Virus record (IMG/VR): IMGVR_UViG_2529292882_000019
Source of the DNA: a virus
Taxonomy: Duplodnaviria; Heunggongvirae; Uroviricota; Caudoviricetes
Strand: one strand, 5' to 3'
Length of the DNA stretch: 24,212 nucleotides
Below are positions 1 to 24,212 of this stretch, piece after piece. The translations under genes were made by a program, and so were the position numbers. A model generated the notes under the pieces. It was given only the letters and a program-made list of their open reading frames with translations. It ran no database searches and was not told the DNA's origin. How positions within the stretch are numbered: the stretch's first letter is position 1; every line of letters begins with the position of its first letter.

Positions 1-1236
1 CTACGATAACCGCGCATTCAACATGGCTATCTGTTCGTCGTTCATGTCATCAATCCACATACCGTAAATTTCATACACCATCTGCGCAGTTTCATGCCCC
101 ATTTGGCTGGCTATAAATGCCGGGTTCGCTCCTGCCGTCAACAGCCAGCAGGCAAAAGTATGCCGCGTATGGTACGGATTACGGCGGCGAATACCAGCAC
201 GTTTTACTGCTGCATTCCACCTTGCCCCCAAACTGCTTACCGAGTAATAAGGTTTCTGTTTTCCGTTACACACCCTTGGCATGAAAACAAAATGCAGTTT
301 TTGCTTTTCGGTTCTGCCGTACTCCCGATGATAAAAGGTGATTTCGCTTTTGCGATGATGCCCGGTCAGTTTGTATTGCTCCTTCAGTGCTTCAAGAGCA
401 GGCTGCAGTAGTGTTACTGTCCGGATCCCGGCATTTGTTTTTGGGGGACCGAACATATCAAGTATCGTCAGGTTTCTTCTGACATTCACTATTCCCTTTT
501 CGAGATCCACATCCTCCCACGCCAGAGCAGCCAGTTCCCCGTGACGAAGTCCTGAGTAAACGGCAAATTTCCACAAGTTCTGGCTCTGTCCTTTTTCACT
601 TTCCATTAATGCATTGAATTCTGTTTTAGATAACGGATCAGGCTTTATTCTGTTTCGCTGTAATTTTTTTACTCCTTCAAATGGTTTGGTTGATATAAAT
701 CCCGACTGATACGCAAAACGTAACAGCGAACAGAGCAGGGCGATATAGTTATCAACTGTGCGCACGGTTCTTCCTTTTTTGTTGGATCTTGGATTATCCA
801 GGTAAAGCGTTTCTCCATGCAGCAGTTCATTCCGGTAGTTTAAGATATCGCTATAACGAATATGTGATATCGGGGTACTTTCACAAATTATTATTCTGAG
901 TGTTTTTAATTGTGATTTCGTTTTCTTCATTGTGTTTGTTGTTAACTCTGTCTCTTTAATTTTTGTCCAGATATCACAAAGCTCCCCGAACGTTTTTATG
1001 ACTCTCGTTGTCACCATTTTTGCCCCAGCGCTGGACTGGGGAAAACGTCTTAAATACTCAAATTCACCGGAGTTTATTTCATGAACTATCAGCGCTCTTA
1101 AATTTCCGGCCTTTTTAATATTACTGTTTGTAATCTCCCAGCCTTTTAATGTTTCCCGACATCGTTTTCCTCGAAACATGAACCAGATGCGAATGTATCT
1201 ACCTCTAATCTCGACACCTGTTGGTAATTTAGACAT
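1..1236 (-). CDS. intR: Tyrosine site-specific integrase (phage integrase, Rac IntR-like), 411 aa
   Basis: 411-aa minus-strand ORF. C-terminal region carries the tyrosine-recombinase catalytic signature (HTRHTF ... Y in AGIRRRNPYHTRHTFACWLL...MVYEIYGMW). Start overlaps the stop of the excisionase-like gene. First gene of a minus-strand early operon. Confidence 0.9.
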   Translation of the reverse strand: MSKLPTGVEIRGRYIRIWFMFRGKRCRETLKGWEITNSNIKKAGNLRALIVHEINSGEFEYLRRFPQSSAGAKMVTTRVIKTFGELCDIWTKIKETELTTNTMKKTKSQLKTLRIIICESTPISHIRYSDILNYRNELLHGETLYLDNPRSNKKGRTVRTVDNYIALLCSLLRFAYQSGFISTKPFEGVKKLQRNRIKPDPLSKTEFNALMESEKGQSQNLWKFAVYSGLRHGELAALAWEDVDLEKGIVNVRRNLTILDMFGPPKTNAGIRTVTLLQPALEALKEQYKLTGHHRKSEITFYHREYGRTEKQKLHFVFMPRVCNGKQKPYYSVSSLGARWNAAVKRAGIRRRNPYHTRHTFACWLLTAGANPAFIASQMGHETAQMVYEIYGMWIDDMNDEQIAMLNARLS

Positions 1237-1237
1237 A

Positions 1238-1453
1238 TCATGAGTCTTTGATAAACTGATTTATCTTTGGATAGTTGTACCAGATAATCCCTCGTTTGCT
1301 GTCTGGCTTACCTAAAGGAGATACTCGCTTGAAGTGGAAGCCCTCCACCCAACAGTTCTGGCGGTATGCTTCAATTTGTCTGGCCCCCAGACCAGTACGA
1401 AGCATCAGACCGTATTCAACCATCCACTCTTCATTAAAAATCACTTGTGCCAT
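1238..1453 (-). CDS. xisR: Excisionase-like small DNA-binding protein, 71 aa from an RBS-supported ATG (ORF track extends to 1477)
   Basis: Small ORF immediately upstream of int on the same strand. GAGGTGA lies 4-10 nt before the ATG at 1453. Position and the 71-aa size match the Rac excisionase. Confidence 0.65.
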
Positions 1454-1552
1454 CGCATCACCTCTGGCGGGCGACAATATTAGACTGAAATTGACGCCCG
1501 ACGTTGATTATTAATAATCAGCTATGAAGTTTTAATTTGAATACAATGCAAC

Positions 1553-1741
1553 TCACGAGGACAGAAGTTTCTCGCAATTAAAATTTATCAGTTTTACTTT
1601 CTGCTCTCTGGAAACGCCTGCTTCTTTTTTCCCTGAGAGCATTTTTTCGCATTCTGATTTCGTTAATTTAGATTTTGAATATCTTATCCAGTTAGTAGGA
1701 GTGCCACCTTCTTTTTCAATAGTGGCGGTAATTTTATACAT
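1553..1741 (-). CDS. Small hypothetical early protein (YdaC-like position), 62 aa from a GGAGG-supported ATG; frame is open up to 1813
   Basis: Minus-strand ORF between ralR-like and xis. GGAGG sits 6 nt before the ATG at 1741. The longer 86-aa form would overlap the upstream gene. Confidence 0.45.
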   Translation of the reverse strand: MYKITATIEKEGGTPTNWIRYSKSKLTKSECEKMLSGKKEAGVSREQKVKLINFNCEKLLSS

Positions 1742-1964
1742 GAACACCTCCATTATTATTTCCAGTGGTTCGTTTATTCCATCGTTCGAGTGCTTCTTTT
1801 TCACTTCCACCATAGCCGGTTCGGGATTCGCATCCGTTACACTTCGCGCGGTAATATCCTGAAATGGCTTTCACCGTTACTGATGGACAACCACAAAAAG
1901 GGCATGGTTTGACTTTTGTGTATCGCACTGGTTTTTCTCCTGTGAGCTTTGTGGCTGCGCTCAT
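1734..1964 (-). CDS. ralR: Lar/RalR-family restriction-alleviation protein (zinc-ribbon; RalR is also described as a type I toxin)
   Basis: Small protein with CPFCG...CNGC four-cysteine motif, as in Lar-family proteins. ATGA start/stop overlap with exo at 1961-1964. Located in the early operon next to the recombination genes. Confidence 0.6.
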
Positions 1965-2641
1965 TTCCATTGCTCCCCAAATACAAAACCAATTTCAGCC
2001 AGTGCCTCGTCCATTTTTTCGATGAATTCTGGCACCATCTCGTCAAAACTCGCCATGTACTTTTCATCCCGCTCAACCACGACATAATGCAGGCCTTCAC
2101 GCTTCATACGCGGGTCATAGTTGGCAAAGTACCAGGCATCTTTTTGCGTCACCCACATGCTGTACTGCACCTGGGCTATGTAAGCCGACTTTATGGCCCC
2201 GAAACCACCGAGCCGGAACTTCATGAAATCCCGGGAGGTAAACGGGCATTTCAGTTCAAGGCCGTTACCGTCGTTGCATAAGCCATCGGGAGAGCAGGCG
2301 GTGCGCATAGTCTCGTCACGATAGATGATCGGGGATTCAGTAACATTCACGCCGGAAATGAACTCAAACAGGGCTCTGGCGTCGTTCTCGTACTGTTTTC
2401 CCCAGGCCAGTGCTTTAGCGTTAACTTCTGGGGTCACTCCGGTGCAGACCTCAGCCAGCAGGGTGTGGAAGTAGGACATTTTCATGTCAGGCCATTTCTT
2501 TCCTGAGCGGGGTTTTGCTATCACGTTGTGAACTTCTGAAGCTGTGATGACGCCGAGCCGTAATTTGTGCCACGCATCATCCCCTTGTTTAACAGTTCTC
2601 ACGTCGATTCCTGTACGTTGCAGGATAATGTCAGGAGTCAT
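1961..2641 (-). CDS. exo: Lambda exonuclease (Red-alpha), 226 aa
   Basis: Protein [15 protein letters not shown]...GFVFGEQWK is near-identical by recall to phage lambda Exo and has the same length. ATGA coupling to bet. Confidence 0.95.
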
Positions 2642-3417
2642 GCTGCCACCTTCTGCTCTGCGGCTTTCCGTTTCAGGAATCCAAGAGTTTTCACTGCTTC
2701 GGTCTGCGTCAGTTCTGATGATGCGCGAATGTCGCGGCGAAGTATCTGGGAACAGAGCGGCAATAAGTCGTCATCCCATGTTTTATCCAGGGCGATCAGC
2801 AGAGCGTTAATCTCCTGCATGGTTTCATCGTTAACCGGAGTGATGTCGCGTTCCGGCTGACTTTCTGATGCGGTATTTTCGACAATGCGCTCGGCTTCAT
2901 CCTTGTCATAGATACCAGCAAATCCGAAGGCCAGACGGGCACACTGAATCATGGCTTTATGCCGTAACATCCGTTTGGGGTGCGACTGCCACGGCCCCGT
3001 AACTTCTTTGCCTTCGCGGGTTTTGAATGGTTCGCGGCGGCACTCATCCATCCACTCGGTAACGCAGATCGGATGATTGCGGTCCTTGCGGTAAATCCGG
3101 CATGTACAGGATTCATTGTCCTGCTCAAAGTCCATACCATCAAACTGCTGGTTTTCATTGATGATGCGGGACCAGCCATCAACGCCCACCACCGGAACGA
3201 TACCATTCTGCTTATCAGGGAAGGCGTAAATCTCTTTCGTCCACGGATTAAGACCGTACTGGTTGGCGACGATCAGCAGCGCGATGAATTGCGCATCGCT
3301 GGCATTGCCTTTAAATGCTGTCTGGCGAAGAGTGGCGATCAGTTCCTGCGGGTCGACAGTATCCATGCCGACACGTTCAGCCAGCTTCCCGGCCAGCGTT
3401 GCGAGTGCTGTACTCAT
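2638..3417 (-). CDS. bet: Lambda Bet (Red-beta) single-strand annealing protein
   Basis: Protein [19 protein letters not shown]...AAEQKVAA matches lambda Bet along its full length by recall. Sits between gam and exo as in lambda. Confidence 0.95.
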
Positions 3418-3422
3418 TCGTT

Positions 3423-3722
3423 TTATACCTCTGAATCAATATCAACCTGGTGACGCGCAATGGTTTCAACCATGTACCGGATGTGCTCCGCCACGCGTTC
3501 CTGAAATTCAACATCGTCATCAAATGCGCGACTGATTGCCTGTTTGCTGGCACCGTGGCGTTGCAAATGGTCGATGCAGAGCGATTCAAACAGGTGCTGG
3601 GGCAGACCTTTTTCCAGGTCGTCCGCCAGTTCCGTTTCTTTTTCTTCGCGAACGATCTTCTGGTAGTGGCGTGACCATGCCAGCTCTTCAATGCGATCAA
3701 AAATCGGGCATGTGCTCATCAT
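3423..3722 (-). CDS. gam: Gam, RecBCD inhibitor (short GamS-like form)
   Basis: C-terminal two-thirds (WSRHYQ...[34 protein letters not shown]...HQVDIDSEV) matches lambda Gam by recall. Lies directly upstream of bet. Confidence 0.85.
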
Positions 3723-5730
3723 CTGTTACCCCAAAATTTTCAAGTTTGTTTGCGATCATCATTGCAATACCCGGAATTAATGGCGCTGAGGCTATACCTG
3801 CAGGATTCGCACATAAACCGTAAACCGCCGCAATCACCACTTGTCTTTTCCAGTCGAGTTTTTCTAATGATGAAGCTGCTGCTTCGCCAGTTTCATCACT
3901 GCAATCGCGATGCGGATCGCTGCCAGCATTCTCCTTGTGTGGATGTTCAGCGCCTTCCATTTTCTCCGGCTCATTTTCCCGAACTTCAACCTGATTCTCG
4001 TCATCGAATGTTTCCTGATATATTGCGTCGCCCATCACCGCACCACAGTCAGGGCAGTTATCCCCGCCAGACTGACCGCAGGCATTGCAAACTTTTTCTA
4101 CTTCCTGTTGCGCCACTGGTTCAGGCTGTTTCGTTTCTGGCTCGTTTTGTAACGCATTTGGGCTGTTTTGTTCCGCTTTCTGGTCGTTCTGTTCCGATTC
4201 TTGTTGGTTCTGGTTCACTGAATCGCGGGTTTCAATCCCCTTCACCCATTTCGGATCATTCGGGTCGCTAATCCCCTCAACAAATTCACCACGTGATGCA
4301 GCAAGCAACTTATCGGCATCGACAGGATTTTTTGATGGAATGTTTTTCCGGGCTTCATGGAGTTCTGCCCGCAGTTCTTGATATTTCGCATCAACAGAAT
4401 TTACCTGTGACTGAGCATCCAGCGGCTGCGTGTCCTGATGATGTTCAGTTGCGTCCGGTTCCATTGTTTCAGCCTCTCCCTGTTCATCTGCCGTTGTTCC
4501 AGATGGTTGCGGTTTTTCTTCATCATCCTGTTTTCCTTCTTCTGTTACACGCTGCGGCATCGGGGCAGAGGAACGACCGCAGGCAATATCCACGATTTCC
4601 GGATCAGGGTTGGCATGATCAGTTTCAGTCAGTACTTTGTTCAGATATTCAGTGACGTGCGCGGGGGTGACCTCGATCCCAATTGGTGCTTCTTTCACGG
4701 ACGCAACCACGATGGCGCGGGAATAATCCAGCCCGCCAGGCATGGTGATGAATTTGTCGCGGAAAACAGAAAAGGGCGGTTTATTTTCAGCGATAATTTC
4801 CTCAATGCGTTTAGCGTGTGCCGGATGAAGGTTATAGATGTCCACGTCCATTGAACGGGCAAGTACGCCAGTGGCTACATCGCGTGCCAGTGACGTCAGA
4901 TCGTGGACGAAACCTTCGCCGCGATCGGTGAGGTTCCCGCCGCCAGCATTAGCACCGGAAGCCGTGCGAGTGATGCGTGAAACACGATTCCCTTTTCGCC
5001 ATTCTTTTGTCAGAAGACCGCGATCAATGTGTTCGGTATCCAGCCAGGCTGAAATGAAATTCTTAAATTCATAGGGCTGATGTTTTTTCGTGATAGAGAA
5101 AACTGCCTTAATTGCATCAGTCAGGCGGAGCAGGGCGGCATTATCCAGAGTTGTCGGTTCTGCCATGCCGCGTATGGCCAACAGCAGATTCTGGACATAG
5201 CTGTTTTCCTGATCCATCTCAAGAGCAGTAATGTGTTCGCGTTGTTCACGGGTGGCATGATGCAGGTATTTCCGATCCCCGGCCGCATACGTAAAAATGT
5301 GCAGAAGACGCTGAGTGAACCGCAAAGTGGCTACAGAGACTTCACAATCCTGGCAATCCCCGTGGGCGTCTGCCTGCGCGTTTTCTTCCTGGCCTCCCGT
5401 CAGTTTTTCAGTTTCCTGAGCATTGTCCTGATAGTGAACGTCGTCTGGCGCTGCTCCCGGTTTTAGTTCCCAGGTCATGGAGTCTTTGCTGAGTTGATAG
5501 CGTTCACTCCAGGTAAAATCGATCTCACCTTCAGGGGGAAGGTCATTAACGACAGGAAAATTTGTGGCAACAGCTTTAAAATAGTTGCTCAGTTTTTTAC
5601 CTGACTTAACGATCAGGTAGTCCAGAGTGGCACAGGTCGATTCAAAATCGTCACTTGCCCACAGGACGACGTCAGGTTCACCGGATGATTTTTTCGCTTT
5701 CCGTAACAGGAAGAGTGGTTTTGTGCTCAT
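3697..5730 (-). CDS. Large early-operon protein of unknown function, 677 aa: globular N-terminal half, long acidic Q/E/D-rich low-complexity linker, CxxC...CxxC zinc ribbon, hydrophobic C-terminal tail
   Basis: Long uninterrupted minus-strand ORF with an upstream GAGG. Its 3' end overlaps the gam start by 26 nt. Occupies the kil/cIII position upstream of gam. No family recognised from sequence. Confidence 0.7.
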
Positions 5731-5828
5731 TGTTTTTTAACCTCAACTCAGATTAAAATTACTGCGAGTGATGAATAAATGTCCCAGGTTCTTCACTCAG
5801 GCCTGCACGTTGTGCAGGCTTTCTTTTT

Positions 5829-6104
5829 TCAGATTTCACCTTTTAATTTCATTGCAATCAGAGTTGCCAGAAATCCGGCTTTTTTTTCTGCGGGCAGATT
5901 CTTTCCGATGTGAACCAGACTCATTTTTGTGACACCTTCATCAAGTGTTTTTACGTTGCCTGATGGGCCGTCGATATCAACCACAGTGAATGGGGTTTCT
6001 TTATTTTCTGTTTTAATCACATAGCCAATACGCTTTCCTTCCAGATTAACCTCATGAACAATGTCATCGGTAGTTAAAACAGTGACTTCATAATTGGTAA
6101 TCAT
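5829..6104 (-). CDS. racC: Small early protein, 91 aa (RacC-like by position and size)
   Basis: AAGGAG lies 5 nt before the ATG. The run of 91/56/73-aa genes here matches the Rac racC-ydaE-kilR arrangement. Symbol assigned by synteny and size, not sequence recall. Confidence 0.55.
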   Translation of the reverse strand: MITNYEVTVLTTDDIVHEVNLEGKRIGYVIKTENKETPFTVVDIDGPSGNVKTLDEGVTKMSLVHIGKNLPAEKKAGFLATLIAMKLKGEI

Positions 6105-6177
6105 TTTTTCTCCTTAATTAAGGTTGAGCGAATCCCTGCCATTGCTGGCATAAATTCAGTTTCGCATAGTCAGTTAA

Positions 6178-6348
6178 TTAAAGTTCGTGTGCCATCTGGT
6201 CTTTTTCGGCACATATTTCACTACAATATTTTTTCATTTCCGTCGTTGGGATAACTCCATGCATGAAATGAAGTGGTCTTTTAATGCTTTTGCTTTCTTT
6301 AATTCCTTTATTGCAAAGGTGGTAAGCACATTTTATTTTCTTAGTCAT
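6178..6348 (-). CDS. ydaE: Small zinc-binding protein, 56 aa (YdaE-like); not in ORF track because it is under 60 aa
   Basis: Hand-translated: [56 protein letters not shown]. Cys pairs CxxxxC and CxxxC. ATGA overlap with the upstream kilR-like stop. Confidence 0.5.
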   Translation of the reverse strand: MTKKIKCAYHLCNKGIKESKSIKRPLHFMHGVIPTTEMKKYCSEICAEKDQMAHEL

Positions 6349-6569
6349 CACCATGACTCCGCCTTTACAGGTAAACCATCACGACCGAGGAAGACTTTAA
6401 TCATGCAGTCAGTAATGCATGTTTTTGTGGTCAGGTTACGAATATAAAGTTTTCGCTTTTTAATATTGTTTGCCGAGGCGATATATGTCCGGCCTTCATG
6501 AAGAACATAATCACCAGGAGTCACACACTGACGTGGTATTTCATCAGTTCCGAAGTGATGAGCAATCAT
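6348..6569 (-). CDS. kilR: KilR-like small protein, 73 aa from a GGAGA-supported ATG (ORF track gives a 77-aa form starting at 6581)
   Basis: The internal ATG at 6569 has GGAGA 6 nt upstream and gives the 73-aa size of Rac KilR. Position matches Rac early-region order. Confidence 0.5.
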
Positions 6570-6993
6570 AATTATCTCCATTTTTACAAATGAATTTTGT
6601 CGATGCGGTGCCTGGTGCCTCCAGGTGACGTTAACCAGTTAACAATTAACGCCGGATATTTCACCCATAACTCTGCTACGAAGGACAATAGCTTTTTAAC
6701 TGTTCCGCGTGCGCTTAGCCGCATTCACCGCATCACAAAATTCACTTTAAAAAGGGCGGACATCAGTCGAACTTCAAGAAAAAACTGATGCCGCCAAGAC
6801 TACACACAGCAGTGTTGTTATTCACAACCGGAGGCGCACTCCCACCATTTAAATTTAACAGGCAAGACCGACTCTTTATGGATATCGGAAATGCGCCTTC
6901 GTGTTGTGCCCGGTTTTATTTCACCACCTCCGGGCTTTGGTGGCCTCGGCTATACCCCTACAGCGAGAATATTGAATTAATCCAAATAATGGA

Positions 6994-7146
6994 TTAGCAA
7001 GTATTTCTGGCAAGCCAGCGACGTGCGCCCGTTTCAGTTTTGAATGTCTTGCTTTTGGTATAAGTCATGGCGGTGAACGTTCCATCCTGGTTGGGGAACA
7101 CGCCACACACCAGGGATTCGTTGTTGCCGAGGTCGATTTTTTGCAT
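6994..7146 (-). CDS. ydaF: YdaF-like small protein, 50 aa (hand-translated; not in ORF track)
   Basis: MQKIDLGNNESLVCGVFPNQDGTFTAMTYTKSKTFKTETGARRWLARNTC with GAGGTG RBS. Replaces the track ORF 7065..7256, which is in another frame. Confidence 0.55.
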   Translation of the reverse strand: MQKIDLGNNESLVCGVFPNQDGTFTAMTYTKSKTFKTETGARRWLARNTC

Positions 7147-7156
7147 TTTTCGCACC

Positions 7157-7291
7157 TCACATTTTGTTGTTGCGGATAGAGGCTTCTGCCTGCCAGAGAT
7201 CCCAGTCGTTGCTGCGTAGAGCCTGTACAGCCTGGCTGTAAGTGATACCGCAACAATCCATCAAATACTGAACTACTTCGTAATGCACCAT
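7157..7291 (-). CDS. ydaG: YdaG-like small protein, 44 aa (hand-translated)
   Basis: MVHYEVVQYLMDCCGITYSQAVQALRSNDWDLWQAEASIRNNKM with GGGAGAG RBS. Lies between the repressor gene and the ydaF-like gene as in Rac. Confidence 0.55.
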   Translation of the reverse strand: MVHYEVVQYLMDCCGITYSQAVQALRSNDWDLWQAEASIRNNKM

Positions 7292-7484
7292 TTTATCTCT
7301 CCCTTTAACGCCGGGTGGCGGAACTAAAACCTACAGCGCCGTGCTGTTCTTGATAGAAATATTAGTAACACGGATATTTTAAGTCAACAGTATGGCGTAT
7401 AATATTTTTGATTTGGTAACTATGTAAATGTTTTTTCAAGGGAAAAATATTAGTTATACAGCTGATTTGCAGAAGTTATGGCAC

Positions 7485-7518
7485 AAAAAAAACCGACTAA
7501 GACGTCGGTTTTTTTTGT
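7485..7518. terminator. Bidirectional rho-independent terminator downstream of the repressor gene
   Basis: Stem ACCGAC/GTCGGT with a 6-nt loop, flanked by an A8 run on one side and a T8 run on the other. Confidence 0.7.
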
Positions 7519-7542
7519 TGTGGATGGGGTAGTGAGCGGTGG

Positions 7543-8004
7543 CTACTGGTTACGTTTCTTTAGTGCCAGCATGTTCTCGAAGGCTTCCTCGTAGAGCTTG
7601 TTTAGTCCACGTAGCTGGTTAAGGAGTTTGGCTTTTTCTGACGCAGGTAGAATCTCGAAGAGGTTAAGCAACTCTGCCTGTTCTTCATTGACCAGCCTCC
7701 ATCCTTTGCCTGAAAAGCTATCATCATAAGTATCTGATGATCTTACATAATTCATTAAGTCTTTAAGGTCTTCTCGAATGTCCTCTGGTTTTACCTTTAA
7801 CAGAGCCGCAAATTTTAGCGCAGCGTCGGTATTTACCGGTATCTTGCCGTTCAGATACTGGCTAACGGTGCCTTGAGATTCGAATCCCAACAACTCAGCC
7901 GCCAGCTCTTGAGTCAGCTTCAGCTCTTTTTTTCTTGCATTCCATGCGGCTTTTAAATTCTTGCTCGCTTCTGGAGTTGCAATCACTTCGCGTGTTTTTT
8001 TCAT
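7543..8004 (-). CDS. racR: Prophage repressor (CI functional analogue, RacR-like), 153 aa
   Basis: N-terminal XRE-type HTH (LTQELAAELLGFESQGTVSQYLNGK). Divergent from a Cro-like gene across a 100-bp AT-rich intergenic region. No obvious SD, compatible with a leaderless maintenance transcript. Confidence 0.75.
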   Translation of the reverse strand: MKKTREVIATPEASKNLKAAWNARKKELKLTQELAAELLGFESQGTVSQYLNGKIPVNTDAALKFAALLKVKPEDIREDLKDLMNYVRSSDTYDDSFSGKGWRLVNEEQAELLNLFEILPASEKAKLLNQLRGLNKLYEEAFENMLALKKRNQ

Positions 8005-8105
8005 ACATAGAGTTTATTTGTTTTACCAATATTATCAAAGATAGTTTGACTATTGATCTTTAAAATTAGTAGGGCTAATATTTGCTCGAGGCATAACGTA
8101 GAAGG
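8005..8105. promoter_or_regulatory. Divergent promoter/operator region of the immunity switch
   Basis: AT-rich intergenic region between divergent repressor and Cro-like genes. Contains a 13-bp palindrome ATAGTTTGACTAT and related partial repeats. Confidence 0.5.
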
Positions 8106-8387
8106 TTGGCTATGAACTTAAGAGACTATTTAAAAGAGAAACATATCACCCAGCTACAGTTTGGGAAGCTAACGGGTTTATCTCAGGTGCATGTAAGTCG
8201 AGTGCTGGGGGGCTATGAAAGATTCAGCCCTGAAAAAGCATTACGTGTTGCTGAAGTAACGAATTTCGAGGTTACACCTCATGAACTCCGGCCTGATATC
8301 TACCCGAATCCAACCGACGGTTTACCTGTTGGATGTAAGGCTAACACACAAAATACACAGGAGTTGATTCATGAAAATCAGGCATGA
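8106..8387 (+). CDS. ydaS: Cro-like HTH regulator (YdaS-like), 93 aa
   Basis: HTH motif ITQLQFGKLTGLSQVHVSRV. First gene of the rightward operon, divergent from the repressor. Confidence 0.7.
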   Translation: MAMNLRDYLKEKHITQLQFGKLTGLSQVHVSRVLGGYERFSPEKALRVAEVTNFEVTPHELRPDIYPNPTDGLPVGCKANTQNTQELIHENQA

Positions 8388-8793
8388 GCACATCGAATCA
8401 GTGCTGTTAGCCCTGGCAGCCGAAAAAGGGCAGGCGTGGGTCGCTAACGCAATTACTGAAGAATATCTGCGCCAGGGGGGAGGTGAATTGTCTCTGACAC
8501 CAGGCAAGGACTGGAACAATCAGCAGAACATCTATCGCCGTTGGTTAAAAGGTGAAACGGAAGCGCAAAGGGAAAAAATTCAGAAGCTGATCCCAGCAAT
8601 TCTGGCAATCCTTCCGCGGGAGCTGCGTCACCGACTCTGCATCTTCGATACCCTGGAACGCCGTGCATTACTGGCGGCGCAGGAAGCGTTGAGTACGGCA
8701 ATTGATGCGCATGATGACGCAGTCCAGGCCGTTTACCGTAAAGCGCATTTCGGCGGTGGTGGAGCGTCCGACGATTCTGTTGTAGTGCATTGA
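8371..8793 (+). CDS. ydaT: YdaT-like protein (CII-like functional analogue), 140 aa
   Basis: 140-aa ORF overlapping the ydaS-like stop, with GGAG RBS. Size and position match Rac YdaT. Confidence 0.65.
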   Translation: MKIRHEHIESVLLALAAEKGQAWVANAITEEYLRQGGGELSLTPGKDWNNQQNIYRRWLKGETEAQREKIQKLIPAILAILPRELRHRLCIFDTLERRALLAAQEALSTAIDAHDDAVQAVYRKAHFGGGGASDDSVVVH

Positions 8794-8812
8794 TTGAATA
8801 GGGTATCCAATA

Positions 8813-9226
8813 ATGAAAATCAAACCGTACATAAATGCCGGAAATCTTACTCCCGGCGAACTACGAGACTGGATCCTGAAACTTGCAAAAAATGCAGAAA
8901 TTGCGGGTTGGGGTACAGAAACTTCGGTTCGGAAGCTTCAGAGCGCAGAACTTAGCCTGCGCTCAGTTATGGACGATTTATCCCCAAGAATTAATTTTCT
9001 GGGGTCAGAGCAAATAATTCGTTCGGAAGATCACTCCAGCGAAGTTGCGGAAGTTCTGAATACTCTGAGGATAACTTTTGCTGCCGTTCGCGATATTCAA
9101 CGAACCATTCTCTCATTGATTTCTCAGCTTCAAGAAATTGATAGTCGCATTCCTGACGGGGGTCATAGAGAGCGTCTTCCAGAATGTGAAGAGCAAGGAC
9201 AGGGGAAACAGATAAGGGATCAGTAA
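8813..9226 (+). CDS. Hypothetical protein, 137 aa (conflicts with the minus-strand ORF 8991..9446)
   Basis: Co-directional with ydaS/ydaT but weak RBS. Overlaps the opposite-strand ORF by 236 nt; only one of the two is likely real. Confidence 0.35.
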   Translation: MKIKPYINAGNLTPGELRDWILKLAKNAEIAGWGTETSVRKLQSAELSLRSVMDDLSPRINFLGSEQIIRSEDHSSEVAEVLNTLRITFAAVRDIQRTILSLISQLQEIDSRIPDGGHRERLPECEEQGQGKQIRDQ

Positions 9227-9446
9227 TACGTTTTTCACTTGCCTGGTATAGCAATCTCGCCAGCGAATCATAGCTACTGGGGCTCAGGAGAGAATCCCGT
9301 GAGTGATTTGTAAGAATCAGGTGAAAGCGGGTGAGAACTATAGCCCTGCATGTTACCAGGTTAACCATGTCGTGGTCGTGCTGGTTAATTTTGTACACAG
9401 TGCGCATGTGATTTTTAATTTTTTGGCAAACAGCCATTAAAGACAT
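8991..9446 (-). CDS. Hypothetical protein, 151 aa (conflicts with the plus-strand ORF 8813..9226)
   Basis: Near-consensus RBS AAGGAGG 7 nt before the ATG at 9446. Divergent from the replication gene. Confidence 0.4.
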   Translation of the reverse strand: MSLMAVCQKIKNHMRTVYKINQHDHDMVNLVTCRAIVLTRFHLILTNHSRDSLLSPSSYDSLARLLYQASEKRITDPLSVSPVLALHILEDALYDPRQECDYQFLEAEKSMREWFVEYRERQQKLSSEYSELPQLRWSDLPNELFALTPEN

Positions 9447-9525
9447 GTCGAACCTCCTTTGGTTCTGTTGATTGGGGAATCACAGATTATATCCGGAGGA
9501 AGGTTCGACACCAGATGAGGCAATT

Positions 9526-10650
9526 ATGGTTAAGGCTAAAAACATGCCAAATCCCATGCCAAAAACTAAGGCAAACAATGAGCCTTATCGCAAGGTAAAA
9601 ATAACGATATGGGATGATCCCAAATTTAGGGCGTTATCTCCTCTGCCTCCAAGTGGACAGAGTTTGTTTATTTATCTGCTGACCAGTCCATTTACCGGGA
9701 TTATTCCTGGGTTGTTTAAAGCCGGGCGGGCAGCAATGGCTGAAGAGTTGGGGTGGGATATCGAAGCCTTTGACTTAGCCTTAGGCGAAGCCATGAATCT
9801 TGGCATGGTGAAAGCAGATATCAAAGCCAGAGTTTTTTGGCTCCCGAATGCTGCGAAACACAATCCGCCAAACTCGATAAATGTCATTAAATCCTGGGCA
9901 AAGGCATTCGCTTTAATTCCTGATTGCCCTCTCAAATGGGAGGCCAGGGAATCGCTGAGAGCCGCGTCCTACGGGGTTTCTGAGGCTTTGGGGATGGCAT
10001 TCGATAAGGCAATCCCTTTGCCTGAGGATAAGCCTAAGGATAAGGCTAACGCTTTGTCATGCGGTATCCAGATAACAGATAACAGATATATAAACCCCAC
10101 ACATAACGCGCGCGTGCGCGAGAGTGCTCCGACCAGTGAGGCAAATGGCGTGCCGTTGCAGACAGCGGAACCTGATTACCTGGAAGGCCTGAGCGAACCC
10201 ATCGGGAAATTTCCTATGACCGATGGCTGGCATCCGTCGCCGGATTTTCGACGACGGGCTGCGCTGTGGGGCGTGGCTCTTCCTGAGCCGGAATTTACAC
10301 CAACTGAACTTGCCGCCTTCCGGGACTACTGGGCAGCGGAGGGCAAAGTGTTCACGCAGGTTCAGTGGGAGCAGAAATTCGCCCGTCACGTAAATCACGT
10401 CAGGGCGCAGGTTAAACCAGTCAGCAAGGGGGTAAACCATGCAGCAACACCAGGTGGCACCGCATCACGGGCAGTTCAGGAAATTCGGGCAGCACGTGAG
10501 CAGTGGGAACGTGAAAACGGATTTATCAGCGACGGAAACGGCGTGGAAGCTGTGGGAACTCATGGGGGAGGTTTATTCGAACCGCTGGACCCAGAAGAAC
10601 GGGGCCGCACCTTCGAAGCTCTGGATTGCACAGATTGGCGCGATGACTGA
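9526..10650 (+). CDS. Replication initiator / replisome organiser (O-like, DnaT-like C-terminal region), about 374 aa from the RBS-supported ATG
   Basis: Large plus-strand ORF directly upstream of a lambda P-like gene. Internal iteron-like repeats at 10020-10110. GAGG lies 5 nt before the ATG at 9526; the track start at 9472 is TTG. Confidence 0.65.
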   Translation: MVKAKNMPNPMPKTKANNEPYRKVKITIWDDPKFRALSPLPPSGQSLFIYLLTSPFTGIIPGLFKAGRAAMAEELGWDIEAFDLALGEAMNLGMVKADIKARVFWLPNAAKHNPPNSINVIKSWAKAFALIPDCPLKWEARESLRAASYGVSEALGMAFDKAIPLPEDKPKDKANALSCGIQITDNRYINPTHNARVRESAPTSEANGVPLQTAEPDYLEGLSEPIGKFPMTDGWHPSPDFRRRAALWGVALPEPEFTPTELAAFRDYWAAEGKVFTQVQWEQKFARHVNHVRAQVKPVSKGVNHAATPGGTASRAVQEIRAAREQWERENGFISDGNGVEAVGTHGGGLFEPLDPEERGRTFEALDCTDWRDD

Positions 10651-11104
10651 GCAGCAAATCCGGCTGGTCTGCCGCCAGTGCATGGACCGCTGCCGGGCGG
10701 GTGAAACATGGCCTCCGGACCTGGCTGAGTTTGTGGCGCTGATTTCGGAGAGTGGGGCAAATCCATTTGGTCTGACGGTGGATGCTGTGATGGAGGAGTA
10801 CCGCCGCTGGCGCAATGAGTCCTGGCGATACGACGGAAGTGATAAGTACCCGTGGTCTCAGCCTGTGCTGTATCACATTTGCCTCGAGATGCGTTCAAAG
10901 GGGATTGAGCGCCAGATGACCGAAGGGGAATTAAAACGGCTTGCAGAACGGCAGCTGACGAAATGGGCAAAGCATGTTAGTAACGGCCTGGGCGTTCCGC
11001 CAGTCCGGCGACAACTGGCGGCACCCAAACGCCCGTCGGGGCCAACGCCAATTGAGTTACTGAAACAGGAATATGAACGCCGGAAAGCGGCTGGGTTTGT
11101 TTGA
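10439..11104 (+). CDS. Lambda P-like replicative helicase loader, 221 aa
   Basis: C-terminal half aligns by eye with lambda P (PPDLAEFVALI vs PSPGQFVAWC; YPWSQPVLYHIC vs YPWKSNAHYWLV; MTEGELKRLAERQL vs LTDAELRRKAADEL). GGGGG RBS before the ATG at 10439. Overlaps the initiator ORF out of frame. Confidence 0.7.
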   Translation: MQQHQVAPHHGQFRKFGQHVSSGNVKTDLSATETAWKLWELMGEVYSNRWTQKNGAAPSKLWIAQIGAMTEQQIRLVCRQCMDRCRAGETWPPDLAEFVALISESGANPFGLTVDAVMEEYRRWRNESWRYDGSDKYPWSQPVLYHICLEMRSKGIERQMTEGELKRLAERQLTKWAKHVSNGLGVPPVRRQLAAPKRPSGPTPIELLKQEYERRKAAGFV

Positions 11105-11136
11105 GTTGAGAAGTAATTTTTACCGGGAGGAAATTT

Positions 11137-11892
11137 ATGGAGACTGTTTTTGACGCACTGAAAGCGATGGGAAAAGCTACGTCGGTAGAGCTGGCTGCGC
11201 GACTTGATATCAGTCGTGAAGAAGTACTGAACGAGCTGTGGGAACTGAAAAAGGCTGGCTTCGTTGATAAAAGCGTATACACCTGGCGTGTGGCTGATAA
11301 CAACGTTCAGCAGGAACAGCCAGCGCCAGAAGAACAGCCGGAAGAAACCTCCACGGCGACAGTAGCGAAAATCTCAGAGTGCGATTTAACCGCGACGATT
11401 GAACAACGCGGACCACAAACGGCGGATGAACTGGCTACGCTGTTCAGTACAACATCCCGCAAAGTGGCTTCAACGCTGGCAATGGCAATCAGCAAAGGTC
11501 GTCTGATTCGCGTTAATCAGAACGGTAAATTTCGTTACTGCATGCCGGGCGGTAATTTACCAGCAGAGCCGAAAGCAGCATCGGTAACGGAAAATGATGG
11601 TAAAGCCTTTCCTCAGCCAGCAGGTGTTGCGTTACCAGTACAGGAAGCTGCAACACAGGAAGATATTAAAACAGAAACGGTGGCGGACATTGTGCAGTCG
11701 CTGCCATCGTTCACCGAAACGCGAGCGGATGACCTGATTTTACCATCGCTGCATATGGCAAACCGCGAACTGCGTCGGGCGAAAAGTCATGTCCAGAAGT
11801 GGGAGCGAGTCTGCGCCGCGCTGCGGGAGCTGAATAAATATCGCGATATTGTCGCCCAGCTTTGCCAGGAGGAAACCAGTGAGCAACATTAA
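11137..11892 (+). CDS. Hypothetical protein with N-terminal winged-helix-like region, 251 aa
   Basis: Strong RBS GGGAGGA. Uninterrupted ORF in the post-replication (ren/nin-equivalent) region. Confidence 0.6.
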
Positions 11893-12436
11893 TTACCAGG
11901 CACTGCGAATGGCGGCAGAAAATGCAACCCCTGGCGAATGGTGTTCTGATGATTACTATGGGGTAATTGCTGATGCCGGACTGAACGCAAATTACTACAT
12001 AGCATCATGCTCAGGACCAGATAATCGCGCCAATAAGCGATTCATAGCAGCAGCCAATCCGGCTACCGTGCTGGCACTGCTGGATGAACGGGAAGCCCAA
12101 AGCAAACGCATTGCAGAACTGGAGACTAATCTTGCTGCACTTGCGGCGGAGAATGCGGGGCTGAATAAATTTATCGTACAGAGTTGCTACGTGCTTGATG
12201 GCGAGCAGGATGAACTATCTGATGCGTATATCTGCGCAATAGACGGAAGGATGCCGCAAATCCCAGCCACCGACGCTTTCTTGTCGGATGTGCGGGCTGG
12301 GGCGTTTAACGACCTTTGCGCGGCGTTTGTCAGGCACGCAAAAGTTGCAGGACTGGATGATGCCGATACCGTAACGCTTAAGGAAGTGACAGAAGCATTG
12401 TTGCATTGTGCGGAACAGATTCGCGCGCCTGAATAA
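11879..12436 (+). CDS. Ea22/ead-like family protein, about 185 aa from a GTG with AGGAGG RBS
   Basis: AGGAGG precedes the GTG at 11879. Protein resembles lambdoid Ea22-like proteins by recall (NATPGEWC motif, coiled-coil centre). Confidence 0.55.
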
Positions 12437-12506
12437 TTAAATTTAGTGTTGTAAATAAAATTTAATCCTTAACCGGAGGGATTTCTGCACCCTCAAATAA
12501 TCAGGA

Positions 12507-12526
12507 GGCCGCCCAAAAGGGCGGCT
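12507..12526. terminator. Bidirectional hairpin terminator between the Ea22-like gene and the 4-TM gene
   Basis: Stem GCCGCCC/GGGCGGC with AAAA loop. Moderately U-rich downstream on both strands. Confidence 0.5.
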
Positions 12527-12536
12527 GTTCCGCTGT

Positions 12537-13091
12537 TCAATTATCTAAAATTGTGCTAAATCTTTTTATTACCATTAAGAACGTTATAACAGTGATAAAA
12601 AAGGATGTATAGGCTAAAAAGCTAACAATATATGCAGGTGCGCGAAAATACCATTTCATTAAATCCACTGCATTGTCAGGCAGGAAATATATTATCACTG
12701 AAAATATAACCAATACTATTGAAGTTAATATTGCATAAGCGACGTTGTGGCATAACTGCTCATATATGGTTTTGTTAGTGTTTAATGATATCAATTTGTC
12801 TCGGGATTTGTTTCCTTCAATTATGTCTGATATCTTAGTGATGGTTTTTTGTTTTTGTTCATAAATCATTATTACTGCACTCATTAATAGTGCTGTTGTA
12901 ATAGCCCCGAAGTTAACAAAGACGGAAGCAATTGCCGGTTTCATTATTCCGTATGTCCAGCACAGAACGAAAGAAAGAGATAACGGAACAATAAAATGTA
13001 CGATAATGTCGCTCATCAACATTGTTCCACGCTGATCTGACATTGTTTTGTAGTGTTTTATTATTACACCCAGCACATTTATTTTATTCAT
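12537..13091 (-). CDS. Small integral membrane protein with four predicted TM helices, 184 aa; putative effector of a two-gene cassette
   Basis: Four hydrophobic segments (IIVHFIVPLSLSFVLCWTYGI; AIASVFVNFGAITTALLMSAVIMIY; VAYAILTSIVLVIFSVIIYFL; APAYIVSFLAYTSFFITVITFLMVI). ATGA start/stop overlap with the upstream gene and AGGGGTGA RBS. Strongly AT-rich codon usage unlike the flanking prophage genes. Confidence 0.75.
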   Translation of the reverse strand: MNKINVLGVIIKHYKTMSDQRGTMLMSDIIVHFIVPLSLSFVLCWTYGIMKPAIASVFVNFGAITTALLMSAVIMIYEQKQKTITKISDIIEGNKSRDKLISLNTNKTIYEQLCHNVAYAILTSIVLVIFSVIIYFLPDNAVDLMKWYFRAPAYIVSFLAYTSFFITVITFLMVIKRFSTILDN

Positions 13092-14019
13092 ATAATCACC
13101 CCTTTGTTTCCGCTATGCAGTTCTAACAATATATCATTAGAAAGGTTTTTTATCGTGTCATGAAGTGCTGTTAGATCAGGTATGCCTGTTAATGGGTCGA
13201 TTTTTAGATCATTATCATCTAACTCTGCGGAAATTCCTTTTTTTAGTATGGTATCATAATTGAAAACGACAGTCCGACTGCCGAGTTGTAAGCTTACTTT
13301 TATTGCATCACATTTATCTTCAATAATCTCAATGATGTTTCCTATATTCTTGTTTCTTAAATCCCTGAAACTTCCGAACATGCCATCGTTTGCTTTTATT
13401 ATTAAGTCTGTCTTGATGTTTGTTTTGTTTTGACCAAAGGAATCAGCAATGTCTTTTGGTGCTTTATATCCTTGAGCCTTAATTTGTTTTAATTCGGAAT
13501 TGAGAATATATTGAGGGATTTTCTTATGATGTAATGGATTGATTCTTGCTTCGAGTTGAAATTTGTTTTTTAGATATTCAGTGATAGAATCAGAAAGGAC
13601 ACCTCGAGCAGAAATATTATCGCAAGAGTGGAATGCAATAATTCCTTCTTTAAGGGCGTCTGGTAGGTATATTAAAATATAACGTTCTTTGAGTGTTACA
13701 TCATAAGCAGTTGTCCTATAGTGGATTTTTTTGAGTTTTACATCTTTTATTTCACTGCTTTCTCCATATTTCCCAACTTTTATATAACCATATATAATTT
13801 TTTTGAGTTATCAAAGTGAAGTTTAGCGTGTTGTTCCAGAGATATTTTAGTTTTGGATACGCCAAACTCGATGGGGGTGTTTTTATATAGAGTAAAATAA
13901 TCAACAAAAAGTTCATATGCCGTTTTTTTATTACTTAAACCCAATTCATTAAGTTTTTTGCTGGCTCGACTGCCTTTATGGGTCAATACGCGGAATGAAT
14001 AGAAATTAACGCTGTGCAT
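13088..14019 (-). CDS. Soluble protein of about 310 aa encoded in two frames: 79-aa ORF (14019..13780) plus a 240-codon open frame (13807..13088) joined by a -1 shift at an A7 tract (13798..13804); possible pseudogene, homopolymer error or slippage
   Basis: AAGGA RBS 7 nt before the ATG at 14019. The downstream frame has no stop for 240 codons and no ATG/GTG/TTG before codon 143, which is unlikely by chance in AT-rich DNA. Heptamer A_AAA_AAA sits in the 25-nt window where both frames are open. Contains an Rx4H motif (RINPLH). Confidence 0.6.
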
Positions 14020-14043
14020 GAAAAGTCCTTTTGAACATATAGG

Positions 14044-14070
14044 AATATACTAGAACATAAATAGATGCAA
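14044..14070 (-). promoter_or_regulatory. Candidate sigma70 promoter for the two-gene cassette
   Basis: On the minus strand: TTGCAT, 15-nt spacer, TATATT, ending about 25 nt upstream of the cassette ATG. Spacing is suboptimal. Confidence 0.2.
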
Positions 14071-14421
14071 TGCATAAAGGAAAAGCTACCGCAGGGCGAA
14101 CTCACCCACCGATAGCTCTTAACTGGTTGTTTGTAAAAGATAATACATAAATTGGGGCTGTGTAAAGAGGTAAGCATCGTCAGGGCAAGGGAGATGTGTT
14201 AGGCGATATTGGTAAAATTTTCGTTGAGGATAAAAACGGTTTGCGGGAAAAGGAGAGTTAAGTAGAATTGCTGCGGGTGCTTGAGGCTATCTGCCTCGGG
14301 CATGAACACCAACGGCAGATAGATAAAAGCCCCACCCGACTATAAATCGAAGTGAGGCCCCTATATGCTCGTCACATATAGATTGCCTCTTACTGACCGA
14401 AAGGTCAAGGAGAAGCAGGCT

Positions 14422-14577
14422 ATGAAGCAGCAAAAGGCGATGTTAATCGCCCTGATCGTCATCTGTTTAACCGTCATAGTGACGGCACTGGTAACGAGGA
14501 AAGACCTCTGCGAGGTACGAATCCGAACCGGCCAGACGGAGGTCGCTGTCTTCACAGCTTACGAACCTGAGGAGTAA
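14422..14577 (+). CDS. hokD: Hok/Gef-family type I toxin, 51 aa (HokD/RelF-like)
   Basis: MKQQKAMLIALIVICLTVIVTALVTRKDLCEVRIRTGQTEVAVFTAYEPEE: single TM helix plus conserved C-terminal periplasmic region of Hok toxins. Followed by a strong terminator. Confidence 0.8.
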   Translation: MKQQKAMLIALIVICLTVIVTALVTRKDLCEVRIRTGQTEVAVFTAYEPEE

Positions 14578-14646
14578 GAGACCTGGCGGGGGAGAAATCT
14601 CCCGCCACCTCTGATGTGTCAGGCATCCTCAATGCACCCACACTTA

Positions 14647-14675
14647 ACCCGCTTCGGCGGGTTTTTGTTTTTATT
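14647..14675 (+). terminator. Rho-independent terminator downstream of hok
   Basis: Stem ACCCGC/GCGGGT with TTCG loop, followed by TTTTTGTTTTTATTTT. Confidence 0.8.
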
Positions 14676-14797
14676 TTCAACGCGTTTGAAGTTTTGGATA
14701 GTGCCGGAATAGAATCAAAAATACTTAAGTAGCGTGCAGGGAGAAGAGGGATGGACCCCGAACAGGGGAGTGCTATTTATCTGGAAGGATTCTGTTG

Positions 14798-14971
14798 ATG
14801 AAAATCGAAGAATTACGTGAAATTTTTAGTGAAGATGGCCTCTATGCTGTGCGCGTTGAGAATGGAGAAGTTATCTACACAACGTTAATTCCTGATGATC
14901 ATGTGATTTTATCTATCGAGGCATTCATTGAATACCTGGAAAGGCTCGGTTTCAAGGTGGTTCGGGAATGA
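14798..14971 (+). CDS. Small hypothetical protein, 57 aa (hand-translated; below ORF-track cutoff)
   Basis: MKIEELREIFSEDGLYAVRVENGEVIYTTLIPDDHVILSIEAFIEYLERLGFKVVRE. GGAAGGA about 10 nt upstream of the ATG. Confidence 0.4.
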   Translation: MKIEELREIFSEDGLYAVRVENGEVIYTTLIPDDHVILSIEAFIEYLERLGFKVVRE

Positions 14972-15030
14972 GTTATAATTCGTAAGCCAGCCTGAACAAC
15001 TGGCAACCTACAGCGCCATTGGAGATAGCA

Positions 15031-15630
15031 ATGGCGCATATACAACTGGTCAAACAAACCTCTTCCGGATTACTTCTCCCGGCGACGCCGGAGAGTTGCG
15101 ATTTTCTGCATCAAATCAAAATAGGTGAGTGGATACACGCAGACTTTAAGCGTGTGCGTAACTACGCATTCCACAAGCGTTTTTTCAAACTCCTGCAACT
15201 GGGATTCGATTACTGGACTCCGGTCGGTGGGGCGATCACGCCTCGCGAACGAGAACTGCTGTCTGGTTTCGTGGATTACCTGTGCGAATCAGTTGGTCGG
15301 GAACACACACCAGCCCTGAGTGATGCCGCAGAGCAATATCTAAATACAGTTGCGACACGCAGAACCCGGGATACGGCATTGCTAAAGTCGTTTGAGGCTT
15401 TCCGCGAGTGGGTAACCATTCAGGCCGGATTTTACACCGAGCATCTTTATCCTGATGGTAGCCGTGGGCGTCGGGCGAAATCTATCGCGTTTGCGAATAT
15501 GGACGAAACCGTGTTTCAGCAGGTCTATAAATCTGTACTGAATGTGCTGTGGAACTGGATTCTGTTCCGTAAATTTTCCTCTCCGGAACAAGTCGAAAAT
15601 GTGGCCGCGCAGCTGCTGGAGTTTGCGTAA
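15031..15630 (+). CDS. nin-region protein (DUF1367/YbcN-like), about 199 aa
   Basis: GGAGA RBS before the ATG at 15031. Translationally coupled (TAATG) to the next gene. Position upstream of the Q-like gene. Confidence 0.55.
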   Translation: MAHIQLVKQTSSGLLLPATPESCDFLHQIKIGEWIHADFKRVRNYAFHKRFFKLLQLGFDYWTPVGGAITPRERELLSGFVDYLCESVGREHTPALSDAAEQYLNTVATRRTRDTALLKSFEAFREWVTIQAGFYTEHLYPDGSRGRRAKSIAFANMDETVFQQVYKSVLNVLWNWILFRKFSSPEQVENVAAQLLEFA

Positions 15631-15920
15631 TGGTGGACTTACGTAAAGCGACGCGGGGGCAGATGTGCACCGTCAGAATTCCTGGCTACTGCAATCACGA
15701 TCCGGAAACGTCTGTGCTGGCGCATTACCGACTGGCGGGAACGTGCGGAACAGCGATAAAGCCACACGATATGCAGGCAGCGATTGCCTGTAGCTCGTGC
15801 CACGATTTAATCGACGGGCGGGTAAAAACCAGCGATTACACCAAAGAAGAATTACGCCTGATGCATGCAGAAGGTGTTTTTCGCACACAAGAAATCTGGA
15901 GAAAGGAGGGATATTTATGA
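15630..15920 (+). CDS. nin-region Cys/His-rich protein (DUF1364/YbcO-like), 96 aa
   Basis: 96-aa ORF with multiple Cys/His (CTVRIPGYCNHD...CSSCHD). Overlap coupling on both sides. Confidence 0.55.
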   Translation: MVDLRKATRGQMCTVRIPGYCNHDPETSVLAHYRLAGTCGTAIKPHDMQAAIACSSCHDLIDGRVKTSDYTKEELRLMHAEGVFRTQEIWRKEGYL

Positions 15921-16453
15921 TTTACCCAACGAATACAGGAAAAAGCGGAGAACACCTTCGTCTCACCACGCTGGAAAGTGTCTGGATTCAGGGAAAACTA
16001 CGTATGTGGGGGCGCTGGTCGTATATTGGCGGCGGCAGGTCAGGGAATATGTTTAACCAGTTGCTGGCATCCCAAAAAATGACAAAAACAGCCATCAATG
16101 AAGCCCTGCGCAGATTGAAAAAAGCGGGAATTGATAAACCAGAGTTGGAAGCATTTTTGCGTGAGATGATCGAAGGAAAGCAAAAAAGCTGGTTAACTCA
16201 CTGCACTGATGCAGAGGCACTAAAAATTGATAGTGTTATAGGTGAAGTTCTGGCGGATCATCCAGGACTACTAAATGTCCTGAGTCAGCGTTATGTGGGG
16301 CGAGGGATGAGTAAGAGAAGGATGGCAGAGTTATTAAACGAACAGTACCCAGAGTGGGCGTTGATTACATGCCGACGTCGTGTTGAGCAGTGGTTGCGTG
16401 TTGCTGAGTTCATTTTGTATTCACCTATGAGAGAAGCGTTCGATTATGCTTAA
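15917..16453 (+). CDS. Putative late-gene antiterminator (Q-like), 178 aa
   Basis: AAGGAGGG RBS with ATGA overlap to the upstream gene. Last gene before the terminators, tRNAs and lysis cassette, the canonical Q position. Family not confirmed by sequence recall. Confidence 0.5.
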   Translation: MIYPTNTGKSGEHLRLTTLESVWIQGKLRMWGRWSYIGGGRSGNMFNQLLASQKMTKTAINEALRRLKKAGIDKPELEAFLREMIEGKQKSWLTHCTDAEALKIDSVIGEVLADHPGLLNVLSQRYVGRGMSKRRMAELLNEQYPEWALITCRRRVEQWLRVAEFILYSPMREAFDYA

Positions 16454-16550
16454 AAAATCATTGCAAAATGAGCCACAAACTGCTTCAATTTTGGTACGCT
16501 TCGCAAAGCTGTATCGCGAGGCGAATCAAGCGCAATTGAACTTTAATAGA

Positions 16551-16575
16551 ACCCGCCATCGAGCGGGTTTTGTTG
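16551..16575 (+). terminator. Rho-independent terminator downstream of the Q-like gene
   Basis: Stem ACCCGC/GCGGGT with 6-nt loop, followed by TTTTGTTGTTT. Lies inside track ORF 16446..16661, arguing that ORF is not coding. Confidence 0.6.
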
Positions 16576-16817
16576 TTTCTGCGGTGTTATATAAGAAACG
16601 ACATTTAATAATCTCCTTCAAAATAAATTTGTTTATATATTGTCATGTATATTTTAAGTGAAAGTGAATTATTCACATAAAATAAAAACATATAAATAAA
16701 TTTACATAACTTGACGCAAAGTGTTGTTGCGATTGGAATATTAAATCGTATCATCGAAAACGGTTCTGAGGGGGAACTCTTCTTTGCTCGGTGATATCGC
16801 TCCCCTGAAGAACCAAT

Positions 16818-16893
<76 letters not shown>

Positions 16894-16896
16894 TAT

Positions 16897-16971
<75 letters not shown>

Positions 16972-17336
16972 GCATTTGAAACAAGCCTTATTGTATTGCG
17001 GCACTGGCGTATTTTTTATTACGTGGGAGCAGGTTGTTTTGAAAAAGCATTCTGTTCTCTGGCTATGATTTGAGGCCGGGTGTAGCCTCAGTGCTGATTT
17101 TTTTACGGCAGCAGAATGGTGCATTATCGGTGGAGATTTTGTATTTCCTGGCAGGGTCGGTGATGCATCATTCTGGTGTTGTAAATCGCACCATAGAGGC
17201 GCTCCTCAGTGCGAGGGTGGTTTAAAGAGTCGGTTTAGCGGGAAACCACAGTATCCATACAGCACGGAATACTTCGGGAGGCACCCGACGCCTCGGTTTA
17301 ATAACAATTAAAAAATTCATCCCTTGCATTGACCAA

Positions 17337-17360
17337 CCGCCATATCTGGCGGTTTTTTTT
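17337..17360 (+). terminator. Strong rho-independent terminator (tR'-like) in the late leader
   Basis: Stem CCGCCA/TGGCGG with TATC loop followed by T8. Confidence 0.75.
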
Positions 17361-17687
17361 ATTCCTTTCTCAGGACAAAAAAAGACACGAGCATCCAGGA
17401 ATACTCGTGGGACAACGTCCTTTGGATAGCAATTTGCGAGAGGGTGAAAAGTAGCGCGGTCGTCGGATTAAGACCGCGGGACAAAGTCCATGAAGAATAA
17501 TAAGTATTGGCCCCCTTCCGGGGACATGTTCATACTACTAAGCTTCAGAAGTGGTTTAAATCCTCAAATTAACCTTAATTTCCGATAAGTCTTATTTCAT
17601 TTCTTTGCGCCACATCTGGTGCGCATCAAATAACGCCACGCAAAGGGCATCTGCGGATGCCGGTGCTTTTGACGGGGTGTTTTTTAC

Positions 17688-17710
17688 GGGCCGCTGGTGG
17701 CCCTTTTTTA
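17688..17710 (+). terminator. Second hairpin terminator immediately upstream of the holin RBS
   Basis: Stem GGGCC/GGCCC with 6-nt loop followed by T6. Confidence 0.55.
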
Positions 17711-17729
17711 TTTACAGGAGAAAAAAGTA

Positions 17730-18121
17730 TGTCTGAACCCTTATCCGGTTCCGGCACGGCTGTGGCGCTCGGCGGGGCGACGGTATTCGGGCTGTTTACC
17801 GGAACGGATTTCGGGATTGTGTTTGGTGCGTTCGCCGGGGCGTTATTTGTGGCAACGATGCCGCAGGCGCTTTCAGCCTGGCGTGTGGCGGCGCATTTTC
17901 TGGTGTCGTTCATTATCGGCGTGCTGGGCGCAGAGGTTCTGGCATCCTGGCTGGTAAAGCATACAGGGTTTGACGGTGCGCCTGTCGACGCACTGTGTGC
18001 AGTGCTGGTGTCAGTGGTGTCGGTGAAGATTCTCTCGTTCATCCACCAGCAGGATATTGCATCACTGGTGTCCGGCCTGTTCTCCCGTCTGCGGGGTGGA
18101 GGAGGCGGCAATGTTAAGTAA
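17730..18121 (+). CDS. Putative holin, about 130 aa multi-TM protein
   Basis: AGGAGA RBS. Gly/Ala-rich hydrophobic segments. First gene of the lysis cassette after the late terminators. Confidence 0.6.
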
Positions 18122-18389
18122 CATTCCCGGATTGCTGAATGTAGCGTTATGCACGGTTATCGTGCTGACGCTCTTTTTTTATCGTCGCCGTGATTCCAGA
18201 CATAAACCGCTGATGTCATGGCTGGCCTGGCTGCTGATGCTGCTGTATGCCTTTGCGCCCCTCAGCTATCTGTGTGGTCGCCCGTTAGCAACGGGCTGGC
18301 TGGAAGTGCTTTTTAACCTGCTGTTCTGCGTGCTGGTGATACGCGCACGTGGGAACGTCACAAAAATCTTTGTATTACGAAGGCGCTGA
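18111..18389 (+). CDS. Second small lysis-cassette membrane protein (holin/antiholin-like), 92 aa
   Basis: Two or three hydrophobic helices. Overlap coupling with the holin stop. Lies between holin and endolysin. Confidence 0.55.
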   Translation: MLSNIPGLLNVALCTVIVLTLFFYRRRDSRHKPLMSWLAWLLMLLYAFAPLSYLCGRPLATGWLEVLFNLLFCVLVIRARGNVTKIFVLRRR

Positions 18390-18390
18390 T

Positions 18391-18807
18391 ATGAAGTCGA
18401 AAGATGAAATTTTTGACGAAGTTCTGGGAAAAGAGGGCGGTTACGTCAATCACCCGGATGATAAAGGCGGACCGACAAAATGGGGTATTACGGAAAAAGT
18501 CGCCCGCGCTCACGGATATCAGGGCGATATGCGTGACCTGACACGCGAACAGGCGCTGGAAATCCTTGAGGCGGATTACTGGTTCGGACCACGCTTTGAT
18601 CAGGTGGCCGCATTATCCTCTGATATTGCTGCAGAGTTGTGTGATACCGGTGTGAATATGGGGCCGTCCGTAGCATCGAAAATGCTCCAACGCTGGCTGA
18701 ACGTTTTCAACCTGCAAGGCAAATTGTTCCCGGATATGGACGCAGACGGGCGTATCGGCCCCCGCACGATTAATGCACTACGGACTTATCTGCAAAAACG
18801 TGGCTGA
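18391..18807 (+). CDS. Endolysin, GH108-type N-terminal domain; probably truncated in its C-terminal peptidoglycan-binding domain by insertion of the Mu-like element at 18805
   Basis: N-terminus MKSKDEIFDEVLGKEGGYVNHPDDKGGPTKWGIT is characteristic of GH108 phage lysozymes. ORF ends at a TGA formed by the first bases of the Mu-type terminal sequence, after only about 25 aa of the expected C-terminal domain. Confidence 0.7.
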   Translation: MKSKDEIFDEVLGKEGGYVNHPDDKGGPTKWGITEKVARAHGYQGDMRDLTREQALEILEADYWFGPRFDQVAALSSDIAAELCDTGVNMGPSVASKMLQRWLNVFNLQGKLFPDMDADGRIGPRTINALRTYLQKRG

Positions 18808-18877
18808 AGCGGCGCACGAAAAACGCGAAAGCGTTTCACGATAAATGCGAAAACTTTAGCTTTCGCGCTTCAAATGA

Positions 18878-18903
18878 AACAGCAGTATTAATTACTGCTT
18901 TTT
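18878..18903 (-). terminator. Hairpin terminator downstream of mom
   Basis: Stem GCAGTA/TACTGC with 5-nt loop, U-rich 3' flank on the minus-strand transcript. Confidence 0.5.
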
Positions 18904-18919
18904 ATTCATTACATGGGGA

Positions 18920-19645
18920 TCACTTAGGGTATGGCTGAACCTTGAATAGCTTGGTATTTAGTCGCTTCCTTGCTCGCTTGTTCAGGAACCTGATGTAGCG
19001 ATACTGATTAAATTTGTGCACCACGGCACGCTCTTTATTAGCCCGTAAATACACGCCTCGTTGTCCACCGCGTTTAATCGCGTTCATCGTTATCTCGTGA
19101 TACCACTCACCATCCAGCTCGTAGAACGTGCTTTCATGGCTGCCAATAAAATCAAAATTTGACGCCTGATACACAACGCCAGCACGTCCGCAGCGTTCGT
19201 CTGCAAAAGACTGAACCCACTCCACTGACGGATACAGTAACCTTATGGTTTTCAGTGCATAACTGATGGCCCGTGATTCAGAGTTGCGGGGCATGTCGTC
19301 GTGTAGCCACATGCGGTTCAACTCCATATAGCCCCGGTTATCCGTTTCAAGCACGACACGACGACCTGAGTTGGGGTTAAGGGCATATCCCCACTGGAGA
19401 ACGCCAACCAGATCGCGTCCGCTGAATACTCCCAGGTGGAGGTAAGAGTTATTCACAAAACGGCGGGAATAGTGCTTTGTCTGAATAATTGTGCGGGCCA
19501 GCCAGCAGGATATGGTTTCAACGCGCAGCTCCTTTGAACCATAGCCAACAATCTGGCCTTCATACTCAATAACGCACGGTTTCGTCAGAATGCGTGATTT
19601 TTTCTCTTTTCCCACAATGTTTCTCCGTGGGATGCTCGCAGGCAT
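18920..19645 (-). CDS. mom: Mom-like DNA modification protein (anti-restriction adenine modification)
   Basis: ORF immediately downstream of and overlapping com, next to the Mu-type end. The ORF-track start may overestimate the N-terminus because mom starts inside com. Confidence 0.7.
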
Positions 19646-19754
19646 TCAGCATTATGATGTGACGTTTGCAACGCGGACACCTGATTTCAATGTGATCAAA
19701 GGAATCCGCCTTAAATAACAGTTTGTTGCAGTTTTTACAGCGAATTGATTTCAT
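19566..19754 (-). CDS. com: Com, zinc-finger translational activator of mom, 62 aa
   Basis: [42 protein letters not shown]... with CxxC...CxxC zinc finger. 62 aa, overlapping the mom start. Strong GGAGGTGA RBS. Confidence 0.85.
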
Positions 19755-19828
19755 CTCACCTCCTTTGCATCAATTCGCCACTATCTTAAAAAACATCATG
19801 GGTTAAGTGTGGTTATTAAGACATAATC

Positions 19829-19863
19829 GATCTGTATTACCGATCGATTTGATTGATTCGATC
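19829..19863. promoter_or_regulatory. Cluster of three GATC (Dam) sites upstream of com-mom, overlapping the gin 3' end; putative Dam/OxyR-controlled mom regulatory region
   Basis: GATC at 19829, 19842 and 19860 within 35 bp, about 75-110 bp upstream of com. Mu mom transcription is known to depend on methylation of three upstream GATC sites. Confidence 0.55.
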
Positions 19864-20430
19864 GTCGTTTTCTATATGCGTTCGTTTCGCGGGGTGTTTT
19901 TTATACAGAGTTGACAGGGCCACATCGTAGATCAATGCAACCTGCTTGCGGGGGATTCCTTGTGCTAATAAACGCCCGGCCTGCTCCCATTCCGCTTTGG
20001 TTAGTTTAGGTGGTCGCCCACCAATACGGCCTTTATTTCTGGCGGCAGCAAGTCCAGCCATCGTTCGCTCGATGATTAGTTCTCGTTCCATCTCAGCCAG
20101 GGCACCCATAACGTGGAAGAAAAAACGCCCCATTGGAGATGACGTATCAATACTGTCAGTAAGACTGCGAAAATTAATCCCTCGCTCTCGTAATTCCCCT
20201 ACGAGAGAAATCAAATGTTTCATGCTTCGCCCGAGGCGATCCAGTTTCCAGACAACAAGTGTGTCACCTTTTTGAAGGCGCTTTAAAGCGCGTTTTAATC
20301 CAGGTCTGTCTGTCCTTGTTCCGCTTAATTTATCTTCAAATATTTGTTCACATCCTGCACAAACAAGAGCGTTTCGTTGCAGGTCTGTATTCTGGTCATT
20401 TGTTGATACCCTTACATAGCCAATCAGCAC
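19837..20430 (-). CDS. gin: Gin/Pin-family serine DNA invertase, 197 aa
   Basis: N-terminal catalytic serine motif (YVRVSTNDQ) and C-terminal HTH. Adjacent to a gix-like crossover site and an invertible tail-fibre segment. Confidence 0.9.
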   Translation of the reverse strand: MLIGYVRVSTNDQNTDLQRNALVCAGCEQIFEDKLSGTRTDRPGLKRALKRLQKGDTLVVWKLDRLGRSMKHLISLVGELRERGINFRSLTDSIDTSSPMGRFFFHVMGALAEMERELIIERTMAGLAAARNKGRIGGRPPKLTKAEWEQAGRLLAQGIPRKQVALIYDVALSTLYKKHPAKRTHIENDDRINQIDR

Positions 20431-20503
20431 TCTGGATCTCCCGTTTAAAAGCGCAAATCATGCCATGCAGGCCGGAAACAGCCATTATCTAAAACCTCGG
20501 TTT
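19837..20503. repeat. Left arm of an inverted repeat of at least 667 bp (partner 23546..24212), comprising gin plus the outer half of the gix site
   Basis: Coordinates map as x to 44049-x. Identity checked at both ends of the arm and across the junction, and the two gin translations are identical. Identity stops at 20503/23546. Confidence 0.85.
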
Positions 20504-20510
20504 GCAGGAA
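20485..20510. promoter_or_regulatory. gix-like 26-bp recombination site (gin-proximal)
   Basis: TTATCTAAAACC-TC-GGTTTGCAGGAA, two mismatches to the recalled gix consensus TTATCCAAAACCTCGGTTTACAGGAA. Central TC at 20497-20498. Confidence 0.75.
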
Positions 20511-21749
20511 ACGGTAAATCAGGCTTCTGGCGCATTACAAAAAAACCAGAACGGCGCGGATATTCCTGATAAGGGTCGCTTCCTGAGTAACATAAATGTT
20601 TACAGCAAAGGCGAGGTGGATAAGAAAAAAGGAATGCGGCAGTACGCATTTAATGCGCCGTCTAATGCAGTTGGTGGAAAGTGGTATCCAGTTATTTTCC
20701 GGCGTTCCACAGGCAGCACTGGCGAGCTGGCTTCCAGAGTGATTATAACGACCACATCTGCCGGTGGTAATTACGAAATGAATAACTGCGAATTCAATGG
20801 AATGGTAATGCCTGGTGGCTGGACTGATCGTGGCTCATATGCGGCAGGTTATTTTTCGACGTATCAGACTAATGAGCGCGCAATCCATTCCATTGTAACA
20901 AGCCTTAAAGAAGATGATGTATGCAGCGTTTTTTACGTTGAAGGCAGGGCTTTTCCTGTGCGGGTTTCTGCTGAAGAAGGGCTAACGGTTATTGTTCCAA
21001 CTCAGGATTATACCGTCGGTCAAACAACATATAAGTGGGGAGCAACTAATCCCGCGACAGAAAGCACGAACGCACAAGCTATTCTGGATTTTAACAATGG
21101 GCGAGGGTTTTATTGTTCTCACTCAATATTCGGTATTAATGCCATTTTTAGCGGAAATCTGGGGATTGGAACGGCTAATGCCCTGGGTGGCAATTCAATA
21201 GTTTTAGGAGATAACGATACCGGGTTTAAACAAAATGGTGATGGGGTGCTGGATGCTTATGCTAATGGTGTGCATGTATTCCGCTTTAGAAATGGTTCAG
21301 CAATATCATTAAAGGGTATTCAGGCTGGGGAAAGTAAGTTATTCACACTTTCAAGTGCAAATACCGCTGCCCGTAATGCATCATTTAACTTGTGGGGAAA
21401 TTCGTCAAGACCAACTGTTGCAGAGCTTGGTGATGATTCAGGCTGGCATTTCTATAGTCAGCGAAATACAGATAACTCGGTGACATTTGCTGTAAACGGT
21501 CAGATACAACCAAGCAACTGGGGTAACATTGATTCCCGATATGTGAAAGATGTTCGGCTTGGTTCACAGCAATATTATGGTGTGAACAACTGGCAAACAT
21601 GGAACTTCCAGTGCCCTTCAGGTCATGTATTGTCTGGTATAAATGTTCAGGATACAGGGTCAAATTCTGCCGATAATATAGCTGGCGTTTATTACAGACC
21701 AGTTCAAAAGTATATAAATGGCACCTGGTATAATGTAGCGAGCGTTTAA
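20502..21749 (+). CDS. Tail-fibre variable C-terminal module (S'v-like); no own start codon expected
   Basis: Frame opens immediately inside the gix site (track start is TTG). Gly/Asn/Ser/Thr-rich sequence typical of receptor-binding tips. Followed by a tail-fibre assembly gene. Confidence 0.7.
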
Positions 21750-21750
21750 T

Positions 21751-22278
21751 ATGATGCACTTAAAGAACATAAAAGCGGGTAACGCTAAAACACTGGAACA
21801 GTATGAGTTAACAAAGAAGCATGGAGTCATCTGGCTTTACACTGAAGACGGGAAAAACTGGTATGAGGAAGTGAAGAACTTTCAGTCAGACACAATAAAG
21901 ATTGTTTACGATGAAAATAATATTATTGTCGCTATCACCAGAGATGCTTCAACGCTTAATCCTGAAGGTTTTAGCGTTGTTGAGGTTCCTGATATTACCT
22001 CCAGCCGACGTGCTGACGACTCAGGTAAATGGATGTTTAAGGATGGTGCTGTGGTTAAACGGATTTATACGGCAGATGAACAGCAACAACAGGCAGAATC
22101 ACAAAAGGCCGCGTTACTTTCCGAAGCGGAAAGCGTTATTCAGCCACTGGAGCGCGCTGTCAGGCTGAATATGGCGACGGATGAAGAGCGTAGCCGACTG
22201 GAAGTATGGGAACGCTACAGTGTTATGGTCAGCCGTGTGGATACGGCAAAGCCAGAATGGCCACAAAAGCCTGAGTAA
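21751..22278 (+). CDS. Tail fibre assembly protein (U'-like), 175 aa
   Basis: N-terminus [11 protein letters not shown]... typical of Tfa/U chaperones. Paralogous to the minus-strand copy at 22307..22840. Confidence 0.8.
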
Positions 22279-22306
22279 AAATTAAGGCCCGATATCGGGC
22301 CTTCTC

Positions 22307-22840
22307 TCATTCTGGTTGTTCGGGAAACGTTACTGGCAAGCGGGAAGTGTCTGTAGATTCGACTTTTTGCGCAAAGAGCATCCACTCTGTTAATTTTTGT
22401 TTATTCTCGTCGGAAATGATGCCCAGCCGTAGCTGTGAGTCCCATAGCTGGGTTTTATCCCTGACAAGTTGCAACAGGCTTTGCTTTTCATTTTCCGATT
22501 GTTGCCTCTGTTCTTCCTCGGTATAAGTTCGCTTTATCACTACGCCATCTTTGAACATCCATTTACCCGAAATGTCAGCACGGCGATTTGCTGTAATATC
22601 AGGTAATTCAACGACGCTTGCGCCTTCCGGATTAATTGCTGAAACATCCTTTTCAATACAAATAATAACGCCGTTATGGTCATAGACCATTTTCAAAGTG
22701 TCTGGCTGGAAATTCTTTTGTTCCTCATACCAGTTTTTTCCATCCTCTGAATAAAGCCATTTGATGTTAAATTGTTTCGTTAGCTGGTATTGCTCTTTTG
22801 TTTTAGGGTTGCCAGCAGTAATGTTTTTTAAGTGCATCAT
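22307..22840 (-). CDS. Tail fibre assembly protein (U-like), 177 aa
   Basis: Paralogue of the plus-strand Tfa (MMHLKNITAGN...). Convergent arrangement typical of invertible tail-fibre segments. Confidence 0.8.
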   Translation of the reverse strand: MMHLKNITAGNPKTKEQYQLTKQFNIKWLYSEDGKNWYEEQKNFQPDTLKMVYDHNGVIICIEKDVSAINPEGASVVELPDITANRRADISGKWMFKDGVVIKRTYTEEEQRQQSENEKQSLLQLVRDKTQLWDSQLRLGIISDENKQKLTEWMLFAQKVESTDTSRLPVTFPEQPE

Positions 22841-22842
22841 CG

Positions 22843-23556
22843 TTAAATACTCCCCGCGTTATACCACGTTCCATTAATGCAATACTGAATTGGTCTTGCC
22901 TGAGTTGTATCAATTAATTCGTCACGGTTCCCGTTAACTGAACCCGTAACGACATAACCTGACCTGTCAGACCAGCCGGGGCCATTCCATGTCTGAACAG
23001 ATGACAGACCGCCAAGGCGAATACCTGTAATAAACCTTGAGTTACATTCTGCCTGAGTATATGCACCAACATCTCCCGCTGAAGGTTTTCGTGTCGTGGT
23101 ATAGAAATCTGACCAACCTAATTCAAACCCATAACCATCACGAGCCGACCTGTAGGAAATGCCACCATTTTTATAATTCACACGGAATTGTACGGCAGGA
23201 CAGCTACCAGCATTTATATTAAAGTGAAGAATTAATGCAGATGCACCACCAATTAGGGCGTTATATGCACCACTATCCCAATTCCATCCAACGGATGTAT
23301 CACCATTAACAGTATTACCTGTTTGTCGGAGTGCAAATGCATTGACATTTTTGGCACTAATTGAAATATCGCTAGAACCATCAAAACCAACTCCAGCAAT
23401 TTTTCGTGCTGTTTTCAGCTTTGTTGCAGTAGCGGCATTGCCGGACAGTTCCCCAGAAAGGCCACCACTGAATGTTTGTCGATTGGTCCAGGTATTCGCC
23501 GTACTGAGTAACGGTATTTTTTCCCCGCTTGTGCCGAGTTCTCGTAAACCGAGGTT
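22843..23556 (-). CDS. Alternative tail-fibre variable C-terminal module (Sv-like); frame open from the gix site, no own start
   Basis: Hand-translation shows the minus-strand frame open from 23556 to 22843 (track shows only the GTG-initiated 112-aa part). Gly/Asn/Ser/Thr-rich tip sequence. Confidence 0.7.
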   Translation of the reverse strand, partial: NLGLRELGTSGEKIPLLSTANTWTNRQTFSGGLSGELSGNAATATKLKTARKIAGVGFDGSSDISISAKNVNAFALRQTGNTVNGDTSVGWNWDSGAYNALIGGASALILHFNINAGSCPAVQFRVNYKNGGISYRSARDGYGFELGWSDFYTTTRKPSAGDVGAYTQAECNSRFITGIRLGGLSSVQTWNGPGWSDRSGYVVTGSVNGNRDELIDTTQARPIQYCINGTWYNAGSI

Positions 23557-23564
23557 TTAGATAA
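23539..23564. promoter_or_regulatory. gix-like 26-bp recombination site (distal)
   Basis: Reverse complement reads TTATCTAAAACC-TC-GGTTTACGAGAA. Outer half-site identical to the site at 20485-20510. Confidence 0.7.
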
Positions 23565-24212
23565 TGGCTGTTTCCGGCCTGCATGGCATGATTTGCGCTT
23601 TTAAACGGGAGATCCAGAGTGCTGATTGGCTATGTAAGGGTATCAACAAATGACCAGAATACAGACCTGCAACGAAACGCTCTTGTTTGTGCAGGATGTG
23701 AACAAATATTTGAAGATAAATTAAGCGGAACAAGGACAGACAGACCTGGATTAAAACGCGCTTTAAAGCGCCTTCAAAAAGGTGACACACTTGTTGTCTG
23801 GAAACTGGATCGCCTCGGGCGAAGCATGAAACATTTGATTTCTCTCGTAGGGGAATTACGAGAGCGAGGGATTAATTTTCGCAGTCTTACTGACAGTATT
23901 GATACGTCATCTCCAATGGGGCGTTTTTTCTTCCACGTTATGGGTGCCCTGGCTGAGATGGAACGAGAACTAATCATCGAGCGAACGATGGCTGGACTTG
24001 CTGCCGCCAGAAATAAAGGCCGTATTGGTGGGCGACCACCTAAACTAACCAAAGCGGAATGGGAGCAGGCCGGGCGTTTATTAGCACAAGGAATCCCCCG
24101 CAAGCAGGTTGCATTGATCTACGATGTGGCCCTGTCAACTCTGTATAAAAAACACCCCGCGAAACGAACGCATATAGAAAACGACGATCGAATCAATCAA
24201 ATCGATCGGTAA
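23546..24212. repeat. Right arm of the inverted repeat; reaches the window end, so its true extent is unknown
   Basis: Reverse complement of 19837..20503. Confidence 0.85.
23619..24212 (+). CDS. gin: Second, identical copy of the gin invertase gene in inverted orientation
   Basis: Translation is identical to the gin copy at 19837..20430. Lies within the inverted repeat 23546..24212. Confidence 0.85.
   Translation: MLIGYVRVSTNDQNTDLQRNALVCAGCEQIFEDKLSGTRTDRPGLKRALKRLQKGDTLVVWKLDRLGRSMKHLISLVGELRERGINFRSLTDSIDTSSPMGRFFFHVMGALAEMERELIIERTMAGLAAARNKGRIGGRPPKLTKAEWEQAGRLLAQGIPRKQVALIYDVALSTLYKKHPAKRTHIENDDRINQIDR

Follow-up and report, generated by a model that had tools for sequence, protein, structure and literature searches.

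Positions 1-8793 of the window, the 24,212-nucleotide stretch of viral DNA analysed here, very probably belong to a Rac-family lambdoid prophage at ttcA and make up its integration, early-left and immunity arm, where module exchange has placed two cassettes of other types, one for recombination and one for immunity, in a Rac backbone. A first-pass annotation had read the region as a Rac-type early region with a lambda-type Red module in the recET position, and blastn and BLASTP comparisons bear this out. The Rac/lambda mosaic is genuine and ordinary, a textbook case of lambdoid module swapping that public genomes already hold.

Block structure of the early region

The blocks and their breakpoints were defined by blastn against K-12 Rac, lambda, Rac-SA53 and a Stx phage, together with junction alignments (Table 1). 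Rac DNA occupies 1-1939 (98.0% identity to K-12 Rac) and is followed at 1950-3677 by lambda DNA corresponding to lambda 31338-33070 (exo, bet and most of gam; 92.9%). Rac DNA resumes on the other side, with the 5' part of recE, racC, ydaE and kilR at 3876-5025 and 5422-6968 (90-91%), ydaF-ydaG at 7015-7327 (92%) and ydaT at 8365-8791 (91.6%). Judged from these matches, the Rac backbone comprises intR, xisR, the rcbA-like gene and ralR/RalA, then the 5' two-thirds of recE, racC, ydaE, kilR, ydaF and ydaG, and finally ydaT. RalR exceeds its NCBIfam equivalog cut-off (161 bits versus 113), and in locus L008, which is 100% identical, intR adjoins ttcA/dbpA.

Table 1. Features of the early region, with strand and supporting evidence
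Feature	Coordinates	Strand	Evidence
intR, Rac-type tyrosine integrase, 411 aa	1-1236	-	99.8% to K-12 IntR (BLASTP); window begins at the intR stop codon
xisR excisionase, 71 aa	1238-1453	-	100% to K-12 XisR (BLASTP)
rcbA/ydaC-like DUF1187 gene, 62 aa	1553-1741	-	96.8% to K-12 RcbA (BLASTP); NCBIfam PRK09750, 136 bits
RalA antitoxin sRNA, antisense partner of ralR	1557-1735	+	Rfam RF02694, full-length, 222 bits (gathering score 170)
ralR, type I toxin/restriction alleviation, 64 aa	1734-1928	-	96.9% to K-12 RalR (BLASTP)
Left joint of recombination cassette	1929-1960		blastn coordinates; alignment of window, K-12, lambda and Stx phage
exo, lambda exonuclease, 226 aa	1961-2641	-	93.8% to lambda Exo (BLASTP); Pfam YqaJ
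bet, single-strand annealing protein, 259 aa	2638-3417	-	94.6% to lambda Bet (BLASTP)
gam, RecBCD inhibitor, 98 aa	3423-3719	-	Pfam PF06064, 187 bits; 79.6% to lambda Gam residues 41-138
Bridge segment (gam 5' end and 61-aa RecE' tail)	3678-3875	-	Neither lambda nor Rac recE
recE', 677 aa	3697-5730	-	RecE residues 1-~618 (K-12 residues 1-587) plus new hydrophobic 61-aa tail
racC, 91 aa	5829-6104	-	94.5% to K-12 RacC (BLASTP)
ydaE, zinc-binding, 56 aa	6178-6348	-	73% to K-12 YdaE, 87.5% to Rac-SA53 YdaE; NCBIfam YdaE_coli
kilR, FtsZ inhibitor, 73 aa	6348-6569	-	97% to K-12 KilR, 100% to Rac-SA53 KilR; NCBIfam PRK11354
Homologue of K-12 kilS small-RNA region	6749-6845	-	93.9% over all 98 nt of K-12 kilS
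Joint at K-12 sieB position	6969-7014		blastn blocks; 46 bp here, about 555 bp in K-12
ydaF, DUF1391, 50 aa	6994-7146	-	92% to K-12 YdaF (BLASTP); Pfam PF07151
ydaG, 44 aa	7157-7291	-	90.9% to K-12 YdaG (BLASTP)
Putative leftward early promoter region (PL equivalent)	7292-7480	-	Promoter-like site 7428-7399, score 10 of 12
Perfect 15-bp inverted repeat with flanking A and T runs	7483-7518		100% complementary, 6-nt loop; just downstream of repressor gene
Prophage repressor, HTH_3, 153 aa	7543-8004	-	100% to Rac-SA53 'DicA' (BLASTP); Pfam HTH_3
Putative divergent control region, repressor/Cro-like gene	8005-8111		Third operator-like copy 8065-8079
Cro-like YdaS-family HTH protein, 91 aa	8112-8387	+	100% to Rac-SA53 'DicC'
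ydaT, CII-position regulator, 140 aa	8371-8793	+	92.9% to K-12 YdaT (BLASTP); Pfam PF06254

The opposite polarity, a lambda-like phage as the backbone into which Rac integration and immunity genes were imported, could appeal to the 94-95% identity of Exo and Bet to lambda and to the replication genes to the right, which encode a DnaT-like initiator and a lambda-P-like helicase loader rather than Rac ydaU/ydaV. It is nonetheless most improbable. Merely 1.7 kb of the 24-kb window matches lambda DNA, with Rac on both sides, and blastn found no lambda-like DNA in the window outside 1950-3677. The element uses IntR to integrate at ttcA, the Rac site, and recET is present in 69 of the 80 relatives that share these flanks, which makes the Red block the minority insert.

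The run of small genes (91, 56, 73, 44 and 50 aa) that had been likened to Rac by order and size is exactly RacC, YdaE, KilR, YdaG and YdaF, arranged as in Rac, with BLASTP identities to K-12 Rac of 94.5%, 73%, 97%, 91% and 92%, respectively. The kilS-like region may have the function annotated in K-12. K-12 Rac carries sieB between kilR and ydaF, whereas it is absent here, tblastn giving no SieB match anywhere in the window; a sibling prophage in IGC_EcoliInv_1.1 is collinear across this joint. The far right end of the window looks assembly-affected, with a 674-bp perfect inverted repeat reaching the last base.

The recombination cassette and RecE'

At the left joint, Rac homology stops 11 nt upstream of the ralR start and lambda homology begins 10 nt past the exo stop. 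Exo retains its catalytic residues, with D119, E129, K131, R28 and R45 all conserved, and bet and exo overlap by 4 nt as in lambda. With dN/dS against lambda of 0.135 for exo, 0.116 for bet and 0.12-0.14 across exo, bet and gam, the Red genes look functional, and their products are probably expressed and active. The 98-aa Gam is the equivalent of the short form of lambda Gam, although its first ~14 codons are unlike lambda. Across gam, identity to lambda declines from ~95% to ~81-88% before collapsing close to 3680.

There the bridge segment begins, for which blastn against lambda, K-12 Rac and Rac-SA53 gave no match. The recE'-gam-bet-exo layout recurs in Shigella phage 75/02 Stx, whose continuous 88% match to window 1967-3857 spans the bridge, with a local identity of about 64-70% within it. 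A tblastn search of 50,697 phage records found the RecE' tail in only 6, representing four phages, and always between a RecE-like ORF and gam; the recE'-gam-bet-exo joint is likewise found in four Stx/Shigella phages. This arrangement in Stx phages was the only source found for 3678-3875. Since the bridge is shared with a phage of the same layout, the joined cassette circulates as a unit among lambdoid phages, and since the whole exo-to-tail stretch is common to both, the recE'-gam joint is older than the split of these lineages.

It is accordingly very unlikely that this lineage acquired its Red block straight from phage lambda in one recent step. No reference matches exo and bet better than lambda (93-99% per 100-nt window), but dS against lambda is 0.17-0.21 for these genes and 0.85 for gam, so the transfer is not recent. 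Moreover, lambda lacks both the bridge and the RecE' tail, whereas 75/02 Stx has the entire stretch. Lambda need not, on these comparisons, be the Red donor.

The earlier view that Red stands in place of recET holds for recT and the RecE C-terminal nuclease domain, neither of which occurs in the entire window, but not for the first ~618 recE codons, which persist as recE', a gene whose stop overlaps the gam start by ~23 nt. Its product, a nuclease-less RecE N-terminal protein, is 74% identical to K-12 RecE 1-587 and 91% to Rac-SA53 RecE 1-620 (BLASTP). Pfam recognises PF06630 alone (residues 2-182); the PF12684 PDDEXK domain found in both K-12 and SA53 RecE is absent from RecE'. The NCBIfam ExoVIII equivalog aligns over model positions 1-600 of 877 with 992 bits, below its cut-off of 1269. 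The break falls at K-12 residue 587/588, an established domain boundary of RecE. Four different C-terminal continuations start immediately behind the '(D/S)ETGE' motif of RecE: K-12-type PDDEXK, SA53-type PDDEXK, a DnaQ-like exonuclease and the 61-aa tail. The boundary is thus reused by different C-terminal parts.

Could RecE' be a dead, unselected remnant that has not yet decayed, with only gam-bet-exo of consequence? The missing nuclease domain and subthreshold ExoVIII score would fit, as would some Shigella copies that are only 55-97-aa fragments, and the RecE N-terminal region is dispensable in standard recombineering (PMC11611040). We regard this as unlikely, however, as the ORF is intact in the 682-aa homologue of Stx phage 75/02, which is only 57% identical, and dN/dS between the two, at dS > 1, is 0.23 for the whole ORF, 0.09 for its core and 0.12 for the new tail. 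Contigs from 63 blocks of the public collection also encode the exact protein, most of 60 diverse family members lack a recognisable nuclease domain, and the AF2 model contains two well-folded domains (1-97 and 125-400, pLDDT above 90). An intact ORF under purifying selection, recE' looks functional, and its product is probably active. The AF2 model has no fold match in PDB or BFVD. A conserved free-standing RecE N-terminal protein without a known fold relative is a modest point of interest.

The immunity cassette and its putative control sites

The second cassette, 7327-8365, contains the repressor and the Cro-like gene and is of Rac-SA53 type. Its description as Rac-type immunity therefore stands at the level of the Rac family, but not against K-12. 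The repressor is identical to that of Rac-SA53, yet has no similarity to K-12 RacR (E=26) and no match to the NCBIfam RacR model, against which K-12 RacR scores 245 bits; the DicA subfamily model gives only 35 bits against a cut-off of 101. Similarly, the Cro-like protein, identical to its Rac-SA53 counterpart, shares only 32% identity with K-12 YdaS over 50 aa and scores 30.8 bits against the Pfam YdaS_toxin cut-off of 30. Similarity to K-12 Rac, by which the Rac assignment was to be judged, thus holds for the small genes and not for the repressor, which is similar to Rac-SA53. The YdaT-like gene of the switch is ydaT. Locus L007 has a third immunity cassette between these breakpoints (7325 and 8365), and the Rac-SA53 type is one of at least three that occupy the interval between fixed breakpoints. 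From the repressor dissimilarity, the prophage should be heteroimmune to K-12 Rac.

A repeat family with three copies (7361-7375, 7449-7463 and 8065-8079) provides weak operator candidates; no sites but these carry the motif ATTAGTN4CN3T, a pattern derived from the same copies. A minus-strand promoter-like site lies at 8038-8011, and the inverted repeat that follows the repressor gene resembles a bidirectional terminator. Given the gene orientation and the promoter-like site, a leftward promoter near 7400 should, on derepression, transcribe ydaG, ydaF, kilR, ydaE, racC, recE', gam, bet, exo, ralR, xis and int.

Distribution, origin and relation to known phages

Of 5426 complete E. coli genomes, 16 have a contiguous ralR-exo joint. 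The recE'-gam-bet-exo joint occurs in about 0.3% of complete E. coli genomes, and both joints, ralR-exo and gam-recE', in 16-17 complete genomes as well as in IMG/VR contigs. The identical RecE' protein adjoins ttcA in all five of the places listed, and window 1-15730 is 100% identical to GCA_000261385.1 JH768573.1. A chimera assembled from two prophages in a draft genome, which the inverted repeat at the far right end might suggest, has almost no probability and is refuted by the independent complete genomes; the contigs in the 63 public-collection blocks also carry both joints contiguously. Strain IGC_EcoliInv_1.1 has the layout, and its ttcA prophage is KingRac, an inducible, particle-forming phage (PMC6731689), so that an active phage very probably carries the recE'-gam-bet-exo joint. 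With independent complete genomes having it beside ttcA, the recE'-Red layout is widespread and viable.

The recombination cassettes of the 80 IMG/VR Rac relatives are K-12-type recET (38), SA53-type recET (31), Red (5) and DnaQ-type (1), with five not assigned to a type. Three immunity types each occur with both recET types, and the two cassettes reassort freely among Rac relatives.

The exchanged stretch extends from the ralR ribosome-binding site to RecE codon ~618; K-12 Rac has the RecE nuclease domain (residues 588-866) and recT there, and this prophage has lambda-type gam, bet and exo, with the new 61-aa tail closing the surviving RecE N-terminal part. Exonuclease and annealase were transferred as a pair, as would be expected given that an annealase works only with its cognate exonuclease. 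With gam, the swap also brings in a RecBCD inhibitor absent from K-12 Rac. The most likely origin of the mosaic is homologous recombination in conserved flanks (ralR and the recE N-terminal region for the recombination cassette, ydaG and ydaT for the immunity genes) between co-resident lambdoid prophages or infecting phages, an exchange of the kind that Red/RecET-type recombinases promote. Because the junctions have no obvious extended homology between donor types, the original recE'-tail-gam event may have been illegitimate recombination, spread subsequently through flanking homology.

The literature supports such a mechanism. Lambda takes up Rac DNA by relaxed homologous recombination that recombinases drive, recET is part of the lambda-rev genotype, and an engineered lambda with RecE(588-866) and RecT replacing exo and bet has been used to measure recombination (PMC3945230). 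Lambdoid recombination modules are found in 34 sequence-type combinations (PMC12315714).

Gene order and block structure of the window

The gene order of positions 1-8793 was taken from a six-frame ORF listing, combined with RefSeq annotation for the nearest complete genome, E. coli OkiPb01695 (98.5% identity across 95% of window 1-8791). The block map comes from a blastn comparison of the window with K-12 Rac, lambda and Rac-SA53. Because the blastn blocks and the BLASTP comparisons of every gene agree, the Rac/Red mosaic is real and far beyond chance. The first-pass annotation had read the small genes of 91, 56, 73, 44 and 50 aa as the Rac set, and they are indeed RacC, YdaE, KilR, YdaG and YdaF (BLASTP, 73-97%); the protein and DNA comparisons with K-12 Rac and lambda that it had proposed gave a clean block pattern with each gene confirmed.

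Genes and blocks of the early region, with the Mu-like features at the right end of the window
Feature	Position	Direction	Match or remark	Basis
intR	1-1236	leftward		ORF listing, RefSeq
xisR	1238-1453	leftward		ORF listing, RefSeq
DUF1187/rcbA-like gene	1553-1741	leftward		ORF listing, RefSeq
ralR	1734-1928	leftward		ORF listing, RefSeq
RalA antitoxin sRNA	opposite ralR		222 bits	Rfam
exo	1961-2641	leftward		ORF listing, RefSeq
bet	2638-3417	leftward		ORF listing, RefSeq
gam	3423-3719	leftward		ORF listing, RefSeq
recE' (677-aa 'RecE family' ORF)	3697-5730	leftward
racC	5829-6104	leftward	91 aa, 94.5% to K-12	BLASTP
ydaE	6178-6348	leftward	56 aa, 73% to K-12	BLASTP
kilR	6348-6569	leftward	73 aa, 97% to K-12	BLASTP
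ydaF	6994-7146	leftward	50 aa, 92% to K-12	BLASTP
ydaG	7157-7291	leftward	44 aa, 91% to K-12	BLASTP
HTH repressor gene	7543-8004	leftward	153 aa
Cro-like gene	8112-8387	rightward	91 aa
ydaT	8371-8793	rightward	92.9% to K-12
Block	1-1939		Rac, 98%	blastn
Block	1950-3677		lambda 31338-33070, 92.9%; only lambda match in 24 kb	blastn
Block	3876-6968		Rac, 90-91%	blastn
Block	7015-7327		Rac, 92%	blastn
Block	7327-8365		Rac-SA53, 96%; no K-12 match	blastn
Block	8365-8791		Rac, 91.6%	blastn
mom	18920-19645		followed by com
gin	19837-20430
Invertible tail-fibre G segment	20502-23500

An assembly chimera can be ruled out. Both joints occur in complete genomes: of 5426 complete E. coli genomes, 16 have a contiguous ralR-exo joint and 17 a contiguous gam-recE' joint; the exact RecE' protein lies on contigs in 63 blocks of a public collection, where all five places shown adjoin ttcA; and window 1-15730 is 100% identical to GCA_000261385.1 JH768573.1.

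The integrase, the attachment site and most of the early genes place the element in the Rac prophage family. IntR is 99.8% identical to the K-12 protein, and intR directly adjoins ttcA in the locus that is 100% identical to the window (L008) as well as in all other places returned. The early-left set is present in Rac order (racC, ydaE, kilR, ydaF, ydaG, ralR/RalA and xisR), with proteins 73-100% identical. Among features of the K-12 type, recET, RacR, sieB and ydaU/ydaV were not found in the window. At 6969-7014 the ~555-bp K-12 interval that holds sieB (8626-9181 of the K-12 Rac locus, L002) is reduced to 46 bp, and tblastn detects no SieB; across Rac relatives the presence of sieB varies independently of cassette type.

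The immunity region had also been called Rac-type, which holds for its layout but not for its specificity. The arrangement is that of the Rac family and YdaT is 92.9% identical to K-12, but BLASTP detects no similarity between the 153-aa repressor and K-12 RacR (E = 26), nor does the repressor match the NCBIfam RacR equivalog, on which K-12 RacR itself scores 245 bits. On the NCBIfam DicA subfamily model it reaches 35.1 bits against a cut-off of 101, so calling it 'dicA', as the Rac-SA53 record does, is no more than a loose analogy. The Cro-like protein is a borderline relative of YdaS (32% identity across 50 aa; Pfam YdaS_toxin, 30.8 bits with a cut-off of 30). Both proteins are 100% identical to the Rac-SA53 pair. 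In the sibling prophage L007 the breakpoints are again 7325 and 8365, and the genes between them form a third pair, coding for an HTH protein of 135 aa and a P22-Cro-like protein of 75 aa. By these comparisons 7325-8365 is a classical exchangeable immunity cassette within a conserved backbone, and the prophage would be heteroimmune to K-12 Rac. Leftward early transcription would start at a promoter-like site at 7428-7399. This is flanked by two copies of a motif, with a third copy between the repressor and cro-like genes; the pattern was derived from those copies themselves and is suggestive, marking candidate operators only.

Beyond ydaT, two opposite-strand ORFs overlap at 8813-9446, one of 137 aa on the plus strand (8813-9226, phrog_37051) and one on the minus strand of 151 aa (8991-9446) that has no family. 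Some sibling assemblies call both as genes, and likely at most one is real. Further on, the nin region holds a low-GC (33-34%) cargo slot at about 12450-14250 on the minus strand, between an Ead/Ea22-like gene and hok, with a 184-aa gene (12537-13091) and ORFs of 97 and 79 aa. The latter two correspond to opposite ends of one 310-aa protein (phrog_15676), which a sibling (L009) has intact, so the cargo copy of the window looks disrupted. The same slot holds a pair of 294 and 153 aa in two siblings (L007 and L010) and KwaA/KwaB, the Kiwa defence genes, in another (L011), which suggests a defence or cargo hot spot. The nin region also has a hok/sok-type toxin-antitoxin locus (Rfam sok, 106 bits at 14275-14424; Mok/Hok-like ORF, 14365-14577, phrog_251). 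Genes for tRNA-Thr(TGT) and tRNA-Gly(TCC) occupy 16818-16971, between the Q antiterminator gene (15797-16453), which they closely follow, and the holin gene; Stx phages carry tRNAs and stx at this position.

From 18805 to 24212 a Mu-like prophage is inserted in the Rac-like one. The sequence there starts TGAAGCGGCGCACGAAAAACGCGAAAG, exactly at the right end of phage Mu (36717 back to 35022 in Mu, 97.2%, minus strand), and this end provides the stop codon for the 152-aa lysis-region ORF before it (18349-18807). An earlier reading, that the morphogenesis genes had been lost by deletion as in K-12 Rac, was withdrawn since the sequence past 18805 is this Mu-like end; because of the interruption, the window cannot tell whether the Rac-like phage keeps them. 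A perfect 674-bp inverted repeat (19837-20510 and 23539-24212, 100% complementary) reaches the last base of the window and sets a second, inverted gin copy where Mu-like prophages in complete genomes (for example, L092) have the constant tail-fibre part. It is probably an assembly effect of the flipping G segment in a draft genome.

The Red block and its exchange

The first-pass annotation had taken the recombination genes to be lambda-type, and by every sequence criterion they are those of lambda Red (BLASTP to lambda: Exo 93.8%, Bet 94.6%, Gam 79.6%). Exo belongs to Pfam YqaJ and conserves the catalytic residues D119, E129 and K131. The bet gene lies directly upstream of exo with a 4-nt overlap, and upstream of bet is Gam (PF06064, 187 bits), which aligns with lambda Gam 41-138 and for which RecBCD inhibition is predicted from sequence. 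The exo and bet genes are 92-99% identical to lambda and gam 81-88%, with a collapse at about 3680; dS relative to lambda is about 0.2 in the first two genes and 0.85 in gam. Lambda proper is related to the donor but need not have been the donor.

The lambda-like and Rac-like DNA are separated by a bridge of ~200 bp (3678-3875), encoding the start of gam and the tail of RecE', that is neither lambda- nor Rac-like; blastn against lambda, K-12 Rac and Rac-SA53 gave no match for it. In a tblastn search of 50,697 phage records the 61-aa tail was found in only four phages, always in the recE'-gam arrangement, and a search of 5.8 billion proteins returned only short 'ExoVIII, partial' fragments. The weak similarity of the tail to KilR (33% over 42 aa; E about 0.3, the database being tiny) was put down to chance. 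Shigella phage 75/02 Stx matches window 1967-3857 without a break at 88%, and within the bridge the local identity of this match is about 64-70%. As this phage shares the stretch and the tail always occurs in the same arrangement, the joined exo-bet-gam-recE' unit is older than the prophage and moves among lambdoid phages.

The claim that Red stands in place of recET needs qualification. Neither RecT nor RecE(588-866) has a tblastn match anywhere in the window, but the N-terminal part of recE was kept. The RecE protein alignment parts after '...SDETGE', and the DNA of the window, K-12 and Rac-SA53 diverges at the same nucleotide. From this breakpoint and the missing RecT and RecE C-terminal domain it follows that the exchanged piece is exactly the recombination-proficient unit, with the RecE nuclease domain and RecT going out and Gam, Bet and Exo coming in. 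Exo/Bet and RecE/RecT function only as cognate pairs, and exonuclease and annealase did move together here, as that dependence would lead one to expect. The exchange may have proceeded by crossovers in conserved flanks (ralR and recE-N; ydaG and ydaT), and the swap would add RecBCD inhibition through Gam to a backbone normally without such an inhibitor, leaving the RecE N-terminal region as a separate conserved protein. It amounts to a natural experiment, made precisely at the RecE domain boundary that recombineering researchers picked empirically (residue 588).

Reassortment is seen throughout the relatives. Among the best 80 IMG/VR loci related to RecE' (single-protein query), K-12-type recET was found in 38, SA53-type recET in 31, Red with the tail in 5 and a DnaQ-type cassette in 1, with no cassette assigned in the other 5. 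Each of three repressor types is found in these loci with both recET types, and the Red type is seen with the 153-aa repressor. The two recET types are distinct cassettes: in Rac-SA53 (L004, 2814-7063) the 367-aa RecT has no BLASTP match to K-12 RecT, though both match Pfam RecT, and the RecE nuclease domain is only 29% identical to that of K-12. 'Rac' in E. coli genomes is therefore a family with interchangeable immunity and recombination cassettes, a variability that matters when K-12 Rac biology (RacR essentiality, sbcA, recET) is extended to other strains.

Lambdoid phages are the textbook case of modular exchange. The mosaic is a further combination in this well-known combinatorial family, already present in RefSeq genomes and published phages; the exact window sequence is in public genomes with correct automatic annotation. 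Lambda acquires Rac DNA by relaxed homologous recombination via phage recombinases, and lambda-rev carries recET (PMC3945230); lambdoid Rec modules shuffle freely, with 34 sequence-type combinations in 314 phages (PMC12315714). No explicit account of the Rac/Red joint was found in the literature, where a query for a truncated RecE beside Gam was obscured by 'receptor' matches. As a mosaic the region carries low weight, and its chief interest lies in the N-terminal part of RecE as a separate protein and in the repeated use of the '(D/S)ETGE' joint.

The N-terminal RecE protein

RecE' aligns with residues 1-587 of K-12 RecE (74%) and 1-620 of Rac-SA53 RecE (91%) and then ends in 61 unrelated hydrophobic residues. 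Pfam finds the N-terminal Exonuc_VIII domain (PF06630, 229.6 bits, residues 2-182), whereas the PDDEXK domain (PF12684; K-12 residues ~606-866), detected at 615-850 in K-12 RecE and at 860-1024 in SA53 RecE, is absent from the 677 residues. The NCBIfam ExoVIII equivalog scores 991.6 bits with a cut-off of 1269, covering model positions 1-600 of 877 only. By domain content, then, this 'RecE family exodeoxyribonuclease' is no exonuclease VIII.

The gene is nonetheless intact and constrained. Compared with the Stx-phage homologue (57% amino-acid identity, dS >1), dN/dS is 0.23 overall, 0.09 in residues 241-400 and 0.12 in the new tail, and purifying selection maintains the tailed form without nuclease in Rac-like as well as in Stx phages. 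AlphaFold2 with the family alignment gives confident domains at 1-97 and 125-400 (pLDDT above 90; confident over 350 residues), a disordered acidic stretch as linker and low-confidence tail helices. The protein carries a CxxC...CxxC motif. Foldseek returned nothing below E = 0.1 in PDB or BFVD for the model, and PADLOC, as a check for a defence role, gave no match for RecE', the low-GC cargo genes or the sibling cargo genes. RecE' is probably a functional protein.

The family is small, with 258 cluster representatives (E ≤ 0.001) in an exhaustive search of 1.84 billion proteins. Of 60 diverse members, 14 have PDDEXK, 9 a DnaQ-like 3'-5' exonuclease and 2 a fused RecT, the rest being without recognisable nuclease. 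Close relatives share the '(D/S)ETGE' point but continue from it in four different ways: with either of two types of PDDEXK nuclease, with a DnaQ-like 3'-5' exonuclease, or with the 61-aa hydrophobic tail and separate gam-bet-exo. The DnaQ-like form (PF16473) is seen in P0045/P0050 (820 aa) and at locus L070; the polarity of such an exonuclease is opposite to that of the RecE nuclease.

A tentative and still somewhat doubtful reading is that the first ~600 residues of RecE form an autonomous early-left-operon protein that works with whichever end-processing cassette lies downstream. Candidate functions are a host-targeting role or the enhancement of linear-linear recombination, which has been reported for full-length RecE. 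If the reading is true, the mosaic is a natural domain dissection and RecE-N would have a function independent of the RecE nuclease and RecT. The mosaic offers a clean handle on the role of this region.

Comparison with known systems

K-12 Rac (NC_000913.3, 1411899-1434958) and the window have the ttcA attachment neighbourhood in common and share, in the same order and at 90-98% DNA identity, intR, xisR, rcbA, ralR/RalA, the 587 N-terminal codons of recE, racC, ydaE, kilR, the kilS region, ydaF, ydaG and ydaT. However, K-12 has recT, the RecE nuclease domain and sieB, all three missing from the window; its RacR is unrelated to the window repressor and its YdaS only distantly related to the Cro-like protein. 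The replication genes also differ, being a DnaT-like initiator and a P-like loader (PHROGs) in the window and ydaU/ydaV, with no blastn match in the window, in K-12.

Phage Rac-SA53 (KU052037), for which a literature search found only an unrelated survey, has the identical repressor and Cro-like proteins, a recE N-terminal part at 91% and a backbone at 93-96% DNA identity. It differs in its 1048-aa RecE with a divergent PDDEXK domain, its 367-aa RecT and, like OkiPb01695, the rac10/rac11 segment that replaces ydaF/ydaG.

KingRac is an active, inducible, particle-forming Rac-like phage of mouse-gut E. coli, complete at 46.8 kb, that replaced K-12 Rac at ttcA in the mouse gut (Frazao et al. 2019, PMC6731689). 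We infer that the ttcA prophage of IGC_EcoliInv_1.1 is KingRac because the name of the strain, the mouse and the published ttcA replacement all fit. This prophage is laid out as the window is, with ralR, exo, bet, gam, RecE' (657 aa), racC and ydaE, the same 153-aa repressor type, and ydaF and ydaT, at 95-96% over most of 1-8791, although a Rha-family gene replaces kilR and the replication genes are ydaU/ydaV. Since the presumed KingRac prophage shares the layout, the Red/RecE' configuration would be compatible with a viable phage.

The phages 75/02 Stx (Shigella), POCJ13, PhiR5_2 and phiSTEC1589-Stx1c have exo, bet, gam (98 aa) and a RecE-like ORF (682 aa) arranged as in the window, and this ORF likewise lacks the nuclease and bears the hydrophobic tail; the DNA is 88% identical over 1967-3857 and KilR 93%. 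Their integrase, genes beside exo, immunity and late genes are different, and the RecE' body is only 57% identical.

Lambda Red itself has the same gene order and bet/exo overlap. The window Gam corresponds to the 98-aa short form of lambda Gam (80% identical) with about 14 non-lambda codons at its start, and the neighbours differ: upstream, recE' in the window and kil/cIII in lambda; downstream, ralR and orf60a, respectively. Lambda-rev and the engineered lambda with RecE(588-866) and RecT (De Paepe et al. 2014, PMC3945230) exchange the same two modules between the same two phage types, the engineered construct at the same boundary residue 588, but in mirror image, as laboratory-made lambda backbones with recET, whereas the window is a natural Rac backbone with Red. 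Nuclease-less RecE relatives in the Rec modules of lambdoid early-left operons have been named 'RecE-2', with no role assigned (Zheng et al. 2025, PMC12315714); that paper describes them as distantly related to Rac RecE, whereas the RecE' of the window is a close relative, at 74-91% over the shared part.

Follow-up and report, generated by a model that had tools for sequence, protein, structure and literature searches.

Within the window analysed here, a 24,212 nt stretch of prophage DNA, one large ORF occupies the interval between gam and a group of small early genes, raising the question of what its 677 aa product is and what role it may serve. A previous sequence-only reading placed this gene in a slot where small kil/cIII-type genes are expected, and put it forward as a candidate host-takeover or anti-defence function. 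As a description of the ORF itself and of its immediate surroundings, that reading holds. The frame, which begins with an ATG preceded by GAGG ~11 nt upstream, is intact; protein searches return thousands of homologues, a number far beyond chance, and dN/dS for the whole ORF is 0.23 when compared to a 60 % identical phage orthologue. Its stop codon (3697–3699) lies within gam, the possible ATGs of which are at 3722 and 3719, giving an overlap of 23–26 nt that corresponds to the last 8 codons of the ORF. The genes on either side are also those previously described:

1961..2641, minus strand: exo, lambda-type, YqaJ/lambda exonuclease family, 226 aa
2638..3417, minus strand: bet, Red-beta-type annealase
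3423..3722, minus strand: gam, short and GamS-like, 98–99 aa (Pfam PF06064, E-value 5.5e-56)
3697..5730, minus strand: the whole ORF, a nuclease-less RecE-like protein of 677 aa plus stop
5829–6104: RacC-like gene, upstream of the ORF
6178–6354: ydaE, upstream of the ORF
6348–6581: kilR, upstream of the ORF and coded separately from it

A RecE-type gene in the early-left operon

The element as a whole is an otherwise Rac-like prophage located at ttcA, and the ORF belongs to its early-left operon, which is transcribed towards xis-int, with gam, bet, exo, ralR and a DUF1187 gene lying in between. The product is readily matched to RecE. Residues 2–182 are recognised by Pfam PF06630 (Exonuc_VIII) with an E-value of 4.4e-68 and 229.6 bits against a cut-off of 25, and residues 1–620 align to positions 1–600 of the 877 in the NCBIfam RecE equivalog NF007259, the score of 991.6 bits falling short of the equivalog cut-off of 1269. 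Pairwise comparisons demonstrate 91 % identity to RecE of strain E9 (1054 aa) and 74 % to that of K-12, both extending up to the sequence ...DCSDETGE and stopping at residue ~617–619. A still closer match is P0009, an 897 aa full-length RecE carrying both PF06630 and PF12684, with 99 % identity to the N-terminal 91 % of the ORF product (~617 aa). Neither PF12684 nor any other nuclease family is detected in the ORF by a Pfam scan. At the level of sequence, these comparisons establish that residues 1 to ~619 correspond to the N-terminal region of RecE (exodeoxyribonuclease VIII) minus its C-terminal PD-(D/E)XK nuclease domain. As the catalytic domain is absent, 5′–3′ dsDNA exonuclease activity is not expected of the 677 aa product.

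The nearest well-known counterpart is RecE of the K-12 Rac prophage (b1350, 866 aa), which is homologous to residues 1 to ~619, as are other E. coli RecE proteins at 91–99 %. The two genes share prophage type, ttcA attachment region and operon position, with racC-like, ydaE and kilR genes upstream and ralR, xis and int downstream. They differ, however, at and beyond their 3′ ends. Whilst K-12 RecE terminates in a PD-(D/E)XK nuclease domain at residues 564–866 (PMC11611040), the only part of RecE with a known activity and structure, the ORF lacks this domain and ends in a conserved tail of which RecE has no equivalent. Similarly, K-12 recE is followed by recT, whereas recT is absent directly downstream of the ORF and gam, bet and lambda-type exo are found there instead.

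The slot in question is thus one that recE holds in Rac-type prophages, and, since recE is normal there and the ORF is plainly RecE N-terminal in character, the kil or host-takeover framing of the locus is wrong. No homology to Kil, KilR, cIII or DicB is detected for the 677 aa product with Pfam, NCBIfam or PHROGs; nor do PADLOC, Pfam or fold matches point to an anti-defence or Kil-like role, and what is found is clear homology to a characterised recombination protein, RecE itself. The ORF can be assigned to a RecE-like family without a nuclease that has received little study, and is not a new kil or anti-defence gene. Where the earlier description does stand is in calling the function uncharacterised, as no function is known for the N-terminal part of RecE (PMC11611040, PMC11610958) and none is assigned to it in the literature searched; the sole published phenotype of this region is in recombination (PMC11611040, PMC11610958).

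Domain anatomy and the C-terminal tail

The protein appears to be built from a globular N-terminal half followed by a long, largely disordered stretch and a terminal tail, as outlined below:

5431..5730, minus strand: residues 1–100, small alpha/beta N-terminal domain, first part of the PF06630 match (pLDDT >90)
5025..5422, minus strand: residues ~103–235, variable sub-region, from blastn gaps and alignment
4531..5358, minus strand: residues 125–400, all-helical globular domain (AlphaFold2 pLDDT >90)
4243..4398, minus strand: residues 445–496, two helices then a short conserved motif, within disordered sequence
4027..4095, minus strand: residues 546–568, CxxC...CxxC zinc-ribbon-like motif, specific to the Rac/75-02 clade
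3874..4026, minus strand: residues 569–619, acidic disordered linker (dN/dS 0.7, pLDDT <50)
3700..3873, minus strand: residues 620–677, 58-residue C-terminal tail (dN/dS 0.098)
3736–3855, minus strand: residues 626–665, conserved helix-loop-helix motif, family consensus LTYRQQLTIAALQGLCANPA-x5-DDIPxMAxxLA

Each element noted previously from the letters alone, namely the globular half, the D/E/Q/N-rich low-complexity region, the zinc-ribbon-like motif and the hydrophobic C-terminal segment, is recovered. Residues 236–400 form the conserved core, with motifs including DIACGRSS and a dN/dS of 0.096, whilst residues ~103–235 show no DNA match to K-12 recE, a match to E9 recE and a weaker one to phage 75/02. 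Structure prediction, which had been proposed as a check on the N-terminal half, yields a confident fold, yet not a relative among solved structures: residues 125–400 have no Pfam family and no structural relative in Pfam and fold searches, and single-sequence and profile searches return no PDB match to any part of the ORF. The globular portion (residues 1–100 and 125–400) is consequently best described as a confidently predicted orphan fold. The possibility that conserved Asp and Lys residues of the core form a PD-(D/E)XK-like catalytic site was considered and rejected, as these residues are not spaced appropriately and the domain consists of helices alone.

Beyond the core, the D/E/Q/N-rich low-complexity stretches (residues 100–124, 410–443, 497–543 and 570–620) are all predicted by AlphaFold2 at a pLDDT <50. 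Between the last two of these lies the putative zinc ribbon, CNAC...CPDC at residues 548–563, its four Cys invariant in four close relatives aligned; matches to Pfam DZR and DUF2321 are weak and below cut-offs, and of 78 proteins from the wider subfamily with the tail, just 3 have the Cys set. On comparison of P0009, P0039 and P0015, the end of the acidic linker is the point from which relatives diverge, continuing into a nuclease, a DnaQ-like or a tail module.

The tail itself carries the motif of a subfamily, QQLTIAALQGLCANP...DDIP.MA..LA, which in the form QQL.IAA.QGLCANP...(D/E)(D/E)(I/L)P.MA..LA is present in the ORF and sits within 0–8 residues of the C-terminus; the clade of the ORF has A-P-L-I-P in place of the central acidic pair. 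No other 20-residue window is as conserved in the subfamily as residues 626–645, and five residues (A634, A635, G638, N642 and P643) do not vary in any of 78 sequences, the ORF included. The tail dN/dS of 0.098, approximate because the synonymous sites of the two compared tails are near saturation (dS ~1.5), is comparable to that of the core and far below the 0.7 of the linker. Its two helices are predicted at residues 627–640 and 652–665 with a pLDDT of 52–69, a confidence that was not raised by prediction with a 20-sequence alignment. As a separate observation, the protein ends in DDEHMPDF, which resembles the C-terminus of SSB; this ending is confined to the E. coli clade and is coded within the gam overlap.

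Searches with the tail and core alone against Pfam, PHROGs and PADLOC return a single match, the function-unknown phrog_26058, which covers core residues 159–413 (E-value 1.7e-34) and meets the tail weakly (E-value 0.1). Two alternative views of the tail were also discarded. It does not behave as a portable module on other architectures, given that a tail-only profile run against 5.8 billion proteins yields no more than 16 short fragments, most of them labelled 'exodeoxyribonuclease VIII, partial'. Nor does it descend from some gene that other lambdoid phages usually have ahead of gam, as tblastn locates it in six phage records only, always at the end of a RecE-like ORF; in 933W-type phages similarity is lost inside the gam N-terminus. 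Judged from its conservation, the tail is under strong purifying selection and is the C-terminal hallmark of an old subfamily of RecE-like proteins without a nuclease, and the hydrophobic segment is functional rather than accidental or the result of read-through.

Mosaic origin and sister architectures

The ORF and the three genes that follow it have a composite history, which is traced by two features:

~1940..3875, minus strand: exchanged cassette of 1.9 kb (tail, gam, bet and exo), with Rac-like DNA on both sides
3857..3876: right-hand mosaic junction, with Rac-type recE similarity from 3874–3876 and phage 75/02 similarity to 3857

Positions 1967–3857 of the window are 88 % identical to Shigella phage 75/02 Stx, whereas positions 1–1939 and 3876–6968 are 98 % and about 90 % identical to K-12 Rac, respectively. 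The RecE nuclease domain and recT have therefore been replaced by a 75/02-like lambdoid cassette, with the crossover inside the acidic linker. This bears on the suggestion that the ORF might be a fusion of degraded genes: the gene does join a Rac-type body to a 75/02-type tail and is in that sense mosaic, but there is no degradation, as both parts come from intact homologues.

The same architecture, zinc ribbon and tail included, is found in gp06 of phage 75/02 Stx, named 'Exonuclease VIII/VII' (YP_009226838, 682 aa), and in its equivalents from POCJ13, PhiR5_2 and phiSTEC1589-Stx1c; in all four deposited genomes the truncated recE is likewise followed by gam, bet and exo. Despite this, overall protein identity between gp06 and the ORF is only 60 %, and, as the N-terminal ~235 residues of the ORF are of the Rac/E9 type, the gene in this window is a recombinant of Rac and 75/02 lineages.

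More broadly, the RecE N-domain and helical core of the ORF align with a tail-bearing subfamily whose members come from prophages of several enterobacterial genera, namely Buttiauxella, Citrobacter, Lelliottia and Cedecea. Amongst 150 representatives (50 %-identity clusters), 25 have the tail motif, always 0–8 residues from the C-terminus, whilst at the same attachment point 24 carry a PD-(D/E)XK domain and 15 a DnaQ-like domain. The last of these are fusions to a 3′–5′ exonuclease (WP_000102136, 813 aa; P0039, 820 aa) that share the N-region of the ORF, at ~93 % identity for P0039, and have a PF16473 domain in place of the tail after the acidic linker. DNA exonucleases are the only recurrent fusion partners in this set, a pattern that marks the N-region as a portable module tied to DNA-end nucleases.

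Nuclease-less RecE relatives in lambdoid early-left operons have been termed 'RecE-2', with their role stated as unknown (PMC12315714). Like these, the ORF is RecE-related, lacks the nuclease domain and resides in an early-left operon, and the tail-bearing subfamily probably is RecE-2, a match made by description, the text of that paper containing neither sequences nor a motif. Most RecE-2-like relatives differ from the ORF in having no adjoining Red genes, and in possessing a ~100-residue helical insert where the ORF has its zinc ribbon. Their gene mostly lies just before xis-int, with 1–3 small ORFs between, and the DnaQ-type fusion is likewise directly followed by xis-int. Within 6 kb of the gene, Gam, Bet, Exo, K-12-type RecT and the RecE nuclease are found at none of 80 divergent tail-type viral loci and none of seven genome loci, with other annealase types covered by Pfam scans of some ORFs at a few loci. 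The tail-type family can thus do without an adjacent annealase, so that the case for a purely recombinational role is weakened; as a general rule, an obligate partnership of the tail with lambda Exo, Bet or Gam is rejected, none of these being present near any of the 87 divergent loci.

Possible roles of the nuclease-less protein

On balance, the most likely role of this nuclease-less RecE member with its swapped-in tail is that of an accessory scaffold in DNA-end processing and recombination. The N-region would be a self-contained, non-catalytic module, its orphan-fold head joined to a long, disordered acidic string with short conserved motifs, an anatomy that is scaffold-like, and its job is likely to be the targeting or scaffolding of DNA-end processing. 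In sister proteins this region is covalently joined to a 5′–3′ PD-(D/E)XK or a 3′–5′ DnaQ-like exonuclease. The terminal helix-loop-helix of tail-type proteins most likely stands in for that link. It might do so by binding a partner in trans, which could be a nuclease or some other DNA-end factor, supplied by the host or, here, possibly one of the co-inherited Red proteins, or else through self-association. In this prophage, the product would then be an accessory to Exo/Bet/Gam recombination.

A competing explanation, which we regard as rather unlikely, is that of a host-takeover or anti-defence protein unrelated to recombination, in which the head and the acidic, possibly DNA-mimicking stretches act on a host target and the nuclease fusions of sister proteins are a secondary elaboration. 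It draws on the company the gene keeps in an early operon with kilR, ralR and gam, on the orphan fold and very acidic disordered regions, and on a RecE N-region whose function is unknown in the literature (PMC11611040). Moreover, in the early-left operon the DnaQ-type fusion and the majority of tail-type relatives occur on their own, no annealase gene being close by, and it is this lack of a nearby recombinase gene that keeps a role outside recombination from losing all its probability. Yet the recurrent fusion partners are DNA exonucleases alone, the single published N-region phenotype is in recombination (PMC11611040, PMC11610958), and homology to Kil, cIII, Ral or Gam is absent. The ORF and the divergent L097 homologue also match no PADLOC-DB family at an E-value ≤1, a silence that is weak evidence because PADLOC models defence systems rather than anti-defence.

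Less probable again is a functionless remnant, a recE stripped of its nuclease when lambda-type Red replaced recT and still open only as the event is recent. The body is indeed 99 % identical to full-length P0009, which makes the swap a recent one in this lineage, this precise junction is seldom met, occurring in 27 of 5,426 complete E. coli genomes, and Rac-like prophages are often defective. Decay is, however, difficult to reconcile with a tail that is the most conserved part of its subfamily and has a dN/dS of ~0.1 against the 60 % identical orthologue, or with an architecture preserved whole in the deposited genomes of Stx phages, across no fewer than 14 separate 90 %-identity clusters (649–677 aa) and in divergent genera. 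Most improbable of all is a tail-anchored inner-membrane protein. Whilst the best 19-residue Kyte–Doolittle mean over residues ~627–665 is 1.62 in the ORF, borderline for a membrane helix, the same segment scores 0.49–1.27 across 19 divergent members (1.69 in the closest relative, P0123), harbours a conserved central acidic pair (DD/DE) together with conserved Gln, Asn and Pro, and is predicted as two ~14-residue helices with a loop rather than one spanning helix. On this family-wide hydropathy, the transmembrane reading of the tail was rejected.

The scaffold reading invites a bolder and rather doubtful extension, in which the RecE N-region serves as an all-purpose adaptor to which any of three C-terminal effectors can be fitted: a 5′–3′ exonuclease, a 3′–5′ exonuclease and a ~45-residue docking peptide. 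If this were true, the peptide would recruit a nuclease or DNA-end factor in trans, a host protein where Red or RecT is absent, and the stand-alone protein would represent a previously unrecognised hijack of host DNA-end processing by temperate phages. It would also account for the efficient linear–linear recombination obtained with full-length RecE and not with the nuclease domain alone.

RecE is in daily recombineering use, as in RecET direct cloning, and its N-terminal ~600 residues have been a long-standing blank. The advance made here is incremental, in that nuclease-less RecE relatives have been noted before in the literature and the mechanism is one that we infer. At a practical level, the PGAP name 'RecE family exodeoxyribonuclease', carried by a 99.3 % identical locus, and the 'exonuclease VII/VIII' names of phage records are misleading, because the protein lacks a nuclease domain. 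For the family, the existence of a selected free-standing form with its own conserved C-terminal motif, alongside three alternative C-terminal modules, shows that the N-region is an autonomous functional module, and the tail motif, together with natural Red-plus-RecE-N phages such as 75/02 and POCJ13, provides a handle on its partner and function.

Relationship of the ORF to RecE

The large ORF that a sequence-only reading had placed between gam and the Rac-like small early genes is real, as is each anatomical feature listed for it. It comprises 677 codons, with an ATG start and GAGG approximately 11 nt upstream. RacC-like, ydaE and kilR genes lie upstream, whilst past the downstream Red genes (gam, bet and exo) come ralR, a DUF1187 gene, xis and int in turn. 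The features concerned, and others in the window, are:

1557–1735, plus strand: RalA sRNA (Rfam RF02694, 222 bits), antisense to the DUF1187 ORF
1734–1970, minus strand: ralR (Lar-type) ORF
1961–2641, downstream of the ORF: lambda-type exo (Pfam)
2638–3417, downstream of the ORF: bet (Pfam)
3423–3722, downstream of the ORF: gam (Pfam)
3697–5730, minus strand: the ORF
5800–5826, minus strand: GC-rich hairpin GCCTGCAC-AACG-TGCAGGC, between the RacC-like ORF and the ORF start, with no T-run after it
12.5–14 kb: low-GC island (GC 0.32–0.35), adjoining the next feature
14275–14424, plus strand: sok antitoxin RNA match (RF01794)
16818–16971, plus strand: adjacent, phage-borne tRNA-Thr(TGT) and tRNA-Gly(TCC)

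Positions 1557–1970 constitute a RalR/RalA type I toxin–antitoxin pair, and 12500–14424 probably a hok/sok-type module with moron cargo within the prophage.

PF06630 (Exonuc_VIII) matches residues 2–182 of the product (E = 4.4e-68), and residues 1–620 align with positions 1–600 of the 877-position NCBIfam exodeoxyribonuclease VIII (RecE) equivalog model. The score of 991.6 bits falls under the 1269-bit cut-off because nothing in the product corresponds to the final third of the model. In direct alignments, identity is 74 % to K-12 RecE and 91 % to the 1054-aa RecE of strain E9, in both cases up to ...DCSDETGE (residue ~617), past which the sequences are unrelated. For P0009, a homologous 897-aa RecE with a PF12684 nuclease domain, identity is 99 % across the first 91 % of the ORF. 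None of the nuclease families looked for with Pfam matched, and sequence comparison with solved structures gave no match. Taken together, the RecE alignments, the identity to P0009 and the lack of a nuclease match argue that the ORF is almost certainly the RecE N-terminal region without its PD-(D/E)XK exonuclease domain; by these homologies the product is no orphan. The RecE N-terminal domain is called of unknown function in reviews (PMC11611040, PMC11610958).

PGAP applies the name 'RecE family exodeoxyribonuclease' to a locus of E. coli OkiPb01695 with 99.3 % identity; homologues at loci L001 and L002 carry this name, 'exodeoxyribonuclease VIII' or 'exonuclease VII', and short Shigella remnants with the tail only are annotated 'exodeoxyribonuclease VIII, partial'. 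Judged by domain content, such names are misleading, implying catalysis although the ORF-type protein has no domain for it.

Structure prediction with AlphaFold2 (90-sequence alignment) bears out the proposed globular N-terminal half, giving pLDDT values above 90 for a small alpha/beta domain (residues 1–100) and an all-helical domain (125–400), and below 50 for the D/E/Q/N-rich stretches (100–124, 410–443, 497–543 and 570–620). Foldseek with this head found no match in PDB or BFVD at E ≤ 0.001, and profiles run against PDB sequences and against PADLOC likewise gave none. The zinc-ribbon-like motif (residues 548–563) is limited to the Rac/75-02 clade, occurring in 3 of 78 tail-bearing sequences; elsewhere in the subfamily another helical insert takes its place. 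In divergent proteins, an insert of ~100 helical residues between core and tail has the consensus SGRTNIM..EEAE.VV...FSDEEIHDVATT.LD.WSDD..VRQKIALDAIVEYR. A short linear motif within disordered sequence at residues ~480–495 (4243–4290) recurs in several tail-type proteins of 25 % identity (e.g. LAAERGEFVPGISDPSDPKW) and might serve as a further docking motif.

Mosaic origin and the C-terminal module

Against K-12 Rac, blastn gives 98 % identity for window positions 1–1939 and ~90 % for 3876–6968, whilst 1967–3857 matches Shigella phage 75/02 Stx at 88 % identity; the crossover lies within the acidic linker, at 3857–3876. Given Rac-like flanks around a 75/02-like middle, the exchanged cassette comprises the last ~58 ORF codons plus gam, bet and exo, and by these alignments stands in place of the RecE nuclease domain and recT. 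Homology between the ORF and gp06 of 75/02 (682 aa) extends from end to end, with 60 % identity and the same tail, and the order recE'-gam-bet-exo is common to POCJ13, PhiR5_2 and phiSTEC1589-Stx1c. From such comparisons the gene is a recombinant of two intact homologues, which disposes of a fusion of degraded genes. Only 27 among 5,426 complete E. coli genomes share this precise junction, making it a rare one. Separately, the part of the ORF for residues ~103–235 (5025–5422) has no DNA match to K-12 recE and is ~96 % identical to recE of strain E9; the RecE N-region therefore exists in two or more allelic cassettes.

Searched exhaustively, 1.84 billion cluster representatives yielded a small family of 258 proteins (E ≤ 0.001). 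Among the matches listed, the tail motif is present in 25 of 150 representatives, invariably 0–8 residues from the C-terminus; at the equivalent position, 24 have a PD-(D/E)XK domain and 15 a DnaQ-like 3′–5′ exonuclease domain (e.g. the homologue P0039). The tail is thus a conserved module, and sister proteins have exonuclease domains in its place. When sets of 20 and 78 tail-bearing proteins, 22–66 % identical to the ORF, are aligned, the consensus is LTYRQQLTIAALQGLCANPA-x5-DDIPxMAxxLA, with A634, A635, G638, N642 and P643 invariant and residues 626–645 forming the subfamily's most conserved 20-residue stretch. Relative to 75/02, dN/dS is 0.098 for the tail, 0.096 for the core (residues 236–400) and 0.7 for the acidic linker just upstream, figures that are approximate because dS is ~1.5. 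By domain content and substitution pattern, the product is evidently a non-catalytic RecE-family member under selection.

The hydrophobic segment (residues ~627–665) has a maximal 19-residue Kyte–Doolittle mean of 1.62 in the ORF and 1.69 in its closest relative, P0123, with 0.49–1.27 across the rest of the family; a conserved acidic pair occupies its centre. Family-wide, its composition is not membrane-like. Two ~14-residue helices are predicted there, at modest pLDDT (52–69), irrespective of the alignment supplied. A Pfam search with the tail found no family, and a tail profile search did not find it on other protein architectures. The tail-type subfamily corresponds to phrog_26058 in PHROGs, where its function is unknown, and is probably the nuclease-less 'RecE-2' of PMC12315714.

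As had been noted, the 3′ end overlaps the gam start, the stop codon (3697–3699) falling 23–26 nt inside gam (ATGs at 3722/3719). The last eight codons (3697–3722), within this overlap, encode ...TDDEHMPDF, an acidic, Pro-Phe-type C-terminus reminiscent of the E. coli SSB tip, DDDIPF. This ending is confined to the E. coli clade (SDERLPDF in the homologue P0263), and is absent in 75/02 and divergent relatives.

Genomic setting of the relatives

Divergent tail-type loci were drawn from Buttiauxella, Citrobacter, Lelliottia and Cedecea genomes (7) and from viral contigs (80). No homologue of Gam, Bet, lambda Exo, K-12-type RecT or the RecE nuclease lies within 6 kb in any of them. Of the 80 viral loci, 47 have a Rac-type integrase that begins ~0.5 kb past the stop codon. 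One locus dissected with Pfam reads HTH repressor, two small ORFs, a 634-aa tail protein with no Pfam match, DUF4060, excisionase and integrase; elsewhere the small downstream ORFs are Rrf2-like, DUF7740 or excisionase. The divergent proteins (~600–640 aa; L097, 6001–7905, and other loci of L092–L171) have no Pfam match whatever, and no close relative in 50,697 GenBank phage records. The E. coli prophage locus L172, at the potC site (NZ_CM180093.1, 2870080–2872521), and proteins P0039/P0044 fuse the RecE N-region to a PF16473 DnaQ-like 3′–5′ exonuclease (813–820 aa); in L172 excisionase and integrase follow directly, with no annealase gene. Pairing with recT is found only for the PD-(D/E)XK type, and with Red only in the 75/02 clade, including the window.

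Possible roles and significance

We suggest that the RecE N-region would be a self-contained module that targets or scaffolds DNA-end processing, that the tail may stand in for the covalent nuclease link through partner binding in trans or oligomerisation, and that in this prophage the product could be accessory to the co-inherited Gam, Bet and Exo. As a whole, this mechanism has close to an even chance of being correct, its main weakness being that most relatives are solitary, without an annealase gene. The same solitude leaves room for a role outside recombination, such as the host takeover first proposed; that role survives as a rather unlikely candidate. An adaptor recruiting a host DNA-end factor via the tail is likewise somewhat improbable. 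Evidence from the tail disfavours two further explanations: a dead remnant of recE is very unlikely given the tail dN/dS of 0.098 and its conservation across the subfamily, and a membrane anchor, despite the hydrophobic segment, is extremely so in view of low family-wide hydropathy, the acidic pair and the two short helices.

The gene was already annotated, if misleadingly, and earlier publications mention the family as uncharacterised. New here are the exact mosaic structure and the definition of a conserved C-terminal motif, together with a three-way alternation of C-terminal modules (tail, PD-(D/E)XK and DnaQ-like) in which the tail-type and DnaQ-type genes are usually solitary beside xis-int.

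Follow-up and report, generated by a model that had tools for sequence, protein, structure and literature searches.

A hairpin and T-tract between racC and recE of a Rac-family prophage probably form the intrinsic terminator of a small antisense RNA related to Escherichia coli K-12 t29

Between two leftward genes of a lambdoid prophage lies a GC-rich hairpin whose T-tract follows it on the opposite strand, and we asked whether such an element ends an antisense RNA, blocks transcription that reads in from elsewhere, or serves neither purpose. The stretch of DNA analyzed here (the window, 24,212 nucleotides) is a Rac-family lambdoid prophage of E. coli, which in related genomes is inserted beside ttcA. 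Gene annotation agreed with the preliminary description: in the window orientation the whole series from intR to kilR is encoded on the minus strand, in the order intR, xisR, a DUF1187 gene, ralR, exo, bet, gam, the recE-like gene, the racC-like gene, ydaE and kilR. The racC stop codon (5829-5831) and the recE start codon (5728-5730) enclose a spacer of 98 bp, and the hairpin and its T-tract sit in this spacer. Directly upstream of the hairpin on the leftward transcript is the racC-like gene (5829..6104, minus strand, 91 aa), which RefSeq labels racC, phage protein or hypothetical protein and whose product matched no Pfam family above threshold. On the other side of the spacer lies the recE-like gene (3697..5730, minus strand, 677 aa; Pfam Exonuc_VIII, E = 4e-68), the product of which corresponds to residues 1-587 of K-12 RecE at 74% identity, without the C-terminal nuclease domain and with a last stretch of ~60 residues unrelated to RecE. 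By annotation and Pfam the recE-like gene is followed by those for Gam, Bet and Exo, and the small RNA discussed below is complementary to the recE-like 5' leader. We also noted that the recE-like gene overlaps the lambda-type gam gene (3423-3722, minus strand), that the module runs downstream to ~1900, and that a closely related prophage (H38/L216) carries bet and exo where recT would be; the recE-like/gam/bet/exo region is a mosaic recombination module.

Re-reading the sequence bore out the hairpin and T-tract as they had been described, and the interval 5797-5830 contains all of their parts. On the plus strand the core stem pairs a 5' arm, GCCTGCAC (5801-5808), with a 3' arm, GTGCAGGC (5812-5819), across a GTT loop of 3 nt (5809-5811); all eight core pairs are perfect and six of them are G-C. 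A terminator scan adds two optional basal pairs, G5800·T5820 and A5799-T5821, which extend the stem to 10 pairs and the terminator hairpin, as defined by folding, covariation and the K-12 orthologue, to 5799..5821. The stem is preceded by TTCTTCACTC and adjoined by the non-coding T-tract TTTCTTTTTT (5820..5829, plus strand; nine of its ten bases are T), the last T of which is the first base of the racC stop complement (TCA, 5829-5831). A GC-rich, short-loop stem with a U-rich tract directly 3' of it, as expected of an intrinsic terminator, is present on the plus strand. In the minus-strand RNA the palindrome begins 9 nt past the racC stop codon; an A-run leads into the stem, CUGAGUGAAG follows it, and a U-tract is absent.

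To what extent could such anatomy arise by chance? Folded in isolation, the hairpin had a predicted energy of -15.5 kcal/mol (z = -3.8) as plus-strand RNA and of -12.8 kcal/mol (z = -3.7) as minus-strand RNA. Loose terminator-like patterns were not enriched in the first 12 kb of the window (12 found versus 14.7 expected), and the hairpin at 5799-5821 was the top match among them. Under strict criteria, namely a perfect 8-bp stem with at least five G/C, a loop of 3-8 nt and at least eight T in the next ten positions, the window held two sites, while any match on either strand was seen in only one of 400 dinucleotide-preserving shuffles of the whole window. The terminator anatomy is far beyond chance.

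The orthologous site of E. coli K-12 supplied evidence at the RNA level, all of which concerns the K-12 allele rather than the window allele. Adams et al. 2021 (eLife, PMC7815308) applied Term-seq to K-12 and mapped an RNA 3' end to position 1417486 of the plus strand, with the class "antisense" relative to racC. Its read counts are 185,664 in the LB OD 0.4 tab and 146,140 in a later one; racC is named three times in the 3'-end file of that study (supplementary file 1), which has three condition tabs, and is absent from the available portions of its three other supplementary files, which should include the Rho-termination table. In the LB OD 0.4 data this was the plus-strand non-tRNA 3' end with the highest read count across ~1.30-1.75 Mb, and no other plus-strand 3' end was found from the left edge of the prophage to the site (PMC7815308). 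The sequence listed around it is TCTTGCCGGATACACACTGTTCATAGCCTGCGCCATACGCAGGCTATTTCT followed by TTCAGATTTC; this column gives 50 nt upstream, the 3' end and 10 nt downstream, a layout that we checked on SgrS, for which position 51 is the last U of U8. The K-12 RNA ends ...CGCAGGCUAUUUCU, within the T-tract of the orthologous hairpin, and its final nucleotide (...GGCUAUUUCU) is the seventh after the stem GGC and lies 2 nt before the racC stop codon. We verified the coordinates against NC_000913.3 (recE ends ...1417386; racC, 1417488-1417763), in which RefSeq annotates no RNA gene between recE and racC.

A catalogued small RNA occupies the same K-12 spacer. The available part of the supplementary table of Romero et al. 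2014 (PMC4681348) lists, under "Previously identified sRNAs", a plus-strand sRNA named "t29" that is flanked by recE and racC in the orientation "<- -> <-" and spans U00096.2 1415447-1415590, with Raghavan et al. 2011 given as its verification. Boundaries in this part of the table are sometimes tens of nucleotides off, and the t29 3' boundary falls 80 nt beyond the Term-seq end. For conversion to U00096.3 we took the offset to be +1976, and the rydC 3' end, which appears in the available parts of both tables, gave 1976-1977. The converted t29 5' boundary, as tabulated there, is a G located 8 nt after an invariant TAAAAT hexamer, and the distance from this boundary to the Term-seq 3' end puts the K-12 RNA at ~64 nt. 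No entry at the locus coordinates was found in the available text of the Ettwiller 2016 Cappable-seq supplement, which is possibly incomplete, and the Shinhara 2011 supplement holds no entry for the locus.

The mapped 3' end within the T-tract and the catalogued t29 in the spacer support the first of two possibilities raised in the preliminary description from the sequence alone, namely that the hairpin terminates an antisense RNA, and the plus-strand transcript ending at this position on which that possibility hung does exist in K-12. We consider it very probable that a small antisense RNA is encoded in the racC-recE spacer and that the hairpin and T-tract are its intrinsic (Rho-independent) terminator.

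By equivalence with K-12, the window RNA would start at ~5766/5767 and its 3' end is predicted at ~5826-5829, giving a putative cis-antisense sRNA of ~60-64 nt (5767..5829, plus strand) that is an allele of K-12 t29 and whose ends are assigned by homology. This RNA would consist of stem-loop 1 (5767-5797) and the terminator hairpin, a two-stem-loop architecture common to both alleles, and is predicted to fold at -22.3 kcal/mol (z = -3.4) compared to -17.3 kcal/mol for its minus-strand counterpart. Over its whole length it would be complementary to the leftward mRNA in the racC-recE spacer, and its 5' end would stop 21 nt short of the recE SD. No Rfam family matched the hairpin or the RNA at gathering thresholds, the best match at permissive thresholds being OmrA-B with 21.3 bits against the 40 required, and no RefSeq gene covers the RNA. 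We also considered a small-protein mRNA and rejected it, as no short ORF is conserved across alleles: the K-12 allele has a 9-codon ATG ORF that lacks an SD, the ATG is missing in the AATAATC variants, and the ATG frame of the window allele (ORFs 5768/5779) runs into no stop ahead of the terminator.

Upstream of the predicted start we identified a candidate sigma-70 promoter (5730..5759, plus strand) with a -35 element TTGTTT at 5730-5735, an 18-bp spacer and a -10 element TAAAAT at 5754-5759. Its 8/12 consensus matches are modest, and it is identical in K-12. A search for an upstream plus-strand promoter had been suggested; it recovered this candidate, and no strong promoter was found farther upstream, none with at least 9/12 matches being present on the plus strand within 2088-7350 and weak -10-like sites occurring inside recE at 5514 and 5577. 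The candidate -35 element overlaps the complement of the recE start codon (5728-5730). The promoter block is unchanged in all 18 racC-anchored spacer sequences; it also served as the search pattern for a later set of loci, and its conservation in those loci is thus by construction. A further confounder is the opposite strand, which encodes the recE SD hairpin and could itself account for the conservation. In the minus-strand RNA the recE SD lies within a conserved 9-bp hairpin, UUUUAAUCU-GAGUUG-AGGUUAAAA (window 5736-5759), and structure modeling gave the SD in this local hairpin a predicted unpaired probability of ~0.25. The same DNA block carries the SD hairpin as well as the antisense -10 element and spacer, so that two sets of signals are interleaved.

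We assessed how widely the element is shared: of 5426 complete E. coli genomes, 1867 have a match to the 1 kb surrounding the site. Alignment of the spacer from seven genomes revealed two alleles, in which ~40 nt are rewritten between near-identical flanks formed by the racC 3' end and by the block from the recE ATG through TAAAAT. The window-type RNA reads AGGCCUGCAC-GUU-GUGCAGGCUU, then UCUUUUUU, and the K-12-type RNA reads AUAGCCUGCG-CCAUA-CGCAGGCUAU, then UUCUUU. Sequence and position identify the element as a diverged allele orthologous to t29, the candidate sRNA of K-12: both occupy the same position between orthologous racC and recE genes, share an identical TTGTTT-N18-TAAAAT upstream block of 30 nt, and have two stem-loops, a stem core of GCCTGC/GCAGGC and a T-rich tail beside the racC stop. 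In contrast to t29, most of stem-loop 1 and the linker are rewritten in the window RNA body, the top of the stem has A-U/C-G pairs with a GUU loop rather than G-C with a CCAUA loop, and the tail is longer (UUUCUUUUUU compared to UAUUUCUUU). The gene context also departs from that of K-12, the truncated recE of the window being followed by lambda Red genes.

For covariation we collected 216 copies from viral contigs, representative genomes and RefSeq, some contigs having been fetched twice, which reduced to 26 distinct sequences, and aligned 20 of these. Across the 20-sequence alignment an 11-pair helix was paired in 91.8% of cells, with five pairs invariant and four altered on both sides. None of 500 shuffles reached the observed pairing or covariation, shifting the 3' partner by 1-3 columns lowered pairing to only 17-43%, and RNAalifold independently returned the same helix as the sole consensus structure. 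The T-rich tail is kept in all alleles although it is non-coding. In the MAFFT alignment the two alleles are out of structural register at stem-loop 1, and a G-C to C-G swap beside a shared AGUG/CACU core of that stem-loop was seen by eye rather than counted by the tool. A search of racC relatives with one genome per species returned only Escherichia/Shigella loci and two metagenome bins with other labels, which carry a near-identical racC (93-95%), and yielded no more distant homologues for deeper covariation.

Because the palindrome folds on both strands, we used the asymmetry of G·U pairs to call the strand under selection. Five independent one-sided changes within stems leave a G·U pair on the plus strand and a C·A mismatch on the minus strand in every case (5/5); these comprise U·G at columns 44/52, once per allele, G·U at columns 45/51 and two G·U changes in the upstream stem-loop, a small sample for which a sign test gives about 0.03. 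The basal G5800·U5820 of the window is likewise paired on the plus strand only, and the changes that favor the minus strand are confined to the loop-closing position, as in GTT-ATGCAGGC. For 21 of the 26 distinct sequences the predicted RNA folded more stably from the plus strand than from the minus strand, and in one lineage with two one-sided changes the values were -22.9 kcal/mol for the plus strand versus -11.7 kcal/mol for the minus strand. These sequence comparisons support selection of the structure on the plus-strand RNA, in agreement with the retained non-coding T-tail.

The terminator loop, by comparison, is hypervariable while the stem is fixed, as observed at window 5809-5811 and at loci L001, L043, L051, L005/L117, L031, L034, L098 and L048. 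Window-type loops are GTT, GTC, ACT, AGT, ACA and TGA, and K-12-type loops are CCATA, TATGG, GCATA and TCATA. CCATA/TATGG and ACT/AGT are exact reverse complements, that is, the loop has been inverted across a perfect inverted repeat, which is a template-switch or cruciform signature; CP178302.1 contains two copies with opposite loop orientation (L012, AGT; L016, ACT). A further copy of the Rac spacer was found in PP818812.1, "Actinobacillus phage vB_Apl-pPE4" (H31), at 4974-5085, beside an exodeoxyribonuclease VIII gene and with 96.4% identity over all 111 nt; either the host label, which looks doubtful, is wrong or the phage is an E. coli-type prophage.

Given that a working terminator halts any polymerase that arrives, the hairpin could instead serve mainly to stop longer plus-strand antisense or read-in transcripts from recE or beyond, shielding racC-kilR and the plus-strand gene beyond. 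In that case the mapped K-12 3' end would come not from a dedicated sRNA but from such longer transcripts, produced for instance by RalA read-through or by spurious antisense promoters. Term-seq, which gives 3' ends only, would allow this; RalA is on the same strand ~4 kb upstream, and the weak -10-like sites at 5514 and 5577 inside recE could feed such transcripts. However, the K-12 catalogue contains a discrete short transcript with a 5' boundary ~64 nt upstream, the very high read count is hard to account for without a nearby promoter, and the region from 2088 to 7350 has no plus-strand promoter of at least 9/12 matches; for these reasons we regard shielding as a secondary role and consider it unlikely to be the principal one. 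Long untranslated antisense RNAs are, moreover, usually terminated first by Rho.

We also weighed whether the palindrome acts in the minus-strand early-left mRNA, as an intercistronic stabilizer, an RNase III site or an attenuator separating racC from recE, with the T-tract being incidental. The minus-strand fold (-12.8 kcal/mol, z = -3.7), which begins 9 nt past the racC stop codon, would allow for this, as would the K-12 allele, which folds about equally on both strands, and the loop-closing variant GTT-ATGCAGGC, which pairs on the minus strand only. Yet the minus-strand stem has no following U-tract, all five internal one-sided changes keep pairing on the plus strand only, the non-coding T-tail is conserved, and it is to the plus strand that the 3' end was mapped. 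In addition, racR silencing in K-12 co-induces racC, recE, recT, ralR, xisR and intR, and this co-induction of racC together with recE through intR upon derepression indicates that leftward transcription passes the hairpin and hence that minus-strand transcripts meet no strong stop there; leftward read-through is what is expected of a terminator that works in one direction only. We judge a role in the sense mRNA to be very unlikely. Still less probable is an element that operates solely in DNA, or a chance palindrome, such as a protein-binding repeat, a module recombination junction or a cruciform hotspot with no function in RNA. The spacer is indeed the junction of two diverged alleles with near-identical flanks, and the exact loop inversions (CCATA/TATGG, ACT/AGT) are a signature of DNA template switching, but loop inversions arise as a side effect wherever an inverted repeat is perfect, and they leave the conserved T-tract unexplained, while shuffling excluded chance, compensatory and G·U-type substitutions indicate pairing in RNA, and an RNA 3' end is mapped in K-12.

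How the antisense RNA ended by this terminator might act is suggested by known systems with a related layout. In phage lambda, the 77-nt cis-antisense RNA OOP, encoded by the prophage, is transcribed convergently with an early operon from a constitutive-type promoter of its own and stops at an intrinsic terminator; RNase III cuts the duplex that it forms with the mRNA. The window RNA resembles OOP in architecture, and by analogy we took OOP as the working model for its action; OOP, however, overlaps the 3' end of the cII coding sequence in the rightward operon, whereas the window RNA would cover only non-coding spacer in the leftward operon, and no sequence relationship between the two is evident. 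In P22, sar is an antisense RNA of ~69 nt from the arc-ant intercistronic spacer, convergent with the operon, and controls the downstream cistron. This is again an architectural analogy, an antisense RNA arising from a spacer inside a phage operon, but sar covers the ant ribosome-binding site, while the window RNA would stop 21 nt short of the recE SD and, in structure models, leaves its accessibility unaffected. RalA (Rfam RF02694) is encoded on the same strand of the same prophage and is likewise a prophage sRNA opposing a gene of the leftward operon; in contrast to the spacer RNA, which has no Rfam match and no toxin partner, it is 179 nt long, belongs to the type I antitoxins and has a curated Rfam model. 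A single palindromic hairpin between or inside convergent transcription units also recalls bidirectional intrinsic terminators (Ju et al. 2019), which need a hairpin flanked by an A-tract and a U-tract, one to each side, so that the RNA from either strand has a U-tail. We rejected a bidirectional terminator here, as the minus-strand RNA continues into CUGAGUGAAG without a U-tract.

Based on these comparisons, RNA polymerase would start on the plus strand ~8 nt after TAAAAT, the nascent RNA would fold stem-loop 1 and next the GC-rich terminator hairpin, and the polymerase would release the RNA in the U-run just ahead of the racC stop codon. In K-12 the RNA is abundant while the prophage is repressed. 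Given this abundance and its perfect complementarity to the spacer, the RNA would be expected to pair with any leftward racC-recE-gam-bet-exo-ralR-xis-int transcript that arrives here. Such pairing could lower expression beyond racC, either through RNase III cleavage directed by the duplex, as for OOP and cII, or through interference between convergent promoters, and the outcome would be that recombination and excision genes are kept quiet during prophage repression. That the RNA down-regulates recE and the genes downstream of it is a suggestion that we advance tentatively and as somewhat doubtful. When the antisense target was masked in structure models, recE SD accessibility was unchanged for both alleles (0.25 in both cases), and a structural switch of the recE ribosome-binding site by the antisense RNA was rejected on this ground. 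With the RNA ending 21 nt short of the SD and accessibility unchanged, neither occlusion of the ribosome-binding site nor a structural switch is supported, leaving RNase III cleavage and promoter interference as the two main options.

The recET genes are the basis of a widely used recombineering system and are silent in wild-type K-12, a silence classically relieved by sbcA mutations that map to this neighborhood. An ambitious reading of the locus, which we think improbable, is that the RNA is an allele-specific silencer of the Rac recombination and excision arm and forms part of the recET silence relieved by sbcA, with the alleles and loops acting as specificity determinants; the body alleles and the variable, sometimes inverted loop would then discriminate between co-resident prophages, in the manner of antisense-RNA incompatibility in plasmids. 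We note, as a lead only, that "sbcA" is recorded as a synonym of both racC and recE. Full-text literature searches for racC with sRNA or terminator retrieved no functional study, and Pas-sRNA, described in a preprint, was examined and set aside as unrelated to the spacer RNA.

The K-12 counterpart of this RNA was already present in candidate lists and Term-seq tables, and the feature is of a familiar kind. What the present analysis adds is the link between the motif and t29, the interleaving of a promoter with the recE start signals, and the recognition of two alleles with compensatory and strand-biased substitutions and a hypervariable, sometimes inverted loop. A bare motif is in this way tied to a real, abundant and unannotated RNA of the best-studied bacterium, which lies opposite the recE leader and is carried, in two diverged alleles, by about one in three complete E. 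coli genomes. Should it prove to control the genes for recombination and excision on the leftward transcript, Rac maintenance would gain an antisense layer of the OOP or sar type; if it exerts no such control, the site would be one more correctly placed intrinsic terminator, still useful for annotating prophage transcription units.

Several further features of the prophage and its relatives were recorded along the way. Outside the spacer, the only other window site within the strict terminator definition is 17335-17354 on the plus strand; another strong terminator-like hairpin lies at 14646-14663 (plus strand), and the sequence at 7491-7510 is terminator-like on both strands, just downstream of a repressor-like gene (7543-8004, minus strand), and may be a bidirectional terminator. 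The table of Adams et al. 2021 (PMC7815308) also contains two more strong minus-strand 3' ends in the Rac immunity region of K-12, an "orphan" at 1419679 and one at 1420148, internal to racR, the latter of which is consistent with the published Rho-dependent trac terminator inside that gene. Rfam matches above the gathering score in the window, all on the plus strand, were the RalA antitoxin sRNA (1557-1735), the sok antitoxin RNA (14275-14424), near which hokD is annotated in a related prophage, and two adjacent tRNA genes (16818-16968). The closest annotated relative, prophage L216, matches the window up to ~18371, and its segment 13416-18168 carries cargo past the replication module, including a paa adhesin, a scabin-related ADP-ribosyltransferase and the B subunit of a subtilase-family AB5 toxin.

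What the first reader, a model, noticed from the sequence alone, without database searches (positions are those of the whole stretch)
8813..9526. Two mutually exclusive long ORFs on opposite strands between the immunity genes and the replication initiator
A 137-aa plus-strand ORF and a 151-aa minus-strand ORF overlap by 236 nt. The minus-strand one has a near-consensus AAGGAGG RBS and is divergent from the replication gene; the plus-strand one is co-directional with the operon but has a weak RBS. Which is real changes the transcriptional logic of the region.
Basis: seen in the sequence. Interest (0 to 1): 0.35.

Follow-up and report, generated by a model that had tools for sequence, protein, structure and literature searches.

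The report
Two real genes overlapping on opposite strands
The two opposite-strand ORFs do not exclude each other: both look like real, conserved prophage genes, and their tail ends share about 150 bases that code for both proteins, which is rare and which standard annotation misses.

Summary
ORF 8813-9226 (+, 137 aa, called P here) and ORF 8991-9446 (-, 151 aa, called M here) overlap by 236 nt. M has an AAGGAGG ribosome-binding site.

The "one or the other" interpretation is not supported. Both frames are conserved as proteins in prophages of E. coli, Salmonella, Serratia and Klebsiella, down to about 29-45% identity. The pair keeps the same convergent arrangement, with 158-239 nt of overlap.

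- **Outside the overlap:** each gene shows ordinary purifying selection in its own frame only.
- **In the core overlap (8994-9146):** synonymous sites of both frames are constrained, and both frames stay open. Each protein is about twice as conserved as the other gene's constraint alone would predict (z = 18 and 28).
- **P's last ~27 codons:** these are unconstrained read-on.

P lies in the early operon (cro, then cII/YdaT, then P, then replication genes). M is antisense to it, behind a conserved 68-nt promoter/leader. That leader also precedes at least ten unrelated small cargo genes and occurs in 582 of 5426 complete E. coli genomes.

RefSeq's PGAP annotation calls only P. No function could be assigned by any homology or fold search.

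My preferred model is inference only: M is a lysogen-expressed accessory protein, P is its lytic-phase partner, and the two are coupled by convergent transcription.

The parts
8813..9226 (+). Gene P (137 aa). It is co-directional with cro, cII/YdaT and the replication genes. The predicted fold is a three-helix hairpin (helices 14-30, 35-64, 72-112) with a disordered tail.
   Evidence: ORF. It matches phrog_37051 at E = 1.5e-93 and is annotated by PGAP. Homologues of 110-139 aa sit at the same relative position in all divergent loci, and database homologues reach 36-49% identity. AF2 gives pLDDT 73 overall and 82-94 for residues 40-110.
8813..8990 (+). Region A: the part of P that lies outside M (P residues 1-59). 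It is coding in the P frame only.
   Evidence: pN/pS is 0.59 (bootstrap CI 0.51-0.68), with no stops in 7 lineages in the P frame. The other five frames carry 8-32 stops and have pN/pS of 0.71-1.25. The terminator-like hairpin at 8857-8837 is not conserved.
8994..9146 (.). Region B1: the dual-coding core (M residues 101-151 and P residues 60-110). The frame relation puts position 1 opposite position 1, and position 2 opposite position 3.
   Evidence: Codon-position p-distances are flat and low: M 0.25/0.25/0.30 and P 0.22/0.29/0.25. pS is 0.43 for M and 0.31 for P, against 0.72-0.75 outside the overlap, and the confidence intervals do not overlap. Both frames have 0 stops in 7 lineages while the other frames have 9-33. 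Conservation exceeds what the other gene alone would impose: z = 18 for P and z = 28 for M.
9147..9226 (+). Region B2: P's C-terminal tail (residues ~111-137), which reads on over M coding sequence. It is selected only in the M frame.
   Evidence: In the M frame pN/pS is 0.35. In the P frame it is ~1-1.4, and P position 2 is the most variable site (0.62). The P stop position varies, giving proteins of 110-139 aa. AF2 pLDDT is below 50 for residues 118-137. The conservation test is near null here: 0.27 observed against 0.22 expected.
8991..9446 (-). Gene M (151 aa), antisense to the early operon. It is predicted to be all-helical and carries the universal C-terminal motif L-P-E-L-x-W-x-D-L-P-x-E-L-F.
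   Evidence: ORF. Full-length homologues of 148-162 aa reach about 29% identity. pN/pS is 0.44 in region C and 0.35 in region B2, with no stops. It is not annotated by PGAP but is annotated as gp13 in PP818812.1.
9453..9459 (-). Shine-Dalgarno sequence AAGGAGG of M, 6 nt before the ATG.
   Evidence: Read from the sequence. It is invariant or nearly so in 30 leaders.
9447..9514 (-). Conserved 68-nt promoter/leader of M: a -35-like CTGGTG (9514-9509), a 17-nt spacer, a -10 TATAAT (9491-9486), an inner stem-loop, and the Shine-Dalgarno sequence. Inverted-repeat arms lie at 9495-9509 and 9447-9457.
   Evidence: It is more conserved than the coding sequence across loci, and conservation stops about 72 nt upstream of the ATG. 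The invariant columns form a TAnnnT pattern, as expected of a -10 element. The hairpin folds at dG -27.8 (z -3.8) on the minus strand and -34.5 (z -4.3) on the plus strand. The inner helices covary. Rfam has no match.
9523..9550 (-). A second promoter-like site, specific to this context: TTGGCA-16-CATAAT, upstream of the leader and inside the start of the replication gene.
   Evidence: Consensus scan, 10 of 12 matches. It is absent from loci with other flanking sequence, such as L036, so it is not part of the mobile unit.
8371..8793 (+). Upstream neighbour: the CII-like activator of the YdaT family. It places P in the early rightward operon.
   Evidence: phrog_163 at E = 2.6e-36 and PF06254.
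9527..10650 (+). Downstream neighbour: the replication initiator with a DnaT domain. The start at 9527 is likely; the ORF is open from 9472.
   Evidence: phrog_1408, phrog_15931 and PF17948. In the closest phage record the gene is annotated from the position equivalent to 9527.

Best explanation
Both ORFs are genuine protein-coding genes. They form a conserved, mobile, convergent two-gene module inserted between cII/YdaT and the replication genes of a Rac/lambdoid prophage.

**Shown here**
- P (8813-9226) is read in the early rightward operon. M (8991-9446) is read from the opposite strand, behind its own conserved promoter/leader and a consensus ribosome-binding site.
- Their 3' ends overlap.
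- About 51 codons (8994-9146) encode conserved parts of both proteins at once. These are M's C-terminal LPELxWxDLPxELF tail region and P's helix 2 - turn - helix 3.
- P then runs on for about 27 unconstrained codons until a stop happens to occur.

**Inferred, not shown**
- In the lysogen the early promoter is repressed, so only M is made, from the leader's sigma-70 promoter, as a prophage accessory ("moron") protein.
- On induction or infection, early-operon transcription runs head-on through M.
- That transcription interferes with M expression, forms more than 450 nt of double-stranded RNA with M mRNA, and produces P.
- P may act with or against M.
- The long inverted repeat in the leader pairs best in the plus-strand RNA. 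It may be the contact or processing site for this switch.
For: **Both frames are conserved as proteins**
- M has full-length 151-aa homologues at 49-58% identity, and more distant ones at about 29%.
- P homologues of 110-139 aa occur at the same relative position in every divergent locus. They are also in the protein database at 36-49% identity.

**Selection outside the overlap**
- Region A has pN/pS 0.59 (CI 0.51-0.68) in the P frame only.
- Region C has pN/pS 0.44 (CI 0.37-0.52) in the M frame only.
- The coding frames have no stops, against 8-48 in the other frames.

**Dual constraint in the core overlap**
- pS falls to 0.43 (M) and 0.31 (P), from 0.72-0.75 outside.
- With M's protein kept and its codons randomised, P identity would be 0.27. 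It is 0.55 (z = 18).
- The reverse test gives 0.63 against 0.225 (z = 28).
- The control region B2 gives 0.27 against 0.22.
- Stop-free probabilities are 1e-5 and smaller.

**P exists on its own:** stand-alone P paralogues occur without M (L048 copy 1, and L049) and keep the RIxFLxSxQIIRS motif.

**Structure prediction:** AF2 places a confident helix (residues 35-64) across the boundary between regions A and B1.

**The linkage is specific:** P-family hits occur only opposite M-family cargo, including the most distant M (215-nt overlap).

**Orientation is constant:** P always runs with cro/cII and the replication genes, and M always runs against them.

**Leader:** invariant TAnnnT and TTG-like elements plus the Shine-Dalgarno sequence.

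**Indirect expression evidence:** a sister cargo behind the same leader (ECs1072) was detected in uninduced O157 Sakai cultures by microarray (PMC2241611).

**Independent annotation:** one phage record annotates both ORFs.
Against: - No expression data exist for either gene. Transcription, translation, the start site of M's transcript and the interaction between M and P are all untested.
- P's ribosome-binding site in this window is weak.
- No conserved terminator was found for M.
- The leader hairpin includes the -10 element, so part of it may lie upstream of M's transcription start. Its role is ambiguous.
- The 7 lineages are treated as independent. Synonymous saturation outside the overlap and the B2 control support this, but recombination within B1 cannot be strictly excluded.
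- The AF2 model of M is poor (pLDDT 57).
- No homology or fold match gives any function.
Confidence: 0.75

Rival explanations
1. Only the minus-strand gene M is real. The plus ORF is a shadow ORF, kept open and apparently conserved only because M constrains the DNA.
For: M has the consensus ribosome-binding site, while the plus ORF's is weak in this window. The plus ORF's last ~27 codons show no selection in their own frame. The first single-sequence search found plus-ORF homologues only at 87% identity or more.
Against: The first 59 codons of P lie outside M. They still show frame-specific purifying selection, no stops in 7 lineages, a conserved start position and strong ribosome-binding sites in other lineages. 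In the core overlap P is twice as conserved as M's constraint predicts (z = 18). P paralogues exist without M. A profile search finds divergent P homologues. AF2 gives a confident fold.
Confidence: 0.05
2. Only the plus-strand gene P is real, as in the RefSeq PGAP annotation and PHROG 37051. The minus ORF is a chance antisense ORF.
For: PGAP annotates only the plus ORF in E. coli genomes. A PHROG family exists for P and none for M.
Against: M's non-overlapping 73 codons, and the 26 codons opposite P's tail, show the clearest coding signature in the locus (pN/pS 0.44 and 0.35, no stops against 25-48 in other frames). M has 151-aa homologues down to about 29% identity with a universal C-terminal motif. 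Its ribosome-binding site and leader are conserved. With P's protein fixed, the M frame would be stop-free in only 0.1-2.5% of codon randomisations per lineage.
Confidence: 0.03
3. Both genes are real, but the overlap has no regulatory meaning. It is a by-product of genome compaction or of a cassette inserting into the 3' end of P. M and P are functionally unrelated, and their expression is not coupled.
For: P's tail is unconstrained read-on. P occurs alone in some phages. In one sister cargo class the convergent partners merely abut, with 0 to -3 nt of overlap.
Against: In the loci examined, M-family genes occur with an overlapping P-family gene. The one exception is L006, where P's N-terminal part is replaced. 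The overlap persists (158-239 nt) from 100% down to about 29% M identity. P-family hits are absent opposite other cargo types. The most conserved motif of M and the central turn of P share the same DNA.
Confidence: 0.3
4. The low, flat divergence in 8994-9146 reflects a nucleic-acid element or recent recombination between modules, not selection on two proteins.
For: Divergence is reduced at all three codon positions in B1, which homogenisation or an RNA/DNA element could also produce. The locus is mosaic and mobile.
Against: M's amino-acid divergence in B1 (pN 0.22) is similar to the neighbouring B2 (0.25), while pS is much lower (0.43 against 0.72). That does not fit a simply younger segment. 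Both frames, and only those two, are stop-free. P copies without M keep the same residues. Rfam has no match.
Confidence: 0.07

Closest known systems
Antiparallel overlapping protein-coding genes reported in E. coli O157:H7 and Pseudomonas (e.g. ano/ECs2385, PMC5960689; three EDL933 pairs, PMC9927249; P. aeruginosa pairs, PMC8850804)
   Same: Two proteins are encoded on opposite strands of the same DNA. Standard annotation keeps only one of them.
   Different: Those cases are mostly ORFs embedded inside a long annotated gene, supported mainly by RNA-seq and ribosome profiling. Here two genes of similar size overlap tail to tail. The evidence is evolutionary: both frames are conserved down to about 30-45% identity, with constrained synonymous sites. 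There are no expression data. No sequence relationship was tested or is expected.
Pseudomonas phage Fc02 olg1 / gene 10 (PMC9936078)
   Same: According to that paper's abstract, a gene transcribed in the lysogen overlaps, on the opposite strand, a gene of the early lytic operon in the lysis-lysogeny region of a temperate phage. Both gave superinfection exclusion. This is the closest match in architecture and in the proposed logic.
   Different: The phage type (Mu-like) and host differ. Homology was not tested. The function there was shown by experiment, whereas here it is unknown.
Phage lambda oop antisense RNA downstream of cII (as summarised in PMC7067206)
   Same: A transcript starts just upstream of the replication gene and runs antisense towards cII.
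   Different: oop is a short non-coding RNA that overlaps the 3' end of cII. M's transcript carries a conserved 151-aa ORF and overlaps P. Overlap with cII is not shown, and no conserved terminator was found. There is no sequence similarity by eye and no Rfam match.
Prophage accessory loci (morons), hotspots and defence genes with cognate self-immunity (BstA/aba, PMC8585504; P2/P4 hotspots, PMC9122126)
   Same: There is variable cargo at a fixed position of a temperate phage, flanked by conserved sequence and oriented against the lytic operon. There is the idea that the phage must neutralise its own accessory gene when it goes lytic.
   Different: No PADLOC model matches either protein and no defence phenotype is known. 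The conserved flank here is a 68-nt promoter/leader fused directly to the cargo start codon. The cargo usually comes with a convergent partner gene.
ECs1072 family phage-associated protein (NCBIfam name; E. coli O157:H7 prophages)
   Same: It occupies the same position (after YdaT, before the replication genes), has the same orientation and size (151 aa), and has the same leader. It is also overlapped, by 317 nt, by an unannotated ORF with a P-like N-terminus.
   Different: M does not match that NCBIfam model. A profile-profile comparison of M with this cargo class is not significant (probability 5%).

Membership tests
Antiparallel overlapping protein-coding gene pair | Two ORFs on opposite strands share a substantial stretch of DNA. 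| tested here: met
   The overlap is 236 nt, 8991-9226. It is 158-239 nt in all related loci.
Antiparallel overlapping protein-coding gene pair | Each ORF is under purifying selection as a protein, beyond what the other gene imposes. | tested here: met
   There are frame-specific pN/pS signals outside the overlap. Synonymous constraint and excess conservation hold in both frames inside it.
Antiparallel overlapping protein-coding gene pair | Both ORFs are transcribed and translated. | not testable with these tools
   No RNA-seq, ribosome profiling or proteomics was available. The only indirect evidence is a microarray signal for a sister cargo, ECs1072.
Shadow ORF (annotation artefact) | The openness and conservation of the second frame are explained by the codon usage and constraint of the real gene. 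| tested here: not met
   Codon randomisation gives P(stop-free) products of 1e-5 and smaller. Conservation z-scores are 18 and 28, against 2.6 in the control.
Prophage moron / accessory cassette | Own promoter, independent of the phage operons. | tested here: inconclusive
   The conserved leader has an invariant TAnnnT -10 and a TTG-type -35 at a suitable spacing. The transcription start site is not known.
Prophage moron / accessory cassette | Own terminator. | tested here: not met
   The only candidate hairpin (8857-8837) is not conserved in other lineages.
Prophage moron / accessory cassette | Present or absent, and exchangeable, among otherwise related phages. | tested here: met
   The module is in 24 of 5426 complete E. 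coli genomes, while the leader is in 582. It occurs in lambdoid prophages of different immunity types and in a P2-like prophage. At least ten alternative cargo types follow the same leader.
Toxin-antitoxin system (type I or II) | A recognisable toxin or antitoxin family; either a co-directional bicistron (type II) or a small hydrophobic toxin with an antisense RNA (type I). | tested here: not met
   There are no Pfam, NCBIfam or PADLOC matches. The genes are convergent, and both products are soluble helical proteins of 137-151 aa.
Lambda oop-type antisense RNA | A short non-coding RNA with its own terminator, overlapping the 3' end of cII. | tested here: not met
   The transcript carries a conserved 151-aa ORF. 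There is no conserved terminator and no Rfam match.
PHROG 37051 (unknown function) | Significant match to the family profile over its full length. | tested here: met
   P matches at E = 1.5e-93 over positions 1-137 of 137. The family carries no functional information.
ECs1072 family / phrog_5286 cargo | Significant sequence or profile match. | tested here: inconclusive
   M has no NCBIfam or PHROG hit. hhalign of M against this class gives probability 5% and E = 0.0076 over residues 31-96. The position, size, leader and P-like partner are shared.

The most novel reading that the evidence does not exclude
The 68-nt leader may mark a previously unrecognised cassette system at the cro/cII-replication junction of enterobacterial temperate phages. 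Each cassette would be a convergent gene pair: a lysogen-expressed antisense gene (M, the ECs1072 type, the 97-aa type and others) and an early-operon partner whose 3' end it overlaps. Head-on transcription, and pairing with the plus-strand leader hairpin, would make the two expression states mutually exclusive. Under this reading M/P would be a defence or host-modifying protein with a built-in lytic-phase antidote. Its 51-codon dual-coding core would be among the best evolutionary cases of antisense dual coding in bacteria.
Probability: 0.3. Interest if true: 0.8.

Novelty: new variant of a known kind. Interest (0 to 1): 0.6.

Why it matters
Long antisense overlaps between bacterial or phage protein-coding genes are rare and disputed. 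Annotation pipelines remove one partner by rule, and here RefSeq's PGAP drops M, which has the clearer coding signal of the two.

This pair offers a clean test case:
- Each gene has a non-overlapping part that proves it is coding.
- A control segment shows selection in one frame only.
- A ~150-nt core shows constraint in both frames across deep divergence.

The work also exposes a common prophage locus, present in about one in ten complete E. coli genomes including O157:H7. At this locus a shared promoter/leader drives varied small genes of unknown function against the early lytic operon. If these are lysogen-expressed accessory or defence genes with lytic-phase partners, the locus would be a new place to look for phage-host and phage-phage interaction genes. 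It would also be a natural example of gene regulation by convergent transcription.

Tried and rejected
**Function by homology: nothing useful.**
- Pfam, NCBIfam and PADLOC gave no significant hit for either protein. The only matches were noise: JetD at E = 0.025 and PqqD at E = 0.047.
- PHROGs names P only as a family of unknown function.
- PDB profile searches found nothing.
- Foldseek of both models against PDB and BFVD found nothing at E <= 0.001, only generic coiled coils. The M model is too poor to trust (pLDDT 57).

**RNA family:** Rfam has no match in 8600-9700.

**Terminator for M:** the hairpin at 8857-8837 is not conserved, so it was rejected both as a terminator and as an explanation for the conserved NAGNL motif in region A.

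**M related to ECs1072/phrog_5286 cargo:** hhalign was not significant, so this is left open.

**Leader hairpin as a ribosome-binding-site trap in M's mRNA:** this is plausible from the fold. It is weakened by two results. The -10 element lies inside the hairpin, and wobble pairs favour the opposite strand. RNAalifold did not recover the long stem by itself.

**Searches that returned nothing:**
- An over-specified pattern scan of the viral contigs.
- A window scan in which I used the wrong spacing.
- Literature searches for the protein accessions, for the overlap and for a lambdoid hotspot at this position.

**A second fully overlapping pair (97/99-aa cargo):** the stop-free probability is only about 5e-4 over 4 lineages, in the frame known to be poor in stops. 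This is not conclusive.
Full report
**1. The observation**

The window holds ORF 8813-9226 (+, ATG, 137 aa) and ORF 8991-9446 (-, ATG, 151 aa). They share 236 nt. I call the plus ORF P and the minus ORF M.

M is preceded by AAGGAGG at 9459-9453, 6 nt before its ATG. P has only a weak TAGGG upstream.

The surroundings form a Rac/lambdoid immunity and replication region:
- HTH repressor, 7543-8004 (-)
- cro/YdaS, 8106-8387 (+)
- CII-like YdaT-family gene, 8371-8793 (+)
- DnaT-domain replication initiator from 9472/9527 (+)
- P-like gene, 10439-11104 (+)

**2. How annotation treats the locus**

RefSeq (PGAP) annotates only P, as a hypothetical protein. It leaves about 300-500 nt unannotated where M lies. 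PHROGs has a family for P (phrog_37051) and none for M. One GenBank phage record, PP818812.1, is 99.3% identical here and annotates both ORFs as gp12 and gp13.

**3. Both frames are conserved in distant relatives**

- M has full-length 151-aa homologues at 49-58% identity in Salmonella, Serratia and metagenomes.
- A single-sequence search with P found only relatives at 87% identity or more. That result alone would have favoured M.
- I then fetched the DNA of the divergent M loci. In nearly all of them the opposite strand carries an ORF of 110-139 aa in the same relative frame. It starts about 178 nt beyond M's stop, and its N-terminus (KPxINAGxLxPxELxxW) is conserved.
- A profile built from these translations finds P homologues in the protein database down to 36-49% identity, from Klebsiella, Salmonella and E. 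coli.
- An HMMER profile search of 1.84 billion representative proteins found only 23 M-family representatives, of 148-162 aa. All carry the C-terminal motif LPELxWxDLPxELF.
- The most distant one examined (P0057, locus L145) still has the same leader and a 139-aa P homologue overlapping it by 215 nt.

**4. Selection analysis**

I used seven lineages whose synonymous sites are saturated against each other outside the overlap. The locus splits into four parts.

| Region | Window coordinates | M frame | P frame |
|---|---|---|---|
| A (P only) | 8813-8990 | not M coding | pN/pS 0.59 (CI 0.51-0.68), no stops |
| B1 (core overlap) | 8994-9146 | pS 0.43, no stops | pS 0.31, no stops |
| B2 (P's last ~27 codons) | 9147-9226 | pN/pS 0.35 | pN/pS ~1-1.4 |
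| C (M only) | 9227-9446 | pN/pS 0.44 (CI 0.37-0.52), no stops | not P coding |

- Region A: the other five frames carry 8-32 stops.
- Region C: the other frames carry 25-48 stops.
- Region B2: P's second codon position is the most variable site, and P's stop codon moves between lineages. This tail is unconstrained read-on.
- Region B1: codon-position divergences are flat and low in both frames. pS outside the overlap is 0.72-0.75, and the bootstrap intervals do not overlap those in B1. The two frames in question have no stops, while the remaining frames have 9-33.

Two simulations address the shadow-ORF objection directly.
- **Stop-free test.** With M's protein fixed and its synonymous codons randomised, P's frame would be stop-free in 10-32% of trials per lineage. 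The product over seven lineages is 1e-5. With P's protein fixed, M's frame would be stop-free in 0.1-2.5% of trials per lineage.
- **Conservation test.** With M's protein fixed, P's amino-acid identity in B1 would be 0.27, and it is 0.55 (z = 18). The reverse test gives 0.63 against 0.225 (z = 28). In control region B2 the same test gives 0.27 against 0.22.

**5. Independent support**

- P-family genes exist without M. In L048 a 120-aa P paralogue sits directly upstream of a second P copy. That second copy overlaps a distant M by 194 nt. In L049 a P homologue stands alone. Both keep the RIxFLxSxQIIRS motif that is shared with M's tail in the window.
- AF2 models P as a three-helix hairpin, with pLDDT 82-94 over residues 40-110. 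One helix crosses the A/B1 boundary, and the tail from residue 113 is disordered. This matches the selection map.
- M is predicted to be all-helical, but the model is weak (pLDDT 57).
- The candidate terminator hairpin inside region A is not conserved. The conservation there is therefore at the protein level.

**6. Transcriptional logic**

In every locus examined, P runs in the same direction as cro/cII and the replication genes, and M runs against them.

The 68 nt upstream of M's ATG (9447-9514) are more conserved than the coding sequence, and conservation ends there. The invariant columns spell a -10 of the form TAnnnT (TATAAT in the window, 9491-9486). A TTG/CTG-GTG element lies about 17 nt upstream of it, and the Shine-Dalgarno sequence follows. 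I read this as a portable sigma-70 promoter plus leader.

The element is also a long inverted repeat.
- It folds at -27.8 kcal/mol on the M strand, where it would hide the ribosome-binding site.
- It folds at -34.5 kcal/mol on the plus strand.
- The inner helices covary.
- Wobble pairs favour the plus strand. Across 30 leaders, 84 cells are C·A on the M strand, which is G·U on the plus strand. Only 21 cells show the reverse. That gives 608 of 671 cells paired on the plus strand against 545 of 671 on the M strand.

The hairpin may therefore act in the early-operon RNA. I could not resolve this. A second promoter-like site (9550-9523) is specific to this context.

**7. A wider pattern (outside the finding)**

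The leader occurs 94 times in IMG/VR contigs, in front of at least ten unrelated small cargo ORFs. It is present in 582 of 5426 complete E. coli genomes, whereas the M/P module is in 24.

In O157:H7 the leader precedes the "ECs1072 family phage-associated protein". That gene is overlapped by 317 nt by an unannotated plus-strand ORF with a P-like N-terminus.

Other cargo classes also have convergent partners, overlapping them by 140-323 nt or abutting them. I did not test selection on these, apart from one weak stop-free test. P-family profile hits are found only opposite M-family cargo.

**8. Function**

No homology or fold search gave a function.

My preferred mechanism is inference:
- M is expressed from the leader in the lysogen, as an accessory protein.
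- On induction, transcription from the early promoter runs head-on through M and forms a long RNA duplex with M's mRNA.
- That transcription also yields P, which may partner or antagonise M.

The closest experimental analogue I found is the olg1/gene 10 antisense pair of Pseudomonas phage Fc02, where both genes gave superinfection exclusion (PMC9936078). The concept of a prophage defence gene with cognate self-immunity comes from BstA (PMC8585504). ECs1072 gave a growth-phase-dependent microarray signal in uninduced O157 Sakai (PMC2241611). That is weak, indirect support for expression of leader-driven cargo in lysogens.

**9. Verdict**

The answer to "which ORF is real" is both. They share a dual-coding core of about 150 nt that is conserved across the whole detectable family.

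I put about 0.85 on both genes being protein-coding and about 0.35 on the proposed switch. The best-explanation confidence of 0.75 blends these, weighted towards the coding claim.

Novelty: a new variant of a known kind (antiparallel overlapping genes; prophage accessory cassettes). Interest: 0.6.

Noticed in passing
window 9447-9514 (- strand); L050-L143: The 68-nt sequence upstream of M is a portable promoter/leader. It occurs 94 times in IMG/VR contigs, in front of at least ten unrelated small ORFs. These include a BssS-like protein (PF13991), phrog_4753 and phrog_5286 families, and several orphans. It is present in 582 of 5426 complete E. coli genomes.
   Followed up: partly
window 9447-9457 with 9495-9509, and the inner stem 9466-9485: The leader is a long inverted repeat with covarying inner helices. 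Wobble pairs (84 cells against 21) indicate it pairs better in the plus-strand (early-operon) RNA than in M's own mRNA. The -10 element lies inside it. Its role is unknown.
   Followed up: partly
L147 1560-2069 (+) against 1753-2208 (-) (E. coli O157, NZ_CP022050.2): At the same prophage position in O157:H7, the annotated "ECs1072 family phage-associated protein" is overlapped by 317 nt by an unannotated ORF on the opposite strand. That ORF has a P-like N-terminus (SPHIWRGGLSDVELAEWL).
   Followed up: partly
L125, L055, L070, L076 (97/99/92-aa cargo): A second cargo class is almost entirely overlapped (207-273 nt or more) by a convergent ORF that looks conserved in four lineages (KIxIxYxGxxIxIxPIT...). 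The stop-free probability is only about 5e-4, in a frame that is naturally poor in stops, so this is not conclusive.
   Followed up: partly
L048 4001-4363 and 4368-4748; L049 4001-4357: The P-family gene is duplicated in tandem in one prophage. The first copy has no M partner, but the opposite strand still shows a decayed remnant of M's C-terminus. In L049 the leader abuts the 3' end of a lone P homologue.
   Followed up: partly
L006 (Trabulsiella guamensis) 1505-1954: An M homologue is present, but the N-terminal part of P is replaced by unrelated sequence. The opposite-strand frame remains open as a 254-aa ORF. The leader arms carry compensating changes (CTGA...TCAG instead of CGAA...TTCG).
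   Followed up: no
PP818812.1 (L144): A record named "Actinobacillus phage vB_Apl-pPE4" is 99.3% identical to this E. coli prophage region. It carries Rac-type genes (Kil, DicA-like, YdaT). The stated host may be wrong.
   Followed up: no
L001 3930-4627 (E. coli HNSQ2209); window equivalent ~9629: In a 99.8% identical prophage, an IS1 element is inserted just inside the replication initiator gene, next to the M leader. PGAP's start for the replication gene also differs between genomes.
   Followed up: no
L030 704-1132: In one viral contig M is frameshifted to 26 aa while the overlapping P ORF stays intact.
   Followed up: no

Follow-up and report, generated by a model that had tools for sequence, protein, structure and literature searches.

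A candidate replication origin of ori-lambda layout inside the initiator gene of a Rac-like E. coli prophage

A set of short repeats, an A/T-rich tract and a GC-rich block in the middle of a prophage's replication initiator gene is, with a probability of about 0.75, the replication origin of that prophage; it would have the layout of ori-lambda and be served by an initiator that is not homologous to that of lambda. The stretch of DNA analysed (24,212 nt, hereafter the window) is, as judged by its genes, a Rac-like lambdoid prophage of E. coli: RalA sRNA, a recE-like exonuclease, kil, a DicA-like repressor and ydaS-like and ydaT-like genes were all found in it, and the record of Actinobacillus phage vB_Apl-pPE4 is 99% identical to it. 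By definition, a lambdoid phage origin comprises iterons with an AT-rich tract and is situated midway within the initiator gene (PMC7466680). Directly established by the analysis are the anatomy of the element, the co-variation of the repeats with the N-terminal domain (N-domain) of the initiator, the constraint on the repeats at the DNA level, the melting profile and the gene context. The preliminary description of this DNA had called the site a plausible ori, and that proposal gains comparative support from the co-variation, the DNA-level constraint, the match to ori-lambda and the neighbouring gene for a P-like protein. The features discussed are listed in Table 1.

Table 1. Candidate origin and associated features (positions are those of the window)
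Feature	Position	Strand	Basis or remark
Replication initiator gene, 374 aa	9526..10650	+	PHROG 1408, Pfam DnaT
Type-specific cassette: N-domain coding sequence and cognate repeats	9526..10062	+	Genome matches
5'-proximal motif cluster	9531..9592	+	Repeat search; same cluster in enteric relatives
Internal inverted repeat cluster (AAGCCTTTGACTTAGCCTTAGGCGAAGCC)	9764..9795	-	Within conserved N-domain helix
Main candidate iteron array, five 12-nt units	10003..10062	+	Alignment with enteric relatives
A/T-rich tract, CAG phased every 7 nt	10063..10098	+	Candidate DNA unwinding element
Near-invariant block AAACCCCACACATAACGCGCGCGTGCGCGAGAG	10093..10125	+	Common to all E. coli initiator types aligned
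Lambda-P-like helicase loader gene	10643..11104	+	Pfam Phage_lambda_P E=7e-16

The initiator consists of an N-domain (aa ~20-165), a linker (aa ~159-198), which is the part of the gene that carries the candidate origin, and a DnaT-like C-domain (aa 229-295). As the preliminary description had it, all of the elements lie inside the initiator coding sequence: the whole protein matches PHROG 1408, 'replication initiation protein' (E=3e-92), and its C-domain matches Pfam DnaT (PF17948, E=4e-18). The NCBIfam DnaT model scored 97 bits against a model cut-off of 201 bits, so this match is a partial one. The N-terminus resembles the PHROGs 'DnaD-like helicase loader' (E=4e-13) and 'replisome organizer' (E=4e-4). 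An AlphaFold (AF2) model of aa 1-185 (pLDDT 85, with low confidence over aa 170-185) has a helix-helix-strand-strand core; Foldseek searches with the N-domain model returned weak matches (E>=0.06, the best against the PDB being 0.06), all of them to wHTH regulators, and a PDB sequence search with the N-domain gave no match. The N-domain, which carried no prior annotation, is thus predicted from the model to be winged-helix-like. A Pfam search of the initiator yielded no Phage_rep_O match, and by these comparisons the protein is not a lambda O homologue. In hhalign the N-domain profile matched lambda O with a probability of only 0.1% (E=0.56), so that the element would work like ori-lambda outside the O family. 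The parallel with lambda drawn earlier accordingly stands for architecture, relative position, melting and the P-like gene, and fails for homology of the initiator to O. The loader gene overlaps the initiator stop codon by 8 nt, and its counterpart in relatives is annotated 'replication protein P'.

To define the main array, the window was aligned with its relatives from Salmonella, Citrobacter, Pluralibacter, Serratia and Dryocola. The units are, in order, GATAAGGCAATC, CCTTTGCCTGAG, GATAAGCCTAAG, GATAAGGCTAAC and GCTTTGTCATGC; the core motif is the 8-mer TAAGSCWA, and the 12-nt periodicity is kept across six enteric genera. Seven copies of the core occur in the window (both strands), six of them within the 537 nt of the cassette (0.02 expected), an enrichment to be read in the light of the post hoc choice of the motif; these six are located at 9531, 9567, 9776 (inverted), 10005, 10029 and 10041. 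No other 100 nt of the window have as high a density of repeated 7-mers and 8-mers as those starting at ~10003, and lysine is encoded by AAG at 4/4 positions of the array vs 5/19 elsewhere in the gene. The two GGATAAG copies noticed in the preliminary description (10026-10032 and 10038-10044, 12 nt apart, with a third GATAAG at 10003) are therefore rightly called iteron-like, as part of a larger array with further copies upstream. The AGATAAC copies that had been grouped with them are also present (10070-10076 and 10077-10083, followed by a degenerate AGATATA at 10084-10090), but they belong to the A/T tract, and because this tract is common to all initiator types they are not type-specific iterons. 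We regard the array as a candidate initiator-binding site.

The upstream copies form two further clusters. At the 5' end of the gene, TAAGGCTA is found at 9531, CATGCCAAA twice at a 12-nt spacing (9543-9566), TAAGGCAA at 9567 and an inverted GATAAGGC at ~9582-9592; this cluster may provide auxiliary or autoregulatory sites. The internal cluster contains an inverted TAAGGCTA at 9776 and a 23-nt inverted repeat that is 83% complementary to 10032-10054; it is kept in the Salmonella, Citrobacter and Serratia relatives, at a site where constraint on the protein and on the DNA are inseparable. In five enteric relatives (L010, L011, L013-L015) repeat clusters were found at the same places (gene 5' end, ~+240 inverted and ~+480), and in each of them two or all three clusters are joined by inverted repeats. 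Other repeat-dense regions of the window, at ~4116, 13708 and 16604, were inspected and hold two-copy repeats only, with no iteron array; the repeats at ~13708 and ~16604 sit in AT-rich, low-complexity sequence between genes. A fourth such region, outside the three inspected, lies at ~12759, and none of the four adjoins the initiator gene.

Downstream of the array, the tract reads, in steps of seven, GGTATCC, AGATAAC, AGATAAC, AGATATA and TAAACCCC, and the AT-rich element TATATAAA pointed out in the earlier reading is present at 10087-10094. Positions 10065-10098 are the least stable 20-30 bp of the initiator gene and are matched in instability by 18-26 regions of the 24-kb window. The dG of 25 bp is -24.8 for the tract vs -25.5 for the AT-rich region of lambda, and the tract measures ~30 bp vs ~40 bp in lambda. 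When lambda O was run as a positive control, the repeat maximum fell at a relative position of 0.42 and the least stable 25-mer at 0.51; the same scripts placed them at 0.46 and 0.50 in the initiator gene of the window.

The near-invariant block contains alternating purine-pyrimidine runs and a GC block at 10107-10120, and its mean pairwise identity is 0.97 vs 0.84-0.87 across the following 100 nt. Of all 15-mers in the window, the most stable (10106-10120) directly adjoins the A/T tract, and the GC block is a candidate boundary or clamp for unwinding. In the alignments, the near-invariant block also marks the start of the C-terminal module common to the initiator types. The GC-rich palindrome that had been described here, CGCGCGCGTGCGCG, corresponds to the GC block; it is self-complementary at 12/14 positions and reaches 10 nt beyond the segment first outlined. 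A hairpin or cruciform at this block was considered and rejected, as the DNA fold of 10060-10135 was not significant (z=-0.69). Terminator-like matches on the minus strand at 10098-10120 were likewise discarded, being the GC block with a poor T tail. An Rfam search gave no match in this region, and no promoter-like site was found near the repeats and the tract. A cluster of DnaA boxes (TTATNCACA) was not found; a single box with one mismatch is located at 10023-10031, and window-wide counts are near chance.

One possible explanation for the repeats is that they are sites bound by the initiator for autoregulation or copy control, and that unwinding and the start of replication take place elsewhere, for example in or near the loader gene. 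Two of the motif copies, at 9531 and 9567, are indeed beside the start codon, and plasmid iterons double as operators. In addition, one published pair of PCR primers for 'oriJ' of K-12 Rac amplifies ydaV (L009 3241-3395), 600-750 bp downstream of the equivalent repeats in ydaU. This amplicon, however, was examined and contains neither repeats nor an AT-rich element; moreover, as in lambda, the densest array borders directly on the gene's least stable segment, and no other region of the window pairs an iteron-like array with an initiator gene. We therefore consider this explanation improbable. In the literature on oriJ, YdaU, DUF1376 and DnaT-type phage initiators, no description of an origin at the sequence level was found.

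The distribution of the element among E. coli genomes was analysed by megablast with a 751-nt query (9400-10150). Most of the query was matched in only 37 E. coli genomes, about 230 others matched only from 10066-10070 onward, and some matched only 9439-9529. Homology to other initiator types thus begins at 10066-10070, and the mosaic junction coincides with the 5' edge of the A/T tract. Among E. coli prophages, six N-domain types were compared, each of which has a repeat of its own directly 5' of the common A/T tract and AAACCCCACACATAACGCGCGCGTGCGCGAGAG: GATAAGG in the window type (3 copies), GTCACGA in type b (5 copies), TAACTAC/GTAGTTA in DUF1376-a (8 copies), TGTTCAA in DUF1376-c and K-12 Rac ydaU (5-6 copies), ACCCAAA in PPompW (6 copies) and GTAACGC in TL-2011b (4 copies). 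Cross-counts of the repeats between types are essentially zero (background 0.2-0.7 per 125 nt), and the window-type motif was sought in the linkers of the other types and is absent from them. The repeats therefore co-vary with the N-domain type in all six, and the genome matches indicate that the N-domain coding sequence and its cognate repeats are swapped among prophages as one unit.

A second explanation concerns the tract and the invariant block, which could be a recombination joint for half-swaps, kept by frequent exchange and not by origin function. The homology of the ~230 genomes starts exactly at the tract, the identity of the block drops from 97% to 84-87% just downstream, and hybrid junctions of lambda lie at the equivalent place. 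Such a joint leaves unexplained the type-specific arrays upstream of it, the CAG-phased tract of distant relatives with unrelated C-termini, and the melting profile, and as an account that replaces origin function it appears quite improbable. A recombination joint is in itself compatible with the origin reading, since lambda shows both.

Homologues of the N-domain were also examined outside the enteric bacteria. The family, for which there is no Pfam model, yielded 124 homologues, and 48 genomic loci were retrieved, with a range that extends from Gammaproteobacteria to Acidobacteria, Spirochaetes and Planctomycetes. When each 5.5-kb locus was scanned for repeats, the densest 100 nt directly followed the N-domain in 37 of the 48. 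The linkers of these distant relatives carry 3-7 copies of a palindromic core, AAGSCTT, then ATGCCTAAT, then (CAGGAR)4-13. Some lineages read the core as KPS/KAF and others, in a different frame, as EAF/EAL; the 10-mer GAAGCCTTCC similarly gives KPS or, in the other frame, EAF, depending on the lineage. Codon usage is skewed as well: proline is encoded by CCT at 65/109 linker codons vs 96/600 elsewhere in the same genes, alanine by GCT at 73/217 vs 153/1029, and glutamine by CAG at 168/169 codons of the tract vs 186/278 elsewhere, with P values that are inflated because the sequences are phylogenetically related. In the place of this tract, other E. coli types have (CAGATA)n and distant relatives have (CAGGAR)n; the period, 6 nt in the distant loci, is 7 nt among enterics, and the CAG phasing is kept. 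In the enteric relatives, an underpowered synonymous-site test gave pairwise differences of 0.33 in the linker vs 0.49, a tendency in the direction that DNA constraint predicts (p=0.19, with 8 usable codons). Taken together, codon usage and reading frames in the distant relatives point to constraint on the repeats as DNA and not as peptide. In the distant loci, the gene next after the initiator homologue encodes a DnaB helicase, in keeping with a role in initiation. Downstream of the tract, many lineages have a hairpin whose stems co-vary and whose loop is TAAC or TGAC; its support comes from per-locus shuffles, the hairpins having been picked from the same sequences.

That the repeats are a by-product of a flexible, low-complexity (DK/KP-rich) peptide linker with no DNA function is very improbable: the array does encode the charged and proline-rich DKAIPLPEDKPKDKANALS, the AF2 model is of low confidence at aa 170-185, the 12-nt period of the array equals four codons and the synonymous-site test did not reach significance, but the 7-nt period of AGATAAC is impossible for a peptide repeat and so has no such origin, a single DNA core yields different peptides in two reading frames, the CCT, GCT and CAG biases are strong and confined to the linker, inverted copies occur elsewhere in the gene, and each N-domain type has a different repeat at the same position although the downstream peptide is common. 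The preliminary description had itself raised this possibility as a check on its reading; the check was run, and the origin reading survives it because the repeats are conserved and constrained as DNA.

A wider proposal may be made from the distant loci, namely that the N-domain marks a large initiator family, lacking a Pfam model, with a conserved DNA 'grammar' of intragenic origins, composed of palindromic AAGSCTT-core repeats spaced at 12 nt, a strictly CAG-phased tract of the form (CAGGAR)n, (CAGTAAA)n or (CAGATAA)n and, in many lineages, a hairpin, and that the CAG phasing is functional in itself. We find this proposal doubtful as it stands. Should it hold, one possibility is that the phased CAGs are an array of primase start signals, since their complement is 5'-CTG-3', the template trinucleotide preferred by E. 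coli DnaG; another is that they are single-strand binding repeats for the initiator, analogous to DnaA-trios. Under both possibilities the tract would do more than a generic AT-rich unwinding element does.

As the lambda positive control matches the initiator gene of the window, a lambda-like mechanism is proposed. The winged-helix-like N-domain would bind the TAAGSCWA repeats, both those of the main array, where they are densest, and the auxiliary copies near the start of the gene and midway along it, and would thereby build a multimeric nucleoprotein complex. Strain in this complex, together with negative supercoiling and rightward transcription through the gene, would then melt the A/T tract, and the GC block would restrict the spread of melting. 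Finally, the DnaT-like C-domain (single-stranded-DNA-binding in DnaT) and the P-like protein would bring host DnaB to the opened DNA.

If the origin reading is correct, it provides a sequence-level origin candidate for Rac-like prophages, including the long-known but poorly mapped oriJ of K-12 Rac, as well as candidates for several E. coli phages that are Stx-associated or related to these (PPompW/Stx2a hybrids, TL-2011b) and whose toxin gene dosage is driven by phage replication. The cassette rule, by which a DNA-binding domain and its sites are swapped together at the A/T tract, would hold, beyond lambda O, for at least six unrelated N-domain types, and a simple recipe for origin annotation would become available for a widespread initiator family without a Pfam model. 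The segment of ~130 bp also suggests a practical use, as its synonymous recoding or ectopic copies could disable or titrate prophage replication.

Several known systems resemble the element in part. The plasmid origins of pSC101, R6K, P1 and F likewise combine direct repeats, a winged-helix initiator and an adjacent AT-rich unwinding element, and there too the repeats may also act as regulatory sites. Plasmid iterons, however, measure 17-22 bp, lie between genes and usually come with DnaA boxes, whereas the repeats described here are intragenic and no DnaA-box cluster was found with them. In Bacillus phage SPP1, oriL is located inside gene 38, which encodes the replisome organizer G38P, and the binding repeats are thus within the initiator's own coding sequence; G38P and related phage initiators have a DnaD-like or replisome-organizer N-domain, and the partners of G38P are G39P and G40P. 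The likeness to SPP1 is a remote one, drawn from the PHROG names, and both the host phylum and the partners differ (here a P-like loader and host DnaB). The K-12 Rac prophage has been reported to possess an active origin (PMC3945230). The layout of the element recurs in ydaU of K-12 Rac, with three exact copies of TGTTCAAACA (two direct, one inverted), then AATAAAGATACAGATAAAGATCTAAAAACAGAT, then a C7/C7G5 block; its core TGTTCAA has 6 matches at <=1 mismatch. K-12 ydaU differs in its DUF1376 N-domain, in its C-terminus and in its DnaC-like partner ydaV.

The fullest comparison is with ori-lambda. The iterons of lambda are four, 19 bp long and dyad-symmetric, at ~21-24 bp, as against an array with a 12-bp period and an 8-bp core in the window, whose repeats are short and degenerate beside those of lambda. 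The window gene has additional repeat clusters near its 5' end and at its middle, a shorter, CAG-phased A/T tract, and an alternating-CG block in place of the 28-bp palindrome of lambda. The initiator differs as well, with an N-domain that has no detectable homology to O and a C-domain that is DnaT-like. Nevertheless, ori-lambda (including that of the Stx phages 933W and P27) similarly lies midway along its initiator gene, at the inter-domain linker, and has the same order of repeats, an easily melted A/T-rich tract and a GC-richer element; relative positions and melting energies are nearly identical in the two. The annotated hybrid junctions of lambda lie in the AT-rich region, as the mosaic junction does here in the A/T tract. 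In lambda, the N-terminal half of the initiator makes up one specificity unit with the iterons, the C-terminal half is matched to the P-type loader of the next gene, and the same arrangement is found in the window.

In the retrieved ydaU/ydaV locus of the E. coli K-12 Rac prophage (L009), primers said to be 'framing oriJ' (PMC3945230) yield a 155-bp product within ydaV (L009 3241-3395), which codes for the Walker A region of YdaV; neither repeats nor an AT-rich element was found in this amplicon. The lambda-like layout of repeats followed by an A/T tract lies in ydaU, at L009 2505-2650.

In several unrelated initiator types, a second cluster of the gene's own repeat was observed within the sequence coding for the N-terminal domain, approximately 200-280 bp 5' to the main array, and the initiator gene of the type found in the window carries a third cluster as well. 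These additional upstream clusters could be a sign of looping, of a larger nucleoprotein complex, or of autoregulation.

Alignments with relatives (A1 and A4) show a GATC (Dam) site within the A/T tract of most of them (AAACAGATCTTAAACCCC, CAGATCTAAAAG), and the tract of K-12 Rac has two such sites. At the corresponding position the window (10084-10094) reads GATATATA and is devoid of GATC; a possible control of the tract by Dam/SeqA would therefore be missing in the window.

Coordinates of repeat clusters, neighboring features, RNA genes and hairpins (L-numbers, retrieved loci)
Feature	Locus	Position	Remark
Own-repeat clusters	L003 (other initiator type)	1164-1230; 1445-1492	
Own-repeat clusters	L002 (other initiator type)	1260-1316; 1421-1490	
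Own-repeat clusters	window	9531-9592; 9764-9795; 10003-10062	
Two overlapping opposite-strand ORFs	window	8813-9226 (+); 8991-9446 (-)	between ydaT and initiator gene
Perfect 10-bp inverted repeat	window	within intergenic 9446-9510	TGTCGAACCT/AGGTTCGACA
RNA genes (RalA, sok, two tRNAs)	window	1557-1735; 14275-14424; 16818-16971	Rfam/ARAGORN
Post-tract hairpin	L019, L023-L028, L030, L034, L043, L046, L053 (distant homologues)	~3000-3080 (locus coordinates)	~10-40 nt past (CAGGAR)n

The near-identical phage record lists a hypothetical protein for each of the two overlapping ORFs upstream of the initiator gene, but it is likely that no more than one of them is real. In one E. coli genome (HNSQ2209, NZ_CP137737.1), the match to 9400-10150 is in two pieces that flank an IS1 transposase. 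This split is an IS1 insertion within or beside the initiator gene/origin, and such an insertion would inactivate the prophage replicon.

The record with 99% identity in the whole-window comparison, PP818812.1, is named Actinobacillus phage vB_Apl-pPE4 in GenBank. All remaining relatives come from E. coli or further members of the Enterobacteriaceae, and the gene content of the window (Rac-type RalA, ydaS/T, recE-like) points likewise to these hosts; the Actinobacillus attribution looks doubtful. Scanning the window for RNA genes with Rfam and ARAGORN revealed the sRNA RalA, which is the antitoxin in the Rac RalR system, two phage-borne tRNA genes (Thr-TGT and Gly-TCC), and a sok antisense RNA (hok/sok), the last within some 1.6 kb of AT-rich sequence (13400-15000) in which no ORF of at least 90 aa was found.

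Directly after the CAG-phased tract, many distant homologues display a perfect hairpin or palindrome with a 6-9-bp stem and a 3-6-nt loop, frequently TAAC or TGAC. Its stems vary by lineage (e.g., AGTAACCC/GGGTTACT, ACAGAGGC/GCCTCTGT, ACACCCCTC/GAGGGGTGT), and at 13 of 34 loci the observed stem length was reached in no more than 7 of 300 shuffles. The window itself lacks a hairpin of this kind. The arrangement in the distant homologues is reminiscent of lambda, in which a palindrome lies to the right of the AT-rich region.

Follow-up and report, generated by a model that had tools for sequence, protein, structure and literature searches.

RexAB of phage lambda was the first phage-exclusion system to be described. 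How it works has yet to be settled, and it tends to be treated as peculiar to lambda, with few analogues scattered elsewhere. In the published topology of RexA, a split globular domain is combined with an inserted dimerisation domain and a returning C-terminal helix (PMC11077077), and the Rex-like A components of actinobacteriophages dimerise and bind DNA non-specifically (PMC11077077). Likened by description, Sbash gp30/gp31, CarolAnn gp44, Toast gp42 and Butters are likewise two-gene Rex-like exclusion modules of temperate phages, the host phylum of these actinobacteriophage pairs being other than that of the prophage studied here. The RexAB-type system as a kind is already known, and it has lately been extended to Pseudomonas, where RexABpp of P. 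putida (PP_5643/PP_5644) was validated (Sci Rep 2026; PMC12894663) and PP_5643 was linked to RexA at 98% by HHpred (PMC12894663). RdgC (PDB 2OWL), a recombination-associated DNA-binding protein, also counts among the closest known systems to the locus described below.

The window, that is, the whole stretch of 24,212 nucleotides analysed here (IMG/VR record IMGVR_UViG_2529292882_000019), carries a RalA sRNA at 1557-1735 on the plus strand (Rfam, 222 bits). In the Rac prophage, RalA serves as antitoxin in the type I toxin-antitoxin system RalR/RalA; its presence here, along with that of intR and recE-type genes, identifies the window as a Rac-like prophage. A minus-strand cassette of two genes, A and B, is found at 12537-14019, flanked by the prophage replication genes on one side and a hok/sok locus on the other (Table 1). 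We consider it rather probable, judging from the combined analyses below, that with this cassette a Rac-like lambdoid prophage carries, as a moron, a two-component module of the RexAB type for phage exclusion (abortive infection); this reading draws on the RexA-like fold of A, its obligatory four-transmembrane (TM) partner, the translational coupling of the two genes and their moron-like mobility.

Table 1. Positions of the cassette genes and of their expression signals in the window
Feature	Position	Strand	Basis or remark
Gene A, RexA-like cytoplasmic protein, 310 aa frame-corrected	13088..14019	-	split by a frameshift in the window
A7 homopolymer, -1 frameshift site of gene A	13798..13804	-	alignments to relatives L001, L002 and L003; homopolymer listing
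Gene B, 184-aa four-TM membrane protein, presumed effector	12537..13091	-	ORF, hydropathy, AF2 model, family alignment, PHROG 15250
ATGA, overlap of the stop of A and the start of B (translational coupling)	13088..13091	-	sequence
Shine-Dalgarno AAGGGG of gene B	13104-13099	-	sequence
Shine-Dalgarno AGGA, 6 nt upstream of the gene A ATG	14026..14029	-	sequence
Candidate sigma-70 promoter TTTACA, 18 nt, TATCTT; 9/12 matches; weak	14137..14166	-	
Hairpin GCCGCCC-N4-GGGCGGC, perfect 7-bp GC stem	12508..12525	.	

The preliminary description of this DNA, made from the letters alone, had pointed to an AT-rich block transcribed against its surroundings, and both observations were borne out. GC content is 0.31-0.37 over 12400-14200 (31-36% in the cassette itself), as compared with 0.50-0.58 in the left flank and ~0.50 in the right one, and both genes run opposite to the flanking plus-strand replication and nin-type genes. 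The ribosome-binding start and the ATGA coupling claimed for the cassette were also found (Table 1). The promoter and the terminator that had been proposed stood only in part. One promoter candidate does lie upstream of gene A, but promoter-like sites are no commoner in the cassette region than in shuffled sequence (6 found vs. 7.7 expected). Similarly, a perfect hairpin lies 12 nt past the stop of gene B, before the end of a convergent Ea22-like gene, but a T-run is lacking and terminator prediction did not call it; it may act as a bidirectional terminator, though not a canonical one.

Gene A is disrupted in the window. From the start at 14019, its N-terminal ORF extends over 79 aa (14019..13780), and the remainder lies out of frame down to the stop at 13088. 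Aligning gene A with its intact counterparts in three relatives, E. coli JNU, E24377A and EC11, located the frameshift: the run of seven A residues in the window is A8 in JNU, the closest of them, while the other two have eight bases at this site, interrupted by G or C. Addition of one A restored a 310-aa protein that matched PHROG 15676 end to end (positions 1-310/310), in agreement with the soluble protein of about 310 aa that had been predicted after frame correction. The dN/dS of gene A was 0.04-0.26 versus the relatives, and the values of 0.04-0.09 versus more distant alleles show that the gene is under strong purifying selection. The sole further indel in the 1.85-kb block, G4 versus G5 of JNU at 14154, is non-coding, lies upstream of gene A, and is a homopolymer deletion as well, so that the frameshift may stem either from an error of sequencing or from slippage in the very recent past. 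A programmed contingency tract was also considered and rejected, as G or C breaks up the run in two of the intact relatives and more distant ones have no comparable run at this site. Without a full-length A, the window copy is presumably inactive for exclusion unless the base call is wrong; that is, it is either dead or mis-sequenced.

The structure of A was modelled with AlphaFold2 on P0001, an intact homologue of 95% identity. The model had a mean pLDDT of 73, with a confident N-terminal portion of 165 residues and a poor stretch at residues 190-234. From the N-terminus, an antiparallel sheet with flanking helices is followed by a middle beta/alpha domain and a long C-terminal helix, an order of secondary structure that agrees with the published RexA topology (PMC11077077). 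When the model was searched against 48,164 solved chains, lambda RexA was the top match, and the architecture of the model is that of the RexA/RdgC-like two-domain fold, with a split beta-sheet globular domain, an inserted beta/alpha domain and a C-terminal helix. Foldseek against viral models returned uncharacterised phage proteins of ~300 aa (E down to 5e-16) together with RdgC-like phage proteins. The fold of A is thus predicted, on the basis of this model, to be nearest to that of lambda RexA and RdgC.

At the sequence level, the Pfam profile of RexA was matched neither by the window A at E<=1, nor by 17 family members at E<=10, nor by 118 members at E<=0.01, and no link was given by profile searches of the PDB or by hhalign against lambda RexA alone. 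A comparison set of four RexA and four RexB homologues was then collected from phage records. Aligned by hhalign with the four RexA sequences, the A family gave a probability of 16% (P = 0.0016), the aligned region being RexA 129-212, which covers the hinge and the dimerisation region; hmmsearch with the RexA HMM gave a marginal best E of 0.008, versus 0.1 in reversed controls. As the hhalign score was equalled by one of the 30 block shuffles, sequence homology between A and RexA is not claimed here.

The preliminary description had also read the RINPLH stretch of A as a weak hint of a HEPN RNase. This would make A a HEPN-type RNase that acts through an Rx4-6H motif and is coupled to a membrane protein, which we regard as very improbable. 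The residues are indeed present in the window A, as R159-x4-H164 or R159-x5-H165, and R159 and H165 are conserved in the close family, but most homologues have Cys at H164, the 28%-identical homologue of locus L008 has K for R159 and P for H165, and neither R159 nor H165 is conserved over the 118-member alignment. HEPN domains are all-alpha, while in the model the motif forms a beta strand and belongs to a domain of mixed alpha/beta type, and no HEPN family was matched in Pfam or PADLOC. A HEPN identity of A is effectively refuted by the unconserved motif, its position in a strand and the mixed fold.

The partner gene B (13091..12537) is intact and encodes 184 aa. Hydropathy analysis placed hydrophobic segments at about residues 27-47, 52-76, 115-137 and 152-176, and in the AF2 model (pLDDT 85.5) a short amphipathic helix at the N-terminus precedes four long helices, the second and third of which (TM2 and TM3) are joined by a charged loop of ~35 residues (77-112). 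The four-TM membrane protein of the preliminary description was thereby recovered by both methods, and as a small four-TM inner-membrane protein encoded right after a RexA-type gene, B takes the place of RexB, for which the identical hydropathy method also gave four segments. Judged by the positive-inside rule, the two termini of B and its charged loop are probably cytoplasmic, a topology like that of RexB. B matched PHROG 15250 over its full length. In an alignment of 31 homologues of 39-84% identity, TM2 (VNFGAITTALLMSAV, motif VNFGxITTALLM) and the C-terminal motif ITFLMxxKRF (KRF) were invariant. No link to RexB was obtained: B matched no Pfam or PADLOC model, hhalign of the B family with the four RexB sequences gave a probability of 0.4%, the B-family HMM scored lambda RexB at E 1.6, and Foldseek of B against BFVD gave nothing significant and did not return RexB.

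Compared with the lambda pair (RexA, PDB 8TWQ), A and B thus have no detectable sequence similarity and differ in size, A having 310 aa vs. 279 aa for RexA, and B 184 aa vs. 144 aa for RexB, with a longer cytoplasmic loop. The A/B junction is an ATGA overlap, whereas 15 nt separate lambda rexA and rexB; and the window pair adjoins hok at the junction of replication and nin genes, on the strand opposite to them, whereas the lambda pair belongs to the immunity region. The repressor-type genes of the window are ~5 kb from its pair. With regard to RexABpp of P. putida, PP_5643 was linked to RexA by HHpred, while the A family was not linked by the shallower profiles used here. The termini of PP_5644, deduced from the cloning primers, have neither the N-terminal M-x-K-I-N nor the C-terminal motifs of the B family. 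A scan for the start of PP_5643, taken from the published cloning primer, found it absent from the genome and viral contigs, and the metagenomes gave chance matches only.

To what extent A and B belong to families described already was assessed by profile searches. Neither protein matched a model in Pfam, NCBIfam or PADLOC, and PADLOC-DB v2.0.0 yielded no family for either at E<=1. The 118 A-family members were likewise without a Pfam match (E<=0.01), and with PADLOC produced just five single-member, chance-level hits. In PHROGs, both proteins fall into 'unknown function' families only, and searches by accession number and by title brought up no paper that deals with the A/B family. These results are in line with the preliminary description, which could assign neither protein to a described family.

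The relatives of A detected by word-indexed search formed 33-38 clusters, all from Enterobacterales and all of ~310 aa, and those of B formed 60 clusters of a somewhat wider range. An exhaustive profile search extended the A family to 845 representatives at E<=1e-3 (clusters at 50% identity), nearly all of them 296-333 aa in length; 277 of the 845 were found at E<=1e-10. The pairing of the two genes was examined in 13 related loci, from sources that include Yersinia, Enterobacter, Proteus, P. aeruginosa, and marine and other metagenomes, and a B homologue directly followed the A homologue in all 13. In detail, B came right after A proteins of 28-38% identity in Yersinia, Enterobacter (three genomes), Proteus and one further genome; in four distant lineages, where A identity is ~20-26%, the next protein matched the B HMM with E values of 1e-9 to 1e-40; and a Pf filamentous phage pair of P. 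aeruginosa matched the A and B HMMs with E 3e-98 and 8e-34, respectively. One metagenomic siphovirus was returned by the structure searches of both A and B, and it has the pair. The 4-nt overlap of the genes recurs in L004-L009 and in Pseudomonas phage PfAC16. The pairing of A with B is therefore kept down to ~20% identity.

The pair was next considered in its genomic surroundings. In the closest relative, the plus-strand genes upstream are annotated as a replication module, a DUF1627 protein and an Ea22-like protein, and those downstream as hokD, DUF1367, DUF1364 and a Q-type region. Among 5,426 complete E. coli genomes the pair is rare, being present in 37, among them ETEC E24377A, whose intact pair is WP_000556393 and WP_001033793. 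In each of the 37 its site is a Rac/Qin-type prophage, with the replication module on one side and hokD on the other. In the window, a Rfam sok match (14275-14424, 106 bits) and a 51-aa HokD-type ORF (14422-14577, plus strand) adjoin the cassette, so the Hok gene noted immediately beside it is confirmed. The hok/sok locus (14275-14577, plus strand) looks complete, having also a 70-aa mok-like ORF from 14365, with a terminator-like hairpin at 14646-14663. Farther downstream, beyond the Q-type region, an AT-rich patch holds two adjacent tRNA genes, for Thr(TGT) and Gly(TCC), at 16818-16971 (plus strand), and related prophages have tRNA-Ile and tRNA-Arg at the equivalent place.

The defence hotspot that had been suggested from this neighbourhood held up less well: a Hok gene does adjoin the cassette, but in other E. 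coli prophages the slot by hokD holds a Paa adhesin, a KilA-N protein or small unknown ORFs. In a prophage of E. coli O157:H7 (L025:1881-3333), a paa adhesin gene and a frameshifted fimbrial gene lie just upstream of hokD, which indicates that the slot exchanges virulence cargo as well as defence-type cargo. The slot is better described as a variable cargo slot, not a defence-specific one.

The proximity of another membrane-toxin system, hok/sok, also bears on an alternative in which A and B serve addiction by a membrane toxin, or superinfection exclusion, through a non-Rex mechanism; B would be a small membrane toxin or would block DNA entry, A would regulate it or act as its antitoxin, and the prophage would be stabilised or injection blocked instead of infection being aborted. 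The AT-rich, mobile cargo character of the pair would fit such a module, as would the invariant and polar TM2 of B, which is what a pore or an interaction surface would have. However, a 310-aa A protein with a RexA-like two-domain fold is unlike known antitoxins, A is encoded first and is the larger of the two proteins, and no toxin-antitoxin or superinfection-exclusion model was matched in PADLOC, Pfam or NCBIfam. On balance, this alternative appears unlikely.

Beyond E. coli, the locations of the pair are diverse. In a Yersinia P2-like prophage (L004:7169-10544) it occupies the hotspot between gpA and the portal gene, beside an AAA+/S8-peptidase gene pair; this AAA ATPase and Peptidase_S8 gene pair itself looks like another candidate defence system. 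In a myovirus-type prophage (L008:5066-6561), the pair is inserted as a moron in the tail module, where accessory cargo is unusual, with an SLT-domain tape-measure gene on one side and a Dit-like gene on the other. Among single relatives, it was found in the equivalent lambdoid slot, though on the other strand, in one, next to an integrase in another, and on an island with Mrr and HipA genes in a third. In a distant relative (L018), the pair directly follows an S24 CI-like repressor gene, as in the lambda order cI-rexA-rexB. ORF1 and ORF2 of PfAC16 (OR863247; L029:412-1883) belong clearly to the A and B families; the two ORFs adjoin the repressor gene and have a GC content of 42% vs. 59% for the Pf backbone. 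A published PADLOC-based analysis of PfAC16 left this ORF1/ORF2 pair unflagged. Gabija, Avs, IetAS and further systems are present in the variable accessory genome of other Pf phages. Such occurrence of an AT-rich pair in accessory or defence slots of unrelated prophages agrees with the acquired moron inferred previously.

The same locations weigh on a further possibility, namely that A is mainly a RexA/RdgC-like DNA-binding protein serving the prophage itself, perhaps by biasing lysis-lysogeny or acting in recombination, with B as an accessory partner and no anti-phage role for the pair. RexA acts on the lysis-lysogeny switch and on recombination independently of RexB. The occurrence of the pair far from immunity regions, in a tail module, in a P2 hotspot and on non-prophage islands by Mrr/HipA, is not expected of a switch modulator, and the strict conservation of the four-TM partner and the ATGA coupling argue for a joint action of A and B. 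A role confined to the prophage is accordingly given a small share of the likelihood.

The RexA/RexB-like plan and the candidate defence role put forward in the preliminary description, by contrast with its HEPN hint, gained support from RexA as the best structural match of A, from the conserved pairing and from the accessory or defence slots in which the pair resides. Extrapolating from lambda RexAB and P. putida RexABpp, a RexAB-type module of this kind might work as follows. Its own signals, and its orientation opposite to the repressed early-right operon, would allow it to be expressed in the lysogen. On infection, dimers of A would bind DNA or a replication or recombination intermediate of the phage, and activated A would engage the cytoplasmic face of B, for which the N-terminal amphipathic helix and the charged loop 77-112 are candidate contact sites. 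B would then open or permeabilise the inner membrane, leading to a collapse of the membrane potential, and the infected cell would stop growing or die, so that the spread of the incoming phage would fail. B without A would not be expected to trigger.

What is new in this locus is that both components belong to large families without a name or a model in Pfam, NCBIfam or PADLOC, that they are paired family-wide, and that they occur in tailed as well as filamentous prophages. We see about an even chance that the pair is the E. coli member of a large unnamed defence family (~845 clusters at 50% identity) in which every examined member has the same four-TM partner family, and which would work in a RexAB-like way while being unrecognisable by sequence, in tailed (lambdoid, P2-like and myovirus) and filamentous (Pf) prophages alike; B would then represent a membrane-effector family distinct from RexB, and Rex-type abortive infection would be far wider than catalogued.

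If this is true, Rex-type modules of a sensor and a membrane effector would form a broad family missed by current annotation, with members in Enterobacterales, Pseudomonas and bacteria from the environment and in prophages of the tailed as well as the filamentous kind, and a missing entry would be added to the defence catalogues. Some of the unexplained phage resistance of lysogens would be accounted for, which would be relevant to phage therapy in ETEC and P. aeruginosa, and the many natural variants of A and B would become available for studying how a RexA-like protein switches a membrane effector.

What the first reader, a model, noticed from the sequence alone, without database searches (positions are those of the whole stretch)
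14340..14680. Hok-family type I toxin gene without an adjacent relBE-like pair
A 51-aa Hok/Gef-type membrane toxin with its own strong terminator sits between the AT-rich cassette and the nin-like genes. Hok loci are normally controlled by an antisense Sok RNA and a leader with fold-back elements, so a small antisense RNA is expected in the roughly 150 bp upstream. The track's N-terminal extension (14365) is probably not the real start.
Basis: partly seen in the sequence, partly recalled or inferred. Interest (0 to 1): 0.4.

Follow-up and report, generated by a model that had tools for sequence, protein, structure and literature searches.

The report
Complete hok/mok/sok toxin-antitoxin locus in prophage
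This is an ordinary, apparently intact copy of the well-known hok/sok killer-gene module, a small membrane toxin held in check by an antisense RNA, carried by a Rac-like lambdoid prophage of E. coli; it is the full-length form of the truncated hokD (relF) gene of E. coli K-12.

Summary
A 51-aa Hok/Gef toxin is encoded at 14422-14577. It is identical to K-12 HokD/RelF, has its own terminator, and lies between an AT-rich cassette and nin/Q-like genes of a Rac-like prophage.

Every canonical part of a hok/sok locus is present:
- The hok mRNA runs from 14275 to about 14670 (396 nt; R1's is 398 nt).
- The 5' tac element pairs with the 3' fbi element.
- The ucb box sequesters the mok Shine-Dalgarno.
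- An in-silico 3' truncation switches the fold to tac/ucb and mok-SD/dcb, as in plasmid R1.
- The mok ORF starts at 14365.
- A 55-nt antisense Sok (14373 to 14319, minus strand) sits exactly where sokW, sokC and sokB are annotated.

The Rfam sok model scores 106 bits (threshold 59). The fold is supported by covariation across 77 loci.

The 14365 ATG is not an annotation artefact. It is the mok start, and translation from it is needed for hok translation in R1.

Lacking relBE is the normal state. K-12 is the exception, because there relBE replaced the leader. Most E. coli genomes carry such loci, and a prophage homologue (hokW-sokW) has been characterised experimentally.

Verdict: already known, low interest. 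Expression of Sok and the biological role were not testable here.

The parts
14240..14268 (+). Inferred hok promoter: -35 TTTGCG (14240-14245), 17-nt spacer, -10 TAGAAT (14263-14268)
   Evidence: The -10 aligns with TATAAT of K-12 hokC and TAGGAT of hokB, 6-7 nt before the conserved GGGTGC 5' end. It is below the threshold of the consensus scan. Inferred by homology only.
14275..14670 (+). Full-length hok (mok-hok) mRNA, about 396 nt
   Evidence: The 5' end is the first base of the Rfam sok model hit and aligns with the R1/R100 +1 to within 1 nt. The 3' end follows the terminator. MFE is -168.6 kcal/mol, z = -8.9 against shuffles.
14275..14286 (+). tac (translational activator) element at the 5' end, GGGUGCUUGAGG
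   Evidence: It pairs with 14627-14639 in the full-length MFE and with 14327-14333 after in-silico 3' truncation. The helix is 90% paired in 77 loci, with compensatory U-A to C-G (20 sequences) and G-C to A-U (5 sequences) changes.
14287..14322 (+). Local leader hairpin (14287-14295 pairs with 14314-14322)
   Evidence: Present in the MFE of both the full-length and truncated forms. 99% of cells are paired, and 3 pairs show two-sided changes (helix 2).
14327..14335 (+). ucb (upstream complementary box / anti-SD of mok), AAGCCCCAC
   Evidence: It pairs with the mok SD region 14352-14358 in the full-length fold and with tac in the truncated fold. The GCCCC core is invariant in 77 loci.
14354..14357 (+). 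mok Shine-Dalgarno, GAGG
   Evidence: Lies 7 nt upstream of ATG 14365. Sequestered by ucb in the full-length fold, and freed or paired to dcb in the truncated fold.
14365..14577 (+). mok reading frame (70 codons, here in frame with hok)
   Evidence: The start aligns with the annotated mokW (933W) and mokC (K-12) starts. The ORF passes the hok ATG in 74 of 74 loci, whatever the relative frame. R1 mutagenesis shows that mok translation up to the hok start is required (PMC9841398).
14361..14381 (+). Sok-target hairpin around the mok start. The loop 14368-14374 (CUCGUCA) is complementary to the Sok 5' tail
   Evidence: The stem 14361-14367 / 14375-14381 is present in all folds. The loop is the most variable stretch of the transcript among loci with an invariant toxin. 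The stem shows two-sided changes at 6 of 7 pairs (helix 7).
14385..14389 (+). dcb (downstream complementary box), GCCUC
   Evidence: It pairs with the mok SD 14354-14358 in the fold truncated at 14620. Invariant among the 43 hokD/hokW-type loci examined. It abuts and overlaps by 1 nt (14385) the inferred sok -10, consistent with R1, where the sok-promoter mutation lies in dcb (PMC9841398).
14319..14373 (-). Predicted Sok antisense RNA, 55 nt: 9-nt single-stranded 5' tail (GACGAGCAU), one long hairpin, U-rich 3' tail
   Evidence: The 5' ends of annotated sokW, sokC and sokB all map to 14373, and their 3' ends map to 14319-14325. The fold is -21.4 kcal/mol, z = -4.7, with the same architecture as SokC, SokB, SokW and R1 Sok. 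Expression was not tested.
14380..14408 (-). Inferred sok promoter: -35 TTGACC (14408 to 14403), 17-nt spacer, -10 CAATCT (14385 to 14380), 6 nt before the start at 14373
   Evidence: Aligns with R1 TTGCGC/TATCCT and 933W TTGCCT/TAACCT. TAACCT is the hexamer mutated to silence sokW in PMC8621323 (primers YO-421/422). The layout is the same as K-12 sokC (TTGACC / CACTCT). The -10 is weak (2 of 6), and the consensus scan does not call it.
14407..14412 (+). hok Shine-Dalgarno, AAGGAG, inside a hairpin with CCUCUU (14387-14392)
   Evidence: CAAGGAGAA is invariant or nearly invariant in 77 loci. The hairpin is helix 8 (81% paired).
14422..14577 (+). hok (hokD-type) toxin gene, 51 aa
   Evidence: Pfam HOK_GEF E=1.2e-23. 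Identical to K-12 HokD, WP_000813254.1. HokD is reported toxic on overexpression (bioRxiv 10.1101/2025.08.07.668861).
14585..14606 (+). 3' UTR G+C-rich hairpin (GGCGGGGGAG-AAAU-CUCCCGCC), candidate road-block for 3' trimming
   Evidence: Present in the MFE. Helices 10-11 show two-sided changes. The role is inferred from R1 (PMC1635323).
14627..14639 (+). fbi (fold-back inhibitory) element, CCUCAAUGCACCC
   Evidence: Pairs with tac in the MFE. Duplex energy is -21.5 kcal/mol, z = -4.0 against a shuffled 3' UTR. It co-varies with tac between the hokD/W/C, hokB and R1 subfamilies.
14646..14672 (+). Intrinsic terminator of the hok mRNA
   Evidence: 7-bp stem (5 G-C pairs), 4-nt loop, T run.

Best explanation
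The region 14240-14672 is a complete hok/mok/sok type I toxin-antitoxin module of the hokD/hokW/hokC subfamily, carried as cargo by a Rac-like lambdoid prophage.

Proposed mechanism, with shown and inferred steps marked:
1. A weak promoter makes a stable mRNA of about 396 nt (14275 to about 14670). Inferred by homology.
2. In the full-length mRNA the 5' tac element (14275-14286) pairs with the 3' fbi element (14627-14639), and ucb (14329-14335) sequesters the mok Shine-Dalgarno. The mRNA is therefore neither translated nor bound by Sok. Shown here by thermodynamic prediction and covariation.
3. Slow 3' exonucleolytic trimming removes fbi. tac then re-pairs with ucb, and the mok SD is released or paired with dcb. 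Ribosomes translating mok from 14365 open the hairpin that hides the hok SD, so Hok (14422-14577) can be made. The structural switch is reproduced in silico. The trimming and the translational coupling are inferred from plasmid R1.
4. A short-lived antisense RNA of 55 nt, Sok (14373 to 14319, minus strand), is transcribed from TTGACC-17-CAATCT. Its single-stranded 5' tail binds the loop at the mok start. This blocks mok translation, and hence hok translation, and marks the duplex for RNase III. The position and fold are shown by homology. Expression is not shown.
5. When sok transcription stops, Sok decays first and Hok depolarises or permeabilises the inner membrane.

The likely trigger and role in a prophage is one of three: loss of the element (addiction), help with lysis after prophage induction (as shown for hokW-sokW of Sp5), or abortive infection. 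Which applies is inferred and was not tested.
For: - Pfam HOK_GEF E=1.2e-23. The protein is identical to K-12 HokD.
- Rfam RF01794 'sok' at 14275-14424, 106.3 bits against a gathering score of 59, covering the full model.
- Alignment with 933W hokW/sokW, K-12 hokC/sokC and hokB/sokB, and R100 hok: three independently annotated Sok RNAs put their 5' end at window 14373, and the mokW and mokC starts fall at 14365.
- The full-length mRNA has MFE -168.6 kcal/mol, z = -8.9, with tac/fbi and ucb/SD-mok pairings. Truncation to 14625 or shorter gives tac/ucb, and truncation at 14620 gives SD-mok/dcb. This is the R1 scheme described in PMC9841398 and PMC1635323.
- On 77 loci, 81.9% of cells are paired against 43-52% for slid controls. 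There are 35 pairs with two-sided changes, and 0 of 500 shuffles reach the observed values.
- tac and fbi co-vary between subfamilies.
- Sok folds like SokC, SokB, SokW and R1 Sok.
- The mok ORF reaches the hok ATG in 74 of 74 loci.
- The homologous hokW-sokW is experimentally a type I TA (PMC8621323).
- No IS element, frameshift or truncation is visible in the locus.
Against: - No transcript data are available for this locus.
- Neither promoter reaches the consensus-scan threshold. The sok -10 (CAATCT) matches only 2 of 6 consensus positions.
- Chromosomal hokA, hokB and hokC loci were reported not to mediate post-segregational killing and not to be activated by rifampicin (cited in bioRxiv 10.1101/2025.08.07.668861). 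An intact anatomy therefore does not guarantee killing activity.
- At an intermediate truncation (3' end at 14632) the prediction pairs tac with another 3' segment instead of ucb. The exact processing end therefore matters, and it is unknown.
- The structure tested on the alignment was derived from one of its own sequences. This inflates the percentage paired relative to the slid controls.
Confidence: 0.86

Rival explanations
1. An anatomically intact but functionally silent relic. The locus is transcribed little or not at all, or Hok is never released, as proposed for the chromosomal hok loci of laboratory E. coli. It would hitch-hike in the prophage without a role.
For: - Chromosomal hokA, hokB and hokC loci did not mediate post-segregational killing (literature cited).
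- Both promoters are weak by consensus.
- The neighbouring minus-strand gene is degraded in this window relative to strain JNU, so this prophage copy is decaying in places.
Against: - All regulatory elements are intact, and the paired ones co-vary.
- The toxin coding sequence is nearly invariant across dozens of prophages, with mean column entropy 0.05 bits, while the flanks vary.
- The mok frame is restored by paired indels.
- These are signs of ongoing selection. The homologue hokW-sokW is active.
Confidence: 0.1
2. The 70-aa ORF from 14365 is the single real gene product, an N-terminally extended Hok, and there is no separate mok/hok coupling or antisense control.
For: - In this subfamily mok is in frame with hok, so translation from 14365 would give a Mok-Hok fusion.
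- Some records annotate the 213-nt ORF as 'gef'.
Against: - hok has its own strong, nearly invariant Shine-Dalgarno (AAGGAG, 14407-14412) and ATG.
- In the R1-type and other subfamilies mok is out of frame or stops just after the hok ATG. The N-terminal peptide is highly variable and is even frame-shifted between classes. The peptide is therefore not what is conserved.
- PGAP annotates the 51-aa product.
Confidence: 0.03
3. The small RNA is encoded on the plus strand, as the strand of the Rfam 'sok' hit would suggest taken literally, and is not antisense to the leader.
For: The RF01794 hit is reported on the + strand.
Against: - The model spans 157 positions, from the hok mRNA 5' end to the hok AUG. 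It therefore models the leader, not a 55-70 nt RNA (alignment).
- Annotated sokW, sokC and sokB are all on the strand opposite to hok.
- The minus strand gives the tail-hairpin-U-tail architecture.
Confidence: 0.01

Closest known systems
hokW-mokW-sokW of Stx2 phage 933W / Sakai prophage Sp5 (Plunkett annotation AF125520; Takada et al. 2021, PMC8621323)
   Same: - 85.7% DNA identity over 93% of the locus.
- The toxin is 92% identical.
- mok is in frame in both. The tac, ucb, dcb and fbi sequences are the same or nearly so, and the Sok 5' end is at the same position.
- Both are prophage-borne.
   Different: - The Sok hairpin here is about 22 nt shorter, giving a 147-nt leader against 168-170 nt.
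- The recognition loop differs: CUCGUC here against CUGAAC.
- A -1/+1 indel pair changes 9 mok codons and the sok promoter hexamers: TTGACC/CAATCT here against TTGCCT/TAACCT.
- The position in the prophage differs: between the replication genes and the nin/Q genes here, near the right end in 933W.
hokD (relF) of the relBE-hokD operon, Qin prophage, E. coli K-12
   Same: - Identical Hok protein.
- 97.1% DNA identity from 14408 to beyond the terminator, including fbi.
- The same place in a lambdoid prophage map, upstream of the nin/Q genes.
   Different: K-12 lacks everything upstream of 14408: the hok promoter, tac, ucb, the mok start, Sok and the sok promoter. relBE replaced these. The window holds the complete form.
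hokC (gef)/mokC/sokC of the E. coli chromosome
   Same: - Similar leader length (150 against 147 nt).
- mok in frame.
- The same sok -35 (TTGACC) and the same 1-nt-shorter -10 region.
- Sok of 59 nt against 55 nt, with the same fold.
- The toxin is 82% identical.
   Different: - hokC is chromosomal, not prophage-borne.
- The K-12 copy has IS186 immediately downstream.
- The recognition loop and the 3' UTR differ.
hok/mok/sok (parB) of plasmid R1/R100
   Same: - The same set of elements in the same order, and an mRNA of nearly the same length (398 against about 396 nt).
- The same predicted full-length and truncated folds.
- Sok architecture: 5' tail plus hairpin.
   Different: - The toxin is only 41% identical.
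- mok is out of frame with hok in R1.
- The R1 leader is longer (174 nt).
- The tac/fbi sequences differ by compensating changes.
- R1 is plasmid-borne, with a proven role in post-segregational killing.

Membership tests
hok/mok/sok type I toxin-antitoxin family | Small (about 50 aa) Hok/Gef membrane toxin with the conserved TRK..LCE..R.G..EVA core | tested here: met
   Pfam PF01848, 82.9 bits against a cut-off of 22. All 12 invariant columns of the 5-protein alignment are present.
hok/mok/sok type I toxin-antitoxin family | Overlapping upstream mok reading frame with its own SD, open at least to the hok start codon | tested here: met
   ATG at 14365 with GAGG 7 nt upstream. Open through 14422. 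Aligns with the mokW and mokC starts.
hok/mok/sok type I toxin-antitoxin family | cis-antisense Sok RNA gene opposite the mok translation initiation region: 5' single-stranded tail, hairpin, U tail, own promoter | tested here: inconclusive
   The position, the fold and the homology to three annotated Sok RNAs are met. The promoter is identified only by alignment, and its -10 is weak. No expression data.
hok/mok/sok type I toxin-antitoxin family | Long-range 5'-3' pairing (tac/fbi) closing the full-length mRNA | tested here: met
   12 bp in the MFE. Duplex z = -4.0. 90% paired, with compensatory changes, in 77 loci.
hok/mok/sok type I toxin-antitoxin family | Alternative pairings ucb/SD-mok (closed form) and tac/ucb plus SD-mok/dcb (open form) after 3' truncation | tested here: met
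   Reproduced by folding full-length and truncated RNAs. This is a thermodynamic prediction only.
hok/mok/sok type I toxin-antitoxin family | 3' processing of the mRNA, RNase III cleavage of the Sok-mRNA duplex, and differential RNA stability | not testable with these tools
   Needs Northern or RNA-seq time courses after rifampicin.
hok/mok/sok type I toxin-antitoxin family | Toxicity of Hok and its neutralisation by Sok | not testable with these tools
   HokD of identical sequence is reported toxic, and hokW-sokW was shown to be a TA pair. This locus itself is untested.
relBE-hokD (relBEF) operon of Qin | relB and relE immediately upstream, with hokD co-transcribed and lacking its own leader | tested here: not met
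   No RelB or RelE by tblastn. Only 2 of 80 IMG/VR loci with the identical toxin have relE upstream. A full hok leader is present instead.
IsrK sRNA (Rfam RF01394) | Score at or above the family gathering threshold | tested here: not met
   25.4 bits against 50. The region is the hok 3' UTR plus terminator.

The most novel reading that the evidence does not exclude
The five nucleotides after the mok ATG (14368-14372) form the loop contacted by the Sok 5' tail. They may be a fast-evolving specificity determinant. Prophage hok/sok modules with an identical toxin would then diversify this loop so that co-resident prophages do not neutralise each other's toxin (an 'anti-addiction' escape). The window would carry one such specificity type (CUCGUC), combined with a shortened Sok hairpin.
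Probability: 0.3. Interest if true: 0.35.

Novelty: already known. Interest (0 to 1): 0.1.

Why it matters
It matters little as a discovery, because hok/sok loci in lambdoid prophages are annotated and a close homologue has been studied.

It is useful for annotation:
- It shows where the unannotated Sok RNA, the mok frame and the regulatory boxes lie in the hokD-type prophage locus.
- It shows that the K-12 'hokD' is a derived truncation of this complete form.
- It shows that the Rfam 'sok' model actually matches the hok leader strand.

For anyone studying this prophage, the module is a candidate for addiction, induction-coupled lysis or phage exclusion. The same prophage also carries a RalA match (the RalR/RalA type I antitoxin RNA), so it probably has a second type I TA system.

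Tried and rejected
- **Consensus promoter scan, 14100-14800.** It calls neither the hok nor the sok promoter. Both were placed by alignment only. I considered TATATG (14381 to 14376) as an alternative sok -10. I rejected it because its spacing to TTGACC would be 21-22 nt, and because it is not the hexamer homologous to the one mutated in sokW.
- **PADLOC scan.** No hits for Hok, the downstream 57-aa ORF or the upstream cassette proteins.
- **Pfam scan.** Nothing for the two upstream minus-strand ORFs or for the 58-aa ORF at 14795-14971.
- **Sub-threshold isrK and rsmX hits over the hok 3' UTR.** Treated as chance or generic two-hairpin similarity.
- **relBE.** Searched by tblastn and absent.
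- **Second hok locus in the window.** A search with the tac motif found only a 2-mismatch chance match at 21244.
- **Strict orthogonality of recognition loops.** Checked and not upheld. Co-resident copies differ, but the hokW loop equals the K-12 hokC loop.
- **** failed on a frame error (the hok start is 14422, not 14423).

Full report
**1. What is there**

The ORF list shows a 70-codon frame at 14365-14577 on the + strand. An internal ATG at 14422 opens a 51-aa peptide. That peptide matches Pfam HOK_GEF (PF01848) at E=1.2e-23. It is the same RefSeq protein (WP_000813254.1) as HokD/RelF of E. coli K-12.

A 7-bp G+C-rich hairpin followed by a T run at 14646-14672 is the only terminator-like site in 14100-14800.

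The 1.5 kb upstream (12400-14050) is 31-37% GC, against about 50% around it. It holds minus-strand ORFs without family matches. Downstream lie DUF1367, YbcO and a DUF1133/Q-like gene.

The rest of the window reads as a Rac-like lambdoid prophage. It has an integrase, a YqaJ exonuclease, RecT, RecE, an HTH repressor, YdaT, DnaT-like and P-like replication proteins, DUF1627 and Ead/Ea22. The nearest complete genome (E. coli JNU, 99.8% over the locus) has the same order.

**2. The leader and the antisense gene**

Rfam's 'sok' model (RF01794) matches 14275-14424 end to end, at 106 bits against a gathering score of 59. The hit is on the hok strand and spans the mRNA 5' end to the hok AUG. The model therefore represents the hok leader rather than the small RNA itself.

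I aligned the locus with four reference loci:
- 933W hokW/mokW/sokW, annotated in AF125520
- K-12 hokC/mokC/sokC
- K-12 hokB/mokB/sokB
- R100 hok

Projected onto the window, the 5' ends of sokW, sokC and sokB all fall on 14373 (minus strand), and their 3' ends fall on 14319-14325. The mokW and mokC starts fall on 14365, and the hok starts on 14422.

The predicted 55-nt RNA (14373 to 14319) folds into a 9-nt free 5' tail, one long hairpin and a U-rich tail (-21.4 kcal/mol, z = -4.7). This is the same architecture as SokC, SokB, SokW and R1 Sok.

Its promoter, by alignment, is TTGACC (14408 to 14403), a 17-nt spacer, and CAATCT (14385 to 14380). It is homologous to R1 TTGCGC/TATCCT and to 933W TTGCCT/TAACCT. 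TAACCT is the hexamer that Takada et al. mutated to silence sokW (primers, construction). The -10 is weak, and the consensus scan does not call it. This is the softest point of the identification.

**3. The mRNA switch**

The 396-nt RNA from 14275 to 14670 has an MFE of -168.6 kcal/mol, z = -8.9. In the full-length fold:
- nt 14275-14286 (GGGUGCUUGAGG) pair with 14627-14639 (CCUCAAUGCACCC)
- 14329-14335 pair with the mok SD region 14352-14358

When the 3' end is cut back in silico to 14625 or less, the fold changes. 14275-14282 pair instead with 14327-14333. With the end at 14620, the mok SD (14354-14358) pairs with 14385-14389.

These are the tac/fbi, ucb/SD-mok, tac/ucb and SD-mok/dcb interactions described for plasmid R1 (PMC9841398; PMC1635323). 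One caveat: at an intermediate end (14632) the prediction pairs tac with another 3' segment, so the true processing site matters.

**4. Comparative support**

Scans of IMG/VR and of one-genome-per-species contigs gave 157 loci. For each unique locus I asked whether the first 13 nt find a partner in the 3' UTR. The partners co-vary by subfamily:

| Subfamily | tac | fbi |
|---|---|---|
| hokD/W/C | GGGUGCUUGAGG | CCUCAAYGCACCC |
| hokB | GGGYGCCUGAGA | UCUCAUGGCRCCC |
| R1-like | GGCGCUUGAGGC | GCCUGAAGCGCC |

I then counted the window's untranslated-region helices on a 77-sequence alignment. The result:
- 81.9% of cells are paired, against 43-52% when partners are slid by 1-3 columns.
- 35 pairs show two-sided changes, and no shuffle out of 500 reaches the observed values.
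- The tac/fbi helix is 90% paired, with U-A to C-G in 20 sequences and G-C to A-U in 5.

Because the structure was derived from a member of the alignment, the percentage paired is somewhat favoured. The compensatory changes are not subject to that bias.

**5. mok**

In all 74 loci with an ATG at the mok position, the ORF runs past the hok ATG. Depending on subfamily it is in frame with hok, at +1, or at +2, in which case it stops just after the hok start.

The window's class differs from the 933W class by a 1-nt deletion and a 1-nt insertion 20 nt apart. Together these shift nine mok codons (LPLTDRKV against LASYVPKG) and then restore the frame. This fits selection for translation through the region rather than for the peptide, as established for R1.

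So 14365 is a genuine start, that of mok, and Hok itself starts at 14422.

**6. relBE**

K-12-lineage genomes match the window only from 14408 onward. Upstream of that point K-12 has relB-relE. Among 80 viral-contig loci with the identical toxin:
- 7 have the window's 147-nt leader
- 70 have a 168-170-nt leader (933W-like, with about 22 extra nt in the Sok hairpin)
- 2 have relE upstream

In RefSeq complete E. coli genomes, 4934 of 5426 have a match, and 3404 have one covering at least 80% of the 521-nt query, leader included. The absence of relBE is thus the rule. The K-12 arrangement is a derived truncation that lost the promoter, tac, ucb, the mok start and sok, but kept fbi and the terminator.

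**7. Function**

The following steps are inferred, not shown here:
- transcription from the two promoters
- 3' trimming of the mRNA
- RNase III cleavage of the duplex
- differential RNA stability
- killing

The closest experimental system is hokW-sokW of Sp5. There HokW is toxic and sokW neutralises it, partly through RNase III and Hfq. sokW disappears on RecA-dependent induction, HokW then appears in the inner membrane about an hour before the endolysin, and deletion halves phage release.

A recent survey finds Hok genes enriched about four-fold in prophages, and confirms that HokD is toxic on overexpression. The same survey recalls that chromosomal hokA, hokB and hokC loci did not give post-segregational killing. 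This keeps a 'silent relic' reading alive at about 10%.

**8. Verdict**

This is a complete, canonical, already known kind of locus, and close copies are annotated in public records: 'hokD' in RefSeq, 'gef, phage maintenance protein' in PPompW prophages at 98.3% identity, and mokW/hokW/sokW in 933W.

The contribution here is the exact map of Sok, mok and the regulatory boxes for the short-leader hokD-type variant.

The one mildly interesting by-product concerns the transcript positions 14368-14372, the loop contacted by the Sok 5' tail. Among loci with an essentially invariant toxin gene, these are the most variable positions: 1.25-1.82 bits there, against a mean of 0.05 bits per column in the hok CDS. 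Co-resident copies differ at this loop. This is compatible with diversification of antisense specificity, but it is unproven, and not strict, because the hokW loop equals the K-12 hokC loop.

Noticed in passing
window 1557-1735 (+): Rfam RalA (RF02694) matches at 222 bits (gathering score 170). RalA is the antitoxin RNA of the RalR/RalA type I toxin-antitoxin pair of the Rac prophage. The same prophage therefore probably carries a second type I TA module.
   Followed up: no
window 14368-14372 (loop of the hairpin 14361-14381): Among 43 hokD/hokW-type loci with an almost invariant hok CDS (mean 0.05 bits per column), these five bases are the most variable within the transcript (1.25-1.82 bits). 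They are complementary to nt 2-6 of the Sok 5' tail. The flanking stem varies too, with two-sided changes at 6 of 7 pairs in the 77-locus count. Copies within one genome differ here, but the 933W hokW loop equals the K-12 hokC loop. This is a possible antisense specificity determinant.
   Followed up: partly
window 12537-14019 (-): An AT-rich (31-35% GC) two-gene cassette lies on the opposite strand. The 184-aa ORF (12537-13091) is intact. The second gene is a 310-aa ORF in E. coli JNU, but in the window it is broken into 97-aa and 79-aa ORFs, so it looks like a pseudogene. Neither has a Pfam or PADLOC match.
   Followed up: partly
window 14382-14405: Relative to the common 933W-like class, the window's class has a 1-nt deletion (after 14384) and a 1-nt insertion (T14405). 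Together they shift nine mok codons and then restore the frame. The same indels change the sok -10 (TAACCT to CAATCT) and -35 (TTGCCT to TTGACC).
   Followed up: partly
window 14560-14563: Tyr47 is encoded by TAC followed by G, the same sequence as in K-12 hokD. K-12 hokD mRNA is reported to be A-to-I edited at a low level (about 6%). By the reported position-46 recoding this would be Tyr to Cys at this codon, though the paper text retrieved names no nucleotide motif (PMC12214031). Editing of this locus was not examined.
   Followed up: no
window 14586-14667 (+): A sub-threshold Rfam hit to isrK, a Salmonella sRNA family (25.4 bits, gathering score 50, E=0.007). It lies over the hok 3' UTR hairpin, fbi and the terminator. 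It is probably a generic two-hairpin resemblance.
   Followed up: no
window 16818-16890 and 16897-16968 (+): Two tRNA genes lie just downstream of the Q-like antiterminator gene, as in many lambdoid and Stx-type prophages.
   Followed up: no
window 14275-14424 / Rfam RF01794: The Rfam family named 'sok antitoxin' matches the hok-mRNA strand. It spans the whole leader from the mRNA 5' end to the hok AUG (157 model positions). A hit therefore marks the locus, not the strand or the extent of the Sok RNA.
   Followed up: yes
window 14795-14971 (+): A 58-aa ORF (57 aa from the ATG at 14798) lies just downstream of the hok terminator, with no family match. In strain JNU the corresponding stretch is annotated as a truncated pseudogene.
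   Followed up: no

What the first reader, a model, noticed from the sequence alone, without database searches (positions are those of the whole stretch)
18391..18860. Mu-like transposable-phage end inserted into the lambdoid endolysin gene
The GH108-type endolysin ORF stops after only about 25 residues of its expected C-terminal cell-wall-binding domain, exactly where a Mu right-end sequence begins (TGAAGCGGCGCACGAAAAACGCGAAAG... at 18805), followed by mom-com-gin-G segment in Mu order. The 5 bp before the junction (GTGGC) fit the Mu target preference. This is a prophage-in-prophage insertion that probably inactivates lysis of the host lambdoid prophage; no spanin or structural genes follow within the window.
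Basis: partly seen in the sequence, partly recalled or inferred. Interest (0 to 1): 0.6.

Follow-up and report, generated by a model that had tools for sequence, protein, structure and literature searches.

The report
Mu-like phage inserted in prophage endolysin
A Mu-type transposable phage has jumped into the cell-wall-cutting (endolysin) gene of a resident lambda-like prophage in Escherichia coli B799; this is a clean textbook example of Mu's random insertion, not a new kind of element.

Summary
Window 18391-18807 encodes a 138-aa GH108 endolysin. It is 100% identical to the first 138 residues of an intact 181-aa endolysin in a near-identical, uninterrupted prophage of E. coli SC418. From 18805 the sequence is the exact terminal base of the Mu/SfMu right end (119/121 and 121/121), followed by mom, com, gin and an invertible G segment. 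The stop codon TGA is the first three bases of the Mu end.

The reciprocal junction was found: Mu left end, then GTGGC, then endolysin codons 139-181, then lambdoid late genes. Exact protein look-ups place both junctions in one genome, E. coli B799 (ESTG_03895 and ESTG_04974). The 5-bp target duplication GTGGC is therefore confirmed.

Corrections:
- The element is a Mu relative (about 97% identity in mom-com-gin, a different immunity region and a different tail-fibre module), not Mu itself.
- About 44 residues of the Pfam binding domain are kept, not about 25.
- GTGGC fits only the degenerate core of the Mu target consensus.
- The last 674 bases of the window are a fold-back copy of gin at the scaffold end, most likely an assembly artefact.

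Loss of lysis and late-gene function in the lambdoid prophage is inferred, not shown. The finding is ordinary and of low interest.

The parts
15797..16453 (+). Q-like late antiterminator of the lambdoid (Rac-like) prophage; marks the start of the late transcription unit that the insertion interrupts
   Evidence: Pfam DUF1133 / Phage_antitermQ; PHROG anti-termination protein Q-like, E 2e-76
17729..18121 (+). holin gene 1 of the lysis cassette
   Evidence: Pfam Phage_holin_8; PHROG holin; gene call L005 9339-9731 = window 17729-18121
18111..18389 (+). holin gene 2 of the lysis cassette
   Evidence: Pfam Phage_holin_3_7; PHROG holin
18391..18807 (+). truncated GH108 endolysin, 138 of 181 codons; the stop codon TGA (18805-18807) is supplied by the Mu end
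   Evidence: protein = EIG43271.1 ESTG_03895 of E. coli B799
18800..18804 (+). GTGGC, one copy of the 5-bp target-site duplication
   Evidence: The same GTGGC directly follows the Mu left end at the other junction (L004), in the same genome
18805..18919 (-). right end (attR) of the Mu-like phage, terminal base at 18805; the first 78 nt are identical to Mu
   Evidence: 119/121 to Mu, 121/121 to SfMu
18920..19645 (-). mom (DNA modification)
   Evidence: Pfam Mom, E 2e-75; same position as in SfMu and Mu
19566..19754 (-). com (translational activator of mom)
   Evidence: Pfam Zn_ribbon_Com; overlaps mom as in Mu
19837..20430 (-). gin, serine invertase of the G segment
   Evidence: Pfam Resolvase + HTH_7
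20485..20510 (-). gin-proximal gix recombination site
   Evidence: 26-nt site, inverted relative to the site at 23539-23564
20499..23550 (.). invertible G segment: tail-fibre variable part (20616-21749 +), tail-fibre assembly genes (21751-22278 + and 22307-22840 -), second tail-fibre variable part (22843 to about 23540, -)
   Evidence: Pfam Caudo_TAP twice; PHROG tail fibre; open frames; about 3.05 kb, against 3.06 kb between the annotated G boundaries in Mu
23539..23564 (+). distal gix site
23546..24212 (+). perfect inverted copy of the outer part of gix plus gin (19837-20503), running to the scaffold end. Most likely a fold-back assembly artefact at the invertible segment, not part of the real phage order.

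Best explanation
A Mu-type transposable phage (genus Muvirus, close to Mu and SfMu) transposed into codon 138/139 of the GH108 endolysin gene of a Rac-like lambdoid prophage in E. coli B799. MuA-type strand transfer at a 5-bp stagger joined the phage's terminal CA/TG ends to the target and duplicated GTGGC. The phage lies inverted relative to the lambdoid late operon: its right end abuts the 5' part of the endolysin gene and its left end abuts the 3' part. The endolysin now ends at a TGA supplied by the Mu end. It keeps the catalytic domain but loses the last 43 residues of the substrate-binding helix bundle. Inferred consequences: the truncated enzyme is probably non-functional. All lambdoid late genes downstream (ParB-like gene, terminase, portal and so on) are separated from the Q-dependent late promoter by roughly 37 kb of oppositely oriented Mu DNA. 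The composite element is too large to package. The host prophage is therefore most likely disabled, while the Mu-like phage, which replicates by transposition, is unaffected. The insertion, the duplication and the truncation are shown; the functional consequences and the completeness of the Mu-like prophage are inferred.
For: The junction sits exactly at the terminal base of the Mu right end. The reciprocal junction sits exactly at Mu nt 1, preceded by the same 5 bp, and the rest of the endolysin gene then continues in frame. Both junction proteins are annotated in E. coli B799: EIG43271.1 and EIG41384.1, the latter a singleton cluster. The window is 100% identical to GCA_000261385.1 scaffold JH768573.1. 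The uninterrupted 'empty site' exists in E. coli SC418, with 3 SNPs in 3505 nt on the left side and 1 mismatch in 3018 nt on the right side. This argues for a recent insertion into an otherwise intact prophage. Gene content and order match Mu (mom, com, gin, G segment). c, ner and an open N-terminal 365-codon stretch of the transposase A gene lie at the left end. The same repressor type lies next to ten different host genes in ten genomes, which is the behaviour of a random transposer. Mu chemistry (CA ends, 5-bp stagger) is taken from PMC3562280, and gene disruption by randomly integrating Mu-like prophages in E. coli from PMC3603311. The close homologue Sen1395 (PDB 6v3z, E 1e-106) has a substrate-binding six-helix bundle spanning residues 68-180, with groove residues 117, 121, 165 and 167 (PMC6996933). 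Truncation at 138 removes the positions equivalent to 165 and 167 and the last helices.
Against: The interior of the Mu-like phage (about Mu nt 2334 to 31900) was not seen. The window's scaffold ends in the G segment, and the sequence I hold for the other junction stops 2.3 kb into Mu, so completeness is unproven. No experiment shows that the 138-aa protein is inactive or that late transcription is blocked. The catalytic domain is intact, and Q-modified polymerase reads through terminators. GTGGC matches only the core of the CYSRG consensus (PMC7350765).
Confidence: 0.92

Rival explanations
1. The insertion is real, but the element is a degraded Mu remnant (ends plus a few genes) rather than a complete, inducible prophage.
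For: Only 5.4 kb at the right end (about 4.7 kb after discounting the fold-back) and 2.3 kb at the left end could be read. The middle is missing from the sequences available.
Against: Every gene seen is intact: mom, com, gin, both tail-fibre/assembly pairs, c, ner and the open 5' part of A. Both ends are perfect. The interrupted prophage differs from an uninterrupted one by only a few SNPs, so the event is recent. The scaffold break at the G segment is what an invertible repeat produces in a draft assembly.
Confidence: 0.1
2. The endolysin-Mu junction is an assembly chimera, with no real insertion.
For: The source is a draft assembly, and its scaffold end 5.4 kb away does carry an apparent assembly artefact.
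Against: A mis-join would not fall exactly on the terminal nucleotide of the Mu right end. Nor would it be mirrored on another scaffold by a junction at exactly Mu nt 1 with the same 5 bp repeated and the gene continuing in frame.
Confidence: 0.02
3. The 138-aa protein is a natural short endolysin variant, and the Mu end merely lies next to it.
For: A PHROG family of 131 profile positions (phrog_12853, unknown function) matches residues 5-131, so short GH108 entries exist in phage databases.
Against: The protein is 100% identical to the first 138 residues of a 181-aa protein. Its stop codon belongs to the Mu end. The missing 43 codons sit, intact, immediately beyond the other Mu end. The listed full-length (non-partial) members of its 90% cluster are 181 aa. 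The one other exact 138-aa hit (Logan contig L006) is an intact gene cut by a contig end.
Confidence: 0.01

Closest known systems
Escherichia phage Mu (NC_000929) and Shigella phage SfMu (KP010268), genus Muvirus
   Same: The right-end 121 nt are identical to SfMu and 119/121 to Mu. The left-end first 240 nt are nearly identical to Mu. The right end through gin is 97.1% identical to Mu and 97.4% to SfMu. The order mom-com-gin-G segment is the same, as is the 5-bp target duplication.
   Different: The immunity region (most of c, ner, the start of A) has no nucleotide match to Mu or SfMu, and the repressor is 44-49% identical to the 196-aa Mu-c-type proteins among the hits. One tail-fibre variable gene (window 20567-21686) has no match in Mu or SfMu, and the rest of the G segment is only 87-89% identical.
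Mu-like prophages that disrupt E. coli genes by random integration (Bobay et al. 2013, PMC3603311); Sp18 of O157 Sakai (PMC2669165)
   Same: A natural Muvirus-type prophage lacking a tyrosine integrase, inserted inside a coding sequence.
   Different: Here the disrupted gene belongs to another prophage rather than to the host core genome.
Laboratory lambda::Mu insertions (Toussaint 1969, Mol Gen Genet 106:89; recalled from memory, not retrieved)
   Same: Mu inserted within a lambdoid prophage. As I recall, such insertions were used because they are polar on late functions.
   Different: Those were selected in the laboratory with Mu itself. This one is a natural event in an isolate of unknown history and has no phenotype data.
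GH108 muramidases Sen1395 / TtsA (PDB 6v3z, 6v40; PMC6996933) and phage GH108 endolysins
   Same: The N-terminal catalytic domain and the first part of the helical substrate-binding domain match; Sen1395 matches the intact 181-aa homologue at E 1e-106.
   Different: The protein lacks residues 139-181, including two of the four groove positions named in Sen1395.

Membership tests
Mu-type transposable phage (Muvirus) insertion | Element ends 5'-TG...CA-3' carrying the Mu end sequences (MuA binding sites), with the junction at the terminal nucleotide | tested here: met
   Right end: (first 78 nt identical to Mu). Left end: (starts at Mu nt 1).
Mu-type transposable phage (Muvirus) insertion | 5-bp direct duplication of the target flanking the element, in one genome | tested here: met
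   GTGGC at 18800-18804 and after the left end in L004. Both junction ORFs are annotated in E. coli B799.
Mu-type transposable phage (Muvirus) insertion | Uninterrupted target exists elsewhere (empty site) | tested here: met
   The E. coli SC418 prophage is colinear across the site and 99.9% identical on both sides.
Mu-type transposable phage (Muvirus) insertion | Right-end gene order G segment - gin - com - mom | tested here: met
Mu-type transposable phage (Muvirus) insertion | DDE transposase MuA and ATPase MuB | tested here: inconclusive
   The first 354-365 codons of an A gene, 96.6% identical to Mu A at DNA level, are open to the end of L004. The rest of A, and B, lie outside the sequence available.
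Mu-type transposable phage (Muvirus) insertion | Complete genome of about 37 kb between the ends | not testable with these tools
   The scaffold ends in the G segment.
Mu-type transposable phage (Muvirus) insertion | Target matches consensus 5'-CYSRG | tested here: inconclusive
   In GTGGC the central T-G-G fits Y-S-R, while the outer G and C do not fit C and G (consensus from PMC7350765). The preference is weak and not required.
GH108 / PG_binding_3 endolysin | GH108 catalytic domain | tested here: met
   Pfam PF05838, residues 8-91, full profile, E 9e-27
GH108 / PG_binding_3 endolysin | Complete C-terminal substrate-binding domain | tested here: not met
   Only profile positions 2-34 of 76 are present; 43 residues are missing relative to the identical intact protein.
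Lambdoid (Rac-like) prophage | Integrase, recombination genes, repressor, O/P-type replication genes, Q antiterminator, then the lysis cassette, in that order | tested here: met
   Integrase 1-1236 (-), YqaJ/RecT/RecE-type genes, HTH repressor, YdaT, DnaT/lambda-P domains, Q-like gene, two holins, endolysin. Terminase and other late genes follow beyond the insertion.
Gin/Hin-type invertible segment | Serine invertase next to a segment bounded by inverted recombination sites | tested here: met
   Resolvase + HTH_7 protein; 26-nt sites in inverted orientation at 20485-20510 and 23539-23564

The most novel reading that the evidence does not exclude
The nesting may not be a neutral accident. A Mu-type phage landing in a resident prophage's late operon would permanently disarm a competitor that would otherwise kill the shared host on induction, so such insertions could be favoured by selection and over-represented among natural Mu-like insertions. 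A second, independent reading is that the gin-G-gin fold-back at 23546-24212 is a real duplication rather than an assembly artefact.
Probability: 0.04. Interest if true: 0.45.

Novelty: already known. Interest (0 to 1): 0.18.

Why it matters
The finding matters mainly for annotation. ESTG_03895 ('hypothetical protein') is the 5' fragment of an endolysin, and ESTG_04974 is a junction artefact containing its 3' fragment. The two B799 scaffolds are linked through a Mu-type prophage. The lambdoid prophage should be scored as disrupted rather than intact. It is also a tidy natural counterpart of the classical laboratory Mu-in-lambda insertions, and an example of how invertible segments break draft assemblies. 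It opens no new mechanistic question.

Tried and rejected
- Scans of one-genome-per-species contigs for the predicted left junction and for the window's own junction found nothing. B799 is not a species representative there.
- The window's junction is absent from IMG/VR and from 5,426 complete E. coli genomes, where no record covers 80% or more of the junction query.
- I tried to tie the IMG/VR contig to the window through a strain-specific 41-mer. None of the 42 hits came from IMG taxon 2529292882.
- I tried to reach the B799 scaffold through the Mu repressor. The protein is too common (1692 index blocks), so only the longest contigs were read. This did show ten different insertion contexts.
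- A literature search for the assembly and scaffold accessions returned nothing.
- The second 'exact' occurrence of the 138-aa protein (Logan ERR13599937) was rejected as evidence. Its contig simply ends 2 nt after codon 138, with 'AA' as in the intact gene, and it differs at 13 of 1359 positions.
- The megablast extension of intact endolysins to 18814-18817 is chance similarity between TGAAGCGGCGCAC and AAAGACGGCGAAC, not a shifted junction.
- No structure prediction was run, because a crystal structure of a homologue matching at E 1e-106 already exists.

Full report
**What is in the sequence.** The ORF at 18391-18807 (+) starts at an ATG directly after two holin genes and ends at a TGA at 18805-18807. 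Its 138-aa product has a complete GH108 catalytic domain (residues 8-91). It has only the first part of the PG_binding_3 domain, profile positions 2-34 of 76. From 18805 the DNA reads TGAAGCGGCGCACGAAAAACGCGAAAG... Over 121 nt this is 119/121 identical to the reverse complement of the extreme right end of phage Mu, and 121/121 to that of Shigella phage SfMu. The match starts at the terminal nucleotide of both phages. Downstream, on the minus strand, lie Mom (18920-19645), Com (19566-19754) and a Gin-type serine invertase (19837-20430). Tail-fibre and tail-fibre-assembly gene pairs follow. This is the order annotated in Mu and SfMu.

**Is the endolysin truncated?** A search of complete E. coli genomes found no record containing the junction. 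It found many intact homologues, the best in strain SC418. There the gene is 546 nt, encoding 181 aa. The window protein is identical to its first 138 residues and lacks the last 43. In a three-way DNA alignment the window follows SC418 up to CGTGGC (18804) and then switches to the SfMu end. The apparent extension of the BLAST matches to 18814-18817 is chance similarity between the Mu end and the next endolysin codons. The SC418 prophage differs from the window by 3 SNPs in the 3505 nt left of the junction. SC418 therefore serves as the uninterrupted empty site.

**The other end.** If this is a Mu transposition, the other junction should read ...CA, then GTGGC, then AAAGACGGCGAACTG...
- That 22-mer is absent from the species-representative genomes. 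It occurs once in IMG/VR, in contig IMGVR_UViG_2529292882_000022 (locus L004).
- There the Mu left end starts at Mu nt 1 and is nearly identical to Mu over 240 nt. It abuts GTGGC, then endolysin codons 139-181, then lambdoid late genes. This stretch has 1 mismatch in 3018 nt to SC418.
- Inside the left end lie a c-type repressor gene, a ner-like gene, and an A (transposase) gene that is open to the end of the sequence held.

**Same genome?** The window is 100% identical to scaffold JH768573.1 of GCA_000261385.1. Exact-sequence look-ups gave two matches:
- The 138-aa protein is EIG43271.1, ESTG_03895 of Escherichia coli B799, on a scaffold of 996,185 bp.
- A 59-aa ORF that I read across the left junction (MSSRFFFVLQVNQYSGKDGELVM...ERVAV) is EIG41384.1, ESTG_04974 of the same strain B799, on a 254,156-bp scaffold. 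It is the only member of its cluster.

Both junctions, with the 5-bp direct repeat, are therefore in one genome.

**What the inserted element is.**
- It is not laboratory Mu. The right end through gin is 97.1% identical to Mu and 97.4% to SfMu.
- Part of the G segment is 87-89% identical, and one tail-fibre variable gene (20567-21686) has no nucleotide match in either phage.
- At the left end, the first 458 nt are 95% identical to Mu and the A gene is 96.6% identical. The region between them (most of c, ner, the start of A) matches neither Mu nor SfMu.
- The repressor is identical to a protein listed in 1692 index blocks. In the ten genomes shown it lies next to ten different host genes. That is what a randomly transposing phage family looks like.

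**Mechanism.** The following is established knowledge. MuA cleaves at the conserved terminal CA and joins the 3' ends to target phosphates 5 bp apart, and repair duplicates the 5 bp (PMC3562280). The target preference is a weak 5'-CYSRG (PMC7350765). GTGGC fits the central three positions only. Mu-like prophages integrate at random in E. coli and disrupt genes (PMC3603311). The anatomy here matches this exactly. The phage is inverted relative to the lambdoid late operon.

**Consequences (inferred).**
- The close homologue Sen1395 has a crystal structure. Its substrate-binding domain is a six-helix bundle spanning residues 68-180, with groove residues 117, 121, 165 and 167 (PMC6996933). Truncation at residue 138 removes the last helices and the positions equivalent to 165 and 167. 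Misfolding or loss of substrate binding is therefore likely, but untested.
- More important, every late gene beyond the endolysin now lies about 37 kb from the Q-dependent promoter. These include the ParB-like gene, the terminase small subunit (annotated in SC418) and further long late-region ORFs.
- The composite prophage also exceeds any lambdoid capsid capacity. I recall that Toussaint (1969) used Mu insertions in lambda because they are polar on late functions; I could not retrieve that paper.

**The end of the window.**
- Positions 23546-24212 are a perfect inverted copy of 19837-20503, which holds gin plus the outer half of its gix site. The copy continues to the scaffold's last base.
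- The two 26-nt gix sites (20485-20510 and 23539-23564) differ at 3 positions in their G-interior halves.
- The distal junction therefore has the sequence expected in a molecule whose G segment has flipped. I read this as a fold-back assembly artefact, probably fed by a culture containing both G orientations. It would explain why the scaffold stops there and why no Mu tail or head genes follow. It is not evidence about the real gene order.

**Verdict.** This is a real, cleanly documented Mu-type insertion into a lambdoid endolysin gene, with both ends and the target duplication found in one genome. It is an ordinary manifestation of a well-known mechanism. Its value is mostly for annotation of B799.

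Noticed in passing
window 23546-24212 (and 15 nt beyond, to the end of scaffold JH768573.1): A perfect inverted duplicate of gin plus the outer gix half-site (19837-20503) closes the scaffold. It looks like a fold-back mis-assembly at the invertible G segment; the real neighbour should be the constant part of tail-fibre gene S.
   Followed up: partly
window 20485-20510 and 23539-23564: The two gix sites differ at 3 positions in their G-interior halves. The distal junction as assembled (distal interior half joined to the gin flank) is the sequence a flipped G segment would give, which hints that Gin was active in the sequenced culture.
   Followed up: partly
window 20567-21686 (gene 20616-21749, +): This tail-fibre variable part has no nucleotide match in Mu or SfMu. 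The identical 377-aa protein is recorded in E. coli and in Salmonella Montevideo, so it is an exchanged host-range module.
   Followed up: partly
L006 (Logan ERR13599937 contig, 1361 nt): This contig yields exactly the same 138-aa product only because it ends 2 nt after codon 138, where the sequence continues 'AA' as in the intact gene. It shows how exact-protein look-ups can suggest a false second occurrence.
   Followed up: yes
L001 3638-4565 (SC418, downstream of the intact endolysin; same region in L004 8930-9860): No canonical Rz/Rz1 spanin pair is annotated after the endolysin. There is a terminator-like hairpin, a small ORF with a C-terminal hydrophobic stretch, and a 60-aa ORF with a lipobox-like LLVGC (phrog_7528, unknown function) that could be a lipoprotein lysis or exclusion factor.
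   Followed up: partly
window 16818-16893 and 16897-16971: tRNA-Thr(TGT) and tRNA-Gly(TCC) genes lie between the Q-like gene and the holins, as in the SC418 prophage.
   Followed up: no
window 14422-14577 (+) and 8371-8793 (+): A Hok/Gef-family toxin ORF and a YdaT-domain ORF lie in the lambdoid early/nin region (Pfam hits).
   Followed up: no
window 18391-18804 (protein): PHROG family phrog_12853 (131 profile positions, 'unknown function') matches residues 5-131 better than the endolysin PHROG does. Short or truncated GH108 proteins seem to have been clustered as a separate family in that library.
   Followed up: no
L051-L060: The Mu-type repressor identical to the B799 one sits next to ten unrelated host genes in ten assemblies. 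In L057 the A gene is split into two ORFs, and in L055 most of the early region is missing, so some copies are decayed.
   Followed up: no

Follow-up and report, generated by a model that had tools for sequence, protein, structure and literature searches.

A second gin gene at the end of a draft scaffold: a probable assembly artefact over a Mu-type invertible segment

Mu-type and P1-type invertible segments and the present locus

The closest described system is that of phage Mu (NC_000929; Muvirus), in which an invertible segment of 3.0 kb, G, lies between two inverted 26-bp gix sites and holds Sv and U opposed to U' and S'v. A second point of reference is the C segment of phage P1 and its invertase Cin, an invertible tail-fibre segment with long inverted repeats (about 0.6 kb); these repeats form part of the segment and code for fibre sequence, and cin stands outside it in a single copy. 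Given the P1 repeats, arms of such length have in principle a precedent, but the arms described here differ from those of P1 in lying outside the gix sites and in being made of the invertase gene itself.

The window, by which we mean the whole stretch of DNA analysed (24,212 nt), comes from scaffold JH768573.1 (996,185 bp) of the NCBI draft assembly GCA_000261385.1, which an exact look-up with its truncated lysozyme protein identified. Both edges of the window are stop codons (that of intR at base 1 and that of gin at base 24212), which indicates trimming to gene limits. Its right-hand part contains the following features.

18391-18807, plus strand: GH108 endolysin gene of a Rac-like host prophage, cut short by the Mu insertion (Pfam Glyco_hydro_108 and PG_binding_3)
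18805-18865, minus strand: right end (attR) of the Mu-like prophage, reverse-complemented, an exact match to the final 60 nt of Mu NC_000929
18920-19645, minus strand: mom (Pfam PF25680 Mom; annotated Mom in related records)
19566-19754, minus strand: com (Pfam PF10122 Zn_ribbon_Com)
19837-20430, minus strand: gin, left (canonical) copy, in the Mu order G-gin-com-mom-attR (Resolvase and HTH_7; identity to Mu Gin)
19837-20503, no strand: left arm of the inverted repeat, from 19822 if the last 15 nt of the scaffold are counted (repeat search and base comparison)
20485-20510, no strand: gix-left, TTATCTAAAACC-TC-GGTTTGCAGGAA, crossover core at 20497-20498 (comparison with the relative L007 and with Mu gix)
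20511-21749, plus strand: Sv, variable C-terminal part of the tail-fibre gene S, collinear with the C-terminal part of the 586-aa S of L007
21751-22278, plus strand: U, tail-fibre assembly protein (Pfam Caudo_TAP)
22307-22840, minus strand: U', alternative tail-fibre assembly protein (Pfam Caudo_TAP)
22843-23544, minus strand: S'v, alternative variable fibre part (from its translation)
23539-23564, no strand: gix-right, reverse complement TTATCTAAAACC-TC-GGTTTACGAGAA, core at 23551-23552, identical to gixR of L007
23546-24212, no strand: right arm of the inverted repeat, reaching 24227, the last base of JH768573.1, beyond the window (base comparison)
23619-24212, plus strand: gin, right (extra) copy, at the scaffold terminus, 100% identical to the left copy

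The insertion leaves an endolysin of 138 aa in place of 181, the stop codon TGA (18805-18807) being supplied by the Mu end, and in an alignment with the intact gene in L003 the two sequences part after 18804. The Mu terminus begins with its terminal TG, and the transposase-binding repeats lie within it. Because the BLAST hits for lysozyme and for Mu overlap by about 13 nt, we considered whether the Rac/Mu join might itself be chimeric. This was rejected: the alignment gives a clean Mu terminus at 18805, the same terminus is shared by three assemblies, in each of which it meets another host flank, and the overlap appears to be chance similarity. Pattern scans of viral contigs and of genome contigs returned no exact match to the junction between the Rac lysozyme gene and the Mu end. 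A Logan contig (L006) that seemed to share the insertion does not; its lysozyme gene is intact, and the contig simply happens to end at that codon.

Likeness to Mu is close on the gin side. The Gin encoded here, a small serine recombinase of the Gin/Hin/Cin/Pin invertase group, is identical to that of Mu at 192 of 193 residues and has 4 additional C-terminal residues, and it matches the Mu Gin structures PDB 3UJ3 (E = 3.5e-125) and 4M6F (also about 1e-125). The attR-mom-com-gin block (18805-20566) is 97.1% identical to Mu, the gin region about 97% at the nucleotide level, and over mom-com-gin-G the element is 93.5% identical to Shigella phage SfMu. The likeness of the gin region is indirect evidence for a putative Fis-dependent recombinational enhancer within the 5' part of gin. 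Inside the segment two opposed Caudo_TAP genes lie between open Sv and S'v frames, the content of a Mu-type segment. Gene callers split S'v, and an in-frame stop was suspected there and rejected; S'v reads without interruption from gix to the stop codon at 22843-22845 (233 codons plus stop). Sv here is unrelated to that of Mu, with which 20567-21686 shares no nucleotide match, and for S'v the match is partial (to 23341). What sets SfMu and the Escherichia coli Mu-like prophages apart from this element is solely the insertion site and the duplicated terminal gin of JH768573.1. Where that second gin stands Mu has Sc, the constant 5' part of the fibre gene, a difference that we ascribe to assembly for the reasons set out below.

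The inverted repeat and the end of the scaffold

Base-by-base comparison gives an exact inverted repeat of 667 nt, 19837-20503 against 23546-24212, without a mismatch and far beyond chance. A complete gin open reading frame of 197 codons (Pfam Resolvase and HTH_7) lies within each arm, at 19837-20430 on the minus strand and at 23619-24212 on the plus strand, which bears out a sequence-only reading that had reported a repeat of at least 667 bp with a whole gin on each side. A repeat-finding program drew the arms somewhat wider, at 19837-20510 and 23539-24212 (674 nt); the 7 bases that lie inward of the exact arms differ at 3 positions and are the inner half-sites of gix.

As that reading also noted, the repeat reaches the last base of the window. 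In the scaffold it goes further: JH768573.1 terminates 15 nt beyond the window, hence 15 nt after the stop codon of the right gin, and those 15 nt prolong the repeat, with Ns absent. Counted to this point, and in window-equivalent coordinates, the repeat is 19822-20503 against 23546-24227, with 682 of 682 positions identical, and the right arm stops at base 996,185, the final base of JH768573.1. The second gin is thus without an independent far flank. Since the repeat runs to the last base of the scaffold, it is the scaffold end, and no biological boundary, that fixes where the arm stops.

The second gin was correctly placed where the constant part of the tail-fibre gene would be expected to read into the segment. 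Sc is absent from JH768573.1, Sv has no upstream constant part there, and gin lies on both sides of G. As to which copy is extra, the left one has its 5' end beside gix and leads on to com, mom and the Mu right end, exactly the Mu-type layout; the record does contain a second gin, and it is the left copy that is canonical and the right, terminal copy that is additional. We attribute the loss of Sc to the path taken in assembly, because a relative that is 99.97% identical (L007) possesses Sc and encodes an S of 586 aa.

Perfect identity of the arms would also suit a very recent event in the organism itself, such as a local inverted duplication (foldback) of gin, with or without com and mom, fixed in the strain and produced when replication switched template or when Gin recombined sister chromosomes. 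As this explanation would have it, the arms do end at gix on their inner side. Against it, recombination topology suggests that sister exchange at inverted gix sites would create an unresolvable inverted chromosome dimer, which should not become the consensus; no Sc would be left to express either fibre gene; it demands loss or displacement of the remainder of the Mu prophage; and the only boundary that the arm possesses is the scaffold end. We consider such a duplication very improbable.

The gix sites and their two junctions

The sequence-only reading had the gin copies flanking the segment instead of the canonical short inverted repeats. This did not hold. Canonical 26-bp gix sites, each with 12-bp half-sites around a 2-bp core, are present in inverted orientation at 20485-20510 and 23539-23564, and they differ from Mu gix (TTATCCAAAACCTCGGTTTACAGGAA) at 1-3 positions, gix-left at 2 of the 26 and gix-right at 3.

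The composition of these sites is informative. In L007 the base corresponding to 20490 is C in the gixL on the Sc side and T in the site on the gin side. In the window, gix-left is a hybrid in which the gin-side outer half (T at 20490) is joined to the inner half from the Sv side, and this composition is just what a Gin crossover at the central TC yields, the junction expected in the G(-) state. The right-hand site is the ordinary, unrecombined gin-proximal junction of the G(+) state. Both junctions share the gin-side outer half-site, while on the inner side each has a different end of G; the two are alternative states of one gin-proximal gix site. The hybrid site is also indirect evidence that the Gin switch of this Mu-like prophage was working in the culture that was sequenced.

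Taken by themselves, however, the junction sequences do not separate the readings, because a Gin-mediated rearrangement between two identical copies of Mu gives the same hybrid gix. One could envisage a large chromosomal inversion in which gixL and gixR of two identical, directly oriented Mu-like prophages, which could stem for example from replicative transposition, are exchanged by Gin or by homologous recombination. Its end points would be mom-com-gin-gix-G-gix-gin-com-mom, represented by this scaffold end, and a reciprocal Sc-G-Sc, and it predicts the hybrid gix-left and the 100%-identical arms that are seen. Invertases of this family do find non-canonical partners: in L014 the DNA is inverted between gixR and a gix-like site in the baseplate J gene, with an overlap of 8 nt, too short for a graph artefact. 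In L033 and L081 two diverged invertases flank a fibre segment. Such an inversion nevertheless requires a second copy of Mu, of which we see no sign. The contig is continuous across unique Rac sequence and the Mu end, an argument for only one copy of Mu, and G occurs once in GCA_000261385.1, as judged by an exact look-up of the U protein. Furthermore, an assembler of the short-read or 454 era would be expected to collapse identical 37-kb copies and not to write out both gin arms, the scaffold end falls within an arm, and none of the best-matching complete E. coli genomes has the arrangement. We regard a chromosomal inversion as decidedly unlikely, and a real rearrangement of any kind as only a little less so.

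Related assemblies and the origin of the second gin

A near-identical relative is L007 (GCA_028020935.1), an E. coli Mu-like prophage that is at least 99.9% identical to the present element from attR to Sc and has the canonical order Sc-gix-G-gix-gin-com-mom-attR with a single gin. Window positions 20485-24212 correspond to 8735-12462 of L007 with 1 mismatch in 3,728 nt, the T for C at 20490, and positions 18803-20503 correspond to L007 11796-13496 in reverse complement, where 2 of 1,701 nt mismatch; these stretches have in common only the 19 nt around the gix core. The window here amounts to the G+gin block of L007 joined to its gin-com-mom-attR block in flipped orientation, with the switch point within the 26-bp gix.

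Other assemblies come apart at the same place. In L009, L010 and L011 the G segment (at least 99.97% identical) is a stand-alone contig of about 3.0 kb, equivalent to window positions 20491-23558, 20505-23537 and 20512-23537, respectively, so that all three break at or within the gix sites, which, like the hybrid site, would point indirectly to inversion of the segment. The L009 contig ends, on both sides, one base before the C/T position that separates the Sc-side flank from the gin-side flank, as expected if reads join both flanks to both ends of G. L047 contains three invertase blocks, 100% identical and in alternative orientations, with a single N where they are joined, and is a second example of the same class of artefact. 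Where these four records have breaks or an N-join, JH768573.1 has no break or N and shows instead a terminal inverted duplication.

Elsewhere gin is single. The exact 197-aa Gin occurs in 2,538 blocks of the collection, and each of the 10 loci inspected has one gin followed by com and mom, the full canonical Mu tail-fibre/G-segment layout being present in 8 of them. A match was obtained in 1,563 complete E. coli records; query coverage reached at least 80% in one only, where the layout is canonical, and among the best 25 of the 1,563 none had both gin arms spanned by one match.

We conclude that the second gin is very probably an assembly artefact over an ordinary, flipping Mu-like G segment. 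Of the three possibilities raised from the sequence alone, namely an inversion-duplication, an assembly artefact and an unusual element architecture, the artefact is favoured because the duplicate occupies the terminal 682 nt of a draft scaffold, because the two junctions are two states of one gix and because Gin is single-copy at the 10 loci; an unusual architecture found no support. A single Mu-like prophage would have transposed into the GH108 lysozyme gene of the Rac-like prophage, and the true plus-strand order would be attR-mom-com-gin-gix-(G: Sv U U' S'v)-gix-Sc-tail genes. Flipping of G by Gin in the lysogen would then yield a culture with G(+) and G(-) molecules, whose reads tie gin to both ends of G. 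One gin is unable to join both ends of G on one molecule; a mixed population allows both. The assembler may have passed from gin into G through a G(-)-type junction, left through a G(+)-type junction and entered gin again, and its extension would have halted after 682 nt, the reach of reads anchored in G, where the scaffold ended. Because such a path re-enters gin, the second gin would be the same DNA used again and not a second locus. The scaffold end, the two junction states, the near-identical canonical relative and the breaks in other assemblies are observed; that both orientations were in this read set, and that the assembler behaved in this manner, we infer.

The remaining possibility is a conserved alternative architecture in which two invertase genes naturally bracket an invertible fibre segment. 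L033 and L081, with their divergent invertase pairs around a fibre-tip/chaperone segment of 1.7-1.9 kb, lend it some substance, although both are degraded P2-like tail modules, not Mu-like ones, and their invertase copies are just 83-84% identical, one being a pseudogene. The element studied here is 97% identical to Mu from attR through gin and 99.97% identical to its canonical relative, and 88 of the 92 loci in the invertase survey have a single invertase. An architecture of this sort is, in our estimation, extremely improbable for JH768573.1.

The gin-G-gin record is thus most likely not a real feature, and the biology beneath it is most likely the textbook Gin switch of Mu. For curation, this means that JH768573.1 ends in a re-used stretch, and that prophage calls and gene counts made from it carry a phantom gin and miss the tail-fibre constant region. 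Were the arrangement real, it would be a natural case in which a phage invertase had remodelled the chromosome of its host; no evidence here requires that. Long perfect inverted repeats met in scans of other genomes should first be checked for an arm at a contig end and for an invertase and recombination sites at the inner ends. An observation that pulls the other way is that fibre segments with an invertase on either side are real in the relatives L033 and L081, where the copies have diverged.

Two gin copies at a scaffold end

As a sequence observation the inverted repeat is confirmed. A repeat search placed its arms at 19837-20510 and 23539-24212; direct comparison gave an exact match of 667 nt (19837-20503 with 23546-24212), and in the 7 bases beyond it on the inner side the arms are mismatched at three positions. 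The sequence-only reading had described a repeat of at least 667 bp, reaching the last base of the window and holding an entire gin in each arm, and this description stands: the right arm ends at 24212, and both gin copies are complete. The encoded protein is identical to phage Mu Gin at 192 of 193 residues, carries four additional C-terminal residues, and matches the Gin crystal structures 3UJ3 (E = 3.5e-125) and 4M6F (E = 9.1e-124). Between the arms lie Sv, U and U′ (both Caudo_TAP), and an open S′v frame.

Genes of the mom-com-gin block and the second gin
18920-19645, minus strand: mom
19566-19754, minus strand: com
19837-20430, minus strand: left gin, complete 197-codon reading frame, Resolvase and HTH_7 domains
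23619-24212, plus strand: right gin, complete 197-codon reading frame, Resolvase and HTH_7 domains

Read from attR, the gene order of the window is that of Mu (G-gin-com-mom-attR), and the attR-mom-com-gin block is 97.1% identical to Mu. Since the left gin sits in this order, it is the canonical copy; the right gin is therefore the extra one, occupying the position of Sc, the constant part of fibre gene S, as had been proposed.

No flanking sequence belongs to the right gin alone. The last 15,822 bases of the window are identical to JH768573.1, a 996,185-bp scaffold of the NCBI draft assembly GCA_000261385.1, which extends 15 bases past the window and then ends, without Ns. Window 19822-19836 is their reverse complement; since they continue the repeat, its full length is 682 nt, with the outer limit set by the scaffold end. 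To the left, the scaffold continues for about 972 kb. Base 1 of the window is the stop of intR (minus strand) and base 24212 the stop of gin (plus strand), which suggests that gene boundaries determined where the window was cut.

Crossover sites and the origin of the second copy

The junctions were compared with L007 (GCA_028020935.1), which carries a near-identical E. coli Mu-like prophage of canonical layout: baseplate genes, then S (586 aa), U, U′, S′v, a single gin, com and mom, followed by host DNA. The window matches it in two pieces: 20485-24212 differs from L007 8735-12462 at 1 of 3,728 nt, and 18803-20503 differs from the reverse complement of L007 11796-13496 at 2 of 1,701 nt. The pieces overlap only at 20485-20503, within the 26-bp Gin crossover site, gix.

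Crossover sites
20485-20510: gix-left, TTATCTAAAACC-TC-GGTTTGCAGGAA
23539-23564: gix-right, reverse complement TTATCTAAAACC-TC-GGTTTACGAGAA
Phage Mu, for comparison: TTATCCAAAACC-TC-GGTTTACAGGAA

The outer half-site in L007 reads TTATCC on the Sc side, as against TTATCT on the gin side. Gix-left combines the gin-side T (20490) with the Sv-side inner half; its sequence is that of the hybrid which Gin yields when it crosses over at the central TC, and it is therefore a G(-)-state junction, whereas gix-right is the ordinary G(+)-state junction. Both junctions are apparently genuine and, with a single gin, would come from two different molecules.

In a culture containing both orientations of G, reads would connect either end of G with gin and likewise with Sc. 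An assembly path could then run into G from gin and out of G back into gin, and we infer that the source assembler in this way re-entered DNA it had placed before, for 682 nt. Three other, unrelated draft or Logan assemblies contain this G segment with at least 99.97% identity; in each it makes up a contig by itself, about 3.0 kb long, that ends at or inside gix.

Window equivalents of the stand-alone G contigs
20491-23558: L009
20505-23537: L010
20512-23537: L011

Such contigs are the graph break expected if the reads hold two orientations. L009 ends one base before the C/T position (20490; mirror 23559), the first difference between the Sc-side and gin-side flanks, a stopping point expected if both flanks attach to both ends of G in the reads. 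Stand-alone G contigs ending at or inside gix may serve as a useful sign that inversion was active in a sequenced culture.

We consider it very probable that the double gin is a terminal assembly artefact, caused by a Mu Gin/G switch that is active and otherwise matches the textbook. An assembly artefact, a real rearrangement and an unusual architecture had all been offered initially, and the scaffold end and the two junction states favor the first over the others. The same sequence, hybrid gix included, would result if gixL of one Mu copy had truly undergone inversion with gixR of a second, identical copy in direct orientation, and invertases do use odd partners. In L014:1456-5936 (ENA metagenome scaffold ERZ28604099), compared with the canonical locus L019, a block running from the middle of the baseplate gene J through Gp48 and Sc is inverted and now adjoins gin. 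Its breakpoints overlap by no more than 8 nt (AACGGAGG) and fall on a sequence resembling gix within J. It looks as if Gin had really inverted the DNA between gixR and this secondary site, which destroys the baseplate gene. Inversion between two Mu copies, however, requires a second copy, whereas the contig leads from unique Rac DNA past attR with no interruption, G occurs once in the source assembly, and the right arm stops only at the scaffold end; we regard this origin as improbable. A local foldback seems less probable still.

Frequency of double invertase loci

The collection indexes the exact Gin protein of the window in 2,538 blocks. All 10 places among the matches listed have one gin, with com-mom after it, and 8 of them show the full canonical layout; L014 carries its larger inversion, and L015 and L017 are IS-disrupted Shigella remnants. 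The last two, chromosomal loci (CP026777, CP000034; 1-7523), retain gin-com-mom and an identical Gin protein, with IS elements in place of the G segment and tail genes. Although 1,563 complete E. coli records match 18800-24212, query coverage is at least 80% in only one, a canonical record, and no match among the 25 best rows spans both gin arms. The phage records matched are all canonical, and a census of loci with Gin relatives found a single invertase in 88 of 92. To a conserved two-invertase architecture we give the least credence of all.

The census exceptions show that real double-invertase loci do exist, but with diverged copies and in another phage type. In degraded P2-like tail modules, the IMG/VR contigs L033 (2202-5231) and L081 (4432-7555) each have a fibre-tip/chaperone segment of 1.7-1.9 kb between two divergently transcribed invertase genes (83-84% DNA identity), without a constant fibre part reading into the segment. 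Next after the right-hand invertase comes a 274-aa GIY-YIG gene that the two loci share, and the left copy of L033 has an in-frame stop. Recombination between the gix sites of two separate elements may have given rise to these loci. L047:1-9746 (IMGVR_UViG_2695420821_000010), with three 100%-identical invertase-bearing blocks in alternating orientation and a lone N at 3875, precisely at a block join, is another assembly product, a scaffold in which an invertible P2-like fibre region was strung together in its alternative orientations.

The Mu insertion in the Rac-like prophage

From 1 to about 18,380 the window is a Rac-like lambdoid prophage with intR, xis, RalR/RalA, recET-type genes, a replication module, hok/sok, two tRNAs, holins and a GH108 lysozyme. 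The prophages are nested (18391-18865), the Mu-like one lying inside the GH108 endolysin gene of the other. That gene is broken at 18804/18805 by the terminal TG of the Mu right end, and over the next 60 nt the sequence agrees exactly with the final 60 nt of phage Mu. By alignment, the Mu terminus adjoins three unrelated flanks in three assemblies, and the intact lysozyme gene continues differently there; the break is a genuine Mu-type transposition junction, a chimeric join being ruled out by the terminus common to three flanks and the divergence of the intact gene. The endolysin is shortened from 181 to 138 aa, at the end of its PG_binding_3 region, with the Mu terminal TGA as its new stop. 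The C-terminus of the truncated protein is unique, and an exact search with all 138 residues led to scaffold JH768573.1. The insertion site recurs in none of the collection's complete E. coli genomes.

RNAs of the Rac-like prophage
1557-1735: RalA antitoxin sRNA
14275-14424: sok antisense RNA
16818-16971: tRNA-Thr(TGT) and tRNA-Gly(TCC)

The two tRNAs are prophage-borne and lie upstream of the lysis genes; like RalA and sok, they are ordinary Rac-type accessory RNAs.
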